Shown: positions 1 to 56,913 of the stretch, in pieces
How positions within the stretch are numbered: the first letter of the stretch is position 1
Layout of the letters: each line of letters opens with the position of its first letter
Assembly: GCA_964462565.1 (NCBI GenBank)
Contig: CAYWYC010000002.1
Span: 1 to 56,913, forward strand
DNA length: 56,913 nucleotides
Reading direction: 5' to 3'
From: an uncultured Candidatus Sumerlaeota bacterium
Lineage (GTDB): Bacteria > Sumerlaeota > Sumerlaeia > UBA8349
Notes under the pieces: generated by a model
What the model saw: the letters and a program-made list of their open reading frames with translations, nothing else
Database searches by the model: none
What the model was told of the DNA's origin: nothing
Program-made: the position numbers and the translations under genes

Positions 1-33
1 CAGCATAAATATACAGATGATTCTTGCAGGCAT
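1..33 (-). CDS. 5' end of a gene running off the window; starts like a signal peptide (MPARIICIFML...)
   Basis: Minus strand reads AACAGGAGATCCC-ATG, an AGGAG RBS 5 nt before the ATG at 33. The 11 open codons have a basic-then-hydrophobic pattern. Confidence 0.5.
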   Translation of the reverse strand, partial: MPARIICIFML

Positions 34-278
34 GGGATCTCCTGTTTGTAGTAAGACCCGTAAGGGCCGTCGTCCGGAGCAGAAATTTCCAGGATGATGA
101 ATGGATTCCATGCATCCCGACGCCCTTCACGGGGATGACTACGAACACGCAAGCAGAGATAATGCCTCTCCTCTATTGCTTGCCCACTTATGTTACGGTC
201 CCCAAGATTAATATTCCTTGAAGCATAAGGGAAACCCTTACAGGCTTCCAATTATGTGCTGCTGGAAAATTCGTTTTC

Positions 279-1112
279 TCAGGCGGCCACTTCTTTTGGG
301 GTAAGCGGGGGAGACTTGGGTGGCGATTTGGGACTGCTTGAGCGGATGATGTAATCCAGAATGATCGGTCCGAGCTCGATATTCTGACGCAAAACGCCTT
401 CCAGGCCGAATCGTGGGTTGAATTCGAGAAGGTAGTAAAATCCGTCCACGTCGGCAACGTCGAAGCCTGCATGATTGATTTCCAATCGCCTGGCCACATC
501 CTCAACCAGATCCAAAGCACCCTGGGGTATATTTCCGAAGCGGATGACGCCTCCCTGGGAAACGTTGTTATGGAAGCATCCTTTCCGGGCTTCGCGCCAA
601 TAGGCCGTTACGATCCTGTCGCCGATCCACACGATTCGCATGTCGCGTTTGATGGGTAGATATTCCTGAACATAGAGGACATCGTTGCGGCCGCAGTATT
701 GTTCCCAGTCGTCAAAGTTCTGGATAAGGTGGACGCCATAGCCCTGGGCATTGCGCACTTCCTTGGCAACAAAGGGGAAGTAGAAGGTGTCCAGGATTTC
801 TTCGGCATGGACGGGGGTGTTCGAAAGGATGCGCGTCTCCGGGGTGGCGTCGGGTCGTACCATCCAGAAAGCCCGAGTCATTTCAATTTTGTCATGGCCC
901 ATCAGGAAAGTGGGGAGATTTGGAAAAACCGGCTTTTTCAGACCATAGCAGAGGGCGTTGAGTTGCCAGTATTCGGGAAAGAGGATATAGTCCGCATCCT
1001 GCAGGAGTTGCCTTTCCTGATACATCATTTCGGGTTTTATGTAACGGGTGTCGGGGATTCCGCTGGATCGATGTGGATCAAAACTGACAAAACGAAAAAG
1101 TTTCTGGGGCAT
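279..1112 (-). CDS. RimK-like ATP-grasp ligase
   Basis: ATP-grasp motifs FPFVAK..QGYGVHLI, YVQEYLP, RDMRIV, HNNVSQGG, GFDVA and YLLEFN; 277 aa with a Pro/Ser-rich tail. Confidence 0.85.
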   Translation of the reverse strand: MPQKLFRFVSFDPHRSSGIPDTRYIKPEMMYQERQLLQDADYILFPEYWQLNALCYGLKKPVFPNLPTFLMGHDKIEMTRAFWMVRPDATPETRILSNTPVHAEEILDTFYFPFVAKEVRNAQGYGVHLIQNFDDWEQYCGRNDVLYVQEYLPIKRDMRIVWIGDRIVTAYWREARKGCFHNNVSQGGVIRFGNIPQGALDLVEDVARRLEINHAGFDVADVDGFYYLLEFNPRFGLEGVLRQNIELGPIILDYIIRSSSPKSPPKSPPLTPKEVAA

Positions 1113-1398
1113 ATTTCTTCATCACCGGTTTGGAACCGGTTCTATTAGCGAATTCTTGCATCGCCAAAAAAAGGCATCGGATTATGCTTATTTTTGCGTA
1201 ATCAGTCAAGCGAATAGTGCTATTGCAAAAAAAACAGTGGTTGCACAATGCTTATCTATGTCGTCTTGTTGCATCTGTGGCCTGCAAAAATTTCACACTG
1301 AAGAATGATAAAGCCCTTGCCGATAAAGATAACAGTATAGAATGAATAGTGGGCGCAACTCGCGCCATTTTATCTAATCTTCGTTTAGCGGAAATGTC

Positions 1399-3483
1399 AT
1401 GTATCAGCTGGAAGGTAAGTACCAAGAACTGCTGACGACGGAAGAAAATGCCGTTATCCTGGTGGATACCAACCATTGGACGATCCTGGATGTCAACCCC
1501 ATGGCCGAGAAGATGTATGGCTTCAGTCGTCGGGATCTTTTGCGAATGGGCGTGCGGGAACTGGCGGCGAATCCCTCGTTTATGGAAGAGGCCTTGGTTA
1601 AGCGTCAGATTATTATTTCGGAAATCACCAATCGCAGGAAATCAGGAGAAGAATTTCCGGTTCAGGCGATCTGTAATTATTTTCGGGTGAATGCCGAAGA
1701 TTTGATGATCATGATTGTGATCGACCTGGAAAGCCGGAGAAAAGCCGAGGAGGAAATCCGGCGCTACCAGCTGCAGCTCGAGACCAGCAATCGGGTCAGT
1801 CAGGCTTTTCTGACCACGCTGGACGATGCCGTTTTTCAGGAAGTGCTGGAGATTTTGCAGGAAGCGCTGGGCAGTCCGATAGGCTTTTTTGGCTATATCG
1901 ATGAAGAGGGGCAACTGGTCTGTCCGTCCATGTCCGAGGGCGTTTACGATCAATGCGATATGGAAGACCGAAGCCTGGTTTTTCCGCCGGATAGTTGGGC
2001 CGGTATTTGGGGCAGGAGTCTTCGGGAGAAAAAGGCGCTGCTTTCTAATGGCTCGTTGCATCCTCCGGAGGGGCGCCTGCCGCTGGAGAGGGCCATTGTG
2101 GCGCCCTTGCTGCATCAGGATCAGTTGGTGGGGCAGTTTTGTCTGGCCAATGCTTCGCGGGATTATTCGGAAGAGGATCTCCGTTTTCTGGAAAATATTG
2201 CGAACCAGGTCGCTCCCGTCCTTTATATGCGGCTGGAAACGATGCGCTACAATCGCGAGCGGGAAATGCAGATGCAGGAACGGGTGGCGCTGGAAGAGCA
2301 ATTGCGCCAGGCCCAGAAGATGGAGGCCATCGGGACGCTGGCCGGTGGGATTGCTCATGACTTTAACAATATTCTGAGCGCGGTGCTTGGTTATGCTGAT
2401 CTTGCCTTTCAGGACACCAAGGGCAATACCGACGCGCGGTCGAGTATATCGGAAGTGTTGAAGGCCGGCAGGCGCGCCCGGGATCTGGTGGGCCAGATTC
2501 TGGCTTTCAGCCGTCAGACGGAACAGGAAAAACGTCCTCTCCGGCTGCAGCCTTTGCTCAAAGAAGCAGTGAAACTTTTGCGGGGTTCCATCCCTTCCAC
2601 GATTGACATTCACATGGACATATCCCGGGATTGCGGAACCGTCATGGCCGATCCCACGGGTATTCACCAGATTGTGATGAACCTGTGCACAAATGCCTAT
2701 CAGGCGATGGCTGAATTTGCCCAGCATCCCGACCGAAGCAAGCGCAACTGCAAACTGGAATTGAGCCTGAAGCAAAAATATGTCGGCGAGAAGGAAGCCG
2801 AAGAGCATATCGACCTGAGTAGCCGGGCCTATGCGGTTTTGACGATTCAGGATACGGGCAAAGGCATGAGCCCGGAATTGCTCTCGAAGATTTTTGTCCC
2901 CTACTTCACGACCAAGCAGAAGGAAGAAGGCACGGGCCTCGGCCTTTCGGTGGTGCATAGTATTGTGAAGGCCCACGACGGCGCTATCACAGTCAGCAGT
3001 GCGCCCGATAAAGGCTCGCGCTTTGATATCTATTTGCCGCTTTCGGAAAAGCCCCAGCAAGCGGCTCCTGTATCGGGAAAAAACAGTCTGCCCGTGGGCA
3101 CTGAAACCATATTGCTGGTGGATGACGAAGAACCCATTATCCAGGTGGGCCGGCTTTCTCTGGAGCGTCTTGGCTACAAGGTGACGGCTGCGGAAAGTGG
3201 TCCCGAGGCTTTGGAATATTTTGGCGCGAATCCTGAAAAATATGACGCGGTCATCACTGATCTGACCATGCCCCGCATGACGGGCCTGGAATTAGCCGAA
3301 AAACTCCTCGCAATTCGCCCCGATATCCCTATCATATTATGCACGGGTTTCAGCGAAGCGGTGACGCCGGAAGATATCCGGGCCGCCGGCATTCGGGAGA
3401 TCTCACTGAAGCCGATTATTGCGCGGAAGCTGGCCCAGACGATCCGCGAAATTGTCGATTCTCCTGAAAAGGTTTCGTCCTGA
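1399..3483 (+). CDS. Hybrid sensor histidine kinase (PAS-GAF-HisKA-HATPase-REC)
   Basis: H-box [22 protein letters not shown]-box MNLCTNA, DTGKGM, PYFTTK..EGTGLGL; receiver motifs ILLVDDE, TDLTMP and KP. Confidence 0.92.
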
Positions 3484-3591
3484 GCAAAGTGTTTTGATTT
3501 CATCCGGCGAACTCCCCGTTTTCCTGTAATACCCCTTAACCTGTTTGCCGCTCTGCCATGTGCAGAATTTCCGGCTGGACATGGATCCTGT

Positions 3592-4656
3592 ATGCACGGA
3601 GACTCGCGTTCTATTTCATCCTCTCCACGTCGGAACCCGTCACGGTTTCGGGTCGACCGACCCATCGACGTGGTCTTGGTGGGGGAAGCCCATGCATTGC
3701 ATCATATCCGGCGCAAGGAATACGCCGAACGCCCCTTGCGGGTTTCCGCCATTCTGAAGGGACTGGAGCGGATCGATGTAAGTTGGCATGCTTCGCGGGA
3801 ATATTCCCTGGATCCCATACGGGAGGTGCATGACGGAGGCATGGTGGACTTTCTGGAAAAGGCGGCCCGGCGTCTGGCGGACGGCGTGCATCTGTATCCC
3901 GAAGCCTTTCCGCTTCCTTCGCAGCGACGCTCTCCCAAGTCCTGGGAATTTCAGTTGGGTTTTTATTGCAACGATGCCTTTACCCCGGTGACCAATCGGG
4001 TTTTTCATATCGCCCGGCAGTCGGTGCATTGCGCGATGACCGGGGCCGATCTGATCCTGGAGGGATCGCCCCTTGCGTACAGCCTGTGCCGGCCACCAGG
4101 GCATCATACGACGCGGGGGATTTTCGGTGGATATTGCTACCTGAACAACACGGCCATTGCCGCCCATTATCTTTCGCAAAAGGGCAAGGTTGCCATTGTG
4201 GATCTGGACTATCACCACGGCAACGGCACACAGGATATTTTTTATCATCGGGGCGATGTGTTTTTTGCGTCGATCCATGGGCATCCCGATTTTTCCTATC
4301 CCTATTTTGCGGGTTACGCGAATGAGCGGGGAGAAGGCGAGGGACGGGGCCGGAACCGGAATTTTCCCTTGCAGTCGGGCATTGGCGACGGGGAGTATCA
4401 GGCGGCGCTGGAGAAGACATGTGTGGCGATCCGCCGCTTCCGCCCGAAGTATCTGGTGGTTTCTTTGGGGCTGGATATCATGCGGGGCGATCAGGAAGGC
4501 ACCTTTCTGGTGACGGCTGCGGGTATGCGTGAGATCGGGGCCATGCTGCACGAAATCGGCGTGCCGACGCTGGTGATCCAGGAGGGAGGCTATGCCCTGA
4601 ATAACCTGAGGCGCGGGGCGGTGGCTTTTCTGGGTGGTCTGGGTGGAGCCAAATAA
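3592..4656 (+). CDS. Histone-deacetylase-family / acetylpolyamine amidohydrolase-like protein
   Basis: RPPGHH, GGYCYLNN, DLDYHHGNGTQDIFY, SLGLD and QEGGY motifs. Confidence 0.9.
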   Translation: MHGDSRSISSSPRRNPSRFRVDRPIDVVLVGEAHALHHIRRKEYAERPLRVSAILKGLERIDVSWHASREYSLDPIREVHDGGMVDFLEKAARRLADGVHLYPEAFPLPSQRRSPKSWEFQLGFYCNDAFTPVTNRVFHIARQSVHCAMTGADLILEGSPLAYSLCRPPGHHTTRGIFGGYCYLNNTAIAAHYLSQKGKVAIVDLDYHHGNGTQDIFYHRGDVFFASIHGHPDFSYPYFAGYANERGEGEGRGRNRNFPLQSGIGDGEYQAALEKTCVAIRRFRPKYLVVSLGLDIMRGDQEGTFLVTAAGMREIGAMLHEIGVPTLVIQEGGYALNNLRRGAVAFLGGLGGAK

Positions 4657-4672
4657 ATCAGGAGCGAGAGGC

Positions 4673-5680
4673 ATGAACAGCAAAGAACGTTATATGGCGA
4701 TGGTGCGGGGGAAGGAAGTGGATTTTATTCCGCGTATTCCGATTGTGATGCAATTTGCGGCGGAGTATATCGGTTCGAACTATGGAAAACTGGCTTCCGA
4801 TTATCGGACGCTGGTCCAGGCGAATGTGGCCTGCGCGAAGGACTTTGGCTTCGACCAGCTCAGTCTGATATCCGACCCTTATCGGGAGACCCAGGGCTTT
4901 GGCGGCAAGGTGGAGTATATTCCCGATGGCGTTCCGCGGTGCACGGCTCCCCTGGAAAATTCGAAAGATCTGGCCGACCTGAAGCGTCCCGATCCGCAGA
5001 CTTCCGAGCGCATGCGGGATCGCCTGGATGGGGCCTGCGCATACGCGAAGGACTACGGGCAGGAATACAGCATCATGGGCTGGGTGGAAGGTCCCGCGGC
5101 GGAAGCGGCGGATTTGCGGGGCGTGATGAATTTTCTGATGGACGTGATGGATGATGAAGGTTTTGTGGAGGCGCTGATGGATCGTTGTCTGGAGACGGCT
5201 ATCGAATTCGCCCGTGCCCAGATTCTGGCGGGATGCGACACCATTGGAATAGGCGACGCCATCGCGAGCCAGTTGTCGCCTGATATTTATGAAAAAATGG
5301 TCCAGCCGCGAGAAGCCAAACTGGTCGAGGCGATCCAGTCGGCAGGCGGCATCGCGCGGCTCCATATCTGTGGAAACATCACGCACCTGCTTCCGGGCAT
5401 TGCCGAAATGGGCGTGGATATTCTGGATGTGGACCACATGGTGGACATGGCTGCCGCGCGTGAAGCCGTTGGGGGCGATTGCGTCCTGGCCGGAAATCTG
5501 GACCCCGTGGAAGCCGTCAAAAACGGTGCGCCGGAAGGCATTCGGGCGGCGGTGCGTGAGATAGTGGAAACCGTCGGCTTGCCCTGTATGGTCAACGCCG
5601 GATGCGAAATTCCATCAGGTACGCCGGAAGCAAACTTGAAGGCCCTGTGCGAGCCTCTGATGGTGGAAAATCTGTCCTGA
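4673..5680 (+). CDS. Uroporphyrinogen-decarboxylase-superfamily protein, MtaA/CmuA-type Zn methyltransferase-like
   Basis: LHICGN (HxC) and C-terminal NAGCEIP provide candidate Zn ligands; also GNLDP and EGPAAEA. ATG at 4673 follows GGAG/GAGG, 16 bp after the deacetylase stop. Confidence 0.8.
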   Translation: MNSKERYMAMVRGKEVDFIPRIPIVMQFAAEYIGSNYGKLASDYRTLVQANVACAKDFGFDQLSLISDPYRETQGFGGKVEYIPDGVPRCTAPLENSKDLADLKRPDPQTSERMRDRLDGACAYAKDYGQEYSIMGWVEGPAAEAADLRGVMNFLMDVMDDEGFVEALMDRCLETAIEFARAQILAGCDTIGIGDAIASQLSPDIYEKMVQPREAKLVEAIQSAGGIARLHICGNITHLLPGIAEMGVDILDVDHMVDMAAAREAVGGDCVLAGNLDPVEAVKNGAPEGIRAAVREIVETVGLPCMVNAGCEIPSGTPEANLKALCEPLMVENLS

Positions 5681-5707
5681 TCTGGTTCAGGCCCGGGTGC
5701 GGTTTTT

Positions 5708-5740
5708 AATAACCACGAAATACACGAACCACACGAAAAA
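5708..5740. repeat. Dispersed 33-bp repeat, copy 1 (AATAACCACGAAATACACGAACCACACGAAAAA)
   Basis: 32/33 identical to 26368-26400; built from three 9-nt CACGAA-containing units. Confidence 0.9.
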
Positions 5741-5875
5741 AGTCGGACCGTTGTGCTATCTGCGGATCAGGGCGCACCAGTCCTTGTGATGGTCTTCTGC
5801 GCCTTATCAATGTCTGTTTGTTAGTTCGATTGCCATTGCGATTGCTTGGGCGAGTGCGATACTATCACCTTCGTT

Positions 5876-8176
5876 ATGAGTGCCGCTCGCAAAGATACTT
5901 CCTCCCCGTCTTCCTCCGGCAAGGACCAGACCCTTTTTGCCAACGTAGCGGTGAACCTGCCGATTTATCAGACCTATACCTATCGCGTGCCCGCGAAGTT
6001 GCAGGAACAGGTGGGAGCAGGCTCCATGGTGGAAGTGCCTGTGCTGAACCGGAAGGAGCAGGGGGTAGTGGTGGGGCTTTCGGACAAGGCCGACATACCG
6101 GTAAAGCGGATCAAATACATCAAGGAAGTCCTGACGCCGGACTACCGGATCAGCGCCGAACTGCTGCACCTGGCCGGATGGATGGGGGAATATTATCTGG
6201 GGAGCCTGGGCGAGACGCTGGCCTGCATCAGTTTCTTCGGTCTGCGGCATCTGGGGCCTGCCACCGAACGGCGGCTGGTACTGGCGGAACCGGAGCGTGA
6301 GGATATGGTCCATGCGCGTGACGGAAGCAAGTTGACCCCGCGCCAGCGCGAGATCGCCCAATCTTTCCTGAAGCATTCCAACAAGGCCGTGACGCGCGCG
6401 GAACTGATGCGTCGCGAGAAGTGCTCCGCCGGAATTATCAATACACTGCTGCAAAAGGGGGTGTTGGTAGAGCAGGAGGTGGAGCGGGTGCGGGTGGACC
6501 CCTACCACGCGCCGGGAACTTCGGCTTCGCCCTACAATCTGACGGATGAGCAGGCCGACGCGCACCGGGCGATCAGTGAAGCCATCGATGCCGAACGTTT
6601 CGAGGTGTTCATGCTCTATGGCATCACGGGCAGCGGCAAGACGGAGATATACCTGCAATGCATCGACCGGGTCCTGCAAAAAGGACAGCAGGCGATTGCG
6701 CTGGTGCCGGAGATTTCGTTGACCCCCCAGGCGGTGGAGCGTTTTCGCGCACGATTCGGGATGCAGGTGGGCGTTTATCATTCGCGCATGACGCCCGCGG
6801 AAAAACTGGACCTCTGGAAGCGGATCGACCGGGGCCAGGTGAATGTGCTGATCGGAGCACGGTCGGCGGTATTCGCGCCTTTTGAACGGCTGGGGCTTGT
6901 GGTGGTGGATGAAGAGCATGAGCACACCTACAAGCAGGCGGAGCCGGCTCCCCGCTATCATGCCCGCGACGTGGGTATCTGGCGGGCGCGTCAGTCGGGT
7001 ATTCCGGTCATCCTGGGCAGTGCGACGCCTTCGCTGGAAAGTGTGTACAATTGCCAGGTGGAAAAATATCGCATGCTGCAACTGAGTCAGCGCGTCGGCA
7101 ACGCCAAGCTTCCCGACATCCGCTTGATCGACATGGGCAGCCAGGTGCGCGAAGAAGGCGAGACGGGGCTGGTTTCGTCGGCCCTGCGCCAGGCAATCGA
7201 GGCACGGCTCGAAAGGGGCGAGCAGTCGATCCTTTTCCTGAACCGGCGCGGCTTTTCGAACTTCATGCTCTGCATGTCGTGCAAGACGCCGATCCGATGC
7301 AACCATTGCGATGTGGTGATGACGTGGCACAAGGCGATCCAAAAACTGGTCTGCCACTTTTGCGGGGCCATGCAACCCCGCCCCCTGATCTGTCCAGAAT
7401 GCGGCGAAGGCGAACCGGCGGAAATGGGCGCGGGAACCCAGCGGATCGAGGAGGAGGTTTGCCGCATCTATCCCGAGGCGCGCGTGCTGCGGGTGGACCT
7501 GGATACGGCCGGCGGACGGCATGGCTTCATCAATGTATGGGACAAAATCGAGAAGGGGGATTATGACATCCTGCTGGGAACGCAGATGATCGCCAAGGGC
7601 CTGCACCTGGAAAATGTGACGCTGGTGGGGGTGATCTCGGCGGATCATATGCTTTTCATGCCGGACTTCCGGTCGGCGGAGCGCACCTTTGCCATGCTGA
7701 CGCAGGTGGCGGGCCGCGCCGGGCGGATGCTGCGCCGGGGCGAGGTATTGATCCAGTCCTACATCCCGCACCACTACGCCATCCAGCGGGCCATCCAGCA
7801 CGACACGGAAGGCTTCTGGAAGCAGGAAATGCATATTCGCGAGATGATGGGTTTTCCGCCGTATTGCCGTTTTCTGCTGGTGCGGATGCTGGCCGACAAG
7901 GAAGACCAGGTGCGATCCAGCGCCCAGCGCCTGGCCGCCATCCTGCGCGAGGCATGTGCCCGGGGGAATCGCTTTCGTCCCGTGAAAATCTACGGCCCCG
8001 CGCCGTCGCCCATCTCACGCCTGCGCGACAAGTATCGCTGGCAGATTGTCCTGAGCGACACGAAACCCTCGCGCCTGCGCGGCCTGCTGGAACTGGCGCT
8101 GGACCGTTTGTCGAAAGAAAAAGGACACAGCCGCACGCAGATTATACTCGACATGGATCCCATGGACTTGCTTTGA
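5876..8176 (+). CDS. priA: Primosomal protein N' (replication-restart helicase)
   Basis: GITGSGKTEIY, LVPEISLTPQ, DEEHE, PRYHARD, LNRRGF, four CxxC Zn motifs, GTQMIAKG and QVAGRAGR. Confidence 0.97.
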   Translation: MSAARKDTSSPSSSGKDQTLFANVAVNLPIYQTYTYRVPAKLQEQVGAGSMVEVPVLNRKEQGVVVGLSDKADIPVKRIKYIKEVLTPDYRISAELLHLAGWMGEYYLGSLGETLACISFFGLRHLGPATERRLVLAEPEREDMVHARDGSKLTPRQREIAQSFLKHSNKAVTRAELMRREKCSAGIINTLLQKGVLVEQEVERVRVDPYHAPGTSASPYNLTDEQADAHRAISEAIDAERFEVFMLYGITGSGKTEIYLQCIDRVLQKGQQAIALVPEISLTPQAVERFRARFGMQVGVYHSRMTPAEKLDLWKRIDRGQVNVLIGARSAVFAPFERLGLVVVDEEHEHTYKQAEPAPRYHARDVGIWRARQSGIPVILGSATPSLESVYNCQVEKYRMLQLSQRVGNAKLPDIRLIDMGSQVREEGETGLVSSALRQAIEARLERGEQSILFLNRRGFSNFMLCMSCKTPIRCNHCDVVMTWHKAIQKLVCHFCGAMQPRPLICPECGEGEPAEMGAGTQRIEEEVCRIYPEARVLRVDLDTAGGRHGFINVWDKIEKGDYDILLGTQMIAKGLHLENVTLVGVISADHMLFMPDFRSAERTFAMLTQVAGRAGRMLRRGEVLIQSYIPHHYAIQRAIQHDTEGFWKQEMHIREMMGFPPYCRFLLVRMLADKEDQVRSSAQRLAAILREACARGNRFRPVKIYGPAPSPISRLRDKYRWQIVLSDTKPSRLRGLLELALDRLSKEKGHSRTQIILDMDPMDLL

Positions 8177-8217
8177 TAGCGTGAGAAAAGGGCGGCACAA
8201 GCCACGGGGAACGATAT

Positions 8218-9345
8218 ATGCATCTTGAGCATTTGCAGGTGGAAAAATTCCGTTGTCTCGATTCCTTTGAGCAGGAGTTGCCCAAGGGGCGCATCCTGAT
8301 CGAAGGCAATAATGCCAGCGGAAAGACCACCCTCCTCGAAGCCATCTACTACCTCGTGACGGGGCGTTCCTTTCGTACGCGCTATGATAACGACTGCATC
8401 CCCTGGGACGCGCCGGGTGACACGCTGAGCCTGATCCGGGGCAAGGCGCGACGGGCGAATGGCGATACCTGCCGCCTGGGTGTGACGCTGGGGACGGGCC
8501 TGAAGGCGGTGCGGATCGATGGAAAGCCCCTCAAACAACTCGCCGGACTCTGGGGCAAACTGCGGGCCGTGCTTTTTACGCCGGACGACCTGCAGCTGAT
8601 CAAGGGCGCTCCGGGTGAGCGGCGACGCTACCTGGACGTGGCGCTGAGCCAGATCGATCCGAACTATATTTTTTATCTCCAGCGCTATAACCATGCCATG
8701 CGCCAGCGCAATGCCCTGCTCAAGCGCACGGACCTGACCGACCGTCAGATGCACCAGAACGTGGCGCCCTGGGATGACCAGCTGGCCGAAAACGGCGCGC
8801 CCGTCATGAAGGCCCGCCATGATTTTATCATGGCCCTGGAGCCGCGCGCCGCACAGATTTACTGGCAGATCGTGGCCCATACGGCCGATTCCAAAGACCG
8901 TGCCGATGAGGTGCTCCACCTGCAATACCAGAGTTCCATCAAGATGCGCCTGCCCGATGACCTGGACAAGATTCGCGCGAATATTCTTAAGCACCTGGGC
9001 GAAAGCACCTACGAAGACCGGAGGCGTGGACAGACCGGGGTCGGTCCGCATCGGGATGACATGGGGGTGTTACTGAGCAGAAAGCCGACGCGCGACTTTG
9101 GCTCGCAGGGACAAATCCGCTCCGCCGTTCTGGCCCTGACGCTGGCCGAGATCGAAGAGATGGAAAGCCGCACGGGTGAAGCACCGCTCGTGTTGCTGGA
9201 TGACCTGGCCTCGGAACTGGACCCCCTGCGCAAGGCCAAACTCCTGGAATTGCTCCAGCCCCACTGGCAGAATTTCATGACCACCACCCGCCGCTCCGAC
9301 TTCCCCGACGCCGACGCCTTCGATCTGGTGATCACGCTTCCTTGA
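8218..9345 (+). CDS. recF: DNA replication/repair protein RecF
   Basis: GNNASGKTTLLEAIY, SFRT, GAPGERRRYLD, QRNALLK, GPHRDD, GSQGQ and LLDDLASELD. Confidence 0.96.
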   Translation: MHLEHLQVEKFRCLDSFEQELPKGRILIEGNNASGKTTLLEAIYYLVTGRSFRTRYDNDCIPWDAPGDTLSLIRGKARRANGDTCRLGVTLGTGLKAVRIDGKPLKQLAGLWGKLRAVLFTPDDLQLIKGAPGERRRYLDVALSQIDPNYIFYLQRYNHAMRQRNALLKRTDLTDRQMHQNVAPWDDQLAENGAPVMKARHDFIMALEPRAAQIYWQIVAHTADSKDRADEVLHLQYQSSIKMRLPDDLDKIRANILKHLGESTYEDRRRGQTGVGPHRDDMGVLLSRKPTRDFGSQGQIRSAVLALTLAEIEEMESRTGEAPLVLLDDLASELDPLRKAKLLELLQPHWQNFMTTTRRSDFPDADAFDLVITLP

Positions 9346-9380
9346 AATTATAAAGTGCCAGCGTTTCGAAATTGCGAGCC

Positions 9381-9414
9381 GTCTGACTAGTCCGGCTAGC
9401 CGGACTAGTCAGAC
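9381..9414. repeat. Perfect 34-bp loopless palindrome between convergent recF and mutS
   Basis: GTCTGACTAGTCCGGCTAGCCGGACTAGTCAGAC is its own reverse complement. Confidence 0.95.
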
Positions 9415-9523
9415 ACCCAAGTCACTCCACCGCTTCCACTTTGATGCCGGTGAGGAGCGGCGGGATTGAATTGACGGCGTTTCCACCGACCCGTCCGACA
9501 AACCACCTTTACGCGGCATCGCC

Positions 9524-12265
9524 CTATCGCGCGTCCTTCACCAGTCGGCCCAGAATTTCCAGGGCTTCCATGGGGGTGATGTGGTCGGTGTTCATGTTGC
9601 GGAGGCGTTCGAGGACTGGATGGTCGAGTCCGTCGAAGAGGCTGAGTTGGACCATACCGTCGTCGGCTTCCACTTTGACTTTGCGGTCGGGCGGTGGGCC
9701 TCCGGCCTTGGGGCTGTGGCCGAACTCGAGCTGGTGCAGGATTGACTGTGCCCGTTCGATCACCGACGGCGGCAGACCCGCCACCTTTCCCGCGTAGATA
9801 CCGTAGGAGTGGTCGGTGCTGCCCTTTACGATCTGGTAGAGGAAGGTGATGTCGCCGCCTTTTTCAAGCACGGCCACGTTATAATTGCGCACGCGGTGCA
9901 GTTCGTTTTCCAGGTCGGTGAGTTCGTGATAGTGGGTGGCGAAGAGGGTTTTTGGTCGTCGTCCTTCGGTGGAATGCAGATATTCCACCACGGCCCATGC
10001 AATGCTGAGGCCGTCATAGGTCGATGTGCCGCGTCCGATTTCGTCGAGGATCACCAGGCTGCGGTCGGTGGCGTTGTTCAGGATGTTGGCGGTCTCACTC
10101 ATTTCGACAAGGAAAGTGCTTTGTCCTCGCACGAGATAGTCCATGGCTCCGACGCGCGTAAAGATGCGATCTACGATTCCGATTTTGGCGCGGCTTGCGG
10201 GGATGAAACTGCCCATGTGGGCCATCAGCGTGAGTAGCGCCACCTGCCGGATAAAGGTGGACTTGCCAGCCATATTGGGTCCCGTGATCAGCAGCACCTG
10301 TTCGCCCGAGTTGGATAGTTTGACATCGTTGGGCACAAAGGGGCGGTCGCCCTGAAGCGCCTCGACCACGGGGTGGCGGCCTGCCGTGATTTCGATGGTG
10401 TCGCCGTCGTCCACCTCGGGCTTGATGTAGTTGCCTGCGATGGCCGCCTGGGCCAGCCCCGCGAGGCAGTCCAGCCGTGCGATGTTTTCCGCCAGTTGCT
10501 GGATGCTCCGCGTCATGGCCGCGCATTCGTCGCGGATTTCCTCGAAGAGTCGCGTTTCGATGGTCTGGATGCGCTCCTGCGCGTTCAGGATGACTTCTTC
10601 CTTTTCCTTCAGCTCCGGCGTGATATAGCGCTCCGCGTTGACGAGCGTCTGCTTGCGGATATAATGCTCGGGTACGCTGCCCACGTTGCCCTTGGATACC
10701 TCGATAAAAAAGCCAAAGACCTTGTTGTATTTAATCTTGAGATTCTGAATGCCCGTGCTTTGGATTTCGGCCTGACGCATCTGTTCCATCCAGTCGCTCG
10801 TGTTCTCGGCCAGTGCGCGGAGTTCGTCGAGTTCGGCGCTGTATCCCTCGCGGATGACGCCGCCGTCGCGGGCAGCGAATGGCGGGTTGTCCGTCAGGCT
10901 GCGGTCGAGCAGGCTGCGCAGCATGGGATGGGGATCGAGTTGCTTGCGCAGGCGGTCCAGCAATTTCGACGGCCAGGCGACCTCGCTGTCCCAGGGGGAA
11001 TCGCGCACGACGGAAAGGTCTTCGTCTGCTTCATCGCGTCGCAGGGGCGGAGGTGTGAGGCATTGGATCAGCGGCTCCACCTGGTGCAGCGACTGACGCA
11101 GGGCCGTCAGGTCGCGCGGACCGGCCACACCCAGGCCGATACGGCTGATGATGCGCTCCAGGTCATGAATCTGGCGCAGGCACTCGTCCATGCTCGTGCG
11201 CAGCGTCGTATCTTCGTAAATGGCCTCCACGGCATTCAGGCGTTCGTGAATCGCCTCGGCCTTCTTCAACGGTTGCAGCATCCAGCCGCGCAGCATGCGC
11301 CCGCCCATGGCCGTGACCGTATGATCCAGCACACCCAGCAGCGTCGCCCGGCGATCGGCTCCCTGGATCGACTGCACCAGTTCCAGGCTTCGCTGTGTGG
11401 TAAAGTCCAGCACGAGATAATCGCTCGGGTTATAGACGCCCATGTGGTTGATGTGTCGCAGGGCTGAAAATTGCGTGTCGTGCAGGTACTGGATGAGGGC
11501 TCCGGCGGCTGCGATCGCGGCGGACATGCCATCGGCGCCATAGCCCTCCAGGCTCTGCACCTGAAACTGTTCCAGCAGCCGACGCCGGGCCGATTGCGCG
11601 TCATAGTCCGTATCGGGCAACCAGCTCACCGCCGTCTTGATCGTCGGGTCCAGCCATTCGCCCTCGCGGCTTCGCAGCGAATCGGGCAGCAGGATTTCCG
11701 CCGGTTGCAGGCGTCCGATTTCCGAAAAAATCTGCCGGGAAGCACCTTCCTCTTCAAACTCCGCCACCTCGAAGCTTCCGGTGGAAAGATCCGCCACCGC
11801 CAGGCCCCATCGCACGGGGGCATTTTTGCCGCGTCCGTCGCGCAGTTCGCAGGTCGATGCGAGAAAATTGTGCGCCTTGTCGTCCAGAATGTCCGACTCC
11901 AGGATCGTCCCCGGCGTCACAATGCGCACGACCTCGCGCTTGACGATGCCCTTGGCCTGCTTGGGGTCTTCCGTCTGGTCACAGATGGCCACCTTTTTTC
12001 CGGCGCGGATGAATTTGGCCAGATAGGGTTCGATCGAATGAAAAGGCACCCCGGCGAGAGGCATGTCCTTGCCATCGCCCCAGGGCCGTCGGGTCAGCGT
12101 GATGCCCAGCACATTGGCGGCCACCTTGGCGTCGTCGCCGAACATCTCGTAAAAGTCACCCATGCGAAACATCAATATATATTGCGGATACTTGGCCTTA
12201 ATGGCGTTATACTGCCGCATCATGGGGGTGACTTTGCCGGCGCTGTCTGCCTTTTGCTTTGCCAT
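9524..12265 (-). CDS. mutS: DNA mismatch repair protein MutS
   Basis: TPMMRQY, FRMGDFYEMF, GPNMAGKST, DRIFTRVGA, STFLVEM, DEIGRGTSTYDG and FATHYHELT. Confidence 0.98.
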   Translation of the reverse strand: MAKQKADSAGKVTPMMRQYNAIKAKYPQYILMFRMGDFYEMFGDDAKVAANVLGITLTRRPWGDGKDMPLAGVPFHSIEPYLAKFIRAGKKVAICDQTEDPKQAKGIVKREVVRIVTPGTILESDILDDKAHNFLASTCELRDGRGKNAPVRWGLAVADLSTGSFEVAEFEEEGASRQIFSEIGRLQPAEILLPDSLRSREGEWLDPTIKTAVSWLPDTDYDAQSARRRLLEQFQVQSLEGYGADGMSAAIAAAGALIQYLHDTQFSALRHINHMGVYNPSDYLVLDFTTQRSLELVQSIQGADRRATLLGVLDHTVTAMGGRMLRGWMLQPLKKAEAIHERLNAVEAIYEDTTLRTSMDECLRQIHDLERIISRIGLGVAGPRDLTALRQSLHQVEPLIQCLTPPPLRRDEADEDLSVVRDSPWDSEVAWPSKLLDRLRKQLDPHPMLRSLLDRSLTDNPPFAARDGGVIREGYSAELDELRALAENTSDWMEQMRQAEIQSTGIQNLKIKYNKVFGFFIEVSKGNVGSVPEHYIRKQTLVNAERYITPELKEKEEVILNAQERIQTIETRLFEEIRDECAAMTRSIQQLAENIARLDCLAGLAQAAIAGNYIKPEVDDGDTIEITAGRHPVVEALQGDRPFVPNDVKLSNSGEQVLLITGPNMAGKSTFIRQVALLTLMAHMGSFIPASRAKIGIVDRIFTRVGAMDYLVRGQSTFLVEMSETANILNNATDRSLVILDEIGRGTSTYDGLSIAWAVVEYLHSTEGRRPKTLFATHYHELTDLENELHRVRNYNVAVLEKGGDITFLYQIVKGSTDHSYGIYAGKVAGLPPSVIERAQSILHQLEFGHSPKAGGPPPDRKVKVEADDGMVQLSLFDGLDHPVLERLRNMNTDHITPMEALEILGRLVKDAR

Positions 12266-12490
12266 ATATCAATCGCGTTCGTTCGCTGAAAATAGCCAAA
12301 CGGTATCCCAAAATCACTCCTACCGTCGGGTCAAGGGCGCTATTATTGAGGGCCGGCGTCAAGAACGCAAGGGCAATTTTTTGCAGGAAACAGTGGAAAT
12401 CGACTTGCGCAAAGTCTTAAAGCATCCAGGGGCATTTTGAATGCAAAACGCGGTCACCGCCGCGTGGGCATTTATTTGAGGCGCTTTTGC

Positions 12491-12519
12491 TTGCCAGAAG
12501 GCGCATAGTCTTATATTCT
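12491..12519 (+). promoter_or_regulatory. Putative sigma70 promoter for rhaM and the downstream GT-C gene
   Basis: TTGCCA-N17-TATTCT, about 30 bp upstream of the GGAGG RBS and ATG. Confidence 0.4.
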
Positions 12520-12547
12520 TTTGGAAAAATCGGAAGGAGGCGGTCTG

Positions 12548-12862
12548 ATGATACGGAAGGCTTTTGTCATGTCGGTGGATGCAGGTAAGGAGGAGGAGTA
12601 CGAAAAGCGGCATAATCCCATCTGGGCGGAATTGGAAAAGACCCTGAAAGATCATGGCGCTCATAATTACTCCATTTTTTTGTTGCCGGAGACGCGGCAG
12701 CTTTTTGCTTATGTAGAAATCGAGGATGAGGCAAAGTGGGACGCGATTGCCGAAACCGACGTTTGCAAGCGCTGGTGGGCCTATATGGGGGACGTCATGC
12801 CTAGCAATCCCGATAACAGCCCCGTGGCGCAGGATCTGATCGAAGTGTTTCACATAGACTGA
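12548..12862 (+). CDS. rhaM: L-rhamnose mutarotase
   Basis: [52 protein letters not shown] and EVFHID; strong GGAGG RBS. Confidence 0.93.
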
Positions 12863-12873
12863 GGGCGAATCGT

Positions 12874-14460
12874 ATGAGCCCTTTCGGCCTCACAGTCCTG
12901 GAGCGTTTTTATCGGCGCTATCCGCAGCTATTCCCCCTGGTGGCTATTACGATTGGGCTGCTCTTGTTGACTTCGGCTTTGAGCGTGACAGCGGGCCTGG
13001 GCCCCACTCGGTGTGGCTGGTGGGAGCCTTGTGAACTCGCGGCAGACGAGGGCGGCAATCTGATGAAGGGGGCTCTTTTGCTGGAGGGGTATCCGCTTTA
13101 CGATGCTATCTGGAGCGACCAGCCACCGGTGCTGAGTTACTTGCTGGCGGGACTTTTTGCGGTTTTCGGTTCCTCTCTTCTGGCGGCGCGCCTGCTCATG
13201 CTCGCGTTTTCGGTGCTGTTGCTTTACGCGTTATTTCGCATCGCAAGAAGGCAGGCAGGGGCGATGGCGGCCATTTTTTCGGTATTCTTACTGGCCACCT
13301 GGTGGTTGTATGCCGAATTGAGCGTGACCGTGCTGATCGGTCTTCCGGCGATAGCCTTGGCTTTGCTGGCTCTCGATATGCTGCTCTTGTGGCGTGAGAA
13401 GGGCTCTGCCCCCTGGTTGCTTGTGCTTTCGGGCTTGCTTATGGGGCTTTCCATTACGACCAAATTCTTCACGGTGATTACGCTTCCGCTTTTTTTGTGT
13501 CTGCTTTTGGCGCCGCGGCAGAGGGGGAATCCTGCTGTCGGCTTTGCGCGGCGCATGGGGCTTGCCCTGGTATGGTTGATTCTTTTCACGGGGCCTTTTT
13601 CTCTGGTCTTGCTGGTTTATGGGCGGGAGGCCTTTGTGGCGCTTTTCGGGACGCATGTGGATGCGCGTACGACTGAAATAGCCGGAGAAGGCCTTGGGGA
13701 AAACCTGGCGATCCTGGGAAGATGGTTGCTTCGGGATATCCACATTCTGATTCTGGCGGCGATGCAGTTGGTCCTTCGGAATCAGCGCCGACGGGATTTC
13801 ACGGTGTATTTACCTTGGATCTGGTTTTTTGTCTGTTTGGCGGTTTTTCTGTGGCACCGTCCTTTGTGGGGGCACCATTCGCTGCTGCTTTTTGTGCCCT
13901 TGGCCTGGCTGGGAGGGATTGGCGCGGAAGATCTGCGTCGTCTGATTATTCGAAAAGCGAGGGTTATCGGGCTGGAGCGGCGGGAGAGCCGATTGCGCAG
14001 ATGGGCGCCCTGGCTTCTGGTGCTGGCTTTGCTGATTATCGGGGCGAAATTATTCTCGCAGAATGCCTGGCACGTGAGCATATTCTGGAAAACCGATACT
14101 TTTACCCATGCCCTTTTGCCCGAAGAACAGGCGGAGTTGACCCGGCGGCTGGAAAAATATAAATCCGGGACGAACTGGGTTTTCTCGGACCGGCCCTTTG
14201 ACGTCTTTATGGCGGGAATGGTGGCGCCTCCGCCATTGGCTGTGTTTTCGGACAAGCGGGTCAAACTCTGGCAGTTGAAATCGAATACATTAATTGAAGT
14301 TATCAATGCTTATGATGTTGAGCAGGTTTGGCTTCGCCGGTATCAGCACTCGCCGGAACTGATGGATTTTTTGATGAAAGAAAACTACGTGCTCCTTTTT
14401 CATCGGGGTTGGAATATGCATTGGGTAAAGGCGGACGTAATGAATAGTGATGTGCGTTGA
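12874..14460 (+). CDS. ArnT/PMT (GT-C, GT39/83-like) membrane glycosyltransferase
   Basis: DE motif in the first loop (ADEGG), YPLYDAIWSDQPP, many transmembrane segments, TTKF motif and a soluble C-terminal domain. Confidence 0.75.
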   Translation: MSPFGLTVLERFYRRYPQLFPLVAITIGLLLLTSALSVTAGLGPTRCGWWEPCELAADEGGNLMKGALLLEGYPLYDAIWSDQPPVLSYLLAGLFAVFGSSLLAARLLMLAFSVLLLYALFRIARRQAGAMAAIFSVFLLATWWLYAELSVTVLIGLPAIALALLALDMLLLWREKGSAPWLLVLSGLLMGLSITTKFFTVITLPLFLCLLLAPRQRGNPAVGFARRMGLALVWLILFTGPFSLVLLVYGREAFVALFGTHVDARTTEIAGEGLGENLAILGRWLLRDIHILILAAMQLVLRNQRRRDFTVYLPWIWFFVCLAVFLWHRPLWGHHSLLLFVPLAWLGGIGAEDLRRLIIRKARVIGLERRESRLRRWAPWLLVLALLIIGAKLFSQNAWHVSIFWKTDTFTHALLPEEQAELTRRLEKYKSGTNWVFSDRPFDVFMAGMVAPPPLAVFSDKRVKLWQLKSNTLIEVINAYDVEQVWLRRYQHSPELMDFLMKENYVLLFHRGWNMHWVKADVMNSDVR

Positions 14461-14525
14461 TCGTTAAGGCCTTTCGGATCAGAGATGCTTTGGAGTCGAT
14501 TGTTTTATTTTTTTGGTCAGCTTGC

Positions 14526-14554
14526 TTGCCCAAAGAAACGATAACACATATAGT
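14526..14554 (+). promoter_or_regulatory. Putative sigma70 promoter upstream of the hybrid kinase
   Basis: TTGCCC-N17-TATAGT with an overlapping TATAAT in an AT-rich gap. Confidence 0.4.
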
Positions 14555-14663
14555 ATAATCAGGAATTGCAGGCAATTGGCTCGGTTGTCCTGATTCCCGG
14601 ACTGAGGGTTTAGGACTCCGAGGCCATTATCTGCTTTAACATGGATTTGATTGCGAGTTGTAG

Positions 14664-17600
14664 ATGGCTGATAAGTATAACGATGACATAAATTTGCCTG
14701 ATGGTTCTGGTTTTTCCGATGCAGAGCGGCTCCGGAAAAAAGTGGAGGACATGCTTGCGGGGAATCACTCGGATGTGGAGGATCTTTCGCAGGAAGAAGT
14801 AAAGCGGGTGATCGAGGAATTGCAACTGCATCAGGTGGAATTGCAGATGCAGAATGAGCAGCTGCGTCAGACGCAGAGTGAGTTGGAGGAGTCTCGCAGC
14901 GATTACGCGGATTTGTACGATTACGCGCCTGTGGGTTACCTGACGATTGACGGAGCCGGTATCATTAAGCGCGTGAACTTCACCCTGGCGGACATGCTGG
15001 GCTGCACCAAGAAAGACTTGGTGGGCAATCCGCTGGGCCGATTTGTTCCGGAAGAAGCCCGCAACGCCTTCTATTCCTATTATCGCCGTTTTCTAGTTAC
15101 AAGTTCCCTCAAGAAGTGGGAGACGCTGCTGCAATCGCGCGATGGCTCACGCCTGGACGTGATGCTGGAAAAGCGCCGCGAAAAATCCCAGGGACCCTTT
15201 GGGAACGAGTCCGGCAGTTTGCGGCAGGTGGCGGTGATCGATATCAGTGATCGCAAGGAAGCCGAGCGCGCCCTGAAAGATTTGAACAATGAACTGGATA
15301 AGCGCGTGCAGGACCGGACCTTCGAACTGCGCGAGGAAATCACGGAACGCAAGAAGATCGAGGAGCAACTCCGGAAAATCCAGGAACGACTCGATATGGC
15401 GCTTTGGGGCGCTCGCGTCGCCTGGTGGAGTTGGGATGTGCCTTCGGGCGAAGTGGTAACGAGCACGGGCAAGTGTGAGATGTTGGGCTATGATCCCAAG
15501 GATTTTGGCTTGCGCGAGGACGGCGTTATTGCCCAGCATGTGGACCAATGGATTTCCCTGATCCACCCCGAGGACTATGAGGGCGCCATGGAGTGCATGA
15601 GAGGGCATCTGCGCGGGGAAAAAGATTTGTACGAGGTGCGCTACCGCCTCCAGAAGGCGGACGGAGATTGGATGTGGCTTTTTGACCGGGGCCGCATTGT
15701 GGCGCGCGATGAAGACGGCAAGCCCCTGCGCCTGAACGGTGTGGTTCAGGATATCAGCGAAACCCGGAAGTCGGAACTCGAGCGTGAGTGGTTTTTCAAC
15801 CTGTCCATTGACATGCTGACAATCGCGGGGCTGGACGGCTGCTTCCGCCAGCTGAATCCCGCCTGGGAAAAAATCCTGGGATGGGAACACGGAGAACTTC
15901 AGGGGCACTCCCTGCTGGAATTTATCCACCCCGAAGATCGCGATGAAGCGCAAACCGTGATCGATGTGCTCAAGGCGGGGCGGTCGGTGGCGAGTTATGA
16001 AAATCGCTTTCGCTGTAAAGACGGTTCCTACAAGTGGTTGCTCTGGAGTTCTTTTTCGCTTCCGGGCGAGGGACTGGCTTTTTCTGTCACGCGGGATATT
16101 ACGGACCGAAAAAGAACCGAGCAGGAACTGAACCAACTGAACCAGGAACTGGAACAGCGCGTGGAAGAACGCACCCGGGCCCTGCAGTCGGAAACGGAAA
16201 AGCACAAGCAGACGGCAATGGACCTGACATTGTTCCGGCGGGCCTTGGATAACGCGGTAGACTCGATATTCGTGATTGATCGTCAAAGCATGAAACTGGT
16301 GGATGTGAACGTCGCGGCCTGCGAATCACTCGGCTACAGCCGCGAAGAATTGCTGCAAATGGGGCCACAGGATCTGAAGCCCCTGAAAGCGCGTGAGGAC
16401 CTGGAAAAGGAATTTGACGGGGTGATCGGCGGCGGGCCTGAGTATGGGGCCATCGAGACCTTGCATCAGCGCAAGGACGGCAGTCGCTTTCCTGTGGAAA
16501 TATTCTTGAACGCCGCGCAGGTGCATGGTCGCAACATTATTGTGGCCGCCGCGCGCGATATTACGGAACGCGAACGGGTGCAGGCGGAGCTGGAAGCGGC
16601 CAAAAATACGGCAGAAGCGGCAAACCGGGCCAAGAGCGACTTTCTGGCCAATATGAGTCACGAAATCCGAACCCCCATGAACGGCGTGATCGGTTTGACG
16701 ACCCTCCTTCTGCAGACGGAACTCGACGCGCGGCAACGGGAATATGCCCAAGCCACCCAGGCCAGCGCCACCTCCCTGCTTGCCCTGATTGACGATATTC
16801 TGGACTTTTCCAAGATCGAAGCCGGCAAGATGGACCTGGAGACTATTGATTTTGACCTGCATGACGTTTTGGATGATATCGTGGGGATTCTGGGCTACAA
16901 GGCCTGTGAAAGCCGTCTGGAACTGATCTGTCATGTGGATCCCGCTTTGCCCCACTGGTTGCGCGGGGATCGGCAGAAATTGCGTCAGATCCTGCTGAAC
17001 CTGGCCAATAACGCCATCAAGTTTACCGAATCGGGTGAAGTGGAAATACAGGCGAAACTCCAGGAAGCCCGGGAGGATGACTTTCTGGTCCACTTTTCCG
17101 TGCGGGACACGGGGATCGGCATCAGCCCGGAAAAGAGCCGCAAACTCTTTCAGGCTTTTTCCCAGGCCGACTCCAGCACGACCCGCCGCTTTGGTGGAAC
17201 GGGCCTGGGCCTCGTGATTTCGAAACGTCTGGCCGAAATGCTGGGAGGCTCCATTGGGCTGGAAAGTGAAGAAGGGGACGGATCGGTATTCTGGTTTGAA
17301 CTTCCCCTGAAGATGGGCGAAGCAGTGGGCGATGTGGACAAGACGATCAAACCCGAACTCAGCGAGGACCTGCGGGTGCTGCTGGTCGATTCGTGTGACG
17401 CCTTTCGCCGCAATATGAAAAAGCAACTGCTCGCCTGGGGTATTCCGGATATTGAAGAAGCCGCCAGCCTGGCCGCGCTTTCCGGCCAGTTGGATCGTGC
17501 CGCGAGAAATCACCGCCCCGTCCAGCTGATTTTCATGGATGCCAACCTGGACCCGGATGAAGTGGCCCTTACGGAAATGTTGCATAACATAAGCAGTCAC

Positions 17601-18212
17601 ACAGATTGGGGACATCCCGAAGTGATTCTGATGTCGGCAATCAATCGGGACGAGCCGAACGTGAGCCGGGAACTGTATCGCTGCACCATCGCCAAACCGC
17701 TTCGCTATGATGCCCTGCTGAAAAGCCTGCTTGCCTATGGTCGCGATTTTGCTGATTCCACTTCCACTGCAAGGCGGCCCACTGATTCCGTTCTTCCCGC
17801 TTCGGAAGGCTTGCATTTGTCGGAAGAAATGCGTAACTTCGATGGCGTGGAAGTGCTGGTAGCGGAAGACAATCCCATCAACCAGATGGTGGCGGAAGGA
17901 ATGCTGATGGACCTGGGGATGTCGGTCGATTGCGTTTCCAATGGACGCGAAGCCGTGGAAGCGGTCCAGCAGAAGCCCTACGACCTGGTCCTGATGGATT
18001 GCCAGATGCCCGAAATGGACGGTTTCGAGGCCACCGGGCGCATACGAAGCCTGGACGGCCGATATGTACCGATCATAGCCATGACCGCAGCGGCCATGAA
18101 GGGGGATCGCGAAAAATGCCTGGATGCGGGGATGGATGATTACCTGGCCAAGCCCGTCCAGATCGAGGAAATTCGAAAGATGGTTTCGAAATATCTCAAA
18201 ATGAAGCGCTGA
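14664..18212 (+). CDS. Multi-PAS hybrid histidine kinase (BarA/RcsC-type core, two receiver domains)
   Basis: About four PAS/PAC repeats, KSDFLANMSHEIRTPMNG, DILDFSKIEAG, NAIKFT, DSSTTRRFGGTGLGL; final receiver VAEDNPIN..MDCQMPEMDG..KP. Confidence 0.93.
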   Translation: MADKYNDDINLPDGSGFSDAERLRKKVEDMLAGNHSDVEDLSQEEVKRVIEELQLHQVELQMQNEQLRQTQSELEESRSDYADLYDYAPVGYLTIDGAGIIKRVNFTLADMLGCTKKDLVGNPLGRFVPEEARNAFYSYYRRFLVTSSLKKWETLLQSRDGSRLDVMLEKRREKSQGPFGNESGSLRQVAVIDISDRKEAERALKDLNNELDKRVQDRTFELREEITERKKIEEQLRKIQERLDMALWGARVAWWSWDVPSGEVVTSTGKCEMLGYDPKDFGLREDGVIAQHVDQWISLIHPEDYEGAMECMRGHLRGEKDLYEVRYRLQKADGDWMWLFDRGRIVARDEDGKPLRLNGVVQDISETRKSELEREWFFNLSIDMLTIAGLDGCFRQLNPAWEKILGWEHGELQGHSLLEFIHPEDRDEAQTVIDVLKAGRSVASYENRFRCKDGSYKWLLWSSFSLPGEGLAFSVTRDITDRKRTEQELNQLNQELEQRVEERTRALQSETEKHKQTAMDLTLFRRALDNAVDSIFVIDRQSMKLVDVNVAACESLGYSREELLQMGPQDLKPLKAREDLEKEFDGVIGGGPEYGAIETLHQRKDGSRFPVEIFLNAAQVHGRNIIVAAARDITERERVQAELEAAKNTAEAANRAKSDFLANMSHEIRTPMNGVIGLTTLLLQTELDARQREYAQATQASATSLLALIDDILDFSKIEAGKMDLETIDFDLHDVLDDIVGILGYKACESRLELICHVDPALPHWLRGDRQKLRQILLNLANNAIKFTESGEVEIQAKLQEAREDDFLVHFSVRDTGIGISPEKSRKLFQAFSQADSSTTRRFGGTGLGLVISKRLAEMLGGSIGLESEEGDGSVFWFELPLKMGEAVGDVDKTIKPELSEDLRVLLVDSCDAFRRNMKKQLLAWGIPDIEEAASLAALSGQLDRAARNHRPVQLIFMDANLDPDEVALTEMLHNISSHTDWGHPEVILMSAINRDEPNVSRELYRCTIAKPLRYDALLKSLLAYGRDFADSTSTARRPTDSVLPASEGLHLSEEMRNFDGVEVLVAEDNPINQMVAEGMLMDLGMSVDCVSNGREAVEAVQQKPYDLVLMDCQMPEMDGFEATGRIRSLDGRYVPIIAMTAAAMKGDREKCLDAGMDDYLAKPVQIEEIRKMVSKYLKMKR

Positions 18213-18266
18213 GCCCACTGCATATCCACGTTTTTATCAATTGACTAAAGGAAACGATATCTGCCC

Positions 18267-20060
18267 ATGCTTGCACGGCTATCGATCCAGAACCTTGCCA
18301 TTATCGACAATCTGACCCTGGATTTTGACGACGGCTTCACCGTCCTCACCGGTGAGACAGGAGCGGGGAAGTCCATCATTATCGGCGCGTTGAACCTCGT
18401 TTTGGGTGAACGTTCCAGCGCCGATGATATCCGTACCGGTTGCGACACCGCGGTGATAGAAGCATTGTTTGACATATCGGCTTGCCAAGCGGTTCAGGCG
18501 GTCTTGCGATCGCAGGGCATTTGTAATGACGCGGAGGAAGTGGAGCCCGAACTGGTGATCCATCGCGAGATCAGCCGTCAGGGGCGCGGTAAATGCCTGG
18601 TGAATGGACGCCTCGTGACCGTGGGCCAGTTGAAGGAAATCGGCGACCTGCTGGTCGATCTCCATGGCCAGCACCAGCACCAGTCTCTCCTGAAAAACGA
18701 ACTGCATCGGGAAATTCTCGATAGTTTCGGTGCCGACACCATTGCCAAACCCCTGGAAAATTATCGCAAAACCTATGACCAGTGGCGCGAGGTGATTGAC
18801 AGGCTGCGGGCTTTGGATCGCGACGAAAGAGAAGTGGAGCGGCAGAAGGGCCTTATCCAGTATCAACTTGACGAGATTCGCGAAGCCGAACTGGAACCGG
18901 AGGAAGATCGCCTGCTGGAAGAAGAAAAGGGGCGCTTGCAGCATGTGGATTCCCTCAAACGCAACACGGCCCAAGCCAACGATCTGCTCTATGAAGGCGA
19001 GACCCAGGGACTTTCCATCATCGACCTGTTGGGTCAGTGCGAACAATTGCTGGAGCAATGCGTGGCGCTGGATGGTTCCCTGGCCCATTCGCTGGATCAA
19101 TTGGCTTCGGCGCGCGCCCAGGTGGAAGACATGGCGGTGGAGTTGGGGCGCTATGCCGATGCCCTTGACGCCGATCCGGAACGCCTGACCCAGGTGGAAG
19201 ACCGCCTGCATCTGATTCGTCGGCTTCGGAAAAAGTATGGAGCCACTATCGAAGATATTTTGGCCGAAGCCGACCGCCTCGAAACAGAACTGCACAGCCT
19301 GACCCACGCGGAAGAAGAACAGGGCGAACTGGACCATAAGCGAATCCAAATCGAAGCGGAACTGGTGCGCCAGGCGGAAGGACTCACCCGCTTGCGCGAA
19401 AAGGCCGGGAAGAGTTTTGCCGGCTTGCTTAAGAAGGAACTGGTCGAACTGGAAATGCCCAAGGTGGAGTTTGCCGTGGAGATGAGCGCCGGAGAAGAAG
19501 AATGGCTGGATGAAGAAGATAAAGGCGAAGAGTCCGAAGCGCTTTATGATGCCTATCGGGTTCTTTTTCCCGATGGCAAAAGCCGCCGCATTTATCCCTG
19601 GGGAGTGGATGTGGTGGAATTCATGATCAGCCCGAACCGCGGGGAAAGCCTGAAGCCGCTGAGGCGGATCGCGTCGGGTGGGGAGTTGTCGCGTCTCATG
19701 CTGGCGCTCAAGGTGATCATGGGAGATCGCGAACATATTCCCACGCTGATTTTTGACGAGATCGATACGGGGATCAGCGGAAAGACCGGGATGCGGGTTG
19801 GCGAAAAAATGGCCGGGCTCGGTCGGGATTTTCAGCTGATCTGCATCACGCACCTGGCCCAGATTGCCGCCCGGGCCAGCCATCATTTTGCCGTCAGTAA
19901 GGCGGAAAAAGGCAAGCGCACGCTTACCCATGTCGAAGGCCTGGAACCCGAGGCGCGCGTGATTGAACTGGCCCGCTTGCTCGGAGGCGAAACGGATTCC
20001 GCCATCGCCCGCGAACATGCACGGGCGCTTCTCGACGGAAGCACCCTGACGCGTCAATGA
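18267..20060 (+). CDS. recN: DNA repair protein RecN
   Basis: LTGETGAGKSI, DLHGQHQHQSL, IASGGELSRLMLALK, IFDEIDTGISG and CITHLAQIAA. Confidence 0.97.
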   Translation: MLARLSIQNLAIIDNLTLDFDDGFTVLTGETGAGKSIIIGALNLVLGERSSADDIRTGCDTAVIEALFDISACQAVQAVLRSQGICNDAEEVEPELVIHREISRQGRGKCLVNGRLVTVGQLKEIGDLLVDLHGQHQHQSLLKNELHREILDSFGADTIAKPLENYRKTYDQWREVIDRLRALDRDEREVERQKGLIQYQLDEIREAELEPEEDRLLEEEKGRLQHVDSLKRNTAQANDLLYEGETQGLSIIDLLGQCEQLLEQCVALDGSLAHSLDQLASARAQVEDMAVELGRYADALDADPERLTQVEDRLHLIRRLRKKYGATIEDILAEADRLETELHSLTHAEEEQGELDHKRIQIEAELVRQAEGLTRLREKAGKSFAGLLKKELVELEMPKVEFAVEMSAGEEEWLDEEDKGEESEALYDAYRVLFPDGKSRRIYPWGVDVVEFMISPNRGESLKPLRRIASGGELSRLMLALKVIMGDREHIPTLIFDEIDTGISGKTGMRVGEKMAGLGRDFQLICITHLAQIAARASHHFAVSKAEKGKRTLTHVEGLEPEARVIELARLLGGETDSAIAREHARALLDGSTLTRQ

Positions 20061-20095
20061 TATCGATTTTCCTTGATTTGTTTCGCCCCTCTGTC

Positions 20096-20408
20096 GGGTG
20101 CATGACATAAAAGTGGGTTTCAAATAGAATTTTCTTAAGGCCCGAAGTTTTTTTCTTCCGGCCAGTTCTGGTTTCGGGCTTTTTTTGTAGAGGACTTTCA
20201 GCCCTTTTTTATTAAATTTGTCTGAACCCAGGGCGATGCCCCATAAGCGCTAACTTGTTGCTGATGCACGTGCGATGGAGTCTTGCGCGGAAAGAAAAAG
20301 ACCGGATGGATCGCAATATATCACACGCCTTTGGCCTCATGCCGTCAATTCCGATGGTTCGGGCCTTATGAGGGTTTTATCTGAAACCCATTTTCATGTC
20401 GTGCACCC
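20096..20408. mobile_element. MITE/REPIN-like non-coding element, 313 bp, with 51-bp imperfect terminal inverted repeats
   Basis: 20096-20146 matches the reverse complement of 20358-20408 at 42/51 positions without gaps. There is no credible ORF inside and no clear target-site duplication. Confidence 0.65.
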
Positions 20409-20719
20409 CCTGCAGTGAAATTGGAAAAAACGATTGACATTATTGTCATATTTGAGCATTGTATCATCGGGTTTGATGGTTATTGCAGGTAAATCTGGCT
20501 TTGAACCAATATTGCTTTCTTTGGAAGGGAACTGGCATTTGTATGCTTGCTGGTGGCTTTGAAAAAAGCCTTTCCCCTGCCTGTTTCTCTATTTATTGGA
20601 TTCATTGCTCATTCGTAGGTTCGGGTTAATCTTTCTGCGCTGCGGAATTTATATGGATTCGTTTGTTTTCCAAAACAATTGCAGCTATTCAGGGACGAAG
20701 TGGGCTATCCGGAGAAATT

Positions 20720-23236
20720 ATGGTGAGTGAGTATCCGTCGCAGATTGAAGTAAAAAACGATCAACAGCCTCCGCTCTTTGTCCTGGTTATCGATGACGAT
20801 GAGGGGTTTCTCGAGAGCCTGCGGGCTCTTATTCTGGACGAAGGCATGCACTGTCTGGGGGCTTCCAACTGCGATGCGAGCCGGAGCCTGATCGAAGAGA
20901 ATGAAATCGACGTCATTTTGCTCGACTATCAGATAATGGGTAATGAGGACCTGGCTTTTCTGGGTGAAATCAGCGAAAAGTATCCCCATATCCCGATTAT
21001 CCTGATCACCGGCTATCCTTCCATGGAAACGGCTATCGAGTCCTTTCAATATCAGGTATATGACTATCTGACCAAACCATTCGATTGTGCCCGCCTCATC
21101 CAGCGCTTGTGTGAAGCAGGAGAGAAAAAACGGCTGCAGGATGCGCGACGGGAAATTGGCCTGCGGGAGCAGTATCTGGACGCGATTAAAAGGGCTTCAC
21201 AGTCGCTCCTGCCGGCGCATGAGGTGCTACCGTTTGAGGACTTTCTGGCATGTCTGGGGCGTGGTTTCAAAGCGAGACGCATCCATACGCTGCAGAACCA
21301 TTGGTCCCTGGAAGGGGCGCGTCTTTTCAGTGCGGTGGCCGAATGGACCAAGGCGGGTATCGAGCCGGTAACAAATGCGCATTATCTGCATAACATGCCT
21401 TATTTCAAGGGCTTGGAGCGTTGGGAAAGAGAACTCGCCGCAGGACGGCCTCTTCAGGATAAACGGGGAAACATGCCCGAAGGTGAGGCCGAGTTTCTCA
21501 AGCAGCTCGGCATAGAATCCATCTTGCTGATTCCACTTCTGGTGGATGTGAATTTCGAGGGATTCCTGGCTTTTGAGCCGGAAGATCCGGAGCATGTATG
21601 GAGTAACATGCAGATCGAATTTCTCACCATGGCGGCAAACGACCTGAGCCTGGCGATTCGGCGCTATCGGGCCGAACAGGCCCTGCGCGAAAGCAAGGAA
21701 CGTTTTCGCGCCATAGCCGACTACAGCCACGACTGGGAAAGCTGGGTCGGGCCGGATGGACGCCTGATCTGGGTGAATTCCGCCGTCAAGCGCCTTACCG
21801 GCTATTCTCCGGAAGAATGCCTGGATATGCACGACTATCCCATGCCCATGGTTCCTCCGGAAGACAAAGACAAGATGTGGCGCCTTTTCCGAAATTGTCT
21901 TGAGGAAAAAAACGTGGGAAATGATAAGTGCCTGTCCATGGTGCGGAAAGATGGCAGGGGAATTCATGTATCCATGTCCTGGCATCCCATTTATAACCAA
22001 TTTCAGCGTTATCTCGGACAAAGGCTGAGCATTCGCGATATCAGCGAACGCAAACGCATGGAGGAAGAACGCGAAGAACTGCTGGATCGACTTCAAAAGG
22101 CCCAAAAGATGGAAAGCCTTTCCATGATGGCGAGCGGCATTGCCCACGATTTCAATAACCTGCTGATGGTGGTCATTGGAAACGCGGAGCTTGCCCTGAT
22201 GGATATTGATAAAGATCATTTTCTGGCAAAGCCCATTGAAGAAATGGGAAAGGCTGCCCAGAAGGCCGCCGAACTCAGCCAGAAAATGCTGGTTTTTTCC
22301 GGGCATGGCAAATACCACTTTAAAAAGTGGGGAGCGAAAGAACTGCTTTATGAAATCAAGCCTGAACTCGATGAAGTCGTGGGCAAAGAAGTAGAACTGG
22401 AATATCAGTTTGATGAACAAATGCCGAACATCAACGCGGACCTGGCCCATATTCAGCAAATGATGATGTCGGTGATCAGAAACTCCCGCGAAGCCATTAC
22501 CCACATGCGAGGGCGGATCGTAGTCCGACTCTATGGCCAGAAGATTTCCGAGCACGATCGGAAGTCTATTATCGGAGATGATTTTGAGCCGGGAGAATAT
22601 ATCTGTATTGAAGTATCGGACAATGGCTCCGGCATGGACGAAAAGACACTGGCGAAGGCTTTCGATCCCTTCTTCACCACCCGGTTTACGGGACGGGGAT
22701 TGGGTTTACCGGCGGTTCTGGGAATCGCAAAAGCCCATCATGGCGGTGTGGAGATAAGCAGTCAGCCGGATATAGGCACTGTATGCAAGATATACTTGCC
22801 TCAATACGCTAGCCAAGAGACGAAAAAGACTGTTGCCCCGGCTGCAATAGCCAATTGGAAGATGTCCGGCACGATTCTCTTTGCCGATGACCAGGAACAA
22901 CTACGAACGATGTCGCAACGCAGCTTGAGCCGCTATGGTTTTAACCTGATCCTGGCCGAAAATGGCGCTCAGGCCCTGCATCTTTACCGCGAAAATAAAG
23001 AACATTTGTGCTGTATCATTCTGGACCAGACGATGCCCGAGGTAACCGGAGCGGAGGCACTGGAAGAAATCCGGAAGGAAGACCGCGAGGTTCCCATTAT
23101 CCTGTGCAGCGGCTATTCAGAAAAGGAAATCGAAAAACTGCTGCCCCGTGACCAGATTCAGGGCTTCCTGCAAAAACCCTTCAGCATGGCCGAACTGACT
23201 CGTACCCTTTATGATATCCTTGAAGATAAAAAATAA
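20720..23236 (+). CDS. Hybrid histidine kinase (REC-GAF-PAS-HisKA-HATPase-REC)
   Basis: N-terminal receiver (VLVIDDD..LLDYQ..KP), [40 protein letters not shown] and a C-terminal receiver. ATG at 20720 follows GGAGA. Confidence 0.9.
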   Translation: MVSEYPSQIEVKNDQQPPLFVLVIDDDEGFLESLRALILDEGMHCLGASNCDASRSLIEENEIDVILLDYQIMGNEDLAFLGEISEKYPHIPIILITGYPSMETAIESFQYQVYDYLTKPFDCARLIQRLCEAGEKKRLQDARREIGLREQYLDAIKRASQSLLPAHEVLPFEDFLACLGRGFKARRIHTLQNHWSLEGARLFSAVAEWTKAGIEPVTNAHYLHNMPYFKGLERWERELAAGRPLQDKRGNMPEGEAEFLKQLGIESILLIPLLVDVNFEGFLAFEPEDPEHVWSNMQIEFLTMAANDLSLAIRRYRAEQALRESKERFRAIADYSHDWESWVGPDGRLIWVNSAVKRLTGYSPEECLDMHDYPMPMVPPEDKDKMWRLFRNCLEEKNVGNDKCLSMVRKDGRGIHVSMSWHPIYNQFQRYLGQRLSIRDISERKRMEEEREELLDRLQKAQKMESLSMMASGIAHDFNNLLMVVIGNAELALMDIDKDHFLAKPIEEMGKAAQKAAELSQKMLVFSGHGKYHFKKWGAKELLYEIKPELDEVVGKEVELEYQFDEQMPNINADLAHIQQMMMSVIRNSREAITHMRGRIVVRLYGQKISEHDRKSIIGDDFEPGEYICIEVSDNGSGMDEKTLAKAFDPFFTTRFTGRGLGLPAVLGIAKAHHGGVEISSQPDIGTVCKIYLPQYASQETKKTVAPAAIANWKMSGTILFADDQEQLRTMSQRSLSRYGFNLILAENGAQALHLYRENKEHLCCIILDQTMPEVTGAEALEEIRKEDREVPIILCSGYSEKEIEKLLPRDQIQGFLQKPFSMAELTRTLYDILEDKK

Positions 23237-23263
23237 TGCCGTCAGGCTTTGGGCTTGACGGCA
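23237..23263 (-). terminator. Intrinsic terminator after lpdA, possibly bidirectional
   Basis: Hairpin TGCCGTCAGGC-N5-GCTTGACGGCA, followed on the minus strand by TTATTTTTT. Confidence 0.65.
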
Positions 23264-23292
23264 GTATATGGGCTGGATTGGCTTGATTCCGG

Positions 23293-24702
23293 TCAGACAC
23301 TGACCCGGTGCCTGCGCAGTGGCGGCAGGTGCAGGGGAGCGAAAGAGGCGACTTCCGTGGCTTCCTTGATGGCTTCGCTCATTGTGGGATGGGCAAAGAC
23401 CATTTGTTCAATATCGTGGGCTGTGGCTTTCTGGTGCAGCAGCACACCGGCGGCTGCGATGAATTCCGTAGCCCCGTGTCCGAGCGCGTGGATACCCACA
23501 ATGGCGTCGGTCTCACGGTTGCGGATAACCTTGACGAATCCCTCGGGATCGCCCCAGGCCTGGGCCTTGCCAAGGGCCGTGAAGGGAAATGTGCCCATGG
23601 CGATGGGAATGCCGCGATCTCGGGCCTGGTCTTCCGTCTGGCCGACTCCGGCGATTTCCGGAAATGTATAGACGCACCATGGAACGGGCGCGGTCGATTC
23701 GCGGTCAGCGCCCAGGGCGTTTTCCACGGCTACGATCGCCATGGCCGAAGCCGCGTGGGCCAGCAGAATGCGACCGTTTACGTCGCCAATGGCATAATGC
23801 CCCACAACGGTGGTTTCCATGCGGTCATTCACCGGAATAAAGCCGCGTTCCACGTCGATTCCCAACTTGTCCAGAGCCAGTTCTTCCGTGTTCGGGCGGC
23901 GGCCCACCGAAACCAGCATCCTGCTCGCCTCAATGCTGTCGCCGTTGGAAAGGGTGGCCTTGACCCCCGCATCCGTCTCTTCCACTTTTTCCACCTGCGT
24001 CTCCAAAAGGCAGTCTATCTTTCGCTTTTTGAACACTTTAAGCAGTGATTTGGCCAGATCGCCATCCATGCCCGTGATCAACTGGGGGAGCATCTCGACG
24101 ATCGTGACCTTGACGCCAAACTCCGCCAGCAGGCAGGCGAATTCGCAACCGATAACGCCGCCGCCGACAATCAGCAGGCTTTCGGGCAGTTCGGTCCAGT
24201 CCAGGGCTTCGTCGCTGGTGACGACCTTGTCGCTCACGGGCCAGCCGGGAATGCGGGCCGGGCGGCTGCCGGTAGCGATGATGACCTTGTCGGCCTCCAA
24301 GGTGAGATCTTCCTTGCCGCCGGAAACGGCTATCTTGCCGGGACCCTCAAAGTGGGCCGTACCTTCAATAAAATCAATCTCACGCTTGCCAAAAAGAAAG
24401 TGCAATCCCTTCCGTTGGCCGTCGAGGACCTGGTTCTTGCGCTTGAGCAGCGTGCTCCAGTCAACCGTCGCTTCACCCGAAACCTGAATGCCCAGGATTC
24501 CGGCGCGGTGGCGGATATCATGAAGCAATTCCGCTCCGGCCAGAAAGGCCTTCGTCGGGATGCATCCACGGTTCAGACAGGTGCCGCCGGGCTTGTCTTT
24601 TTCAATCAGAGCCACCTTCGCGCCCATTTCCGCGGCCTTCAGCGCGGCCACATAGCCGCCGGGGCCGGATCCGATTACTGCGATGTCGTATGCCTTGCTC
24701 AT
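23293..24702 (-). CDS. lpdA: Dihydrolipoyl dehydrogenase (E3)
   Basis: GSGPGGY, GGTCLNRGCIPTK redox disulfide, GGGVIGCE, LAHAA and HPTMSE. Confidence 0.95.
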   Translation of the reverse strand: MSKAYDIAVIGSGPGGYVAALKAAEMGAKVALIEKDKPGGTCLNRGCIPTKAFLAGAELLHDIRHRAGILGIQVSGEATVDWSTLLKRKNQVLDGQRKGLHFLFGKREIDFIEGTAHFEGPGKIAVSGGKEDLTLEADKVIIATGSRPARIPGWPVSDKVVTSDEALDWTELPESLLIVGGGVIGCEFACLLAEFGVKVTIVEMLPQLITGMDGDLAKSLLKVFKKRKIDCLLETQVEKVEETDAGVKATLSNGDSIEASRMLVSVGRRPNTEELALDKLGIDVERGFIPVNDRMETTVVGHYAIGDVNGRILLAHAASAMAIVAVENALGADRESTAPVPWCVYTFPEIAGVGQTEDQARDRGIPIAMGTFPFTALGKAQAWGDPEGFVKVIRNRETDAIVGIHALGHGATEFIAAAGVLLHQKATAHDIEQMVFAHPTMSEAIKEATEVASFAPLHLPPLRRHRVSV

Positions 24703-26282
24703 CAGGCTAAAGCCTCCATTTCCAATACTTCCGGACTTTCCAGGATTTTCTTCAATTCACCCAGGAACTGGGCCGCCACCATGCCGTCGATCACGCGGTG
24801 ATCGCTGGAAAGCCACATGCTCATTTCCTTGGCCGGAACCATGGCGCCGGGTACGATTTTAACAGTGTCCTTGACCTTTCCAACGGCCAGAATGGCTGCT
24901 TCCGGGGGATTGATGATGGCCGTAAATTCTTCAATCTGAGTCATCCCCAGGTTGCTGATGGTAAAGGCGCCCTTGCCGGCGTTCACCATCTTGCCGCTGC
25001 GGGCCTTGCTGATGGCGTCCTTGCTGGCTCCGGCAAGGTGTTGCAAGCTCATGCGATCCACGTCCGTAATCACCGGCACACGCAGTCCATCATCCACGGC
25101 CACGGCCATGCCGATGTTCGCGCCGGGAAACTGGAGCAGTTCATTGGCATGTACCTGACAACGGAACGGGGGATATTTCATCATCGTGCGCGCCACTGCC
25201 AGCAGGAGCAGGTCATTGATCGATGCCTTGCAGACCAGCTTCTGTCGGGCATAAACCTCAAGCAGCTTGCCGGCGTCGATGGTCAGCTTCATGTAAAAGT
25301 GGGGGGCCGTGTTGACTGAGTTGGTCAGGTTCTTGGCGATTGCCTTGCGCATTCCCGTCATCACAACACGGGTGGCTGCTTCCGTGCGTGGTGTGAAGAC
25401 CGGAGCGCTTGCTGCCGTCGGAGCCGCCTGGATTCCCTGGAGATCGTCCGTGATGATGCGACCATGAGCGCCGCTTCCAGCGGAGATGGATGCCGGGTCT
25501 ATGCCTTTTTCGGCGGCCAGACGTCGGGCGGCGGGGGAAATCTTCTGGCGACCATTTCCATCGCTCGCGGCAGCCGAAGGAGCTGTTTGGGCGGCTGGGG
25601 CCGGTTTGGGTGCTTCCTGCACTTTGGCCATGGGGGCTTCTTCGTCGGCAGGCTCTTCTTCTGATTCTGATTGACTTGCGCCGTATTCCTTCAACCAGGC
25701 GTCAAGGGTGTCGGCAGAGTCGGCGATGTATGCGACAGGCTCCATAACGGGTACCGTATCATCGGCCTGCGCCACGATGCGGCAAAGAGGACCCTCAAAT
25801 TCCGATTCCACTTCAAGCGTTGCCTTGTCCGTTTCCATCTCGAAAAGGATGTCGCCTTTCTTGATGGTGTCGCCTTCCTTCACTTTCCATTCCAGGATCG
25901 TGCCTTCTTCCATGTCGTTACCCGCCTTGGGCATTACGATCATCTGCACCGCTTCCTGGGCTACCGAAGCCGCTGATTTCTTGTCCGCCATTTTATCATT
26001 CCCTTCTTTTTGTGCCGTTTTGCTGCTTGTTTTTGCCGTTTCGGAGTCACTTGAAAGGTCACCAATCAAGTCGCCTTTTTTCAGCGTTTTGCCCTTGTCT
26101 GCCGCGATGGATTCCAGCACGCCGTCCTGGCTGGCTTCAATCTCCACGATGCCCGTCTCGATCTCCACCTCCAGCAAGACCTCGCCTACCTCGACGGTAT
26201 CGCCCGGCTGCTTCAGCCAGCGTCTAACGGTGGCATCTGCCGCCTTTCGCGGCAAATCCGGCATTTTAATCGGATTCGTCAT
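24702..26282 (-). CDS. Dihydrolipoamide acyltransferase (E2) with two lipoyl-like domains
   Basis: Second lipoyl domain has ETDKA; E3-binding domain ISPAARRLA; catalytic motifs TISNLG, AIINPPE and DHRVIDG. Probable start is MTNPIKMP at 26282. Confidence 0.93.
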   Translation of the reverse strand: MTNPIKMPDLPRKAADATVRRWLKQPGDTVEVGEVLLEVEIETGIVEIEASQDGVLESIAADKGKTLKKGDLIGDLSSDSETAKTSSKTAQKEGNDKMADKKSAASVAQEAVQMIVMPKAGNDMEEGTILEWKVKEGDTIKKGDILFEMETDKATLEVESEFEGPLCRIVAQADDTVPVMEPVAYIADSADTLDAWLKEYGASQSESEEEPADEEAPMAKVQEAPKPAPAAQTAPSAAASDGNGRQKISPAARRLAAEKGIDPASISAGSGAHGRIITDDLQGIQAAPTAASAPVFTPRTEAATRVVMTGMRKAIAKNLTNSVNTAPHFYMKLTIDAGKLLEVYARQKLVCKASINDLLLLAVARTMMKYPPFRCQVHANELLQFPGANIGMAVAVDDGLRVPVITDVDRMSLQHLAGASKDAISKARSGKMVNAGKGAFTISNLGMTQIEEFTAIINPPEAAILAVGKVKDTVKIVPGAMVPAKEMSMWLSSDHRVIDGMVAAQFLGELKKILESPEVLEMEALA

Positions 26283-26303
26283 ATATTTTTCCTCTCTTTG
26301 AAC

Positions 26304-26431
26304 TCGTGTATTTCTTGCATAATATCTTATCCCTCGCACTCGCAATAGCAATCGCACTCGCATTTAGAATAACCACGAAATACACGAAACACACGAAAAA
26401 TAGAAAAGCGATTGCGAGTGCGCGTGCGATT
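26304..26431. repeat. Composite intergenic repeat: CGCACT/CGCAAT hexamer arms flanking copy 2 of the 33-bp ACACGAAA repeat
   Basis: Hexamer arm at 26334-26362, inverted arm at 26408-26431, core at 26368-26400. 26304-26314 is the reverse complement of 26377-26387. Confidence 0.85.
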
Positions 26432-27621
26432 CAATTTTTCTGATCCATCACGCAATTTATAACTTCTCTATCTTCAGTATTCTTGTCATCCAGTCCGCAA
26501 ATGGATTTCAGGATAAAGTCTTTCCCCTTCGGATAGATATCATCCACAAAATCCTGATCAGCGGGATGCAATTTCCCATTTTCATCACCTTTGCGAAATT
26601 CCATGCCGGCGCAAATGGCATCGGCGATTTTGTCAAAGAGCAGGCCATGTTTGGCGCAGAGAAGCGCCGCGCCTACCAGGCGGTCGTTGCGCGCCAGCTT
26701 GCGCTGGATGTCGCGACCGACCCGATGAATCGTATCACCAAGCGCGCGATTTCGAAAGCGTGAAATCAGGTCGTCCACATGATTTTCGAGCGTCTCAGGC
26801 GTGAACTCTTCAGGATATTCGCGCAAAAGAGCCGCCGCCGACTGCATCATGCATTCCTTCACCTTTTTTGCTGTAAGTTCTTTTTCCAGAACCTCCCAGA
26901 TGTATTCCTGTCCGGGGTCGTCCTGATAGCCCCAGTAGGCCGTGGCGGAATGGCCGAGATTGTGAATCCACAATTTGCGGTCCACATAGGCCTTGATATT
27001 TTCCATGGGCGCCAGGCCATCCACATCAGGCACAAGGTTCTTGAAGCCGCGCTTGTCGAGAATCAGGCGGTTATAGGGTTCCGCAAAGACCCACAGGGGA
27101 TCCTTTTCCAAATCTTCTTGACGCATAATCGGCACCATCTTGCCGATGCTGGTTTCGATAAGCCCCGCCATGTCATCCAGGGGGAAATCGGGCGGCAGCA
27201 TGCTGCTCAATTCCTCCCGAAAGAACTGCGCGGCAGAGTGCAGGTTTTCGGCAATAATGATATCCAGCGGCCGGAGACCGTGGCGTTCATGACGCAACTG
27301 GAGCCCCTTTGCCACGACCGGGAGCACCGACCCAAGGGCGCGCTGTCCGACCGACGTGGCAGCCAGATCGGCATCGGCCAGCACCTTGGCCACGGCTTCG
27401 GTATTTCTCCCATCAATGGCTCTTACGTTCTCTATTTTCAATGTTTCATCATGCCCGTCAGGATGCTTGATGACCACATCATAGGCGTGGCGTTCGTTCA
27501 TGGCGTTCAGGATGCGTTCATCGATATCGACAAAGACCACCTCATAGCCGCTGCGCGCGAAAAGTTGCCCGATGAAGGACCTTCCGATATTACCCGCGCC
27601 AAACTGAACCAGTGTTTTCAT
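26431..27621 (-). CDS. Mannitol-1-phosphate 5-dehydrogenase-family polyol(-phosphate) dehydrogenase (MtlD-like)
   Basis: QFGAGNIGRSFIG, TSVG, IIIAEN, RKLWIHNLGHS, RFRNRALGDTIHRVGR and KLARNDRL. Confidence 0.85.
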   Translation of the reverse strand: MKTLVQFGAGNIGRSFIGQLFARSGYEVVFVDIDERILNAMNERHAYDVVIKHPDGHDETLKIENVRAIDGRNTEAVAKVLADADLAATSVGQRALGSVLPVVAKGLQLRHERHGLRPLDIIIAENLHSAAQFFREELSSMLPPDFPLDDMAGLIETSIGKMVPIMRQEDLEKDPLWVFAEPYNRLILDKRGFKNLVPDVDGLAPMENIKAYVDRKLWIHNLGHSATAYWGYQDDPGQEYIWEVLEKELTAKKVKECMMQSAAALLREYPEEFTPETLENHVDDLISRFRNRALGDTIHRVGRDIQRKLARNDRLVGAALLCAKHGLLFDKIADAICAGMEFRKGDENGKLHPADQDFVDDIYPKGKDFILKSICGLDDKNTEDREVINCVMDQKN

Positions 27622-27642
27622 AACTGCTCTTTCTGGAGTGAT

Positions 27643-28317
27643 TTACATATATTTCGGATAATCGCCCACGAGAAGATGCATGGGGGCTTCGTCTTCTTCG
27701 ATTTCAGGAAAGCGGCCGATTGCCTCGTAGAAACGATTGTCGGTGGTATCGTCATTGACCTGGCTGACTTCTCCGGTCAGGACCCATCCTTCGCCGGGCT
27801 TGGCGTAGAAGCGGTGATAGAGCCCCTGGTAGAGGCAGATGCTTTCGCCGGGAGCCAGTTCGACCTGTCCACCGGGCTGCACCTCATGCAAAACCCCGTC
27901 GATCTTGACCTGAACCGGTGCGCTGCTGAAGCGCTCGTTTTCATCGGAATTATAGAGGTCGATCACCAGTGTACCGCCGCCGCGATTGATGATGTCTTCC
28001 ATTTTCTTCCAGTGAAAGTGCCAGGGCGTCTCCTGATCCTCGCGGACGATCATGATTTTTTCGGCATATACTTTGCTGTCTTTATTGGGGTTGCCGTTTC
28101 GAATCGTGAAAAGGAGGAGGCCCTTCTTCTCGAAATCGTCGGAACCGAAATCCGTAATATCCCAGCCCAGCATGTTGTCTCGAATCTCGGCGCAGGCCTC
28201 GGCTTTGCCCTTCCATTGTTCCGGGCTCCAAAATGCCCAGGGTGGCAGCAGAAAATGGTGTTCCTGAAAAAAATCCTTGGCCTGCTGCATTAAAGCGTTG
28301 ATTTCAGAGCGTTTCAT
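27643..28317 (-). CDS. D-lyxose/D-mannose-family cupin sugar isomerase
   Basis: MKRSEIN, LGWDITDFG, LLLFTIRNG, YAEKIM, HFHWKKMEDIINRGGG, PGESI, GEVSQVNDD and FPEIEEDE; TAAGGAG RBS before the ATG at 28317. Confidence 0.9.
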   Translation of the reverse strand: MKRSEINALMQQAKDFFQEHHFLLPPWAFWSPEQWKGKAEACAEIRDNMLGWDITDFGSDDFEKKGLLLFTIRNGNPNKDSKVYAEKIMIVREDQETPWHFHWKKMEDIINRGGGTLVIDLYNSDENERFSSAPVQVKIDGVLHEVQPGGQVELAPGESICLYQGLYHRFYAKPGEGWVLTGEVSQVNDDTTDNRFYEAIGRFPEIEEDEAPMHLLVGDYPKYM

Positions 28318-28373
28318 GGTGGGATGTCTCCTTAGTGAAGGATGATTTTCATCAAAAACGAAAGGAAAACTCA

Positions 28374-28395
28374 CCTGATCTGAACATAGATCAGG
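28374..28395. promoter_or_regulatory. Palindromic operator candidate in the divergent promoter region
   Basis: CCTGATCT-N6-AGATCAGG between the isomerase gene and the DeoR gene. Confidence 0.45.
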
Positions 28396-28515
28396 CAATT
28401 CCTGCGCAACCTTACAACAACACTGTGCATCATTCAAGCATCTTTTTTCATTTTATTGTTGATTTCCTGTTTCAGCGCAAGCATAATCCATCCGGCCATG
28501 AGGGGCCCGAATGCC

Positions 28516-29322
28516 ATGCGCAACGGCGAAAACATCACCAAAATACAACGCAAGGACCAGATCCTCAAGGCGCTTCTGGAGAAGGGCAATGTGGAAGTGC
28601 GGCAAATATCGAACGCCTTTCAGGTGAGTGAGGCCACGATCCGGCGCGATTTGCGTCAGATGGCCGACGAGGGCCTGCTGGAATTGGTTTATGGCGGGGC
28701 GACCCTTCCGCGCAAGGGGAATTATCCGATTGCTGCTCGCAAGACGCGCAATGTTGAGGCCAAACGCCTTATCGGACGTCTGGCGGCGCAACTGGTCCAG
28801 CCGGGGGACTCCATTTTTATCGATTCCGGCACCACCTGCGCCTGCATGGCTCCCTATCTGATCGACAAGCAGGACGTGACAGTCATCACCAATTCCAATG
28901 CCGTTGCCGCCGACATCGGCTCGCACAGTAATCTGAATGTATTGCAGTTAGGCGGCAAATTTCGTCACGAACGGATGGACTCGGTGGGGCCTTTTGCCCA
29001 GATGGTGATGGAGCAGCTGAGTGGCTTTCGCGCCTTTGTCGGGGCTGATGGCCTGGACCTGCGCATCGGCCTGACCTGCACGGATATCGACACGGCACAC
29101 CTTTATCGGGCCGTCATCCAGCATGCTTCAGAGAGCATTCTGCTGGCCGACCATACGAAATTTTCCGCGCCGGCCCTGTACAAAATCATCGAGATCGACG
29201 CCATTGATCGCCTCGTCAGCGACCGCCGTCCTCCGGAGGAATGGGCCGGACTTTTGAATGACAAGGGGATCGAAATGATCGCCCCGACCACCGAAGAAAG
29301 CACCCCGAACGAAGGTTCATAA
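28516..29322 (+). CDS. DeoR/GlpR-family transcriptional regulator
   Basis: VSEATIRRDL HTH, YGGA, IFIDSGTT, VITNS, LGGK and LADHTKF. Confidence 0.95.
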   Translation: MRNGENITKIQRKDQILKALLEKGNVEVRQISNAFQVSEATIRRDLRQMADEGLLELVYGGATLPRKGNYPIAARKTRNVEAKRLIGRLAAQLVQPGDSIFIDSGTTCACMAPYLIDKQDVTVITNSNAVAADIGSHSNLNVLQLGGKFRHERMDSVGPFAQMVMEQLSGFRAFVGADGLDLRIGLTCTDIDTAHLYRAVIQHASESILLADHTKFSAPALYKIIEIDAIDRLVSDRRPPEEWAGLLNDKGIEMIAPTTEESTPNEGS

Positions 29323-29381
29323 ACAACTTTAAGCGAACAGGCTTTATTTCAATAAAACCAACACAGAAAAGGACGTGAAAA

Positions 29382-31856
29382 ATGCCGAAAAGTATTATTA
29401 TCAATCCCGAAGAAATGCGGAAGGCCAGCTGCCTCAGCATTCCAGAAATTCCTATCTGTCAGTATCAGAAATCGGTCAAGGACGAGGCCAAGAACTACAG
29501 CAAGGAAGACCTGCTGGCCATATACCATGACATGCAGACGATCCGCGTTTTTGAGAACATGCTGCAGGATGTGAAACTCAAGGGTAATTACAATGGCGTG
29601 GAATACGACCACAAGGGCCCGGGCCATCTTTCCATCGGCCAGGAAGCCTCGGCGGTGGGTCAGGCCTTCCTGCTTGACAGCAATGACCACATCTTCGGCA
29701 GTCACCGGTCTCATGGCGAGATCATCGCCAAGAGCCTCTCGGCTATTCGCAAGATGGACGAGAAGGAACTGGACGAAACGCTCAAGAATTACCTGGGCGG
29801 CCTGTGCTATGGTGTGATCGATAAGAACTACGACGGCGACGACGTGCGCGAATTTGCCCGCGAATATCTGCTCTATGGCACTCTGGCGGAAATCTATGGC
29901 CGTCTGGCCGGCATCAACCGCGGCATGGGCGGCTCGATGCACGCCTTTTTCCCGCCCTTTGGCGTTTATCCAAACAACGCCATCGTCGGCGGCTCGGGCG
30001 ATATTTCGGTGGGTGCGGCCATGTTCAAGAAAATCAACCGTAAGGGCGGCATCGTGGTTTGCAATATCGGCGATGCTTCTTCGGCCTGCGGTCCCGTTTG
30101 GGAAGGCCTTTGCCTGGCGACGATGGGGCAGTACAAGACCCTTTGGGAAGGCGACATGAAGGGCGGCCTGCCGCTTATCATGAACTTTGTCAATAATTTC
30201 TACGGTATGGGCGGTCAGCCCTTTGGCGAAACCATGGGTTTTCAGCGTCTGGCGCGTTTGGGTGCGGGCATCAATCCCGAGGCCATGCATGCCGAGACGG
30301 TGGACGGTTACAATCCGCTGGCCGTGGTCGATGCCATGAAGCGCAAGAGAGAGATCATTGCCAAGGGTGACGGTCCGGTCCTGCTCGATACGATCACCTA
30401 CCGCTATTCGGGCCATTCGCCGTCGGACGCTTCCTCCTATCGCGAGAAGAGCGAAGTCGATTCCTGGCGCGAGCATGACAGTATCGAGTCTTTCGGCGAT
30501 CAGCTGGTTGAGGCCAAGGTGGCCACGCAGGCTGAACTGGACGAGATCACCAAGTCCATCGAAGACCGTAACTTCAAGATTTTCAAGATGGCGATCGACC
30601 TGGACCTGTCGCCGCGCATGGACCTGATGAAGCCGGAATGCGAACTCGAGAAGATCATGTTTTCCGATACCCCGGTGGACAATCTGGACCCCGACCGCAA
30701 GCCGGACGTGCTGATGCCCCTGGAAGAGAACCCGCGCCTCAAGAAGATCGCCAAGAAATCGCGTAAGGCCTTTGACGACAAGGGCAAGGCCCTTCCCAAG
30801 TCCCGCGTTCTGGCTCTTCGCGAGGCCCTTTTTGAGGCCATTATCGACCGCTTTTACACCGATCCCACGCTCGTGGCCTATGGCGAGGAAAACCGCGACT
30901 GGGGCGGCGCTTTTGCCGTGTATCAGGGCCTGACGGAAGCCCTGCCTTATCACCGCCTTTTTAACTCGCCCATTTCGGAAGGCGCGATTGTCGGATCGGC
31001 GGTGGGTTATGGGCTTGAAGGCGGACGGCCCCTGGTGGAACTGATGTACTGTGACTTCCTGGGCCGTGCCGGTGATGAAATCTTCAACCAGCTGTCCAAG
31101 TGGCAGAGCATGTCGGGCGGCATTCTCAAGATGCCCGTGGTCCTGCGTGTGTCGGTCGGTTCCAAGTATGGCGCCCAGCACAGCCAGGATTGGACCAGCA
31201 TGGTGGCTCATGTGCCGGGATTGAAGGTGGCATTTCCTGCCACGCCCTACGATGCCAAGGGCCTCATGTACAGCGCCCTGACCGGTACGGATCCGGTGAT
31301 CTTCTTCGAGAGCCAGCGCATCTACGACATCGGCGAGCAGTTCCAGCCCGACGGAGTGCCTGAAGGCCGCTACGAGGTGGCCTTTGGTGAACCCGACATC
31401 AAGCGCACGGGCAAGGACATTACGATCCTGACCATCGGCGCAACGCTTTACCGGGCCATCGAGGCGGCTGACGAGCTGGAGAAGAAGTACGGTATTTCGG
31501 CGGAGATCATTGATGCGCGCTCGCTGGTGCCTTTCAATTATGAACCGGTGATTGAATCGATCAAGAAGACCCGCAAGATTGTCCTGGCTTCCGATGCCTG
31601 TGAACGTGGCAGTTACCTGCATACAATGGCTTCGACGATCAACCAGTTGGCCTACGACGAACTGGACGCTCCGCCCACCGTGGTTGGCGCGCGCAACTGG
31701 ATCACGCCTCCGGCCGAATTGGAAGAGGCCTTCTTTCCGCAGCCCTGGGACATTCTGGACGCGATCAACGAATACATCATTCCGCTGCAGGGCTACCAGC
31801 CCGTGGAAGACGCTGCCGCCGCGGAGAAAATCCGCCGGGAGAAATTCGGCGTCTGA
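29382..31856 (+). CDS. Fused E1 alpha+beta ThDP-dependent dehydrogenase (2-oxoacid/acetoin dehydrogenase family)
   Basis: Alpha part: [24 protein letters not shown] and [11 protein letters not shown]. Beta part: [32 protein letters not shown] and IDARSLVP. Confidence 0.92.
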
Positions 31857-31888
31857 TTCATTGACGAAAAGCAGCGTTAAGCATGAAG

Positions 31889-31945
31889 GCCCTTCTGGGT
31901 TTCAGGATTCTGGTTCGATCCATGAAGCCCGGGAGGGTTTTGTGT
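31889..31945 (+). terminator. Long hairpin / probable terminator after the E1 gene
   Basis: GCCCTTCTGGGTTTCA pairs with TGAAGCCCGGGAGGGT (including G-U pairs) and is followed by a T-rich tract. Confidence 0.55.
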
Positions 31946-32179
31946 TATGGCTCGAGGACCTGGGTACGTTTGGCGCGGCAAAAAAGGGAACTCCCGGCCG
32001 GCTGGATTTTGATCTTGACGTTATGTGAATTTAACAGGCAATATGAAAAGCAGGCATACAGACATAACTGGCGTGTTATCCAAGTGTGGAGGCGGGTAAT
32101 AGTACCGGGACGAAAAAGGCAAACGCCTTGGCGCAAGTCGTCTTAATGCGTGATAAACCAGAATTCTGGAGAGATATAT

Positions 32180-33589
<1,410 letters not shown>

Positions 33590-33719
33590 GAGGGCGATGG
33601 CCCCTGCTTATTCTTCATCTGTTACCGAGGTGACGCAGGATACTTTCGAAGATGGGGTTAGGTGCTGCATATTCTGCAAAAATATAGCCCGGGCAATTTG
33701 GAAGAGGGAACCTGATTTC

Positions 33720-33762
33720 AGCCTGCTTCAGCAGGCTCTTCTTTGCCCCCGGGTTTACCCGG
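33720..33762. terminator. Paired short hairpins (terminator or REP-like) between convergent asnS and rlmD
   Basis: AGCCTGC-TTCA-GCAGGCT and CCGGG-TTTA-CCCGG. Confidence 0.45.
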
Positions 33763-33809
33763 AGGGAACCGAGGCAATAAAAAATAGAACTTAGCGCGCT
33801 TTAGCGTGC

Positions 33810-35234
33810 TTAAGCCTGCAAGTCGAAGCGGATGACCGTTTCGATATGATAGGTCTGGGGAAAGAGGTCCACCGGCTGCATGACGGTGGGGTGGTATCCG
33901 GCTTCGGTGATCGTGACCAGGTCGCGCGCCAGGGTTGATGGGTTGCAGGACACGTAGATCAGGACGGGGGCCTTGATTTCCAGGATGCCCCGAAGTGAAC
34001 GTTTATCCATGCCGCCACGGGGCGGGTCCATAATGATGCGACCGAATGGTCCTCCCGGCATATCCATCGCCAGCGGCAGAGCGTCGCGCATGTGGCCGGC
34101 CAGGAAGGTGCAGTTTTCCACGCCGTTGCGTTCGGCGTTTTCGCGGGCGTCCCAGATTGCCTCTTTCACGATTTCGATTCCGACAAGTTCCTTGACGCGG
34201 TCGGCGCAGAAAAGCCCGATGCTGCCCGTACCGCAATAGGCATCGAGGAGGCGCGTGTTTTCCGAATCGCCCAGGAGTTCGCGGATGACGGTGTAGAGTT
34301 TTTCGGCGGCGGGGGTGTTTACCTGGAAGAAGGAGAGGGGAGAGACGCGGAATTTCAGGTCGCCCAGTGTTTCGTAAATTTGTGGTTCGCCCCATTGCCA
34401 GGCTTCGCGTTCCAGCCGTGCGATGTCGGCAATGCCCGTATTGATGCCCCAGACAAAGCCCTGCAATTGGGGACAGGCGGCCGTCAAGCGTTCCACGAGT
34501 TTTTCCTTGTCGGGCAATTCGCCTTCGTGGGTCAGCAGCAGGCAGATAATACCGTCGCTGTGGGTGGAGTGGCGGATGATGAGGTGACGCAGGAAGCCCT
34601 TGTGGCTTTTCTGATTATAGACGCTCAGGTCATAGTCATACATGTAGCGCGTCATTTCCTGGAGGAGGAAATCGATGGGTTCGGGTTGCAGGAGGCAGCG
34701 TTGCACGTCGATAATCCGCCAGAACATGGCAGGCTCATGAAAGCCCAGGACGCGCTTTTTGTCGGCATTGAAGCCAAAGGTGTAGTCCATCTTGTTGCGA
34801 TAGCGCCATTCCTCGGGCGAAGCAATGATCGGGCGGATCTCGTCGGGACGCGCGCCGCCGCCCAGACGTTCGCAGACTTCCTCGGCCTGTTTCTGCTTGT
34901 GAGCCAACTGGACCCGATAGGGGATGTTCTGCCAGGTGCAGCCGCCGCATTCGCCGAAAAGCGGGCAGGGCGCTTCGATGCGTTCGGGCGAGGGGCTCAA
35001 GATCTCTTCCATTATCGCTTCGGCATGGTTTTTCTGGCGCTTGGTGATGCGTGCCTTCACTCGATCCCCGGGTATGGCGTTTTTTACGAAAACCACATAG
35101 CCATCCACCTTGGCCACACCTTTTCCGCCATAGGCCAGGTCCAAAATATCCAGTTCCACCAGCGCGTTTTTCTGAATGTGCCCCGGGATTTTAGGTTTGG
35201 ATTTGACTGAGGAATGCAACTTGTTCTTATCCAT
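33810..35234 (-). CDS. rlmD: 23S rRNA (uracil-5)-methyltransferase RlmD/RumA
   Basis: TRAM domain, CPLFGECGGC Fe-S motif, YRNK, SFFQVN, DAYCGTG, DPPRGG, YVSCNPSTLARD and DLFPQTYHIE. Confidence 0.95.
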   Translation of the reverse strand: MDKNKLHSSVKSKPKIPGHIQKNALVELDILDLAYGGKGVAKVDGYVVFVKNAIPGDRVKARITKRQKNHAEAIMEEILSPSPERIEAPCPLFGECGGCTWQNIPYRVQLAHKQKQAEEVCERLGGGARPDEIRPIIASPEEWRYRNKMDYTFGFNADKKRVLGFHEPAMFWRIIDVQRCLLQPEPIDFLLQEMTRYMYDYDLSVYNQKSHKGFLRHLIIRHSTHSDGIICLLLTHEGELPDKEKLVERLTAACPQLQGFVWGINTGIADIARLEREAWQWGEPQIYETLGDLKFRVSPLSFFQVNTPAAEKLYTVIRELLGDSENTRLLDAYCGTGSIGLFCADRVKELVGIEIVKEAIWDARENAERNGVENCTFLAGHMRDALPLAMDMPGGPFGRIIMDPPRGGMDKRSLRGILEIKAPVLIYVSCNPSTLARDLVTITEAGYHPTVMQPVDLFPQTYHIETVIRFDLQA

Positions 35235-35242
35235 ATCTGTTG

Positions 35243-35617
35243 TCAGTGATTATCCTTCTGCCTGTTATTGGCCTTCATCCCTTCACACCATTCTTCAAAG
35301 CCGCGACGCCGCCATTTGAATGGAAAGTCGCGGCATTGCTCCGGTTTGGCGTCGCCTTCGATACGGCAGGAGGCCAGGCCTTTTTCGTCGCGCATGAGGA
35401 AGATGCATGGCTCGTCTTCACCTTCGCCATCAATCAGCCAGCGCTCATATCCCGCCGCGCCGTGGGTGTACTTGTCCAGGAAGTCCGGCAAGTCCATGTC
35501 CAGATACCCGGCAATCTTGCGGCACTCCTCTTCCGTCACATTCACAAAGCCCGCACCCGTGCAGCATTTGCCACAGCGCGCGCAGGTGAAGGAGTCAATT
35601 GCCTTTTTCTTTGACAT
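35243..35617 (-). CDS. YkgJ-family cysteine-cluster (CxxCxxCC) protein
   Basis: FTCARCGKCC, PCIFL, SCRI and KPEQCRDFPF. Confidence 0.85.
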   Translation of the reverse strand: MSKKKAIDSFTCARCGKCCTGAGFVNVTEEECRKIAGYLDMDLPDFLDKYTHGAAGYERWLIDGEGEDEPCIFLMRDEKGLASCRIEGDAKPEQCRDFPFKWRRRGFEEWCEGMKANNRQKDNH

Positions 35618-35645
35618 TTAATCGCTACTGCCTGAATAAAATATA

Positions 35646-35679
35646 CTCCGGCCGCCTGAAACCTTTCACACGGCCGGAG
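35646..35679 (-). terminator. Intrinsic terminator after the SPFH pair
   Basis: Hairpin CTCCGGCCG..TGAAA-CC-TTTCA..CGGCCGGAG, followed on the minus strand by TATATTTTATT. Confidence 0.6.
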
Positions 35680-35691
35680 CGGTGGATCATA

Positions 35692-36822
35692 TTAATCAGT
35701 TGCGCCCAGTCTTTCCACCATTTTTTCCACATCGAGAAAGTTGATTTCCACGGTGGAGAGGGTGACGCTATCCAGCATAAGGCCACTCACGGCTTCGCGC
35801 GCCACCAGATTCTTGCCGCCGGAGCCCTGGAGCGCCTGGGCTTTCAGTTGCTCACCCTTGGCGGTGGCTTCCTTTTCCAGCAGGTCGCCTGCCGCGATTT
35901 TTTCCGCCGCGTAGAGATCGGCATCGGCGCGGATTCTGGCGACTTTCAGGTCGGCCTCGGCACGAATCGAAGCAATCTGCTTTTCCGTCTCGGCTTTCAT
36001 CTTCACCAGTTCCGATTCCTGCTCCTGCGCGATTACCATGACCTTCGCTTCGGTCTCGGCGGCAATCTTGTTGGTCTCGCCGCGTTTTTCCTCACGGATG
36101 GCGCGGGACTTGTTCAGTTCAACATCCTGGTCGGCCAGTTTTTTGTCCAGAATTTTCCTTTCATAAGCTTCAGCAAAAGAAATATCACGCACGAGGATGC
36201 TGATCAGATCTACATTGATGCGATCCAACTCACGGGTCAAGGATTCCGTTGCTTCTTCCTGGGCAGTTCGCCGAATGTCCGGCTTGTAAAATTCTTCCGT
36301 TCGCAAATTGCCGAAAACCGTTCTTAAAGCCTGTTGGGACTGGTCGCGGACGAGACCCTTATAGCGTTCACCGGGACCCACGTCCTGGAAAAGTTTCCAG
36401 GCGCTGTCGGGCTTGATGCGATATTTCACGGTCACGTCGAGTTTGACCGTATAGCCGTCTTTCGATTTGAGCTCAATCCGCTCAGGGCCCGTATAGGGTA
36501 CTGAGGAATATTCACTAGGCGCTGAACTCCGAAAGAGCGACTCCCGCCAATTGGCCAGGCGTTTGCGGTCCTGCTCTGAAGTAAATTCCGTAGTCTGAAC
36601 GGTGGCGTCAAATACTTCCCACGTATCCAAACCCGGAATGCGTCGGTGCCAACCGGGGCCAAAATCGTTCTTCTGTACGCCTTTTTTGCCCAGGAATCCA
36701 TACTGTTGAAGGCGAACACCTACTTCCCCAATGTTGATACGAATAAGTAGAACCTTAAAAAACGCGAAGAATAGGATAACGACTATGATAATAATTGATG
36801 CGATGAAGTTTATTTTTTTCAT
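35692..36822 (-). CDS. SPFH/band-7 domain membrane protein (paralogue 2)
   Basis: N-terminal TM helix, [23 protein letters not shown] and an Ala/Glu-rich coiled coil. Confidence 0.85.
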
Positions 36823-36863
36823 AATAAGGCTCCTTTAATTTCCATTCTGACAAATTGAGTTTA

Positions 36864-37994
36864 TCAGCGGGCTGGCGCGGCAGGACGACGTGAGACGGCT
36901 CCGCCTTCTTCGGAATGGGTGAAGCGTTCCGTTGTCCCATTGATCACATAAGGCTGGCCCGATATACGCATGTTCTTCAGCCGCTTCGCATATTCCAGTT
37001 TCACCAGATTCATGCCGCCATCACCGATCAAGGCTTGCGCCATTTTGGCCGTTCCTTCGGCTTCGGTTTTCTTCTGGGCCATGATCGCCTTGGCGTTCTG
37101 CTCTTTACCATAAAACTGGGCGTCGCCGTTTTTTTCTTTTTCAATCGCGTAGGCCTGTGCGTCTTTCACGATGCGTTCGGCGCTCGCTTCTGCTTCCACC
37201 AATAACTTTTGCATCTCGCCTTTGTAAGACTCTATCTCCACTTCCTTTTTCTTGGTCGCCTCCACCGTGCGGAAAATCTGATTTTGCCGTGCGGCATTGG
37301 CTTTAGAAATCTGCTCCTCCACTTCCTGGTCGGCCAGTTTCTTTTCCTTGATCTTTTCTTCATATTCTTCATGAAAGCGGAATTTTTCGGCAATTACGCT
37401 CATGATTTCGATGCCAAAGGGGTTCAGTTCTTCGTTGAGTTCCAACTTTGCCTTGAGCGCCTTGCCGTCCCGTTCGCTGGCGTCATAGAACTGCTCCGTC
37501 GTCAACTCGCCCAGTACCGAGCGGCAGACAGATCGCGAATAATCGCGCACCCATTTGGCCTTGTAGGCGTCGTAAAGCCCCGAAGTCAAGGCCAGTTCCT
37601 TTACCTTCTCCGGAAGCATGCGATAGTTAATCGTCAGGTCCACATACACGTCGCTTCCGTCCAGTGTCTTGATGCGCAGATCGTCCTGGCCGCGCCGGTC
37701 GCCCCGTTCGGTCGTGGCTGTCATTTCCAGGCGTTGCACGGTCTTGTCCAGTACGTAAAACGATGTGAGCAGGCCATTATAAATCTGAGTACCCTGACTG
37801 TCGATGACGGATACTTTGCCGGTCAGATTGTTGATCCGAATCCCCACTTCCGTACCCGAAATCCGGTCTACGCGTATGGTCACCAAAACCAGAATGACCA
37901 CCAGCAGCACTGCCACAAGTAGCAGAATAATGGAGCTGCCAAAGCTCTTCATAATCTGCTTGCCCTGTGCTTCAAAGCTGTTTCCTTTCGCCAT
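36864..37994 (-). CDS. SPFH/band-7 domain membrane protein (paralogue 1)
   Basis: N-terminal TM helix, TEVGIR, TLDGSDVYVDLTINYRM and a coiled coil. Confidence 0.85.
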   Translation of the reverse strand: MAKGNSFEAQGKQIMKSFGSSIILLLVAVLLVVILVLVTIRVDRISGTEVGIRINNLTGKVSVIDSQGTQIYNGLLTSFYVLDKTVQRLEMTATTERGDRRGQDDLRIKTLDGSDVYVDLTINYRMLPEKVKELALTSGLYDAYKAKWVRDYSRSVCRSVLGELTTEQFYDASERDGKALKAKLELNEELNPFGIEIMSVIAEKFRFHEEYEEKIKEKKLADQEVEEQISKANAARQNQIFRTVEATKKKEVEIESYKGEMQKLLVEAEASAERIVKDAQAYAIEKEKNGDAQFYGKEQNAKAIMAQKKTEAEGTAKMAQALIGDGGMNLVKLEYAKRLKNMRISGQPYVINGTTERFTHSEEGGAVSRRPAAPAR

Positions 37995-38292
37995 AATGCA
38001 TCTCCTTTATAAGATATGGATTTGTAACTCTCTCTATAAATCGCATTCGTCGTTTTGATCAAACCAAATGCATTCGAGTCCAATTTGGGACGCACTTACA
38101 GCGCTTGCCGTTTTTGCGTTCCTGGTCCTGGGGTTCTGCTTCCTTCGGGCGCTACACCCCGCTGAAAAACATGATAAATGATATTGTCATGATTTATGTT
38201 ACATCCTTTTACTTACTACGAACCGGCTCGAATTATTTCTCTTGCAGGACCATAAGCCGTTTGGGCTTGTAGTCAGCGACCTCTCGGCAGCC

Positions 38293-39105
38293 TTACTCCA
38301 GCCGATCCGGTTCCACGGCAACCATTCTGCGGAAGTTGGTCCAGAGGGTGATAATTCCTGCCACCATGCTTCCCAATATCAGGACCGGAAAAGGCACATG
38401 CACGAAAAAGCCCAGCACAAAGGCCACCACGGCAACGGCGATCAGCCCCAGCAGCGAACGAATGATTTTGACTTCCAACTCGTCCTTCAGCGATGACGGA
38501 TGCCGCCGGATAAAGTGGTCGTGTTTTTGGTATGCCGATCTCGAGTATTCAATATCGGGAAAGGCATAACGCAGAGCGCCGTGTTCCGTATCCAGATCGG
38601 CACGGGCGCATCCGAGCTTTACTAAATCGCGCAGGCGCTGTTTTACCTGCTTGAGGGTCATCCGTGAGCGGCGGGCAATATCGGCGATCCTTGCGCCTCC
38701 GGATGATCCGGAGGTGATGTAGAGCAGTTCATGCTGCCATACGGCGTCGGCGGGCCAAGCGCGTTCTTCGGCCAGCCGCCACACTTCTTCGAAGACCCGG
38801 GATTCGCATTTCAGGCAAAGCGGAATGTCCGAGTCATGGGGCAGTTCGTCCTCGCAATAAACGCACTTGTCCAGATCCAGCCTTTGCTTGTCCGCGTCGA
38901 GGAGTTCGTGGAAAATATAGGTCCGAAAGCCGTCTTCCGTGTCGGACAGAACGACCGTGTTGTCCACCATCTCATCGAGATATTCGATGATCAGTTCGAG
39001 CGAAACAGGCAGCCAGGGAGCCAGGTCATTGGGCGTAATCCGGCCACCCTTGGCCGCAGCGATGCGGCCCGCCAAATTCTCGAGGGAAGCGCGAAAGGCG
39101 TTCAT
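38293..39105 (-). CDS. Hypothetical membrane protein: wHTH-like, Zn ribbon, wHTH-like, two C-terminal TM helices
   Basis: GGAGA RBS before the ATG at 39105; CVYC..CLKC; two related helix-turn-helix-wing segments; C-terminal hydrophobic hairpin. Confidence 0.7.
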   Translation of the reverse strand: MNAFRASLENLAGRIAAAKGGRITPNDLAPWLPVSLELIIEYLDEMVDNTVVLSDTEDGFRTYIFHELLDADKQRLDLDKCVYCEDELPHDSDIPLCLKCESRVFEEVWRLAEERAWPADAVWQHELLYITSGSSGGARIADIARRSRMTLKQVKQRLRDLVKLGCARADLDTEHGALRYAFPDIEYSRSAYQKHDHFIRRHPSSLKDELEVKIIRSLLGLIAVAVVAFVLGFFVHVPFPVLILGSMVAGIITLWTNFRRMVAVEPDRLE

Positions 39106-39420
39106 GCTGATCTTCTCCGTCTTGTCCAAGGCAAAATTATTATCAAGATAATGGGGATGTCTGCTCATCCAAGCAGAAATTGCTCTCAGATTCATTGTGC
39201 TTGATGCCTCCCTTCCATGCAATGAAAAGCCATAACAATCTGCATGGGAACAGGAGGCATAGAGCATGCCAGCGTGAGGGAATTTCGTATATACCTGAAA
39301 TAATATGACTTATGTCTGAGTTCACAATGGGGGTAACTGTGAAACCATGTGGCGAAAAACGGGATCAGGTGGCCGTTCTTACCAGTTTGCGGCGAAAGCT
39401 GCATCCCGTTCCGGGCTGGA

Positions 39421-40473
39421 TCAGCGACCTTCCAAGGCGCTCGAGGCCGAACGGATCAATTCTTCCGTCTCATCCCATCCAATGCAGGCGTCGGTGATGG
39501 ACTGGCCATATTCCATTTCTTCGACAGGCAGTTTCACCTTTTGGCTGCCGGGCTGGATGTAGCTTTCCAGCATCATCCCGGAGATCGACTTACTGCCGCC
39601 GGTGATCTGCTTTAGAACGTTATCCCACACTTCCCGTTGGCGGCGGTAGTCCTTGTGGGAGTTGGCGTGGCTGCAGTCGATGATGATGCCGTTATGGATG
39701 CCGGCTTTTTCCAGGAGCACTTCGGTAAAGACCACATATTCGCGCTCGTAATTCGGACCAGTAAGGCCTCCGCGCAGGACGACGTGTCCGTAGTGGTTGC
39801 CGTGGGTGGTGGCGACGGCGGCGCGTCCGTCTTCGGCAATGCCCAGGAATGCATGGGGGCTGGACGCCGCCTTGATTGCCTCGACGGCAATATTCGGATT
39901 GCCGGAGGTGGAATTTTTGAAACCAATCGGCATGGACAGGCCGCTGGCCATCTGACGGTGGATCTGGGAAGAGGCGGTTCGTGCGCCAATGGAGACCCAG
40001 GCAACGAGATCGGAAAGATACTGGGGCACGATGGGATCGAGGATTTCCATGGCCGTGGGCACTCCTAATCGGGTGATTTCCAGCAGGATTTCGCGGCTCA
40101 GGCGAACGCCTTCGGAAATATCATCAGAGCCATCGAGCAAGGGGTCGTAGAGCAGGCCCTTCCAGCCAAGGGTGGTGCGCGGTTTTTCAAAATAGGTGCG
40201 CATGACGAGGCAAATGTTCTCTTTCACTACTTCCTGCAAGCGCTGCAAACGTTGGGCATAATCCAGCGCCGCCTCGTGGTCATGGATGGAGCAGGGGCCG
40301 ACGATGGCCAGCATGCGCTTGTCTCTTCCGCAGAGGATGCTCTGGATGGTTTTTCGCGCGGGCAGAACCGTATTCTGGGCCAGTTCATCGGAAAGGGGAT
40401 ACTGGTCCTTCAATTCTTTGGGGCTGATAAGGGGCTGCAAATCCTTGATATTGACATTTTCCGTCAGTTTCAC
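39421..40473 (-). CDS. Class I DAHP synthase (AroF/G/H-type)
   Basis: IVGPCSIHD, MRTYFEKPRTTLGWKG, IGART, MASGLSMPIGFKN, DCSHANS and YGQSITDACIGW; probable GTG start at 40473. Confidence 0.95.
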   Translation of the reverse strand: MKLTENVNIKDLQPLISPKELKDQYPLSDELAQNTVLPARKTIQSILCGRDKRMLAIVGPCSIHDHEAALDYAQRLQRLQEVVKENICLVMRTYFEKPRTTLGWKGLLYDPLLDGSDDISEGVRLSREILLEITRLGVPTAMEILDPIVPQYLSDLVAWVSIGARTASSQIHRQMASGLSMPIGFKNSTSGNPNIAVEAIKAASSPHAFLGIAEDGRAAVATTHGNHYGHVVLRGGLTGPNYEREYVVFTEVLLEKAGIHNGIIIDCSHANSHKDYRRQREVWDNVLKQITGGSKSISGMMLESYIQPGSQKVKLPVEEMEYGQSITDACIGWDETEELIRSASSALEGR

Positions 40474-40493
40474 TTTTTCATTTCTCCTTTGAT

Positions 40494-41786
40494 TTATTCC
40501 ACTTCGAGCCATTGGACCATCACCCGATTTTCGGCTCTTTCGATCTGAACTTTCCATTTTCCCATCTGCCAGGCTTGCCGGCTTTTGCTGAGGCTGCCCA
40601 GGCGCGGCGCTTCATAGACCGAGCGCCAGTGCGTCACCAGGGCGCCGAGAAATTCCCGGGCGTCTGTTTCGCTGTCCCAGGCGCTTTCCCAGGCAAACCA
40701 CCAGCGTCCATCCTGATTTTGATACATCACATAGAAGTCGCCGTCCCAGCCTTCGGCGGCGTCATAGGCAATTCCCGCGCCCAGGCGGTCCTCGAAGAGA
40801 GCCCGCATCCCTACCTCACCCAGGGCGTTGGCCGTTACGCGCTTGAAACCGGCGGGGACTTCGGGCTTTGCGGGATTTTCCGGGAGGTTCCAGTCGGTTC
40901 CTTCGGGTTCGCGCAGCGTCAGGCTTGACGGCAGATCCACGTCACCAAAATATTTTTCCGAATGGATTACCTGCTCCGTGGAAACGGGGGGCTCGCGAAA
41001 CACATGATTCCGTCCATCCTTCATGTGTTTTCGGGCTTCATCGAGAAAGGCCTGTCCCGCGGTGTAGGGGAAAATCAGCTGCATTTTGAAAAAATGGGGG
41101 GTAGCTTCGAGGGCGCTCTGATCCATGAAGAGGTTTTCTGCGGCGTCTTCCAGAAGGTTCATGGAAGCATAGTGCGCGGCATATTCCTGCATGAGCAGCA
41201 TGGCGTCGCCCTCGGCCATGCACAGGGCAGCCAGGGCGCGATCGTCGTTTTCCTCGGCCTGGATGCCGACTTTTTCGAGATCAAAGGCGCGGTCCTGGAT
41301 GGCGTGGCAGATTTCGTGGGCCAGAATCATCTGGGCAAAGGCGCTGCCCACAATGTCGTAACCTTCTCGCACGAAAAGCTTTTTGCTCCTCTGGTCATAG
41401 AGTCCGCCAGCCTGCTCATCGAGAAAGGCGATGTACATGTTCAGGATTTCCATATCCTCGGGCATGGCGCCGAGACTTTTCAGAAAGGCTTCCGACGCTT
41501 TACGTTCTGCTTCGGGCCATTCTTCTTCGATCATCTTGACCAGATTTTTTTGGATCGTGTTGGAGTCCAGATAATAGGCCGGCACGGGGGCGTCCAGTTT
41601 CCAGCCGCGGAGTTTTTCGGTACGTTCCTGCACCTTCAGGATGGCCGCTGCCGTTTCATCGCCTTCGATCCTTCGCAGGGAATCGGTGGACGGTTCATCC
41701 ATCTCCACGCGCAGGTCGTGGGCCTGGGCCGATATCCCGGCCAGAATGGTCAGGACCAGTATCAAAAATATTTGCGTTTTTCGCAT
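40494..41786 (-). CDS. Secreted zincin-like (HExxH) metallopeptidase-domain protein
   Basis: Signal peptide MRKTQIFLILVLTILAGISAQA, GLYD, LAHEICHAIQD, downstream EGDA, FPY..G, PPVSTEQVIH and AEGWDGD. Confidence 0.75.
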   Translation of the reverse strand: MRKTQIFLILVLTILAGISAQAHDLRVEMDEPSTDSLRRIEGDETAAAILKVQERTEKLRGWKLDAPVPAYYLDSNTIQKNLVKMIEEEWPEAERKASEAFLKSLGAMPEDMEILNMYIAFLDEQAGGLYDQRSKKLFVREGYDIVGSAFAQMILAHEICHAIQDRAFDLEKVGIQAEENDDRALAALCMAEGDAMLLMQEYAAHYASMNLLEDAAENLFMDQSALEATPHFFKMQLIFPYTAGQAFLDEARKHMKDGRNHVFREPPVSTEQVIHSEKYFGDVDLPSSLTLREPEGTDWNLPENPAKPEVPAGFKRVTANALGEVGMRALFEDRLGAGIAYDAAEGWDGDFYVMYQNQDGRWWFAWESAWDSETDAREFLGALVTHWRSVYEAPRLGSLSKSRQAWQMGKWKVQIERAENRVMVQWLEVE

Positions 41787-41798
41787 AAATAACACCTC

Positions 41799-44700
41799 TT
41801 ATTCGATGCCCATTGTCTTTTTAAATGCATCAAAATCGGGATCCTTTTGAAGCAGGGCTTCGTTTTTCGTGTACAGATCAAGGGCCTTTTCGGTCATGCC
41901 CAGCTCTTTGTAGGATCGGATCATGCCCTTGAGGCACATCAGGATAAAATGCTGGGCCTGCTCCATGCGTCCCTGTTCCTGGGCATAGGCCAGCGAGTCG
42001 GGGGGCAGTTGTCGCATGTTTTGTGAATGACGCGTCCGCATCTGTTGAGAAAGGGCCAGGCCCCGGAAATAATAATTGACGGCTTCCTTGTATTGGGTCT
42101 TGTAGAATTCCAGGTCTCCCATCGCCGTGAGCGCCCAGTAGTCCTGCGGGACATGGCCCGGAGCGGTGCGGCGCTTGAGCGTGTCGAACTCCAGCAGAAA
42201 CTGAACGCTTTTATCTTCCGGGCAAATGGCGTGGGCCTTCAGGTAATTCTTGCAGGCCTGGATCAGTGCCTGGCGGGCATCTTTGCGCTCGAGCCGTCGC
42301 ACGAAGGAATGGCCCTTGAGCACGGGCTCCGTGGCTGCTACAAAACGCTCGAGCCGCTTCATGAATTCGGGATGGGCGTCGGCGTCTTCGATGTAGTCGG
42401 TGTCGGTGATTTTGCCGTCGTACTTGCGCAGGCCCTCAAGGTTAACCAGCACGGGTTCTTCGCCATAGCCGAACTTGGGCGATTCAAATTCCAGGTGCGG
42501 ATGCACTTCCGTATTGAGCGGCGCGTCGGCCCAGTCTTCTTCAAAGGCCGTGGCCACCTCGACGTAGCAGGCCAGGATTTTCTCCGCCTGTTGCAGCGAT
42601 ACTTCGGCCAGGTCCTGCTGGATTTCCGGACGATTGATGCGCTCCAACATGCGTTCGATGTTGATGCGCAGGGGCTGCTTCGTTCCCAGCAGGAGCAGGT
42701 AGTGGGTCGGTTCGTTGTTCATGTACCAGATAGTCATGTCGGGAAAAACATGAGCAAAGGTCTTCATGGCGCAGGCGAATACTTCCGGTGACATGCCCCC
42801 CAGGGGCATCCAGACGACCACCATGCCGTCGTCGGTCAGCGAATCGCGGCAGAGTTGGAAGTATTCCACGTCGTAGAGGTTGGCGTTTGACTTGTAGCGC
42901 AGGTCCGTGCAGTCGGTGGCGATAATGTCGTATTGCGCGTCGGAAAATTGCAGGTATGAGCGCGCGTCGTCGATGATGACGCGATAGCGCCCGTCATGAA
43001 AGCGTTTCCCGGCGAGTTCGCCCCCGTCCCATTCGTCCAGTACGCCGTGGTTCGAGTCCTTCAGCGTATGGGCCATTTCGGGAACGGTGCGGCTGATTTC
43101 GATGCAATCGACCTGTTCGAGTTCTTCATAGAGGGTGAATGACCAGGACGCGCCGCCCGATCCGAAACCCACGGTCAGGGCCGATTTCGGGTTTTCCAGA
43201 ATCAGCATGGGCACGTGGGCCAGGCTTTTCTGGTCGGTCAGCAGGATGCGGTCCGTACCGGCAACGCCCACGTTGTCCACGTAGATGGTGCGGTCGCCGA
43301 TGGAGTCTTCCACGACGGATACGGTGGCGAGGGGGCCTTCTTCGTAGGCGACGATTTTGTGATAGGGGCTGCTGAGTTCCTGGAAAAAGTATTGTCCCGG
43401 GATTTTAATAAAGATGATGCCCAGGGCCAGGAAAGCCAGTACCGACCAGCCGATTTTGAGACGCCGGTTGTCGGCAGGATTCAGAATGAGCACGAGAGAA
43501 CCGATGATGACATTGATCAGCGCGAGTACGAGAAAACCCCGTGAGAGGCCGAAAATCGGAATCAGCACAAAGCCCGCCGCGAAGGAGCCGAGGATGGCTC
43601 CGATGGTGTTGACTGCATAAATGCGGCCGGTGCCGGAGCCGACCTTGCTTATGTCACGCACGCAAAGCCGCGCCGCCAGGGGAAAGGCCATTCCCATGAG
43701 CAGCGTTGGCAAACCGATCACCAGAACGGTTCGGTAAAAGACATTGGCCACTGCCAGAATCCAGTTGAATTCGTTGGTGTCCAGGTTGACAGGTTCACCA
43801 AGGCGCACGTATTGGACGCGGTATATCAGCATAAAGAGCGACAGCGCACCGCTGAGACCGATGAGGATTTGCACGAGTCCGTAGAGGCGCAAGGGATGGC
43901 GCTGGCGATCCACGATGGCCGACATGAAGGCGCTGCCCAGGGCCAGCCCTACCAGAAAAACCGTGAGCATGGCGCTGAAGGAGTAGGTCGTGTTTTTCAG
44001 ATATTCAAAACGAAATACGAGCGCCCGTGTCCAGAAAACCTGATAGGAGAGCGCCACGAAGCCCGAGATGCCGTAGGTGATCAGGACCAGCCGCGAAAGG
44101 CCCGCGGGAAGCACCGGTTCCACGCCCTCTGCCACAAGCGCCGGGTTTTCGTCGATTTCATCTTTTGTCGGGACGTTCTCGTCTTCGGCGTCTATCCGGG
44201 GATTCTTTTCCAGCCAGGTGGAAAGGAGGATGGAACCGATACCGGCCAGGATGCTGAAGGTGCCGGCCATGAGGATGGTGGTGCGTGTGCCGAAGGCGGC
44301 GATAAAGACGAAACCCGCGAAAAAGGTTCCCAGTACGGCCCCTGCCGTGTTGGTGGCGTAGAGCGCGCCCACACGACCGCCCAGCGCCCCGCTTTTGCGC
44401 ACGAGGAATCGCGACAGAACGGGCAGGGTCGCGCCCATGATGGTTGTCGGAATCAGGAGGACAATGAATGATATGATGAAACGAATCAGGCTGAGTTTCA
44501 GAAAACTGCTCTCGCCGCCGGCGTAAACCGCGTCGTAAATCGGATTGCCCGCGCGGAGCATGAAGGGAACGGAAATGGCAAAAATGCCTTCGCAGATTTC
44601 CAACATGCCGTAGAAGCGCAGGGGCCGTTTCATGCCGTCGGCCAGTTTTCCGCCGATCAGGCTGCCCAGCGCCAGGCCGCCCATGAAGGCCGCCAGCACC

Positions 44701-44882
44701 GTGGAAACGGCATAGAGCGTCGCGCCGAAAATCGTCAGCAGGACGCGGGTCCAGATGACCTCGTAAATCAGACCGCTCATGCCCGACAGCAGAAAGAAAA
44801 TAAAGACTATGACAATACCGCCCAAGGGCAATACGCCGCGTGGAACTTTTTTTTCAGATGATTCCATTTTTTCTGCAAACAA
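41799..44882 (-). CDS. Fused multi-TM (MFS-like)/spermidine-synthase-like protein with a C-terminal TPR-like tail
   Basis: SGMSGLIYEVIWTR, FMGGLALG, repeated LYATNTAGAVLG/IYAVNTIGAILG; SAM-fold motifs VGFGSG, IEIS, DDARSYL and YDIIATD. The start may instead be the ATG at 44867. Confidence 0.85.
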   Translation of the reverse strand: MFAEKMESSEKKVPRGVLPLGGIVIVFIFFLLSGMSGLIYEVIWTRVLLTIFGATLYAVSTVLAAFMGGLALGSLIGGKLADGMKRPLRFYGMLEICEGIFAISVPFMLRAGNPIYDAVYAGGESSFLKLSLIRFIISFIVLLIPTTIMGATLPVLSRFLVRKSGALGGRVGALYATNTAGAVLGTFFAGFVFIAAFGTRTTILMAGTFSILAGIGSILLSTWLEKNPRIDAEDENVPTKDEIDENPALVAEGVEPVLPAGLSRLVLITYGISGFVALSYQVFWTRALVFRFEYLKNTTYSFSAMLTVFLVGLALGSAFMSAIVDRQRHPLRLYGLVQILIGLSGALSLFMLIYRVQYVRLGEPVNLDTNEFNWILAVANVFYRTVLVIGLPTLLMGMAFPLAARLCVRDISKVGSGTGRIYAVNTIGAILGSFAAGFVLIPIFGLSRGFLVLALINVIIGSLVLILNPADNRRLKIGWSVLAFLALGIIFIKIPGQYFFQELSSPYHKIVAYEEGPLATVSVVEDSIGDRTIYVDNVGVAGTDRILLTDQKSLAHVPMLILENPKSALTVGFGSGGASWSFTLYEELEQVDCIEISRTVPEMAHTLKDSNHGVLDEWDGGELAGKRFHDGRYRVIIDDARSYLQFSDAQYDIIATDCTDLRYKSNANLYDVEYFQLCRDSLTDDGMVVVWMPLGGMSPEVFACAMKTFAHVFPDMTIWYMNNEPTHYLLLLGTKQPLRINIERMLERINRPEIQQDLAEVSLQQAEKILACYVEVATAFEEDWADAPLNTEVHPHLEFESPKFGYGEEPVLVNLEGLRKYDGKITDTDYIEDADAHPEFMKRLERFVAATEPVLKGHSFVRRLERKDARQALIQACKNYLKAHAICPEDKSVQFLLEFDTLKRRTAPGHVPQDYWALTAMGDLEFYKTQYKEAVNYYFRGLALSQQMRTRHSQNMRQLPPDSLAYAQEQGRMEQAQHFILMCLKGMIRSYKELGMTEKALDLYTKNEALLQKDPDFDAFKKTMGIE

Positions 44883-44906
44883 CTTTCTTCCCTGGAATTT
44901 GTCCGA

Positions 44907-45365
44907 CTAGTCCGACGTTCCGCTTTCTTCCAAAACCTTGCAGGCGTATTGGAGGGCCATGGCATAGCCATCCGCGCCAAAGCCGCTGATCTGCCCGATC
45001 GACAGGGGAGCGATGTAGGAATGATGGCGAAATGCTTCACGCTTGTAAATATTCGACAGATGCACCTCGATCACCGGAATTTCCACCGCCGCCAGCGCGT
45101 CGGCCAGGGCGATGCTCGTATGCGTAAAGGCTCCCGCGTTGATGATAATCACGCCCACATTGTCTTTGGCCGCGTGAATCCTGTCGATCAATGCGCCTTC
45201 GTAATTGCTCTGGAAACTTTCCAACTCAACTTTCTTTTTTTGGGCCAGTTCCTGAAGGGTCTGCTCGATCTCCTTGAGCGTCGTCTTGCCGTACTTATCC
45301 GGCTCGCGTGTGCCCAGCATGTTCAGGTTCGGTCCGTTGATCAGCAGGATTTTCTTGTCACTCAT
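44907..45365 (-). CDS. aroQ: Type II 3-dehydroquinate dehydratase
   Basis: [31 protein letters not shown] and [17 protein letters not shown]. Confidence 0.97.
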
Positions 45366-46459
45366 TCGTTCGAGGCCCCCATTTCACAAAGCACTTCGGA
45401 TATGGTCGCTTCCGGTACATCGTCTCTTATTGTGACTTCTCCCATCTGGACGGGCAAGACAAAACGCACCTTGCCGTCCCGTACCTTCTTGTCGGACTTC
45501 AGTTTTTCCATGATGGCCGACACTTCCAGTTCGGGAATCGTGACCGGCAATTTGCACTGCATCAGCAGGCCCGCCAGTCGCGGACGCAAGGCGGTATCAA
45601 CCAGTTCCATTTTTTCCGCGATACGTGTCGCCGCGATCATGCCGATACTCACGCATTCCCCATGCCGCAGGTTGCCGTATTCCACCAGGTTTTCGATGGC
45701 ATGGCCCACCGTATGGCCAAAATTCAGGATCGCCCGCAGGCCGTGTTCCTTTTCATCTTCCGCCACCACAGCCGACTTGATCTTGCAGGAACCGGCCACC
45801 ACGTGGGACATGCGGTTGCCGTCGAGTTCGAGAATGCCGTCGAGATTGGCTTCCACATAGTCAAAATATTCCGCGTCGCGAATCACGCCATGCTTGATCA
45901 CCTCGGCCAGGCCTGAGCGAAATTCTTCGACGGGTAAGGTTTGCAGCACGGACAGATCCATGAGCACGGCTTTGGGCTGCCAGAAAGCGCCGATGATGTT
46001 TTTGGCCAGCGGATGGTTCACCCCCGTCTTGCCGCCTACGCTGGAATCGACCATTGCCAGCAGGGACGTGGGAGCCTGGATAAAATCGACCCCGCGCATA
46101 TAGCAGGCTGCCGCGAATCCCGTGATGTCACCCACCACGCCACCGCCCAAGGCCACCAGCGCCGACTGCCGGGTGAAGCCGTGCGCGATCAGACTGTCCC
46201 AGATCAGGTGCGTCGTCGCCACCGTCTTTTCCGATTCGCCCTCGGGCAGTTCGGTGGTTTCCACGGCAAAGTCGGCCGCCTTCAGACTCTTCTGCAGCGG
46301 GGCCAGATAATGGCGGCCGATATCGGCGTTCGTGACGACCATGACCCGATCGCACTTGGGAAGGTATTGCTTGATCTTTTCGCCGAATTGTTCCGACCAG
46401 CTTTCATCGATCAGGATCGGATATTCCGCACCCTCAAGTCCTACCGTTATTTTGCGCAT
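45362..46459 (-). CDS. aroB: 3-dehydroquinate synthase
   Basis: [58 protein letters not shown] and DKK. Confidence 0.97.
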
Positions 46460-46690
46460 AAATTCTCCCGCCATCAAACATACAATCAAACTTCATCCAA
46501 GGTCCATCCTCCTGAATCGCAGATAATCCTACAAGAAAGCGGCCAGCCATCAAAGGAAAAAGTCAACGCATAGAATATGTCTGTCCGCGGCCCAATGATG
46601 AATCAAAGCCATCCCGGCAGCACGAAAAATATGAATTCGCAAGAATCTGCTCGAAGGCCGAAAAAACCAGCGCCAAATGATGGCTGTGTC

Positions 46691-46719
46691 TTGATATTAT
46701 AAATGGTATGCGATATGCT
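46691..46719 (+). promoter_or_regulatory. Putative sigma70 promoter of the CotH-VTC operon
   Basis: TTGATA-N17-TATGCT, about 95 bp upstream of the first plausible ATG. Confidence 0.45.
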
Positions 46720-46813
46720 TTTGTCTATTGGAATCATTGCGTTTGTCAAAAAACTGACAGCGCGAGGCATCTTGTCTATTCGAAATCGCGGATTTCGGGG
46801 AATTCAGACTTCT

Positions 46814-49150
46814 ATGAAATTGCATTATCGAGAGAAAATGCGTCAATTTATCTGGCGCAAGCGCTGGTGGATACTGATCTGGACCCTTATCCTGGGCGGC
46901 GGAATTTTGTTTATCTGGCGTAAGATGGACACGGACCTGCCTCTTTTTCTGAAAATCCCGCGGGAAATGGTTATTGCCTTCTCCAAGGACGATTCCACCA
47001 TCCCCACCTACCAGATTGCGATTACGCCGGCCCAGTTGCGCAACTTTCGCCGGGAATTTCATTCGCGCACGGGTCTGGTCAAGCATTTTGCCAATGTGGA
47101 TGTGCGTTATCGGGACGATTCGGGAGAAATCGACTGGATCGGACAGGCCCGAATCCGCCGGCGTGGGATTATGGCGGACCAATTGCTGGCCAAGAATTTC
47201 AAGATTGAGTTTGAGAATGCCGAGGCCCTTGGCTTTATCGAGGCCCACCTGATTCCGATCCGGCACAAAACGTCGTCCTGGCTCATTTTCCATGGCTGGC
47301 TGGCGGAGGAACTGGGCCTGATCAGTCCGCGGATGCGATTTGTCCGGGTCCAGTTTAACGGCGTGGATTGGGGGCTTTATGTGGAGGTGGAGCAGTTTGG
47401 CCGGGAGATGCTCAAGCGCTATGGACTTGGAAATTCCGATCTCTACGGTGAAACCGATGATTTTGGCAACGTTACCAATACGATTCTCTATGACACAACG
47501 GCACGCTGGAAGAAATACGACCCCCTGATGGGTAATGAAAAGGACTTCACGCCGATGCGGGAGTTTCTCGAGCTCATCAACGAGGGTGATGATGCGGAAT
47601 TCCGTCGGGAAATATTCGGCCTTGTGGACAAGGAAAACGTGATGCGCTGGCATGCCCATCAAGAGATCATGAACAGCTATCATCAGACTTCTTTCGGGAA
47701 CAATCGCCTGCTTTACAATCGCGTTACGGGCAAGTTGGAATTTGTTCCCTGGGATGCCCTGCCGGGAAATTTCAGCCTGGATAATCGCCCCTATCTGACC
47801 CAGTACGTCACGAATCTGCTGATCATGCGGCTCAAGAATCACCCCGAATACATGGCGGATTATTCGAAGTATCTCCACCAGGCCGTCAGCGAACTACGTC
47901 CGCGCCTGCCCGGGATATTTGATACGCTTTACATGACTGAGGACATCTTGAAGGTCATCCAGGTCGATCCTCTGCGGCACCATGTGGCCGATCGGGAGCA
48001 TTTTCAGAGGGGGGATCTATCGACTTTTCAAAAGTACTGGCAATACATCTGGCATCTGGGTTGGCCTTCCCAGGTGCGCTGGATGAGCCGCTATATCGAC
48101 ACGAGTTGTTCGCGGCTGTTGTGGGGACTGGAAAATGCCCGCTGCGACGTGCTTGCCGGGCTCGATGCATCGCCCCGCCGGAGTTATTCGCTTCGCCTGA
48201 ACTACGGGGCCCAGAGCGTTTCACGTCTGGAGCGGCTGGATATTCCCCTGACGGTGGACAGCGAACTTGCCGAGGGCGCGAGCGTGAGCCTGAGCTTGCG
48301 CCTGGAAGCCCGGCCCAAATCGGGTAATTTTGATTTCCCCCTGCATCCGGCTGAAAAGGAGCCGGAGCCCTATAGGGTAGAACGGCGCCTGGCTGTGCGT
48401 AACGGATATCTTGTGGCCGAAGATCTGGACTTTCTGCTGATGCCCGGTTTTCCGCGGGTTCAGATGCAGATGCCCTTCTGGAAGCGGGATTTTGAGGCGA
48501 TGATGAACGCCGTGGAATTGCAGCGCTATGCCCTCTCTATCGAATCGGACCGGCCTCTGGCGATTGCGGGCCGGAAAATCCGTGTGCAGGTTCGCAATCT
48601 GGCGGATGGAACGATACTCGATGCCGAATACCTGTATTACGACATTGGCCAAAGCACCATGCGCGAGCAGATTTCCATCGGGCCCGACGAACTTGCCCGG
48701 CAATATGACTGGATGCAATATGATCCCGCGAAAAAGGCCCTGCGGGTAGATAGAGGAGAGGTAGATATTTTGCGTGATCTTGTTATTCCCCGTTCCACGC
48801 GCCTGCTTGTTGAGGCGGGGACGCGGTTGCGCCTGGCCCCCGGCGTTTCCGTTTTTTCCTGGAGTCCCGTGGAAATGCTGGGAAATCCGAAAAATGGGGT
48901 ATATCTGGAGCCTTTGCATGCCGATAAGCAGTGGGGAGTACTCGCGGTGGTTGATTGCCCAACTACATCGGTTCTGCGCCATGTGCAGTTTCGCGGCGCT
49001 GGAAGCGCATCGGCTCTGGAGGTGGATTTCACAGGGGCCTTGAATTTCCATGAAGCGCCCCATATTCTGGAAAACTGCCGGATCATGGAACCGGGAAATA
49101 CCGCCATATCCGTATGGAAAAAAGAAAAACAGGTTTATCGACATGAGTAA
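46814..49150 (+). CDS. CotH-kinase-family protein with an N-terminal TM anchor and a C-terminal beta-helix-like region
   Basis: TM segment WWILIWTLILGGGILFIW; RIRRRG, KNFKIEF, VQFNG..GLYVEVEQ and NNRLLY..KLEFVPWD. The C-terminal DLVIP..LLVEAGT..G....WGVL pattern resembles a beta-helix start. Start is 46814 or 46838. Confidence 0.75.
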   Translation: MKLHYREKMRQFIWRKRWWILIWTLILGGGILFIWRKMDTDLPLFLKIPREMVIAFSKDDSTIPTYQIAITPAQLRNFRREFHSRTGLVKHFANVDVRYRDDSGEIDWIGQARIRRRGIMADQLLAKNFKIEFENAEALGFIEAHLIPIRHKTSSWLIFHGWLAEELGLISPRMRFVRVQFNGVDWGLYVEVEQFGREMLKRYGLGNSDLYGETDDFGNVTNTILYDTTARWKKYDPLMGNEKDFTPMREFLELINEGDDAEFRREIFGLVDKENVMRWHAHQEIMNSYHQTSFGNNRLLYNRVTGKLEFVPWDALPGNFSLDNRPYLTQYVTNLLIMRLKNHPEYMADYSKYLHQAVSELRPRLPGIFDTLYMTEDILKVIQVDPLRHHVADREHFQRGDLSTFQKYWQYIWHLGWPSQVRWMSRYIDTSCSRLLWGLENARCDVLAGLDASPRRSYSLRLNYGAQSVSRLERLDIPLTVDSELAEGASVSLSLRLEARPKSGNFDFPLHPAEKEPEPYRVERRLAVRNGYLVAEDLDFLLMPGFPRVQMQMPFWKRDFEAMMNAVELQRYALSIESDRPLAIAGRKIRVQVRNLADGTILDAEYLYYDIGQSTMREQISIGPDELARQYDWMQYDPAKKALRVDRGEVDILRDLVIPRSTRLLVEAGTRLRLAPGVSVFSWSPVEMLGNPKNGVYLEPLHADKQWGVLAVVDCPTTSVLRHVQFRGAGSASALEVDFTGALNFHEAPHILENCRIMEPGNTAISVWKKEKQVYRHE

Positions 49151-49874
49151 ACAAGTCGCAAGATTTCGAAGATACGAACATAAATTCTGGACCGACCGCC
49201 GCACCATGCGGGACTTCCTGAACTATCTGCTGAATTTTATGGATTTTGATGAGCACGGGGATGAGGACCACAGCTATTGGATCACAAGCCTTTATCTGGA
49301 AACCCATGACCTGATGACATACGCCGAGAAATACAACGGCGACCTGGAAAGGCGCAAGTATCGCATCCGCTTTTACAACGATGATCCGTCGCTTGTCTTC
49401 TTCGAGGTCAAGAAGAAGTACAATGCCTTTATCGATAAGTCCCGCACGCCCTTCGCGATCCCGGACGGGGATTTCAGCAAAGTGGAGGCGGCCCTGCAGA
49501 GTCGGGATTCCGAAGTGAACGATGAATTCATGCAGGCCTATCATGAATATGCGCTTGCTCCGATGGCCTGGGTGGCCTATCGGCGGATTGCGCTGGTCGG
49601 AAAGAACAATCCGGCCCTGCGCGTCACTTTTGACATGCAGGTATCGGGGACATCGGCCTGGGGTTTTCGGCCCCGTTACGAAGACGTGCGCAACATCAAT
49701 CTTTCCCGGTGGAAAGACCCGGTCATTCTGGAAATCAAATTTACCCAGCAGTATCCCCTGTGGTTGGAAATCGCCATGCGCGACCTGGGGTTTATCCATG
49801 AATCCATCTCGAAATACGGGATGGTCATGGCACGCTATTATTTTAATGAAAAGAGGGAACAATGGATCCATTAA
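49143..49874 (+). CDS. VTC-domain (polyphosphate polymerase-like, CYTH superfamily) protein
   Basis: RYEHKF, YWITSLYLET, RRKYRIRFY, FFEVKKK, YRRIAL, LRVTFD, ILEIKF and SISKY; overlaps the CotH stop by 8 nt. Confidence 0.88.
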   Translation: MSKQVARFRRYEHKFWTDRRTMRDFLNYLLNFMDFDEHGDEDHSYWITSLYLETHDLMTYAEKYNGDLERRKYRIRFYNDDPSLVFFEVKKKYNAFIDKSRTPFAIPDGDFSKVEAALQSRDSEVNDEFMQAYHEYALAPMAWVAYRRIALVGKNNPALRVTFDMQVSGTSAWGFRPRYEDVRNINLSRWKDPVILEIKFTQQYPLWLEIAMRDLGFIHESISKYGMVMARYYFNEKREQWIH

Positions 49875-50563
49875 CCATTTCTCGCCTGACAGGCGTCACC
49901 ATTCAGGACATGAGCCTGTTCGATATCGGCCTGCGTCTGGCCTCGGCCCTGGCCCTGGGCATATTGATTGCCCTGGTCTATCGCCGCGTCCACAAGGCCT
50001 TTGCCTATTCCTACAGCATGGTGGTCGGTATCGTTATGATCTCCATGATTGTGGCCACGGTGCTCATGGTGATTGACAACAGCCTGGCCCGGGCCTTTGG
50101 GCTTGTCGGGGCACTCGCTATTATCCGCTTCCGTATGCCGGTGAAGGATATTAAAGATATTATCTTTATCTTTCTCTCCGTGGCGAATGGCATTGCCAGC
50201 GGCGCGGGTCATTTCAGGATTGCCCTGCTCGGCGTGTTGGGTTCACTCGTGGTCTGCTTTCTCATGTATATGACCAAGTTCGGGGGCCCACGGGCCAGCG
50301 GTCAATTGTTGCTCAAGGTGCTGGCGGGTAAGGAATTGCTCGAATCGGACAGTGGCGTTTTTGAAACGATTTTGCGTGAGCATTGCCTGTCTTTTTCGCT
50401 GGTGGAGATGCACATGGGCAAGCGGCGCGATTGCGAAATCGTGTACAGCATTCGACTGATCGAAGAAGAAAAACTTCAGGATCTTCTCAAGCAGATTTCC
50501 GACCGCGAAACCGTTGAGCAGGTAGTTGTCCTGAGCGCGATTCACAATATGGATGTGCAGTAA
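49862..50563 (+). CDS. DUF4956-family membrane protein
   Basis: Several TM helices with the signature VIDNSLARAFGLVGALAIIRFRMPVKD and a small soluble C-terminal domain; overlaps the VTC stop by 13 nt. Confidence 0.85.
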   Translation: MDPLTISRLTGVTIQDMSLFDIGLRLASALALGILIALVYRRVHKAFAYSYSMVVGIVMISMIVATVLMVIDNSLARAFGLVGALAIIRFRMPVKDIKDIIFIFLSVANGIASGAGHFRIALLGVLGSLVVCFLMYMTKFGGPRASGQLLLKVLAGKELLESDSGVFETILREHCLSFSLVEMHMGKRRDCEIVYSIRLIEEEKLQDLLKQISDRETVEQVVVLSAIHNMDVQ

Positions 50564-50575
50564 GCCGGTATATTT

Positions 50576-51805
50576 ATGAAGATTGTCGCTACCATTGCCA
50601 AGGTCATTCTGGTTCTGCTGTGCGTGGGGCTTATCGTCTATGGCGCTTTCTGGTATGGCCGGGAGGAAGCGCCCGATTTTCCCATTGAGCGGCTTGCCGA
50701 AAGTGAAGCCCACGGAACGCCCCCGCGTGTCGAGCGGGAGTTCAAGTTTGGCATGGATATCTCGAAGGCCCGGAAAAGCGAAAAGTCCAGTGCCGGAGAC
50801 TCGGGCACGGAGGCTGTTTCTCTGGCCGAACTTCCGGATCAGGCCTTTTTCATGACCGATGCCGGCTTGGCCGAACTTCAGGAGTATGTGTATCGCGCCC
50901 TGCAGAATCGCATTGCCGATCCCGCCTGGCAGGCTCCGGGAGTTCTGGATAATCCCTATTATATCGCCCGCGATCCCATGACCTTTGTCGCCCGGGATGT
51001 TTATGCCGATACACAAAATAACGACTTTGAGCGGCTGGCCATATCCTATCGCCTGCGGCATCGTTTCCGAAGCCTGAACCAGATGGACAATCATGAAAAG
51101 CGCCCGACCCAGGGGCATCATTTTCCCTATCGCTGTGAAATCCAGTCCAAGACGGAGCGTGAGGAACTGGGCGACGGCTGGAGTCGGGTGAGTGAGGCGC
51201 GCTTTGAATTTCGGGTGGAGTCGGCTCCTTTTTCACCCCAGAATCCCCCGCCCCCTCCTCCGTGGCATGTGAAAGACTATTTCCCCGTCATGCAGAAAGG
51301 GGTCTGGCAGGATATGGTGATATTGCCGGGCAAGGAGTTGGCTGCGTTTTTGAAGGAAAAGAAGGTGGAAGGGCCGGTGACGATTGTGCCGCGCATTATG
51401 CTCGTGACCAGCCGGATGCGTATGCACCTGGACATCAAATCGCCCTACGGCTCGGGTCCGAATCCCGAGCAGGCGTTCATCATCAGTATTGACCGGAGCG
51501 ACGTATTCGATGGGGAGGCATACCTCGATTACCTGCGGGCAAACTGGTACGAACGCAGCGTTCGTCCGCCGGTGCAGGCGACCTTTTTTGAAGTTGAGAT
51601 AGAATTTGAGCGAAACGTTTCTACCGTACTCGACAGGCTTGTCGCCGAAAAAGGTACTCCCGAATTGCGCCGAACCCTGAAAGCCTTTCACCATGACCTG
51701 CAGATGATTCGTGATATCGCCATCGAGGCGCTCGAAGCCCGGGGCGTCCAATGCGATCCCCGCGGTCGCAACAAATACCTGCAATCCTTGCTTGAAATCG
51801 AATGA
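50576..51805 (+). CDS. N-terminally anchored CYTH/triphosphate-tunnel-metalloenzyme-like protein
   Basis: TM/signal segment VILVLLCVGLIVYGAFWY, then ExExK (EREFK), DVYADT, SYRLRHR, EIQSK, RMR, ISID, FEVEIEF and terminal NKY in CYTH order. Confidence 0.7.
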   Translation: MKIVATIAKVILVLLCVGLIVYGAFWYGREEAPDFPIERLAESEAHGTPPRVEREFKFGMDISKARKSEKSSAGDSGTEAVSLAELPDQAFFMTDAGLAELQEYVYRALQNRIADPAWQAPGVLDNPYYIARDPMTFVARDVYADTQNNDFERLAISYRLRHRFRSLNQMDNHEKRPTQGHHFPYRCEIQSKTEREELGDGWSRVSEARFEFRVESAPFSPQNPPPPPPWHVKDYFPVMQKGVWQDMVILPGKELAAFLKEKKVEGPVTIVPRIMLVTSRMRMHLDIKSPYGSGPNPEQAFIISIDRSDVFDGEAYLDYLRANWYERSVRPPVQATFFEVEIEFERNVSTVLDRLVAEKGTPELRRTLKAFHHDLQMIRDIAIEALEARGVQCDPRGRNKYLQSLLEIE

Positions 51806-51912
51806 CAGCCTCAACGACAATCCTGCACAAATTTCTTGCAGAAGCAGCCTTTTCGCGCAATAGTGGAATCCATGACGCCTGGCGTCAGAATGCATGATAT
51901 ACGGGTGATTAT

Positions 51913-52389
51913 ATGGAACGTGTCTTTCACGATATGGAAAAACTGGCCGCGCTGATCTGCGAGATGCAGGATCGCGGGCAGAAGGTGGTTCTGGCGAATG
52001 GCTGCTTCGACGTGGTGCATGGCGGCCATGTGTCTTACCTGGAAGATGCCCGGGCCTGCGGCGATGTTCTCGTGGTCGGCGTGAACAGCGATGCTTCGGT
52101 CCGCAAACTCAAGGGGGCCAACCGTCCTGTCTGCCGTGAACAGGATCGGCTGGACGTATTGGCCGAGATGAAGTGCGTCGATTACCTGATCGTCTTTGAC
52201 GAGGAAAGCTGCGAGCGCCTTCTGCGGACTTTGCGGCCCAATGTTCACGCCAAGGGCACCGATTACACGGCGGACACGGTACCGGAACGCCTGGTATCCG
52301 ACGAGCTCGGCATCGAGACGGTTATCACCGGCATGCCCAAGGAAAACGCCACTAAAACGATGATCCGGAAGGTCTCCGATTCGAATTGA
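51913..52389 (+). CDS. Stand-alone RfaE/HldE domain II-type (heptose-1-phosphate) nucleotidyltransferase
   Basis: NGCFDVVHGGHVSYL, VGVNSDASVRKLKG.NRP and KGTDY. Confidence 0.88.
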   Translation: MERVFHDMEKLAALICEMQDRGQKVVLANGCFDVVHGGHVSYLEDARACGDVLVVGVNSDASVRKLKGANRPVCREQDRLDVLAEMKCVDYLIVFDEESCERLLRTLRPNVHAKGTDYTADTVPERLVSDELGIETVITGMPKENATKTMIRKVSDSN

Positions 52390-52420
52390 CGCGCCGCGTT
52401 TTTCGATTCGGCATCTGCCT

Positions 52421-53518
52421 ATGTCCCGAACTCCCGAAAGCATACTGATTGTCCGTCTCAGCGCCATTGGCGACGTGGTGCACACGATGCCCTGCCTCCA
52501 TGCCCTGCGAGACGCTTTTCCCAAGGCGCGGATCGGCTGGCTCGTGGAAGAACTTTCGGCTTCTCTCCTGCGCGACCATCCTGAAATCGACCAACTCTAT
52601 GCGATTCCCAAAAAGCGCTGGCGCCAGAACAAGTGGCGGACCGTTGTCGGACGCGAGCGGATGCGATTCTACAAGCAGATTCGGCGCGACGGCTGGGAGG
52701 TGGCGATTGATTTCCAGGGCCTGACGAAGAGCGCCATGGCGATGTGGAGGAGCGGGGCAAAGCGGCGGATCGGATATGGCGATGCCGATGGACGCGAGCT
52801 CAGCAAACTTTTTTACACGGACAAGGTCAGGCCTCGGGGATCGGCGGTGCATGTGATCGAACGCAACCTGGCGCTTCTGGGGCCGCTGGGTCTGGAACGC
52901 GGGGCCGATGATGTAGTCTGGCGTTTTCCGGATTTTCACGAGGAAGAAGCCAGCCTGCGGCCTTTTCTGGATGGGATTGCCGCGGACGGTCCTTCGTCGG
53001 GAGAGGGATCGCCGGATTTTATCGGCCTTTATCCCGGCGCCGGATGGATCACCAAGCGCTGGCCGCCGGAGAAGTTTGTCGCATTGGCCCGGCAGCTGGC
53101 CCGGCAGGATGGACTGCCACCCATGGTCCTGATCTGGGGACCAGCCGAGGCCGAAATGGTCGATGCCATTATCCAGCAGGCCGACCTTCCGACAGAAAAA
53201 CTCCGTCCCGCGCCTCCCACGAATCTCCGCGAGCTGACCGCGTTATTGGGCTACTGTTCGGTCATGGTCGCGGGAGACACAGGCCCCATGCACATCGCCG
53301 CCGCCCTGGGCAAAAGGGTCGTGGGCTTATACGGCGGCAGTGATCCAGTCCGGAATGGTCCCTGGGGCAGGGGCCACATTGTTCTGGAGATGGATGACAT
53401 GCCATGCCAGCCCTGCTGGAAGCGAGAATGCCCCAAAGGTCCTGGAGCGCCCTGCATGGAGGGAATAGCGGTCGAGTTGGTAAGCCGTGCCGTGTCGGAG
53501 ATTTATTTTCATTTGTAG
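52421..53518 (+). CDS. Glycosyltransferase family 9 (LPS heptosyltransferase-like)
   Basis: ILIVRLSAIGDVVH, IDFQGLTKS, HVIER, PGAGWITKRWP, GDTGPMHIAAA and CQPCWKRECP. Confidence 0.92.
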   Translation: MSRTPESILIVRLSAIGDVVHTMPCLHALRDAFPKARIGWLVEELSASLLRDHPEIDQLYAIPKKRWRQNKWRTVVGRERMRFYKQIRRDGWEVAIDFQGLTKSAMAMWRSGAKRRIGYGDADGRELSKLFYTDKVRPRGSAVHVIERNLALLGPLGLERGADDVVWRFPDFHEEEASLRPFLDGIAADGPSSGEGSPDFIGLYPGAGWITKRWPPEKFVALARQLARQDGLPPMVLIWGPAEAEMVDAIIQQADLPTEKLRPAPPTNLRELTALLGYCSVMVAGDTGPMHIAAALGKRVVGLYGGSDPVRNGPWGRGHIVLEMDDMPCQPCWKRECPKGPGAPCMEGIAVELVSRAVSEIYFHL

Positions 53519-53558
53519 GGTTTGTTTTCGAAAGGGACCTCCTTCTCCAAATCCGCGA

Positions 53559-53719
53559 TCGTAGTCGGGTTTTTTTGCGCCTGGCAGGGGGACGCCTCTT
53601 ACGAGGCTGACTACGAGCGGGAGCGCAATCGCACTCGCACTCGCAATCGTAATCGTAATCGCAATCGGGTTTTTGCGCCTGGCAGGGGGACGCCTCTTAC
53701 GAGGCTGACTACGAGCGGG
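53559..53719. repeat. Two direct copies of a 55-57-bp hairpin unit separated by CGCAAT/CGCACT/CGTAAT hexamers
   Basis: 53565-53621 and 53665-53719 are identical except for T-run length (7 vs 5). Each contains the hairpin GCCTC-TTAC-GAGGC. The 43-bp hexamer spacer spans 53622-53664. Confidence 0.9.
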
Positions 53720-53744
53720 TGCGGCTTTCAGGGGCGTGGCTTCA

Positions 53745-56045
53745 TTAATTCCGTCGCATCGTCTCGTCCAGCAGGATACGAATGCTCAGGGACAGGTCGC
53801 GTGTGCTCATGGGCTTGAGGAAAAACTCGCGGATTCCAATCTCCCGGGCTTTGTCGGGAGAGATGATGTCGCTGTAACCGGTGTTCAGGATAATCGGGAT
53901 ATCCGGGCGCGTTTCCAGGATTTGAATCGCCATGTCGCTGCCGGTCATGCGGGGCATGGTCTGGTCGGTGATTACGATATCGAAGCTGTCCGGATCGGCC
54001 TTAAAGGTGCTAATCGCGCTTTGCCCGTCTGTGCAGGTGGTAACGCGGTATCCCAGTTTGGTCAGGCGTTGCTTCCAGAGCGCCGTGAGCATATCCTCAT
54101 CATCCACATATAGAATATGTTCGCCTTTTCCACGTATGATGGGTTCGTTTTCCGTTGCGTCCGATCCGTTTTCGTTTTTGATTCGGGGGATATATATGTG
54201 GAAGGTTGTGCCTTCGCCGAGTTGGCTTTCCACCTGGATAGCGCCTCCGAGGCCGGTCACGATCCCATGGACCATGGACAGGCCCAGCCCGGTGCCTTCG
54301 CCCACGGCCTTTGTGGTGAAGAATGGCAGAAAAATCCGCTCACGTACTTCCGGCGCCATGCCGCATCCTGTGTCCGATACGCGCAGGTGGACATAAGGCC
54401 CCTTTTCCAAAAGTTCCAATTGGATCTTCTGGTCCGTTTCAAAGTCGATATTCTCCAGGCTGACTTCCAACTGGCCCCCGTCCTTTTTCATGGCGTGATA
54501 GGCATTGGTGCAGAGGTTCATAATGACCTGGTGGATTTGTGTCGGATCGGCCAGGATGGTTCCGCAGTTTTCCGGGATATTCTGGTGGAAGTCGATGGTG
54601 GTGGGCATGGAGGCGCGCAGGAGTTTGAGGGCTTCCTTGAGGATCGGCTTTATGGAAAGCGGACGCAGTTCCTTATCCACTTTGCGGCTGAAGGTCAGGA
54701 TTTGGGTCACGAGTTCCTTGGCGCGATTTCCGGCGCGCATGATTTGTTTGTTGTATTTGCAGGCGTCGCTATCTTCGGGTACTTCGTCAGTCAGTATTTC
54801 GCTATAGCCCAGGATGGCGGCCAGGATATTGTTGAAATCGTGGGCAATGCCGCCGGCCAGCGTTCCGATGGCTTCCATTTTCTGGGCCTGGCGGAGTTGT
54901 TCCTGCAGGTTGATTTCCTGGGTGATATCGCGACAAAAAGCGACAAAATTCGTGATGTAGCCATCGGGTTCGCTGATGGAGGAAAAGTTGATCTGCATCT
55001 GAAAGGGCAGGCCGTCTTTGCTTTTGGCGGGAATGGTTCCCGACCAGGCCTCTCCGGCGCTGATTTTGGGGAATATCCTGCTTTCCCATTGCTCGTAATT
55101 GTCATTGAGCAGAAAGACCGACATATCCTTGCCCGACAGTTCTTCCAGCGAGAAGCCACTGATACTTTCGAAGGCGGGGTTGACATATTCTATCCGACAT
55201 GCGGGATCGCTGATAATGACCCCTTCTTCCGCCTGTTCTACCACCTTGGCGAGGCGCTTTTGTTTTTTTTCGGAGAGAACGCGTTCGGTGATGTCCTTGA
55301 TGAGGCCGTCATAGGCCACCAACTTGCCCTTGCTGTTCAGGTGAGGGACGGCTGTATTGCTGACCCAGCGGATTCTACCGTCTTTTCGGATAATCCGGTG
55401 CTCAATGGCTTCCCGTTGGCGTTGCTGCAGTATATCTTCGGCAAACTGGCGCACCTTGTCGCGGTCGTCTTCATGGACCATTTTAATCCAGAGATAAGGA
55501 TCGTTTTCCAGTTCGGTCTGGCTGTATCCCGTCACGGCTATGCATGCCGGGCTATGCTCGGTCCACAGTGGAAAATGGTTTTCTACATGAACAGTAAAGA
55601 TATAGTCCGTAATTGATTGCGCCAGTTTGCGATAGCGGTTTTCGCTCTTGCGCAGAGCCATCGAAGACTTTTCCCGTTCTGTCGCGTCTCGAAGGTTGGC
55701 CAGGATGAGTTGTTTGCCCTTGACTTCGAGGATCGTCGCCGCGATATCCATGGGCAGAATAGAACCGTCGGCCCGCTGGATCTGCTGGAACTCAAATACG
55801 CAGTCGCTGTTTTGAATGCTTTCCCGGATTTCCTCGAGGCTGGTTTCGTTTTGCCGGGGGAAAAGGATAGAAAAATGCTGATCCAGGATGTCTTCTTTGC
55901 GATAGCCCAATATGCGTGATAGCGACTTGTTGGCCATTATGATGGCGCCCGTGTCCGGATCAACCAGGATAATCAAGTCGATCCAGTCCTCAAAAATCGC
56001 TTTCAGGGATTCTGTCTGCAATTTGCCGTTACCTGAATAATTCAT
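53745..56045 (-). CDS. Triple-PAS hybrid histidine kinase
   Basis: Three PAS/PAC domains, [42 protein letters not shown]; receiver ILYVDDE..TDQTMP..KP. Confidence 0.92.
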
Positions 56046-56104
56046 GAACCTTTATCTTCCAAAATGCTTTGCCATTCCTATACACTGATAATGTTTTTTG
56101 CGTG

Positions 56105-56473
56105 TTATTCGTTGAGCGCTTTGCTTACAGCATCAAGCAACTCGGACTTGGTGAAGGGCTTGGATAGTGTTCGGCTGGCTCCCAGGTTTTTTGCCATGGC
56201 CAGATAGACATCCGATGAAATCTGGCCGCCTCCCGAGATTGCGATCATGGGCAGCCGGGGATGCTTTTTCCTGATTTGGATAATGGTCTCGATCCCTTCC
56301 ATCTCGGGCATGACTATATCGGTGATGAGCAGGTCGGGTTCATCTTTCTGGCACAGTTTAAGGGCCTCGCGGCCGTTTTGCGCCAGCGTCAATTCATAGT
56401 CATAATGACATAAAATATCCTGGATAAGTTCCCGGACCTGGTCGTCGTCATCCACTACTAAAATCTTCTGCAT
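56105..56473 (-). CDS. Single-domain response regulator (receiver only)
   Basis: ILVVDDD, TDIVMPEMEG, IAISGG and KPF. Confidence 0.92.
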   Translation of the reverse strand: MQKILVVDDDDQVRELIQDILCHYDYELTLAQNGREALKLCQKDEPDLLITDIVMPEMEGIETIIQIRKKHPRLPMIAISGGGQISSDVYLAMAKNLGASRTLSKPFTKSELLDAVSKALNE

Positions 56474-56913
56474 TTTCTACCTTTCCGGGCCTTAGCCGGC
56501 CTGAAGGATCATATAGATGTTTTAGCAATATCGATCCACGTCAGGATGAACTTTAGCCGGAAATAACAGAAAAGTGTTGATTTCAGTTGGGGCCTTTATA
56601 AATTAAGTATGATAGAACATCAAAGTTACTCACATAACAAAATCTGGCAGATTATTGACTGGCCTTAAGTCCTGAAAACAGAAGCAATTTGCCTTGGTTA
56701 CTGTGTAAGGAAAATAACTTGACACCTGGAATCACCCCAGGTTCCTCCGTACTCCGGCTAGCCCCAGAAAACCATACAACCCCCGGCTCTCCCTCATGAT
56801 ACTTTAATCGCTTTTGCGTTGACAGCCGCCGTTTCATGACGCAAAATGATTGAGCCTTTCGTATCAATGGTTCTATCCGTTTTTCGCAGTACAATTGCGG
56901 TGCTCATGCGGTG

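Follow-up and report, generated by a model that had tools for sequence, protein, structure and literature searches.

Introduction

Acetoin dehydrogenase (AcoA/AcoB/AcoC/AcoL) cleaves the C-C bond next to a keto group and releases an aldehyde. In the L-sorbose pathway, SorE (sorbose-1-P reductase) and SrlD act as a pair that moves the carbonyl of a hexose phosphate from C2 to C5; the carbinol oxidized by SrlD, as by MtlD, lies four carbons from the phosphate-bearing carbon. Rhamnose regulons with RhaEW and a DeoR-type RhaR have been described (Rodionova 2013, PMC3870299). In the available text of a later study, a three-subunit acetoin dehydrogenase homologue in the DeoR-type RhaR2 cluster of Caldicellulosiruptor bescii was predicted to act in the last rhamnose step, on L-lactaldehyde, because other lactaldehyde enzymes were missing (Rodionov 2021, PMC8579813).

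We analyzed a 56,913-nt stretch of DNA (the window) from an uncultured Candidatus Sumerlaeota bacterium, in which genes for E1, E2, and E3 of a complex resembling pyruvate dehydrogenase lie among sugar genes. An earlier note had proposed that this E1 may cleave a ketose or ketose phosphate by an uncharacterized route. We found no paper in the published literature characterizing such a route, although the lactaldehyde role in the available text of PMC8579813 had already been predicted, without experiment, for a rhamnose-linked enzyme of this kind. The earlier interpretation as a whole is partly supported by the results below.

Results

The cluster comprises six genes in the order and on the strands that the earlier note had given, with a terminator-like hairpin at both outer ends; three start positions were corrected. 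The left arm, on the reverse strand, encodes LyxI of the cupin-type D-lyxose/D-mannose isomerase family (27643–28317, 224 aa; Lyx_isomer 334 bits), an MtlD-like dehydrogenase (MtlDL) of the mannitol-1-phosphate 5-dehydrogenase (M1PDH) type (26431–27621, 396 aa; Mannitol_dh N and C domains), the E2 acyltransferase (24702–26282, 526 aa), and the E3 dihydrolipoyl dehydrogenase (23293–24702, 469 aa; Pyr_redox_2 and Pyr_redox_dim; TIGR01350 516.8 bits, cut-off 408.8). The right arm, on the forward strand, encodes a DeoR-family regulator (28516–29322, 268 aa; HTH_DeoR and DeoRC) and a fused, thiamine diphosphate (ThDP)-dependent E1 alpha-beta chain (29382–31856, 824 aa; E1_dh, Transket_pyr, and Transketolase_C). 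The open frame of E2 extends to 26363, but its most likely start is the ATG at 26282, with a GAGAGGA-type ribosome site. The LyxI start was moved to 28317, giving a protein that matches its homologues in length, and DeoR starts at 28498 (274 aa) or, more likely, at 28516. The flanking genes are unrelated (hybrid sensor kinases, a class II tRNA synthetase, and a TrmA-like methyltransferase), and neither a transporter nor a kinase gene was found within the cluster.

The hairpin following E1 is strong (31880–31946, forward strand; -42.6 kcal/mol, z -3.99, equal fold in 0/200 shuffles). The one following E3 lies, with its U-run, between E3 and a convergent sensor-kinase gene (23225–23267, reverse strand; hairpin at 23233–23267, -16.9 kcal/mol, z -2.94, equal fold in 2/200 shuffles). 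Between the arms, a conserved control region on the forward strand (28434–28487) contains a TCAAGCA box followed by TTGA (28434–28462), which overlaps a promoter-like -35/-10 pair (28459–28487) just before DeoR. The box hexamer was found upstream of DeoR in 16 of 23 loci where DeoR precedes E1, against 0.22 expected per 290 nt, and the box here is nearly identical to that of one such locus (L019). The regulator itself is 38–51% identical to those encoded ahead of E1 in loci with the divergent E2-E3 layout. An inverted repeat with perfect 8-bp arms and a T-run in the LyxI leader (28371–28398, reverse strand) may serve as operator or attenuator, or may be the relic of a terminator.

The stretch between E2 and the MtlD-like gene (26283–26430), whose fold is not significant (z -1.4), contains a 30-nt interspersed repeat (26371–26400) made of three CACGAAA units with inverted arms on either side. 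Three exact and three near copies occur in the genome, and word depth at the repeat is 37–52, compared with about 12–16 nearby. Among public k=31 contigs of four runs, single contigs spanned LyxI-DeoR-E1 (27755–30454) and MtlDL-LyxI (26371–28475). None spanned the MtlDL/E2 joint, where the contigs break because of the repeat; this joint is therefore supported by the original assembly alone. Placement of LyxI and the MtlD-like gene beside the complex might have no functional meaning, having arisen by chance from a rearrangement or through a mis-join at the repeat. This would also fit the MtlD-like gene being unlinked to E1 in same-family genomes and the loose tie of LyxI to E1, which is lacking from 2 of the 3 genomes with LyxI in the window's class. 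We consider this very improbable: the two other joints each lie within single public contigs, a mis-join would be unexpected at a repeat far shorter than the reads, MtlDL has come to lie beside E1 in three other phyla independently, in one case fused to a module protein, and MtlDL genomes are nested among E1 genomes.

Members of the E1 family, which is large, are 59–77% identical across at least eight phyla. In a beta-domain tree they form a clade (SH-aLRT 100) on a stem of 1.86 changes per column, and they join AcoB-like E1s, including an annotated AcoB, in a 99%-supported group that leaves outside two Firmicute/Mycoplasma PdhB rows and the BkdA2 outgroup. The fused E1s branch off deeply on their own and are linked to sugar genes across many phyla. 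On Agrobacterium pAtA6 the genes behind the E1 orthologue encode a lipoyl protein and an alpha/beta hydrolase, which correspond to the two halves of AcoC model NF011457 (70 and 159 bits), and Rhizobium pRheCIAT894b has, by annotation, the same gene pair after its E1 orthologue. Both the AcoB-like grouping and this split AcoC agree with the choice of acetoin dehydrogenase as the nearest functional analogy.

All three components bear catalytic motifs. E1 retains the ThDP motif GDA...NN, alpha His H345, beta His H600, and beta Glu E533. The two biotin/lipoyl stretches of E2, a lipoyl-like domain without the lysine motif and then a true lipoyl domain, precede an E3-binding domain and a 2-oxoacid_dh catalytic domain, with TDKA at residue 151 and DHRVIDG at residue 494. 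With these residues intact, the complex might be a second, sugar-induced pyruvate dehydrogenase (PDH) whose sugar neighbors are merely co-regulated: PDH models score best in NCBIfam for E1 alpha, E1 beta, and E2 (PDH acetyltransferase, 329 bits, under the 445 cut-off), the solved structures closest to E1 are PDH E1 chains, and pyruvate is the sole product common to all sugar contexts. The PDH scores of the E1 alpha part and E2 are also counted against the reading that we favor below. However, E1 missed every PDH E1 equivalog cut-off (alpha model 180.8, cut-off 393.85; beta model 238.9, cut-off 321), and its alpha part has weak similarity to PDH E1 structure (87 bits), with an insertion of ~43 residues. 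In the alignment R505 and R562 are invariant in 12/12 family rows and absent in 11/11 references, and many family-invariant positions differ from all references. The very long separate stem and the AcoC-type E2 partner in Rhizobiaceae likewise speak against a PDH, and the strict nesting of the MtlD-like gene in E1 genomes would be hard to explain if pyruvate were burned. Moreover, contig C101 of the same genome already encodes a canonical PDH (AceE-type E1 of 897 aa with a PDH_E1_M domain, E2, and E3), to which the cluster's complex is additional. A second PDH is thus unlikely. The complex is distinct from the housekeeping PDH, and no BCKDH E1 model was among the NCBIfam matches of the fused E1. 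Matches to DXS and TK models were weak (57–65 bits).

Among 143 E1 loci, E2 was present in 89, E3 in 83, DeoR in 75, an SDR/class II aldolase cluster in 65, an MDR dehydrogenase in 53, a PHP protein in 44, and RhaA or RhaB in 18. Linkage to sugar genes persisted across the orthologues surveyed, so that the earlier proposal was not refuted on this point: the usual neighbors are DeoR, E2, E3, the MDR, an SrlD-like SDR, and the PHP protein, often with rhamnose genes. The linked SDR is sorbitol-6-P-dehydrogenase-like (224 bits), the linked RhaA scores 729 bits, and the linked kinase is rhamnulokinase-like (486 bits, under the 528-bit cut-off). The MDR is very divergent, with weak matches to any solved or curated MDR.

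The splitting of the three components across two arms, interleaved with sugar enzymes, is present as the earlier note described it, but the interleaving with LyxI and the MtlD-like gene is a recent rearrangement in this genome and not the architecture of the family. In same-family genomes E2 abuts DeoR, E3-PHP-SDR-MDR lie beside E2/DeoR/E1, and the MtlD-like gene is elsewhere; new here is the LyxI and MtlD-like pair between E2 and DeoR. Queries from same-family relatives found no SDR or PHP orthologue in this genome (best 31–33% and 27% identical), and these genes could sit in unassembled DNA, the genome being 88% complete. Its MDR copy, just 49% identical to a same-family orthologue, is unlinked on contig C230. 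The swap inside one family, SDR and PHP in the relatives against the MtlD-like enzyme here, is counted in favor of our preferred reading; the unlinked MDR, the incompleteness of the genome, the lack of a kinase and a transporter in the window, and the PHP protein, to which that reading gives no role, are counted against it.

Rhamnose-type E1 loci also carry a class II aldolase; the ordinary route to DHAP and lactaldehyde is therefore available there, which counts against our preferred reading. The complex might accordingly oxidize L-lactaldehyde, or another aldolase-released 2-hydroxyaldehyde, to acyl-CoA, the role predicted for the C. bescii rhamnose-cluster dehydrogenase in the available text of PMC8579813, and many E1 loci do combine rhamnose genes with the aldolase. 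Yet the window, the Eubacteriales, and several Bacteroidota loci have E1 with the MtlD-like gene and without nearby rhamnose or aldolase genes, phospho-sugar-type partners (SrlD-like, M1PDH-like, KpsF, and PHP) would not be needed for lactaldehyde, and the best 80 loci of each of the two E1 scans included none from Caldicellulosiruptor. We regard this role as doubtful.

The MtlD-like protein missed all M1PDH equivalog cut-offs (best NCBIfam M1PDH model 235.4, cut-off 356); its closest solved structure is the M1PDH 3H2Z (186.8 bits, compared with 24 bits for mannitol 2-dehydrogenase). LyxI scored 289 bits with NF051472 (cut-off 350) and is closest to structure 3KMH (226 bits). The MtlD-like gene adjoins E1 in 11 other loci: in five Eubacteriales loci the gene behind E1-LplA is 41–43% identical to it, and in six Bacteroidota or Spirochaetota loci the genes beside E1 are 49–52% identical, one of them encoding an 840-aa MtlDL-PHP fusion. 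In a sample of the order Bacteroidales, E1 was found in 5/5 MtlDL genomes and MtlDL in 0/52 genomes without E1 (Fisher p 1e-5, among kin that are not independent). In the window's class, MtlDL occurred in 5/10 genomes with E1 and in 0/30 without, and all 10 hand-picked MtlDL genomes had E1. Adjacency and phyletic nesting show that, in the genomes searched, the link is not accidental, and the MtlD-like dehydrogenase is a recurrent member of the module.

A free-standing LyxI-PfkB-MtlDL module adjoins GH38 alpha-mannosidase-family genes, which suggests mannose, not a deoxy sugar, as the substrate and counts against our preferred reading. It would suit the version of the earlier note, in which E1 works like an oxidative transketolase: an ordinary ketose phosphate (such as fructose-6-P via LyxI and the MtlD-like enzyme) would give up a glycolyl unit to lipoamide, yielding glycolyl-CoA, an aldose phosphate, and NADH. 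Ketose-forming enzymes and kinases are supplied in every context, and the content of the Rhizobium locus (psicose-3-epimerase-like protein, fructokinase-like PfkB kinase, transporter, E1, and split AcoC) could allow a ketohexose phosphate as direct substrate. Rhizobiaceae E1 loci lack both MDR and SDR, and beside a kinase and a transporter they have just an epimerase or a polyol dehydrogenase; carbonyl transposition is therefore not universal, a further point against our preferred reading. Nevertheless, we judge glycolyl formation improbable. Rhamnulose and fuculose can take no phosphate at C6 and their 1-phosphates would give a phosphoglycolyl unit, and still rhamnose genes were the commonest catabolic partners found; the conserved MDR and SDR dehydrogenase pair would be left unexplained; and fructose-6-P requires no such route, yet the MtlD-like gene was found only in E1 genomes.

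Discussion

The reading we favor, tentatively and short of thinking it probable, is that a DeoR-controlled, acetoin-dehydrogenase-like E1-E2-E3 complex cleaves a sugar-derived ketol or ketol phosphate, not pyruvate. Its likeliest substrate, we infer, is a 1-deoxy-ketohexose 6-phosphate, giving acetyl-CoA and a tetrose 4-phosphate. That rhamnose genes and SorE-/SrlD-like dehydrogenases are the commonest partners points to a methyl ketol and acetyl-CoA over glycolyl-CoA. A ketose 1-phosphate would be formed by a kinase together with an isomerase, LyxI in this genome and RhaA in others; the putatively SorE-like MDR, encoded here on C230, would reduce C2; and C5 would be oxidized by the SrlD-like SDR in most genomes and by the MtlD-like enzyme here, in line with the shared regiochemistry of SrlD and MtlD. 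The carbonyl would thereby shift from C2 to C5, converting a 6-deoxy sugar to a 1-deoxy-ketohexose 6-phosphate, the C6 homologue of DXP. E1 would break the bond adjoining the keto group and pass the acetyl unit to the lipoyl arm of E2, acetyl-CoA and NADH would be produced by E2 and E3, respectively, and a tetrose 4-phosphate would leave. If the substrate has the D-manno configuration, which would agree with LyxI and an M1PDH-type enzyme, the tetrose product would be D-erythrose 4-phosphate. In many bacterial phyla the complex, encoded among genes of sugar breakdown, probably cuts a sugar-derived molecule to acyl-CoA by an uncharacterized route.

In the proposed half-reaction, E1 would run a DXS-type carboligation backwards, with a phosphorylated deoxy-ketose as substrate. 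The family-specific R505 and R562 count in favor of our reading, and R562 aligns with an Arg in the DXS of the same genome that matches residue 398 in E. coli chain 2O1S. DXS R420 and R478, named for D-GAP binding in the available text of one paper, have no clear E1 counterpart in the alignment (R420 aligns with Val592, and R478 with Ser644, Arg646 being two columns further), which counts against our preferred reading.

Compared with acetoin dehydrogenase, the complex likewise consists of an alpha/beta-type ThDP E1, a lipoyl carrier/acyltransferase, and a lipoamide dehydrogenase, its beta domain falls in the AcoB group, its Rhizobiaceae orthologues have a split AcoC, and it occurs beside a separate PDH. 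It differs in that E1 is one fused chain on a long separate branch, E2 is of the classical 2-oxoacid_dh type rather than lipoyl plus alpha/beta hydrolase, the regulator is DeoR-type instead of a sigma-54 activator, and the neighbors are sugar and sugar-phosphate enzymes, not butanediol genes. PDH with heterotetrameric E1 (1W85/3DUF, 1NI4) shares the domains, the ThDP motif, the alpha and beta His, the beta Glu, and the best NCBIfam scores, but all curated cut-offs are missed, the alpha insertion, R505, and R562 set the family apart, and the host has its own AceE-type PDH. As in the RhaEW/DeoR-type RhaR regulons (PMC3870299), many orthologous E1 loci combine a DeoR-type regulator with rhamnose genes, a RhaW-like SDR, and a RhaE-like class II aldolase, and for C. 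bescii an acetoin dehydrogenase homologue has been predicted, without assay, to act in rhamnose catabolism (PMC8579813); in the window, however, no rhamnose, SDR, or aldolase genes lie beside the complex. The pairing of the MDR with an SrlD-like SDR or M1PDH-like enzyme recalls SorE with sorbitol-6-P dehydrogenase or MtlD, although the MDR is very divergent and only putatively SorE-like and the MtlD-like protein falls below M1PDH cut-offs. With DXS, E1 shares the ThDP fold and the Arg at R562; unlike DXS, to whose model it is weakly similar and whose D-GAP-binding residues it does not clearly match, it would pass a C2 unit to lipoamide.

Gene content and layout of the cluster

The window carries an intact additional E1-E2-E3 complex with an apparent Aco-like affinity, under a DeoR-type regulator and in the constant company of enzymes that form ketoses or act on sugar phosphates. 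All genes that the earlier note had assigned to the cluster (23293-31856) were recovered by an ORF listing and two profile libraries, and the hairpins it had placed at the two outer ends both fold far better than shuffles. On the minus strand, leftward from the divergent region, ORFs and profiles gave a D-lyxose/D-mannose isomerase family protein (LyxI, 27643-28317, start corrected to 28317; 224 aa; Pfam Lyx_isomer, 334 bits), an MtlD-like dehydrogenase (MtlDL, 26431-27621; Mannitol_dh N and C domains), E2 (start corrected to 26282, with a good ribosome site; 526 aa) and E3 (23293-24702), a dihydrolipoyl dehydrogenase equivalog (TIGR01350, 516.8 bits; cut-off 408.8). On the plus strand, the DeoR regulator (start corrected to 28498 or, likelier, 28516) is followed 59 nt on by the fused E1 (29382-31856; E1_dh 151.6, Transket_pyr 100.8 and Transketolase_C 90.8 bits). 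The regulator matches its family by both domains (HTH_DeoR 56.7 bits, DeoRC 155.8 bits) and reached no equivalog cut-off (best score AgaR, 176 vs 260). LyxI scored 289.3 against a cut-off of 350 for NF051472 and 226 bits with the solved structure 3KMH. MtlDL belongs to its fold family (186.8 bits with the solved structure 3H2Z) and falls below the M1PDH equivalog cut-off, its best score being 235.4 vs 356. The cluster has neither a kinase nor a transporter gene. The genes flanking it are unrelated to it, the one downstream of E3 being a sensor kinase. Immediately to the left of the cluster are two long genes (14664-18212 and 20663-23236), each for a hybrid sensor kinase/response regulator with several PAS domains; no link between them and the cluster was seen.

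E1 is a single 824-aa frame without a stop, not separate alpha and beta chains. It has the ThDP/Mg motif GDA...NN at residue 230. Residues H345 (alpha His, in GHS), H600 (beta His) and E533 (beta Glu) are invariant in 12 family members and 11 references and match the equivalent positions of 1NI4_A and 3DUF_B in alignments; we take them to be the catalytic alpha and beta histidines and the ThDP-activating beta glutamate. E2 contains two biotin/lipoyl stretches, an E3_binding domain (47 bits) and a 2-oxoacid_dh catalytic domain, and its motifs TDKA (lipoyl, residue 151) and DHRVIDG (residue 494) are intact. The first lipoyl-like domain (residues 1-75, 26060-26282) has no lipoylatable lysine motif. 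A single DK motif at residues 143-189 was likewise found in most E2s (~505-550 aa) of the longer, divergent-layout loci, which suggests that an N-terminal non-lipoylated domain is conserved.

Relationship of the fused E1 to other ThDP-dependent dehydrogenases

We considered whether the complex is the housekeeping pyruvate dehydrogenase (PDH). The alpha part of E1 matches human PDH E1-alpha with no more than 87 bits and has a ~43-residue insertion. The scores of E1 were below the cut-offs of the PDH models TIGR03182 (180.8 vs 393.85), TIGR03181 (114 vs 411.35), NF008854 (223.4 vs 454) and NF006667 (238.9 vs 321), and the window's genome (4.62 Mb in 404 contigs, 88% complete) encodes, on another contig (C101), an AceE-type E1 (897 aa, PDH_E1_M domain) together with a dedicated E2 and E3. 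Because this PDH is separate and E1 misses every PDH equivalog cut-off, housekeeping PDH is ruled out, and the complex of the window is distinct from it. A branched-chain enzyme was also rejected: BCKDH alpha chains scored lower (32-44 bits) than the PDH alpha chain, BkdA2 falls outside the group that holds the family (see below), and the '2-oxoisovalerate dehydrogenase' names carried by E1 homologues at JGI are automatic labels.

A protein search gave at least 120 fused-E1 homologues, those listed being 818-832 aa long and 67-100% identical. Two genome scans confirmed at least 573 and at least 594 relatives, and the matches listed fell into 143 distinct loci of Planctomycetota, Sumerlaeota, Verrucomicrobiota, Armatimonadota, Acidobacteriota, Bacillota, Bacteroidota and Fibrobacterota; later searches added Spirochaetota and Rhizobiaceae plasmids. 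Cultured carriers among them include an Anaerohalosphaeraceae isolate, Chthonomonas calidirosea and Rhizobium sp. CIAT894. The phylogeny that the earlier note had called for was estimated by quick maximum likelihood from the last 350 residues of 23 rows: 12 chosen family members and 11 references, ten from annotated plasmid records plus a split E1 beta from contig C42 of the window's genome, the set being one without alphaproteobacterial or mitochondrial-type PDH beta. The fused E1s came out as a single clade (SH-aLRT 100) whose stem measures 1.86 changes per column. This clade lies inside a 99%-supported group of 20 rows with an annotated AcoB and other Aco-like or sugar-linked E1s; the PdhB rows of Listeria and Mesomycoplasma fall outside that group, as does the BkdA2 outgroup. 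The tree does not resolve the branching order inside the group, and a grouping of the family with AcoA/AcoB is accordingly tentative.

Orthologues on Agrobacterium pAtA6 and Rhizobium pRheCIAT894b are 63-65% identical to E1 in the beta part, and downstream of both come genes for a lipoyl protein (77-78 aa) and an alpha/beta hydrolase. The Agrobacterium pair, when scanned, together matched the two halves of the AcoC model NF011457; the Rhizobium pair was taken from annotation. This split AcoC indicates that the fused E1 pairs with an acetoin-type E2 in Rhizobiaceae and with a classical E2 in other lineages.

Other E1 sets, with split E1, were also observed in sugar contexts. In a Sinorhizobium pSymB record (L267), E1 alpha/beta and a split AcoC are accompanied by a sugar ABC transporter, an FGGY kinase and a short-chain dehydrogenase; in a Clostridioides difficile plasmid record (L265), E1 alpha/beta, E2 and LpdA stand with an MFS transporter and a SorC regulator. 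Linkage of Aco-like complexes to sugar genes may extend beyond the fused-E1 family. The window's genome has a second sugar-linked E1/E2 set on contig C42 (9674-21266), with a rhamnulokinase-like FGGY kinase, E2 (468 aa), split E1 alpha (361.7 bits vs a PDH alpha cut-off of 393.85) and E1 beta, an apiosidase-like glycosidase (PF13204 plus DUF5060), a xylose-isomerase-like TIM barrel and an ALS-like ThDP enzyme. It might act as the oxidative counterpart to a branched-sugar route of the transketolase type.

Neighbours of the E1 orthologues

ORFs were called and clustered in the 143 loci, many of them cut by contig ends and 12 having lost the E1 gene to shadow ORFs. E2 was found in 89/143 loci, E3 in 83, DeoR in 75, an SDR/class II aldolase cluster in 65, a putative medium-chain-type dehydrogenase (MDR) in 53 and a PHP-like protein in 44. 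RhaA or RhaB (18/143), LplA (11), MtlD-like genes (10), LipA (4), KpsF (3) and LyxI (1) were rarer. By profile searches, the SDR partner is sorbitol-6-phosphate-dehydrogenase-like (SrlD-like) and RhaW-like, its aldolase partner is RhaE-like, RhaA scored 729 bits, and the kinase is rhamnulokinase-like (486 bits, under the 528-bit cut-off). MDR gave only weak matches to curated models and solved structures, so 'SorE-like' is a putative label for it. Ketose-forming and sugar-phosphate enzymes thus accompany E1 in these loci, as the earlier note had expected. The core layout in PVC-type genomes is DeoR>E1 facing E2-E3-PHP-SDR-MDR; in Clostridia the module is a single operon, often with RhaA, aldolase and RhaB.

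LyxI and MtlDL in the window

The window shares DeoR>E1 divergent from E2-E3 with the conserved module and lacks PHP, SDR and MDR next to E3. Within its own family, E2 abuts DeoR, PHP, SDR and MDR come after E3, RhaB comes after E1, and MtlDL is 1.4 Mb away (one complete genome) or on another contig. In the window's genome, LyxI and MtlDL stand between E2 and the conserved DeoR control region, and the sole MDR copy is on contig C230. Distant and same-family queries found no SDR or PHP orthologue in this 88%-complete genome; PHP was likewise not found in its two closest genomes (78% and 81% complete). The control region is a TCAAGCA...TTGA box overlapping a -35/-10 pair, and its hexamer is present in 16 of the 23 loci that can be compared, where 0.22 per 290 nt would be expected. 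Given this conservation, the inserted genes LyxI and MtlDL lie under that divergent promoter region too. Within the LyxI leader (28371-28398), ~55 nt before the start codon, there is a perfect 8-bp inverted repeat (loop of 6 nt) with a T-run after it; its role could be that of an operator or an attenuator, or of a terminator brought in with the inserted genes.

Public k=31 contigs confirmed the joints LyxI-DeoR-E1 and MtlDL-LyxI. The MtlDL/E2 joint was bridged by none of the public k=31 contigs examined, because a 30-nt interspersed intergenic repeat (26371-26400, three CACGAAA units) breaks such contigs there. Three exact and three near copies of it were counted in the window's genome, their places being the window and contigs C79, C256, C124, C165 and C230; the one on C230 is at the contig end beside the unlinked MDR gene. 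Word depth at the repeat is ~3x that of its flanks. The MtlDL-E2 spacer folds no better than shuffles (z -1.4). Among the public data sets listed as containing this stretch, none is registered as RNA.

MtlDL is 41-43% identical to the gene directly after E1-LplA in five Eubacteriales loci (MDR present, SDR and PHP absent) and 49-52% identical to genes adjoining E1 in six Bacteroidota or Spirochaetota loci. One Spirochaetota locus (L181, 7995-10517) encodes an 840-aa MtlDL-PHP fusion, the MtlD-like part of which is 50% identical to that of the window, in an operon with an aldolase-SDR fusion, MDR, LipA and KpsF. Among 60 genomes of the order of a Bacteroidota carrier, MtlDL was present in 5/8 with E1 and 0/52 without (Fisher p 1e-5, a value overstated, as nesting p-values are here, because related genomes are not independent). 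Similarly, among 40 relatives of the window's genome it was present in 5/10 with E1 (6/10 if a 27%-identical gene 4.5 kb from E1 is counted) and 0/30 without, and E1 was present in all ten hand-picked MtlDL genomes, nine of which have MtlDL away from E1. Adjacency, fusion and phyletic nesting indicate that MtlDL is functionally tied to the complex. The tie of LyxI to E1 looks looser, two of the three LyxI genomes in the window's class being without E1. LyxI is beside MtlDL in 31/80 loci, usually with a 400-aa PfkB kinase between (43/80), and GH38, DUF4432, GH29 and MFS genes are their neighbours in these loci.

A possible carbonyl-shift scheme

The carbinol that SrlD oxidises, like the one oxidised by MtlD, is four carbons away from the carbon with the phosphate, and SorE with SrlD is a known way of shifting the carbonyl of a hexose phosphate from C2 to C5. 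The earlier note had proposed cleavage of a ketose or ketose phosphate to glycolyl-CoA, an aldose (phosphate) and NADH. In the scheme put forward here, a SorE-like reductase and a C5 dehydrogenase would act on a 6-deoxy-ketohexose 1-phosphate and shift its carbonyl to the methyl end, so that rhamnulose 1-phosphate or fuculose 1-phosphate would become a 1-deoxy-ketohexose 6-phosphate. Such a compound is the C6 homologue of DXP and, as acetoin is, a methyl ketol. If it were cleaved in the manner of acetoin, the products would be acetyl-CoA, NADH and a tetrose 4-phosphate. By Fischer projection, L-series substrates would give D-threose 4-phosphate or L-erythrose 4-phosphate, for which further isomerisation would be needed, whereas a D-manno substrate would give D-erythrose 4-phosphate directly and would fit LyxI and an M1PDH-type enzyme. 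The latter route would explain why loci with MtlDL alone mostly have neither PHP nor SDR (both absent in 10/12, some loci being incomplete). We offer, as a rather unlikely but specific possibility, that 6-deoxyhexoses are converted to acetyl-CoA and tetrose 4-phosphate without free lactaldehyde by an oxidative reverse DXS-type step, the window being a second, stereo-complementary entry in which LyxI and the M1PDH-like enzyme (with a PfkB kinase elsewhere) feed D-manno sugars, e.g. D-rhamnose, to D-erythrose 4-phosphate.

Several observations weigh against this scheme. The class II aldolase of the rhamnose loci leaves the ordinary lactaldehyde route available, MDR and SDR are both missing from the Rhizobiaceae loci, the GH38 neighbours of LyxI/MtlDL suggest mannose, and the scheme gives the PHP protein no role. 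In addition, alignment revealed no clear DXS- or transketolase-like phosphate pocket in E1. R505 and R562 do not vary within the family and occur in none of the references, and R562 aligns with an arginine of DXS. The DXS residues reported for D-GAP binding nevertheless have no clear counterparts, aligning with Val592 and Ser644 (Arg646 is two columns on), and a transketolase arginine also aligns with Ser644.

For the order of steps, a study of RhaEW, which was characterised there without any such complex, states that neither DHAP nor lactate was formed without NAD+ (PMC3870299). This NAD+ need hints that SDR may act before cleavage.

Significance and comparison with known systems

Rhamnose, fucose and related sugars are major constituents of the polysaccharides of plants, algae and microbes, and the fused-E1 module is found in organisms that degrade polysaccharides in soils, sediments, mats and guts. 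A widespread, mis-annotated complex may define a sugar route. If the complex cuts a sugar ketol to acyl-CoA, the carbon and ATP yields of anaerobes would differ from those of the textbook lactaldehyde/propanediol route, the family labelled '2-oxoisovalerate dehydrogenase' or 'alpha-ketoacid dehydrogenase' would have to be renamed, and biocatalysis would gain a new ThDP/lipoate C-C cleavage. The window is a natural variant, with SDR and PHP not found and an M1PDH-like gene present, which narrows the step of the accessory dehydrogenases.

Experimental characterisation of the route or the complex was not found in the literature searched. The only published statement found predicts a role in rhamnose catabolism for an acetoin-dehydrogenase-like enzyme of Caldicellulosiruptor (PMC8579813). 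The best 80 loci of each E1 scan included no Caldicellulosiruptor record, so the tie to the genes of that paper is through its description alone. Among known systems, the acetoin dehydrogenase system is probably closest to the complex in working, but the E2 type, regulator and E1 clade of the window differ: the AcoC-type E2, a lipoyl domain with an alpha/beta hydrolase, is present in the Agrobacterium locus, whereas the window has a 2-oxoacid_dh domain in its place.
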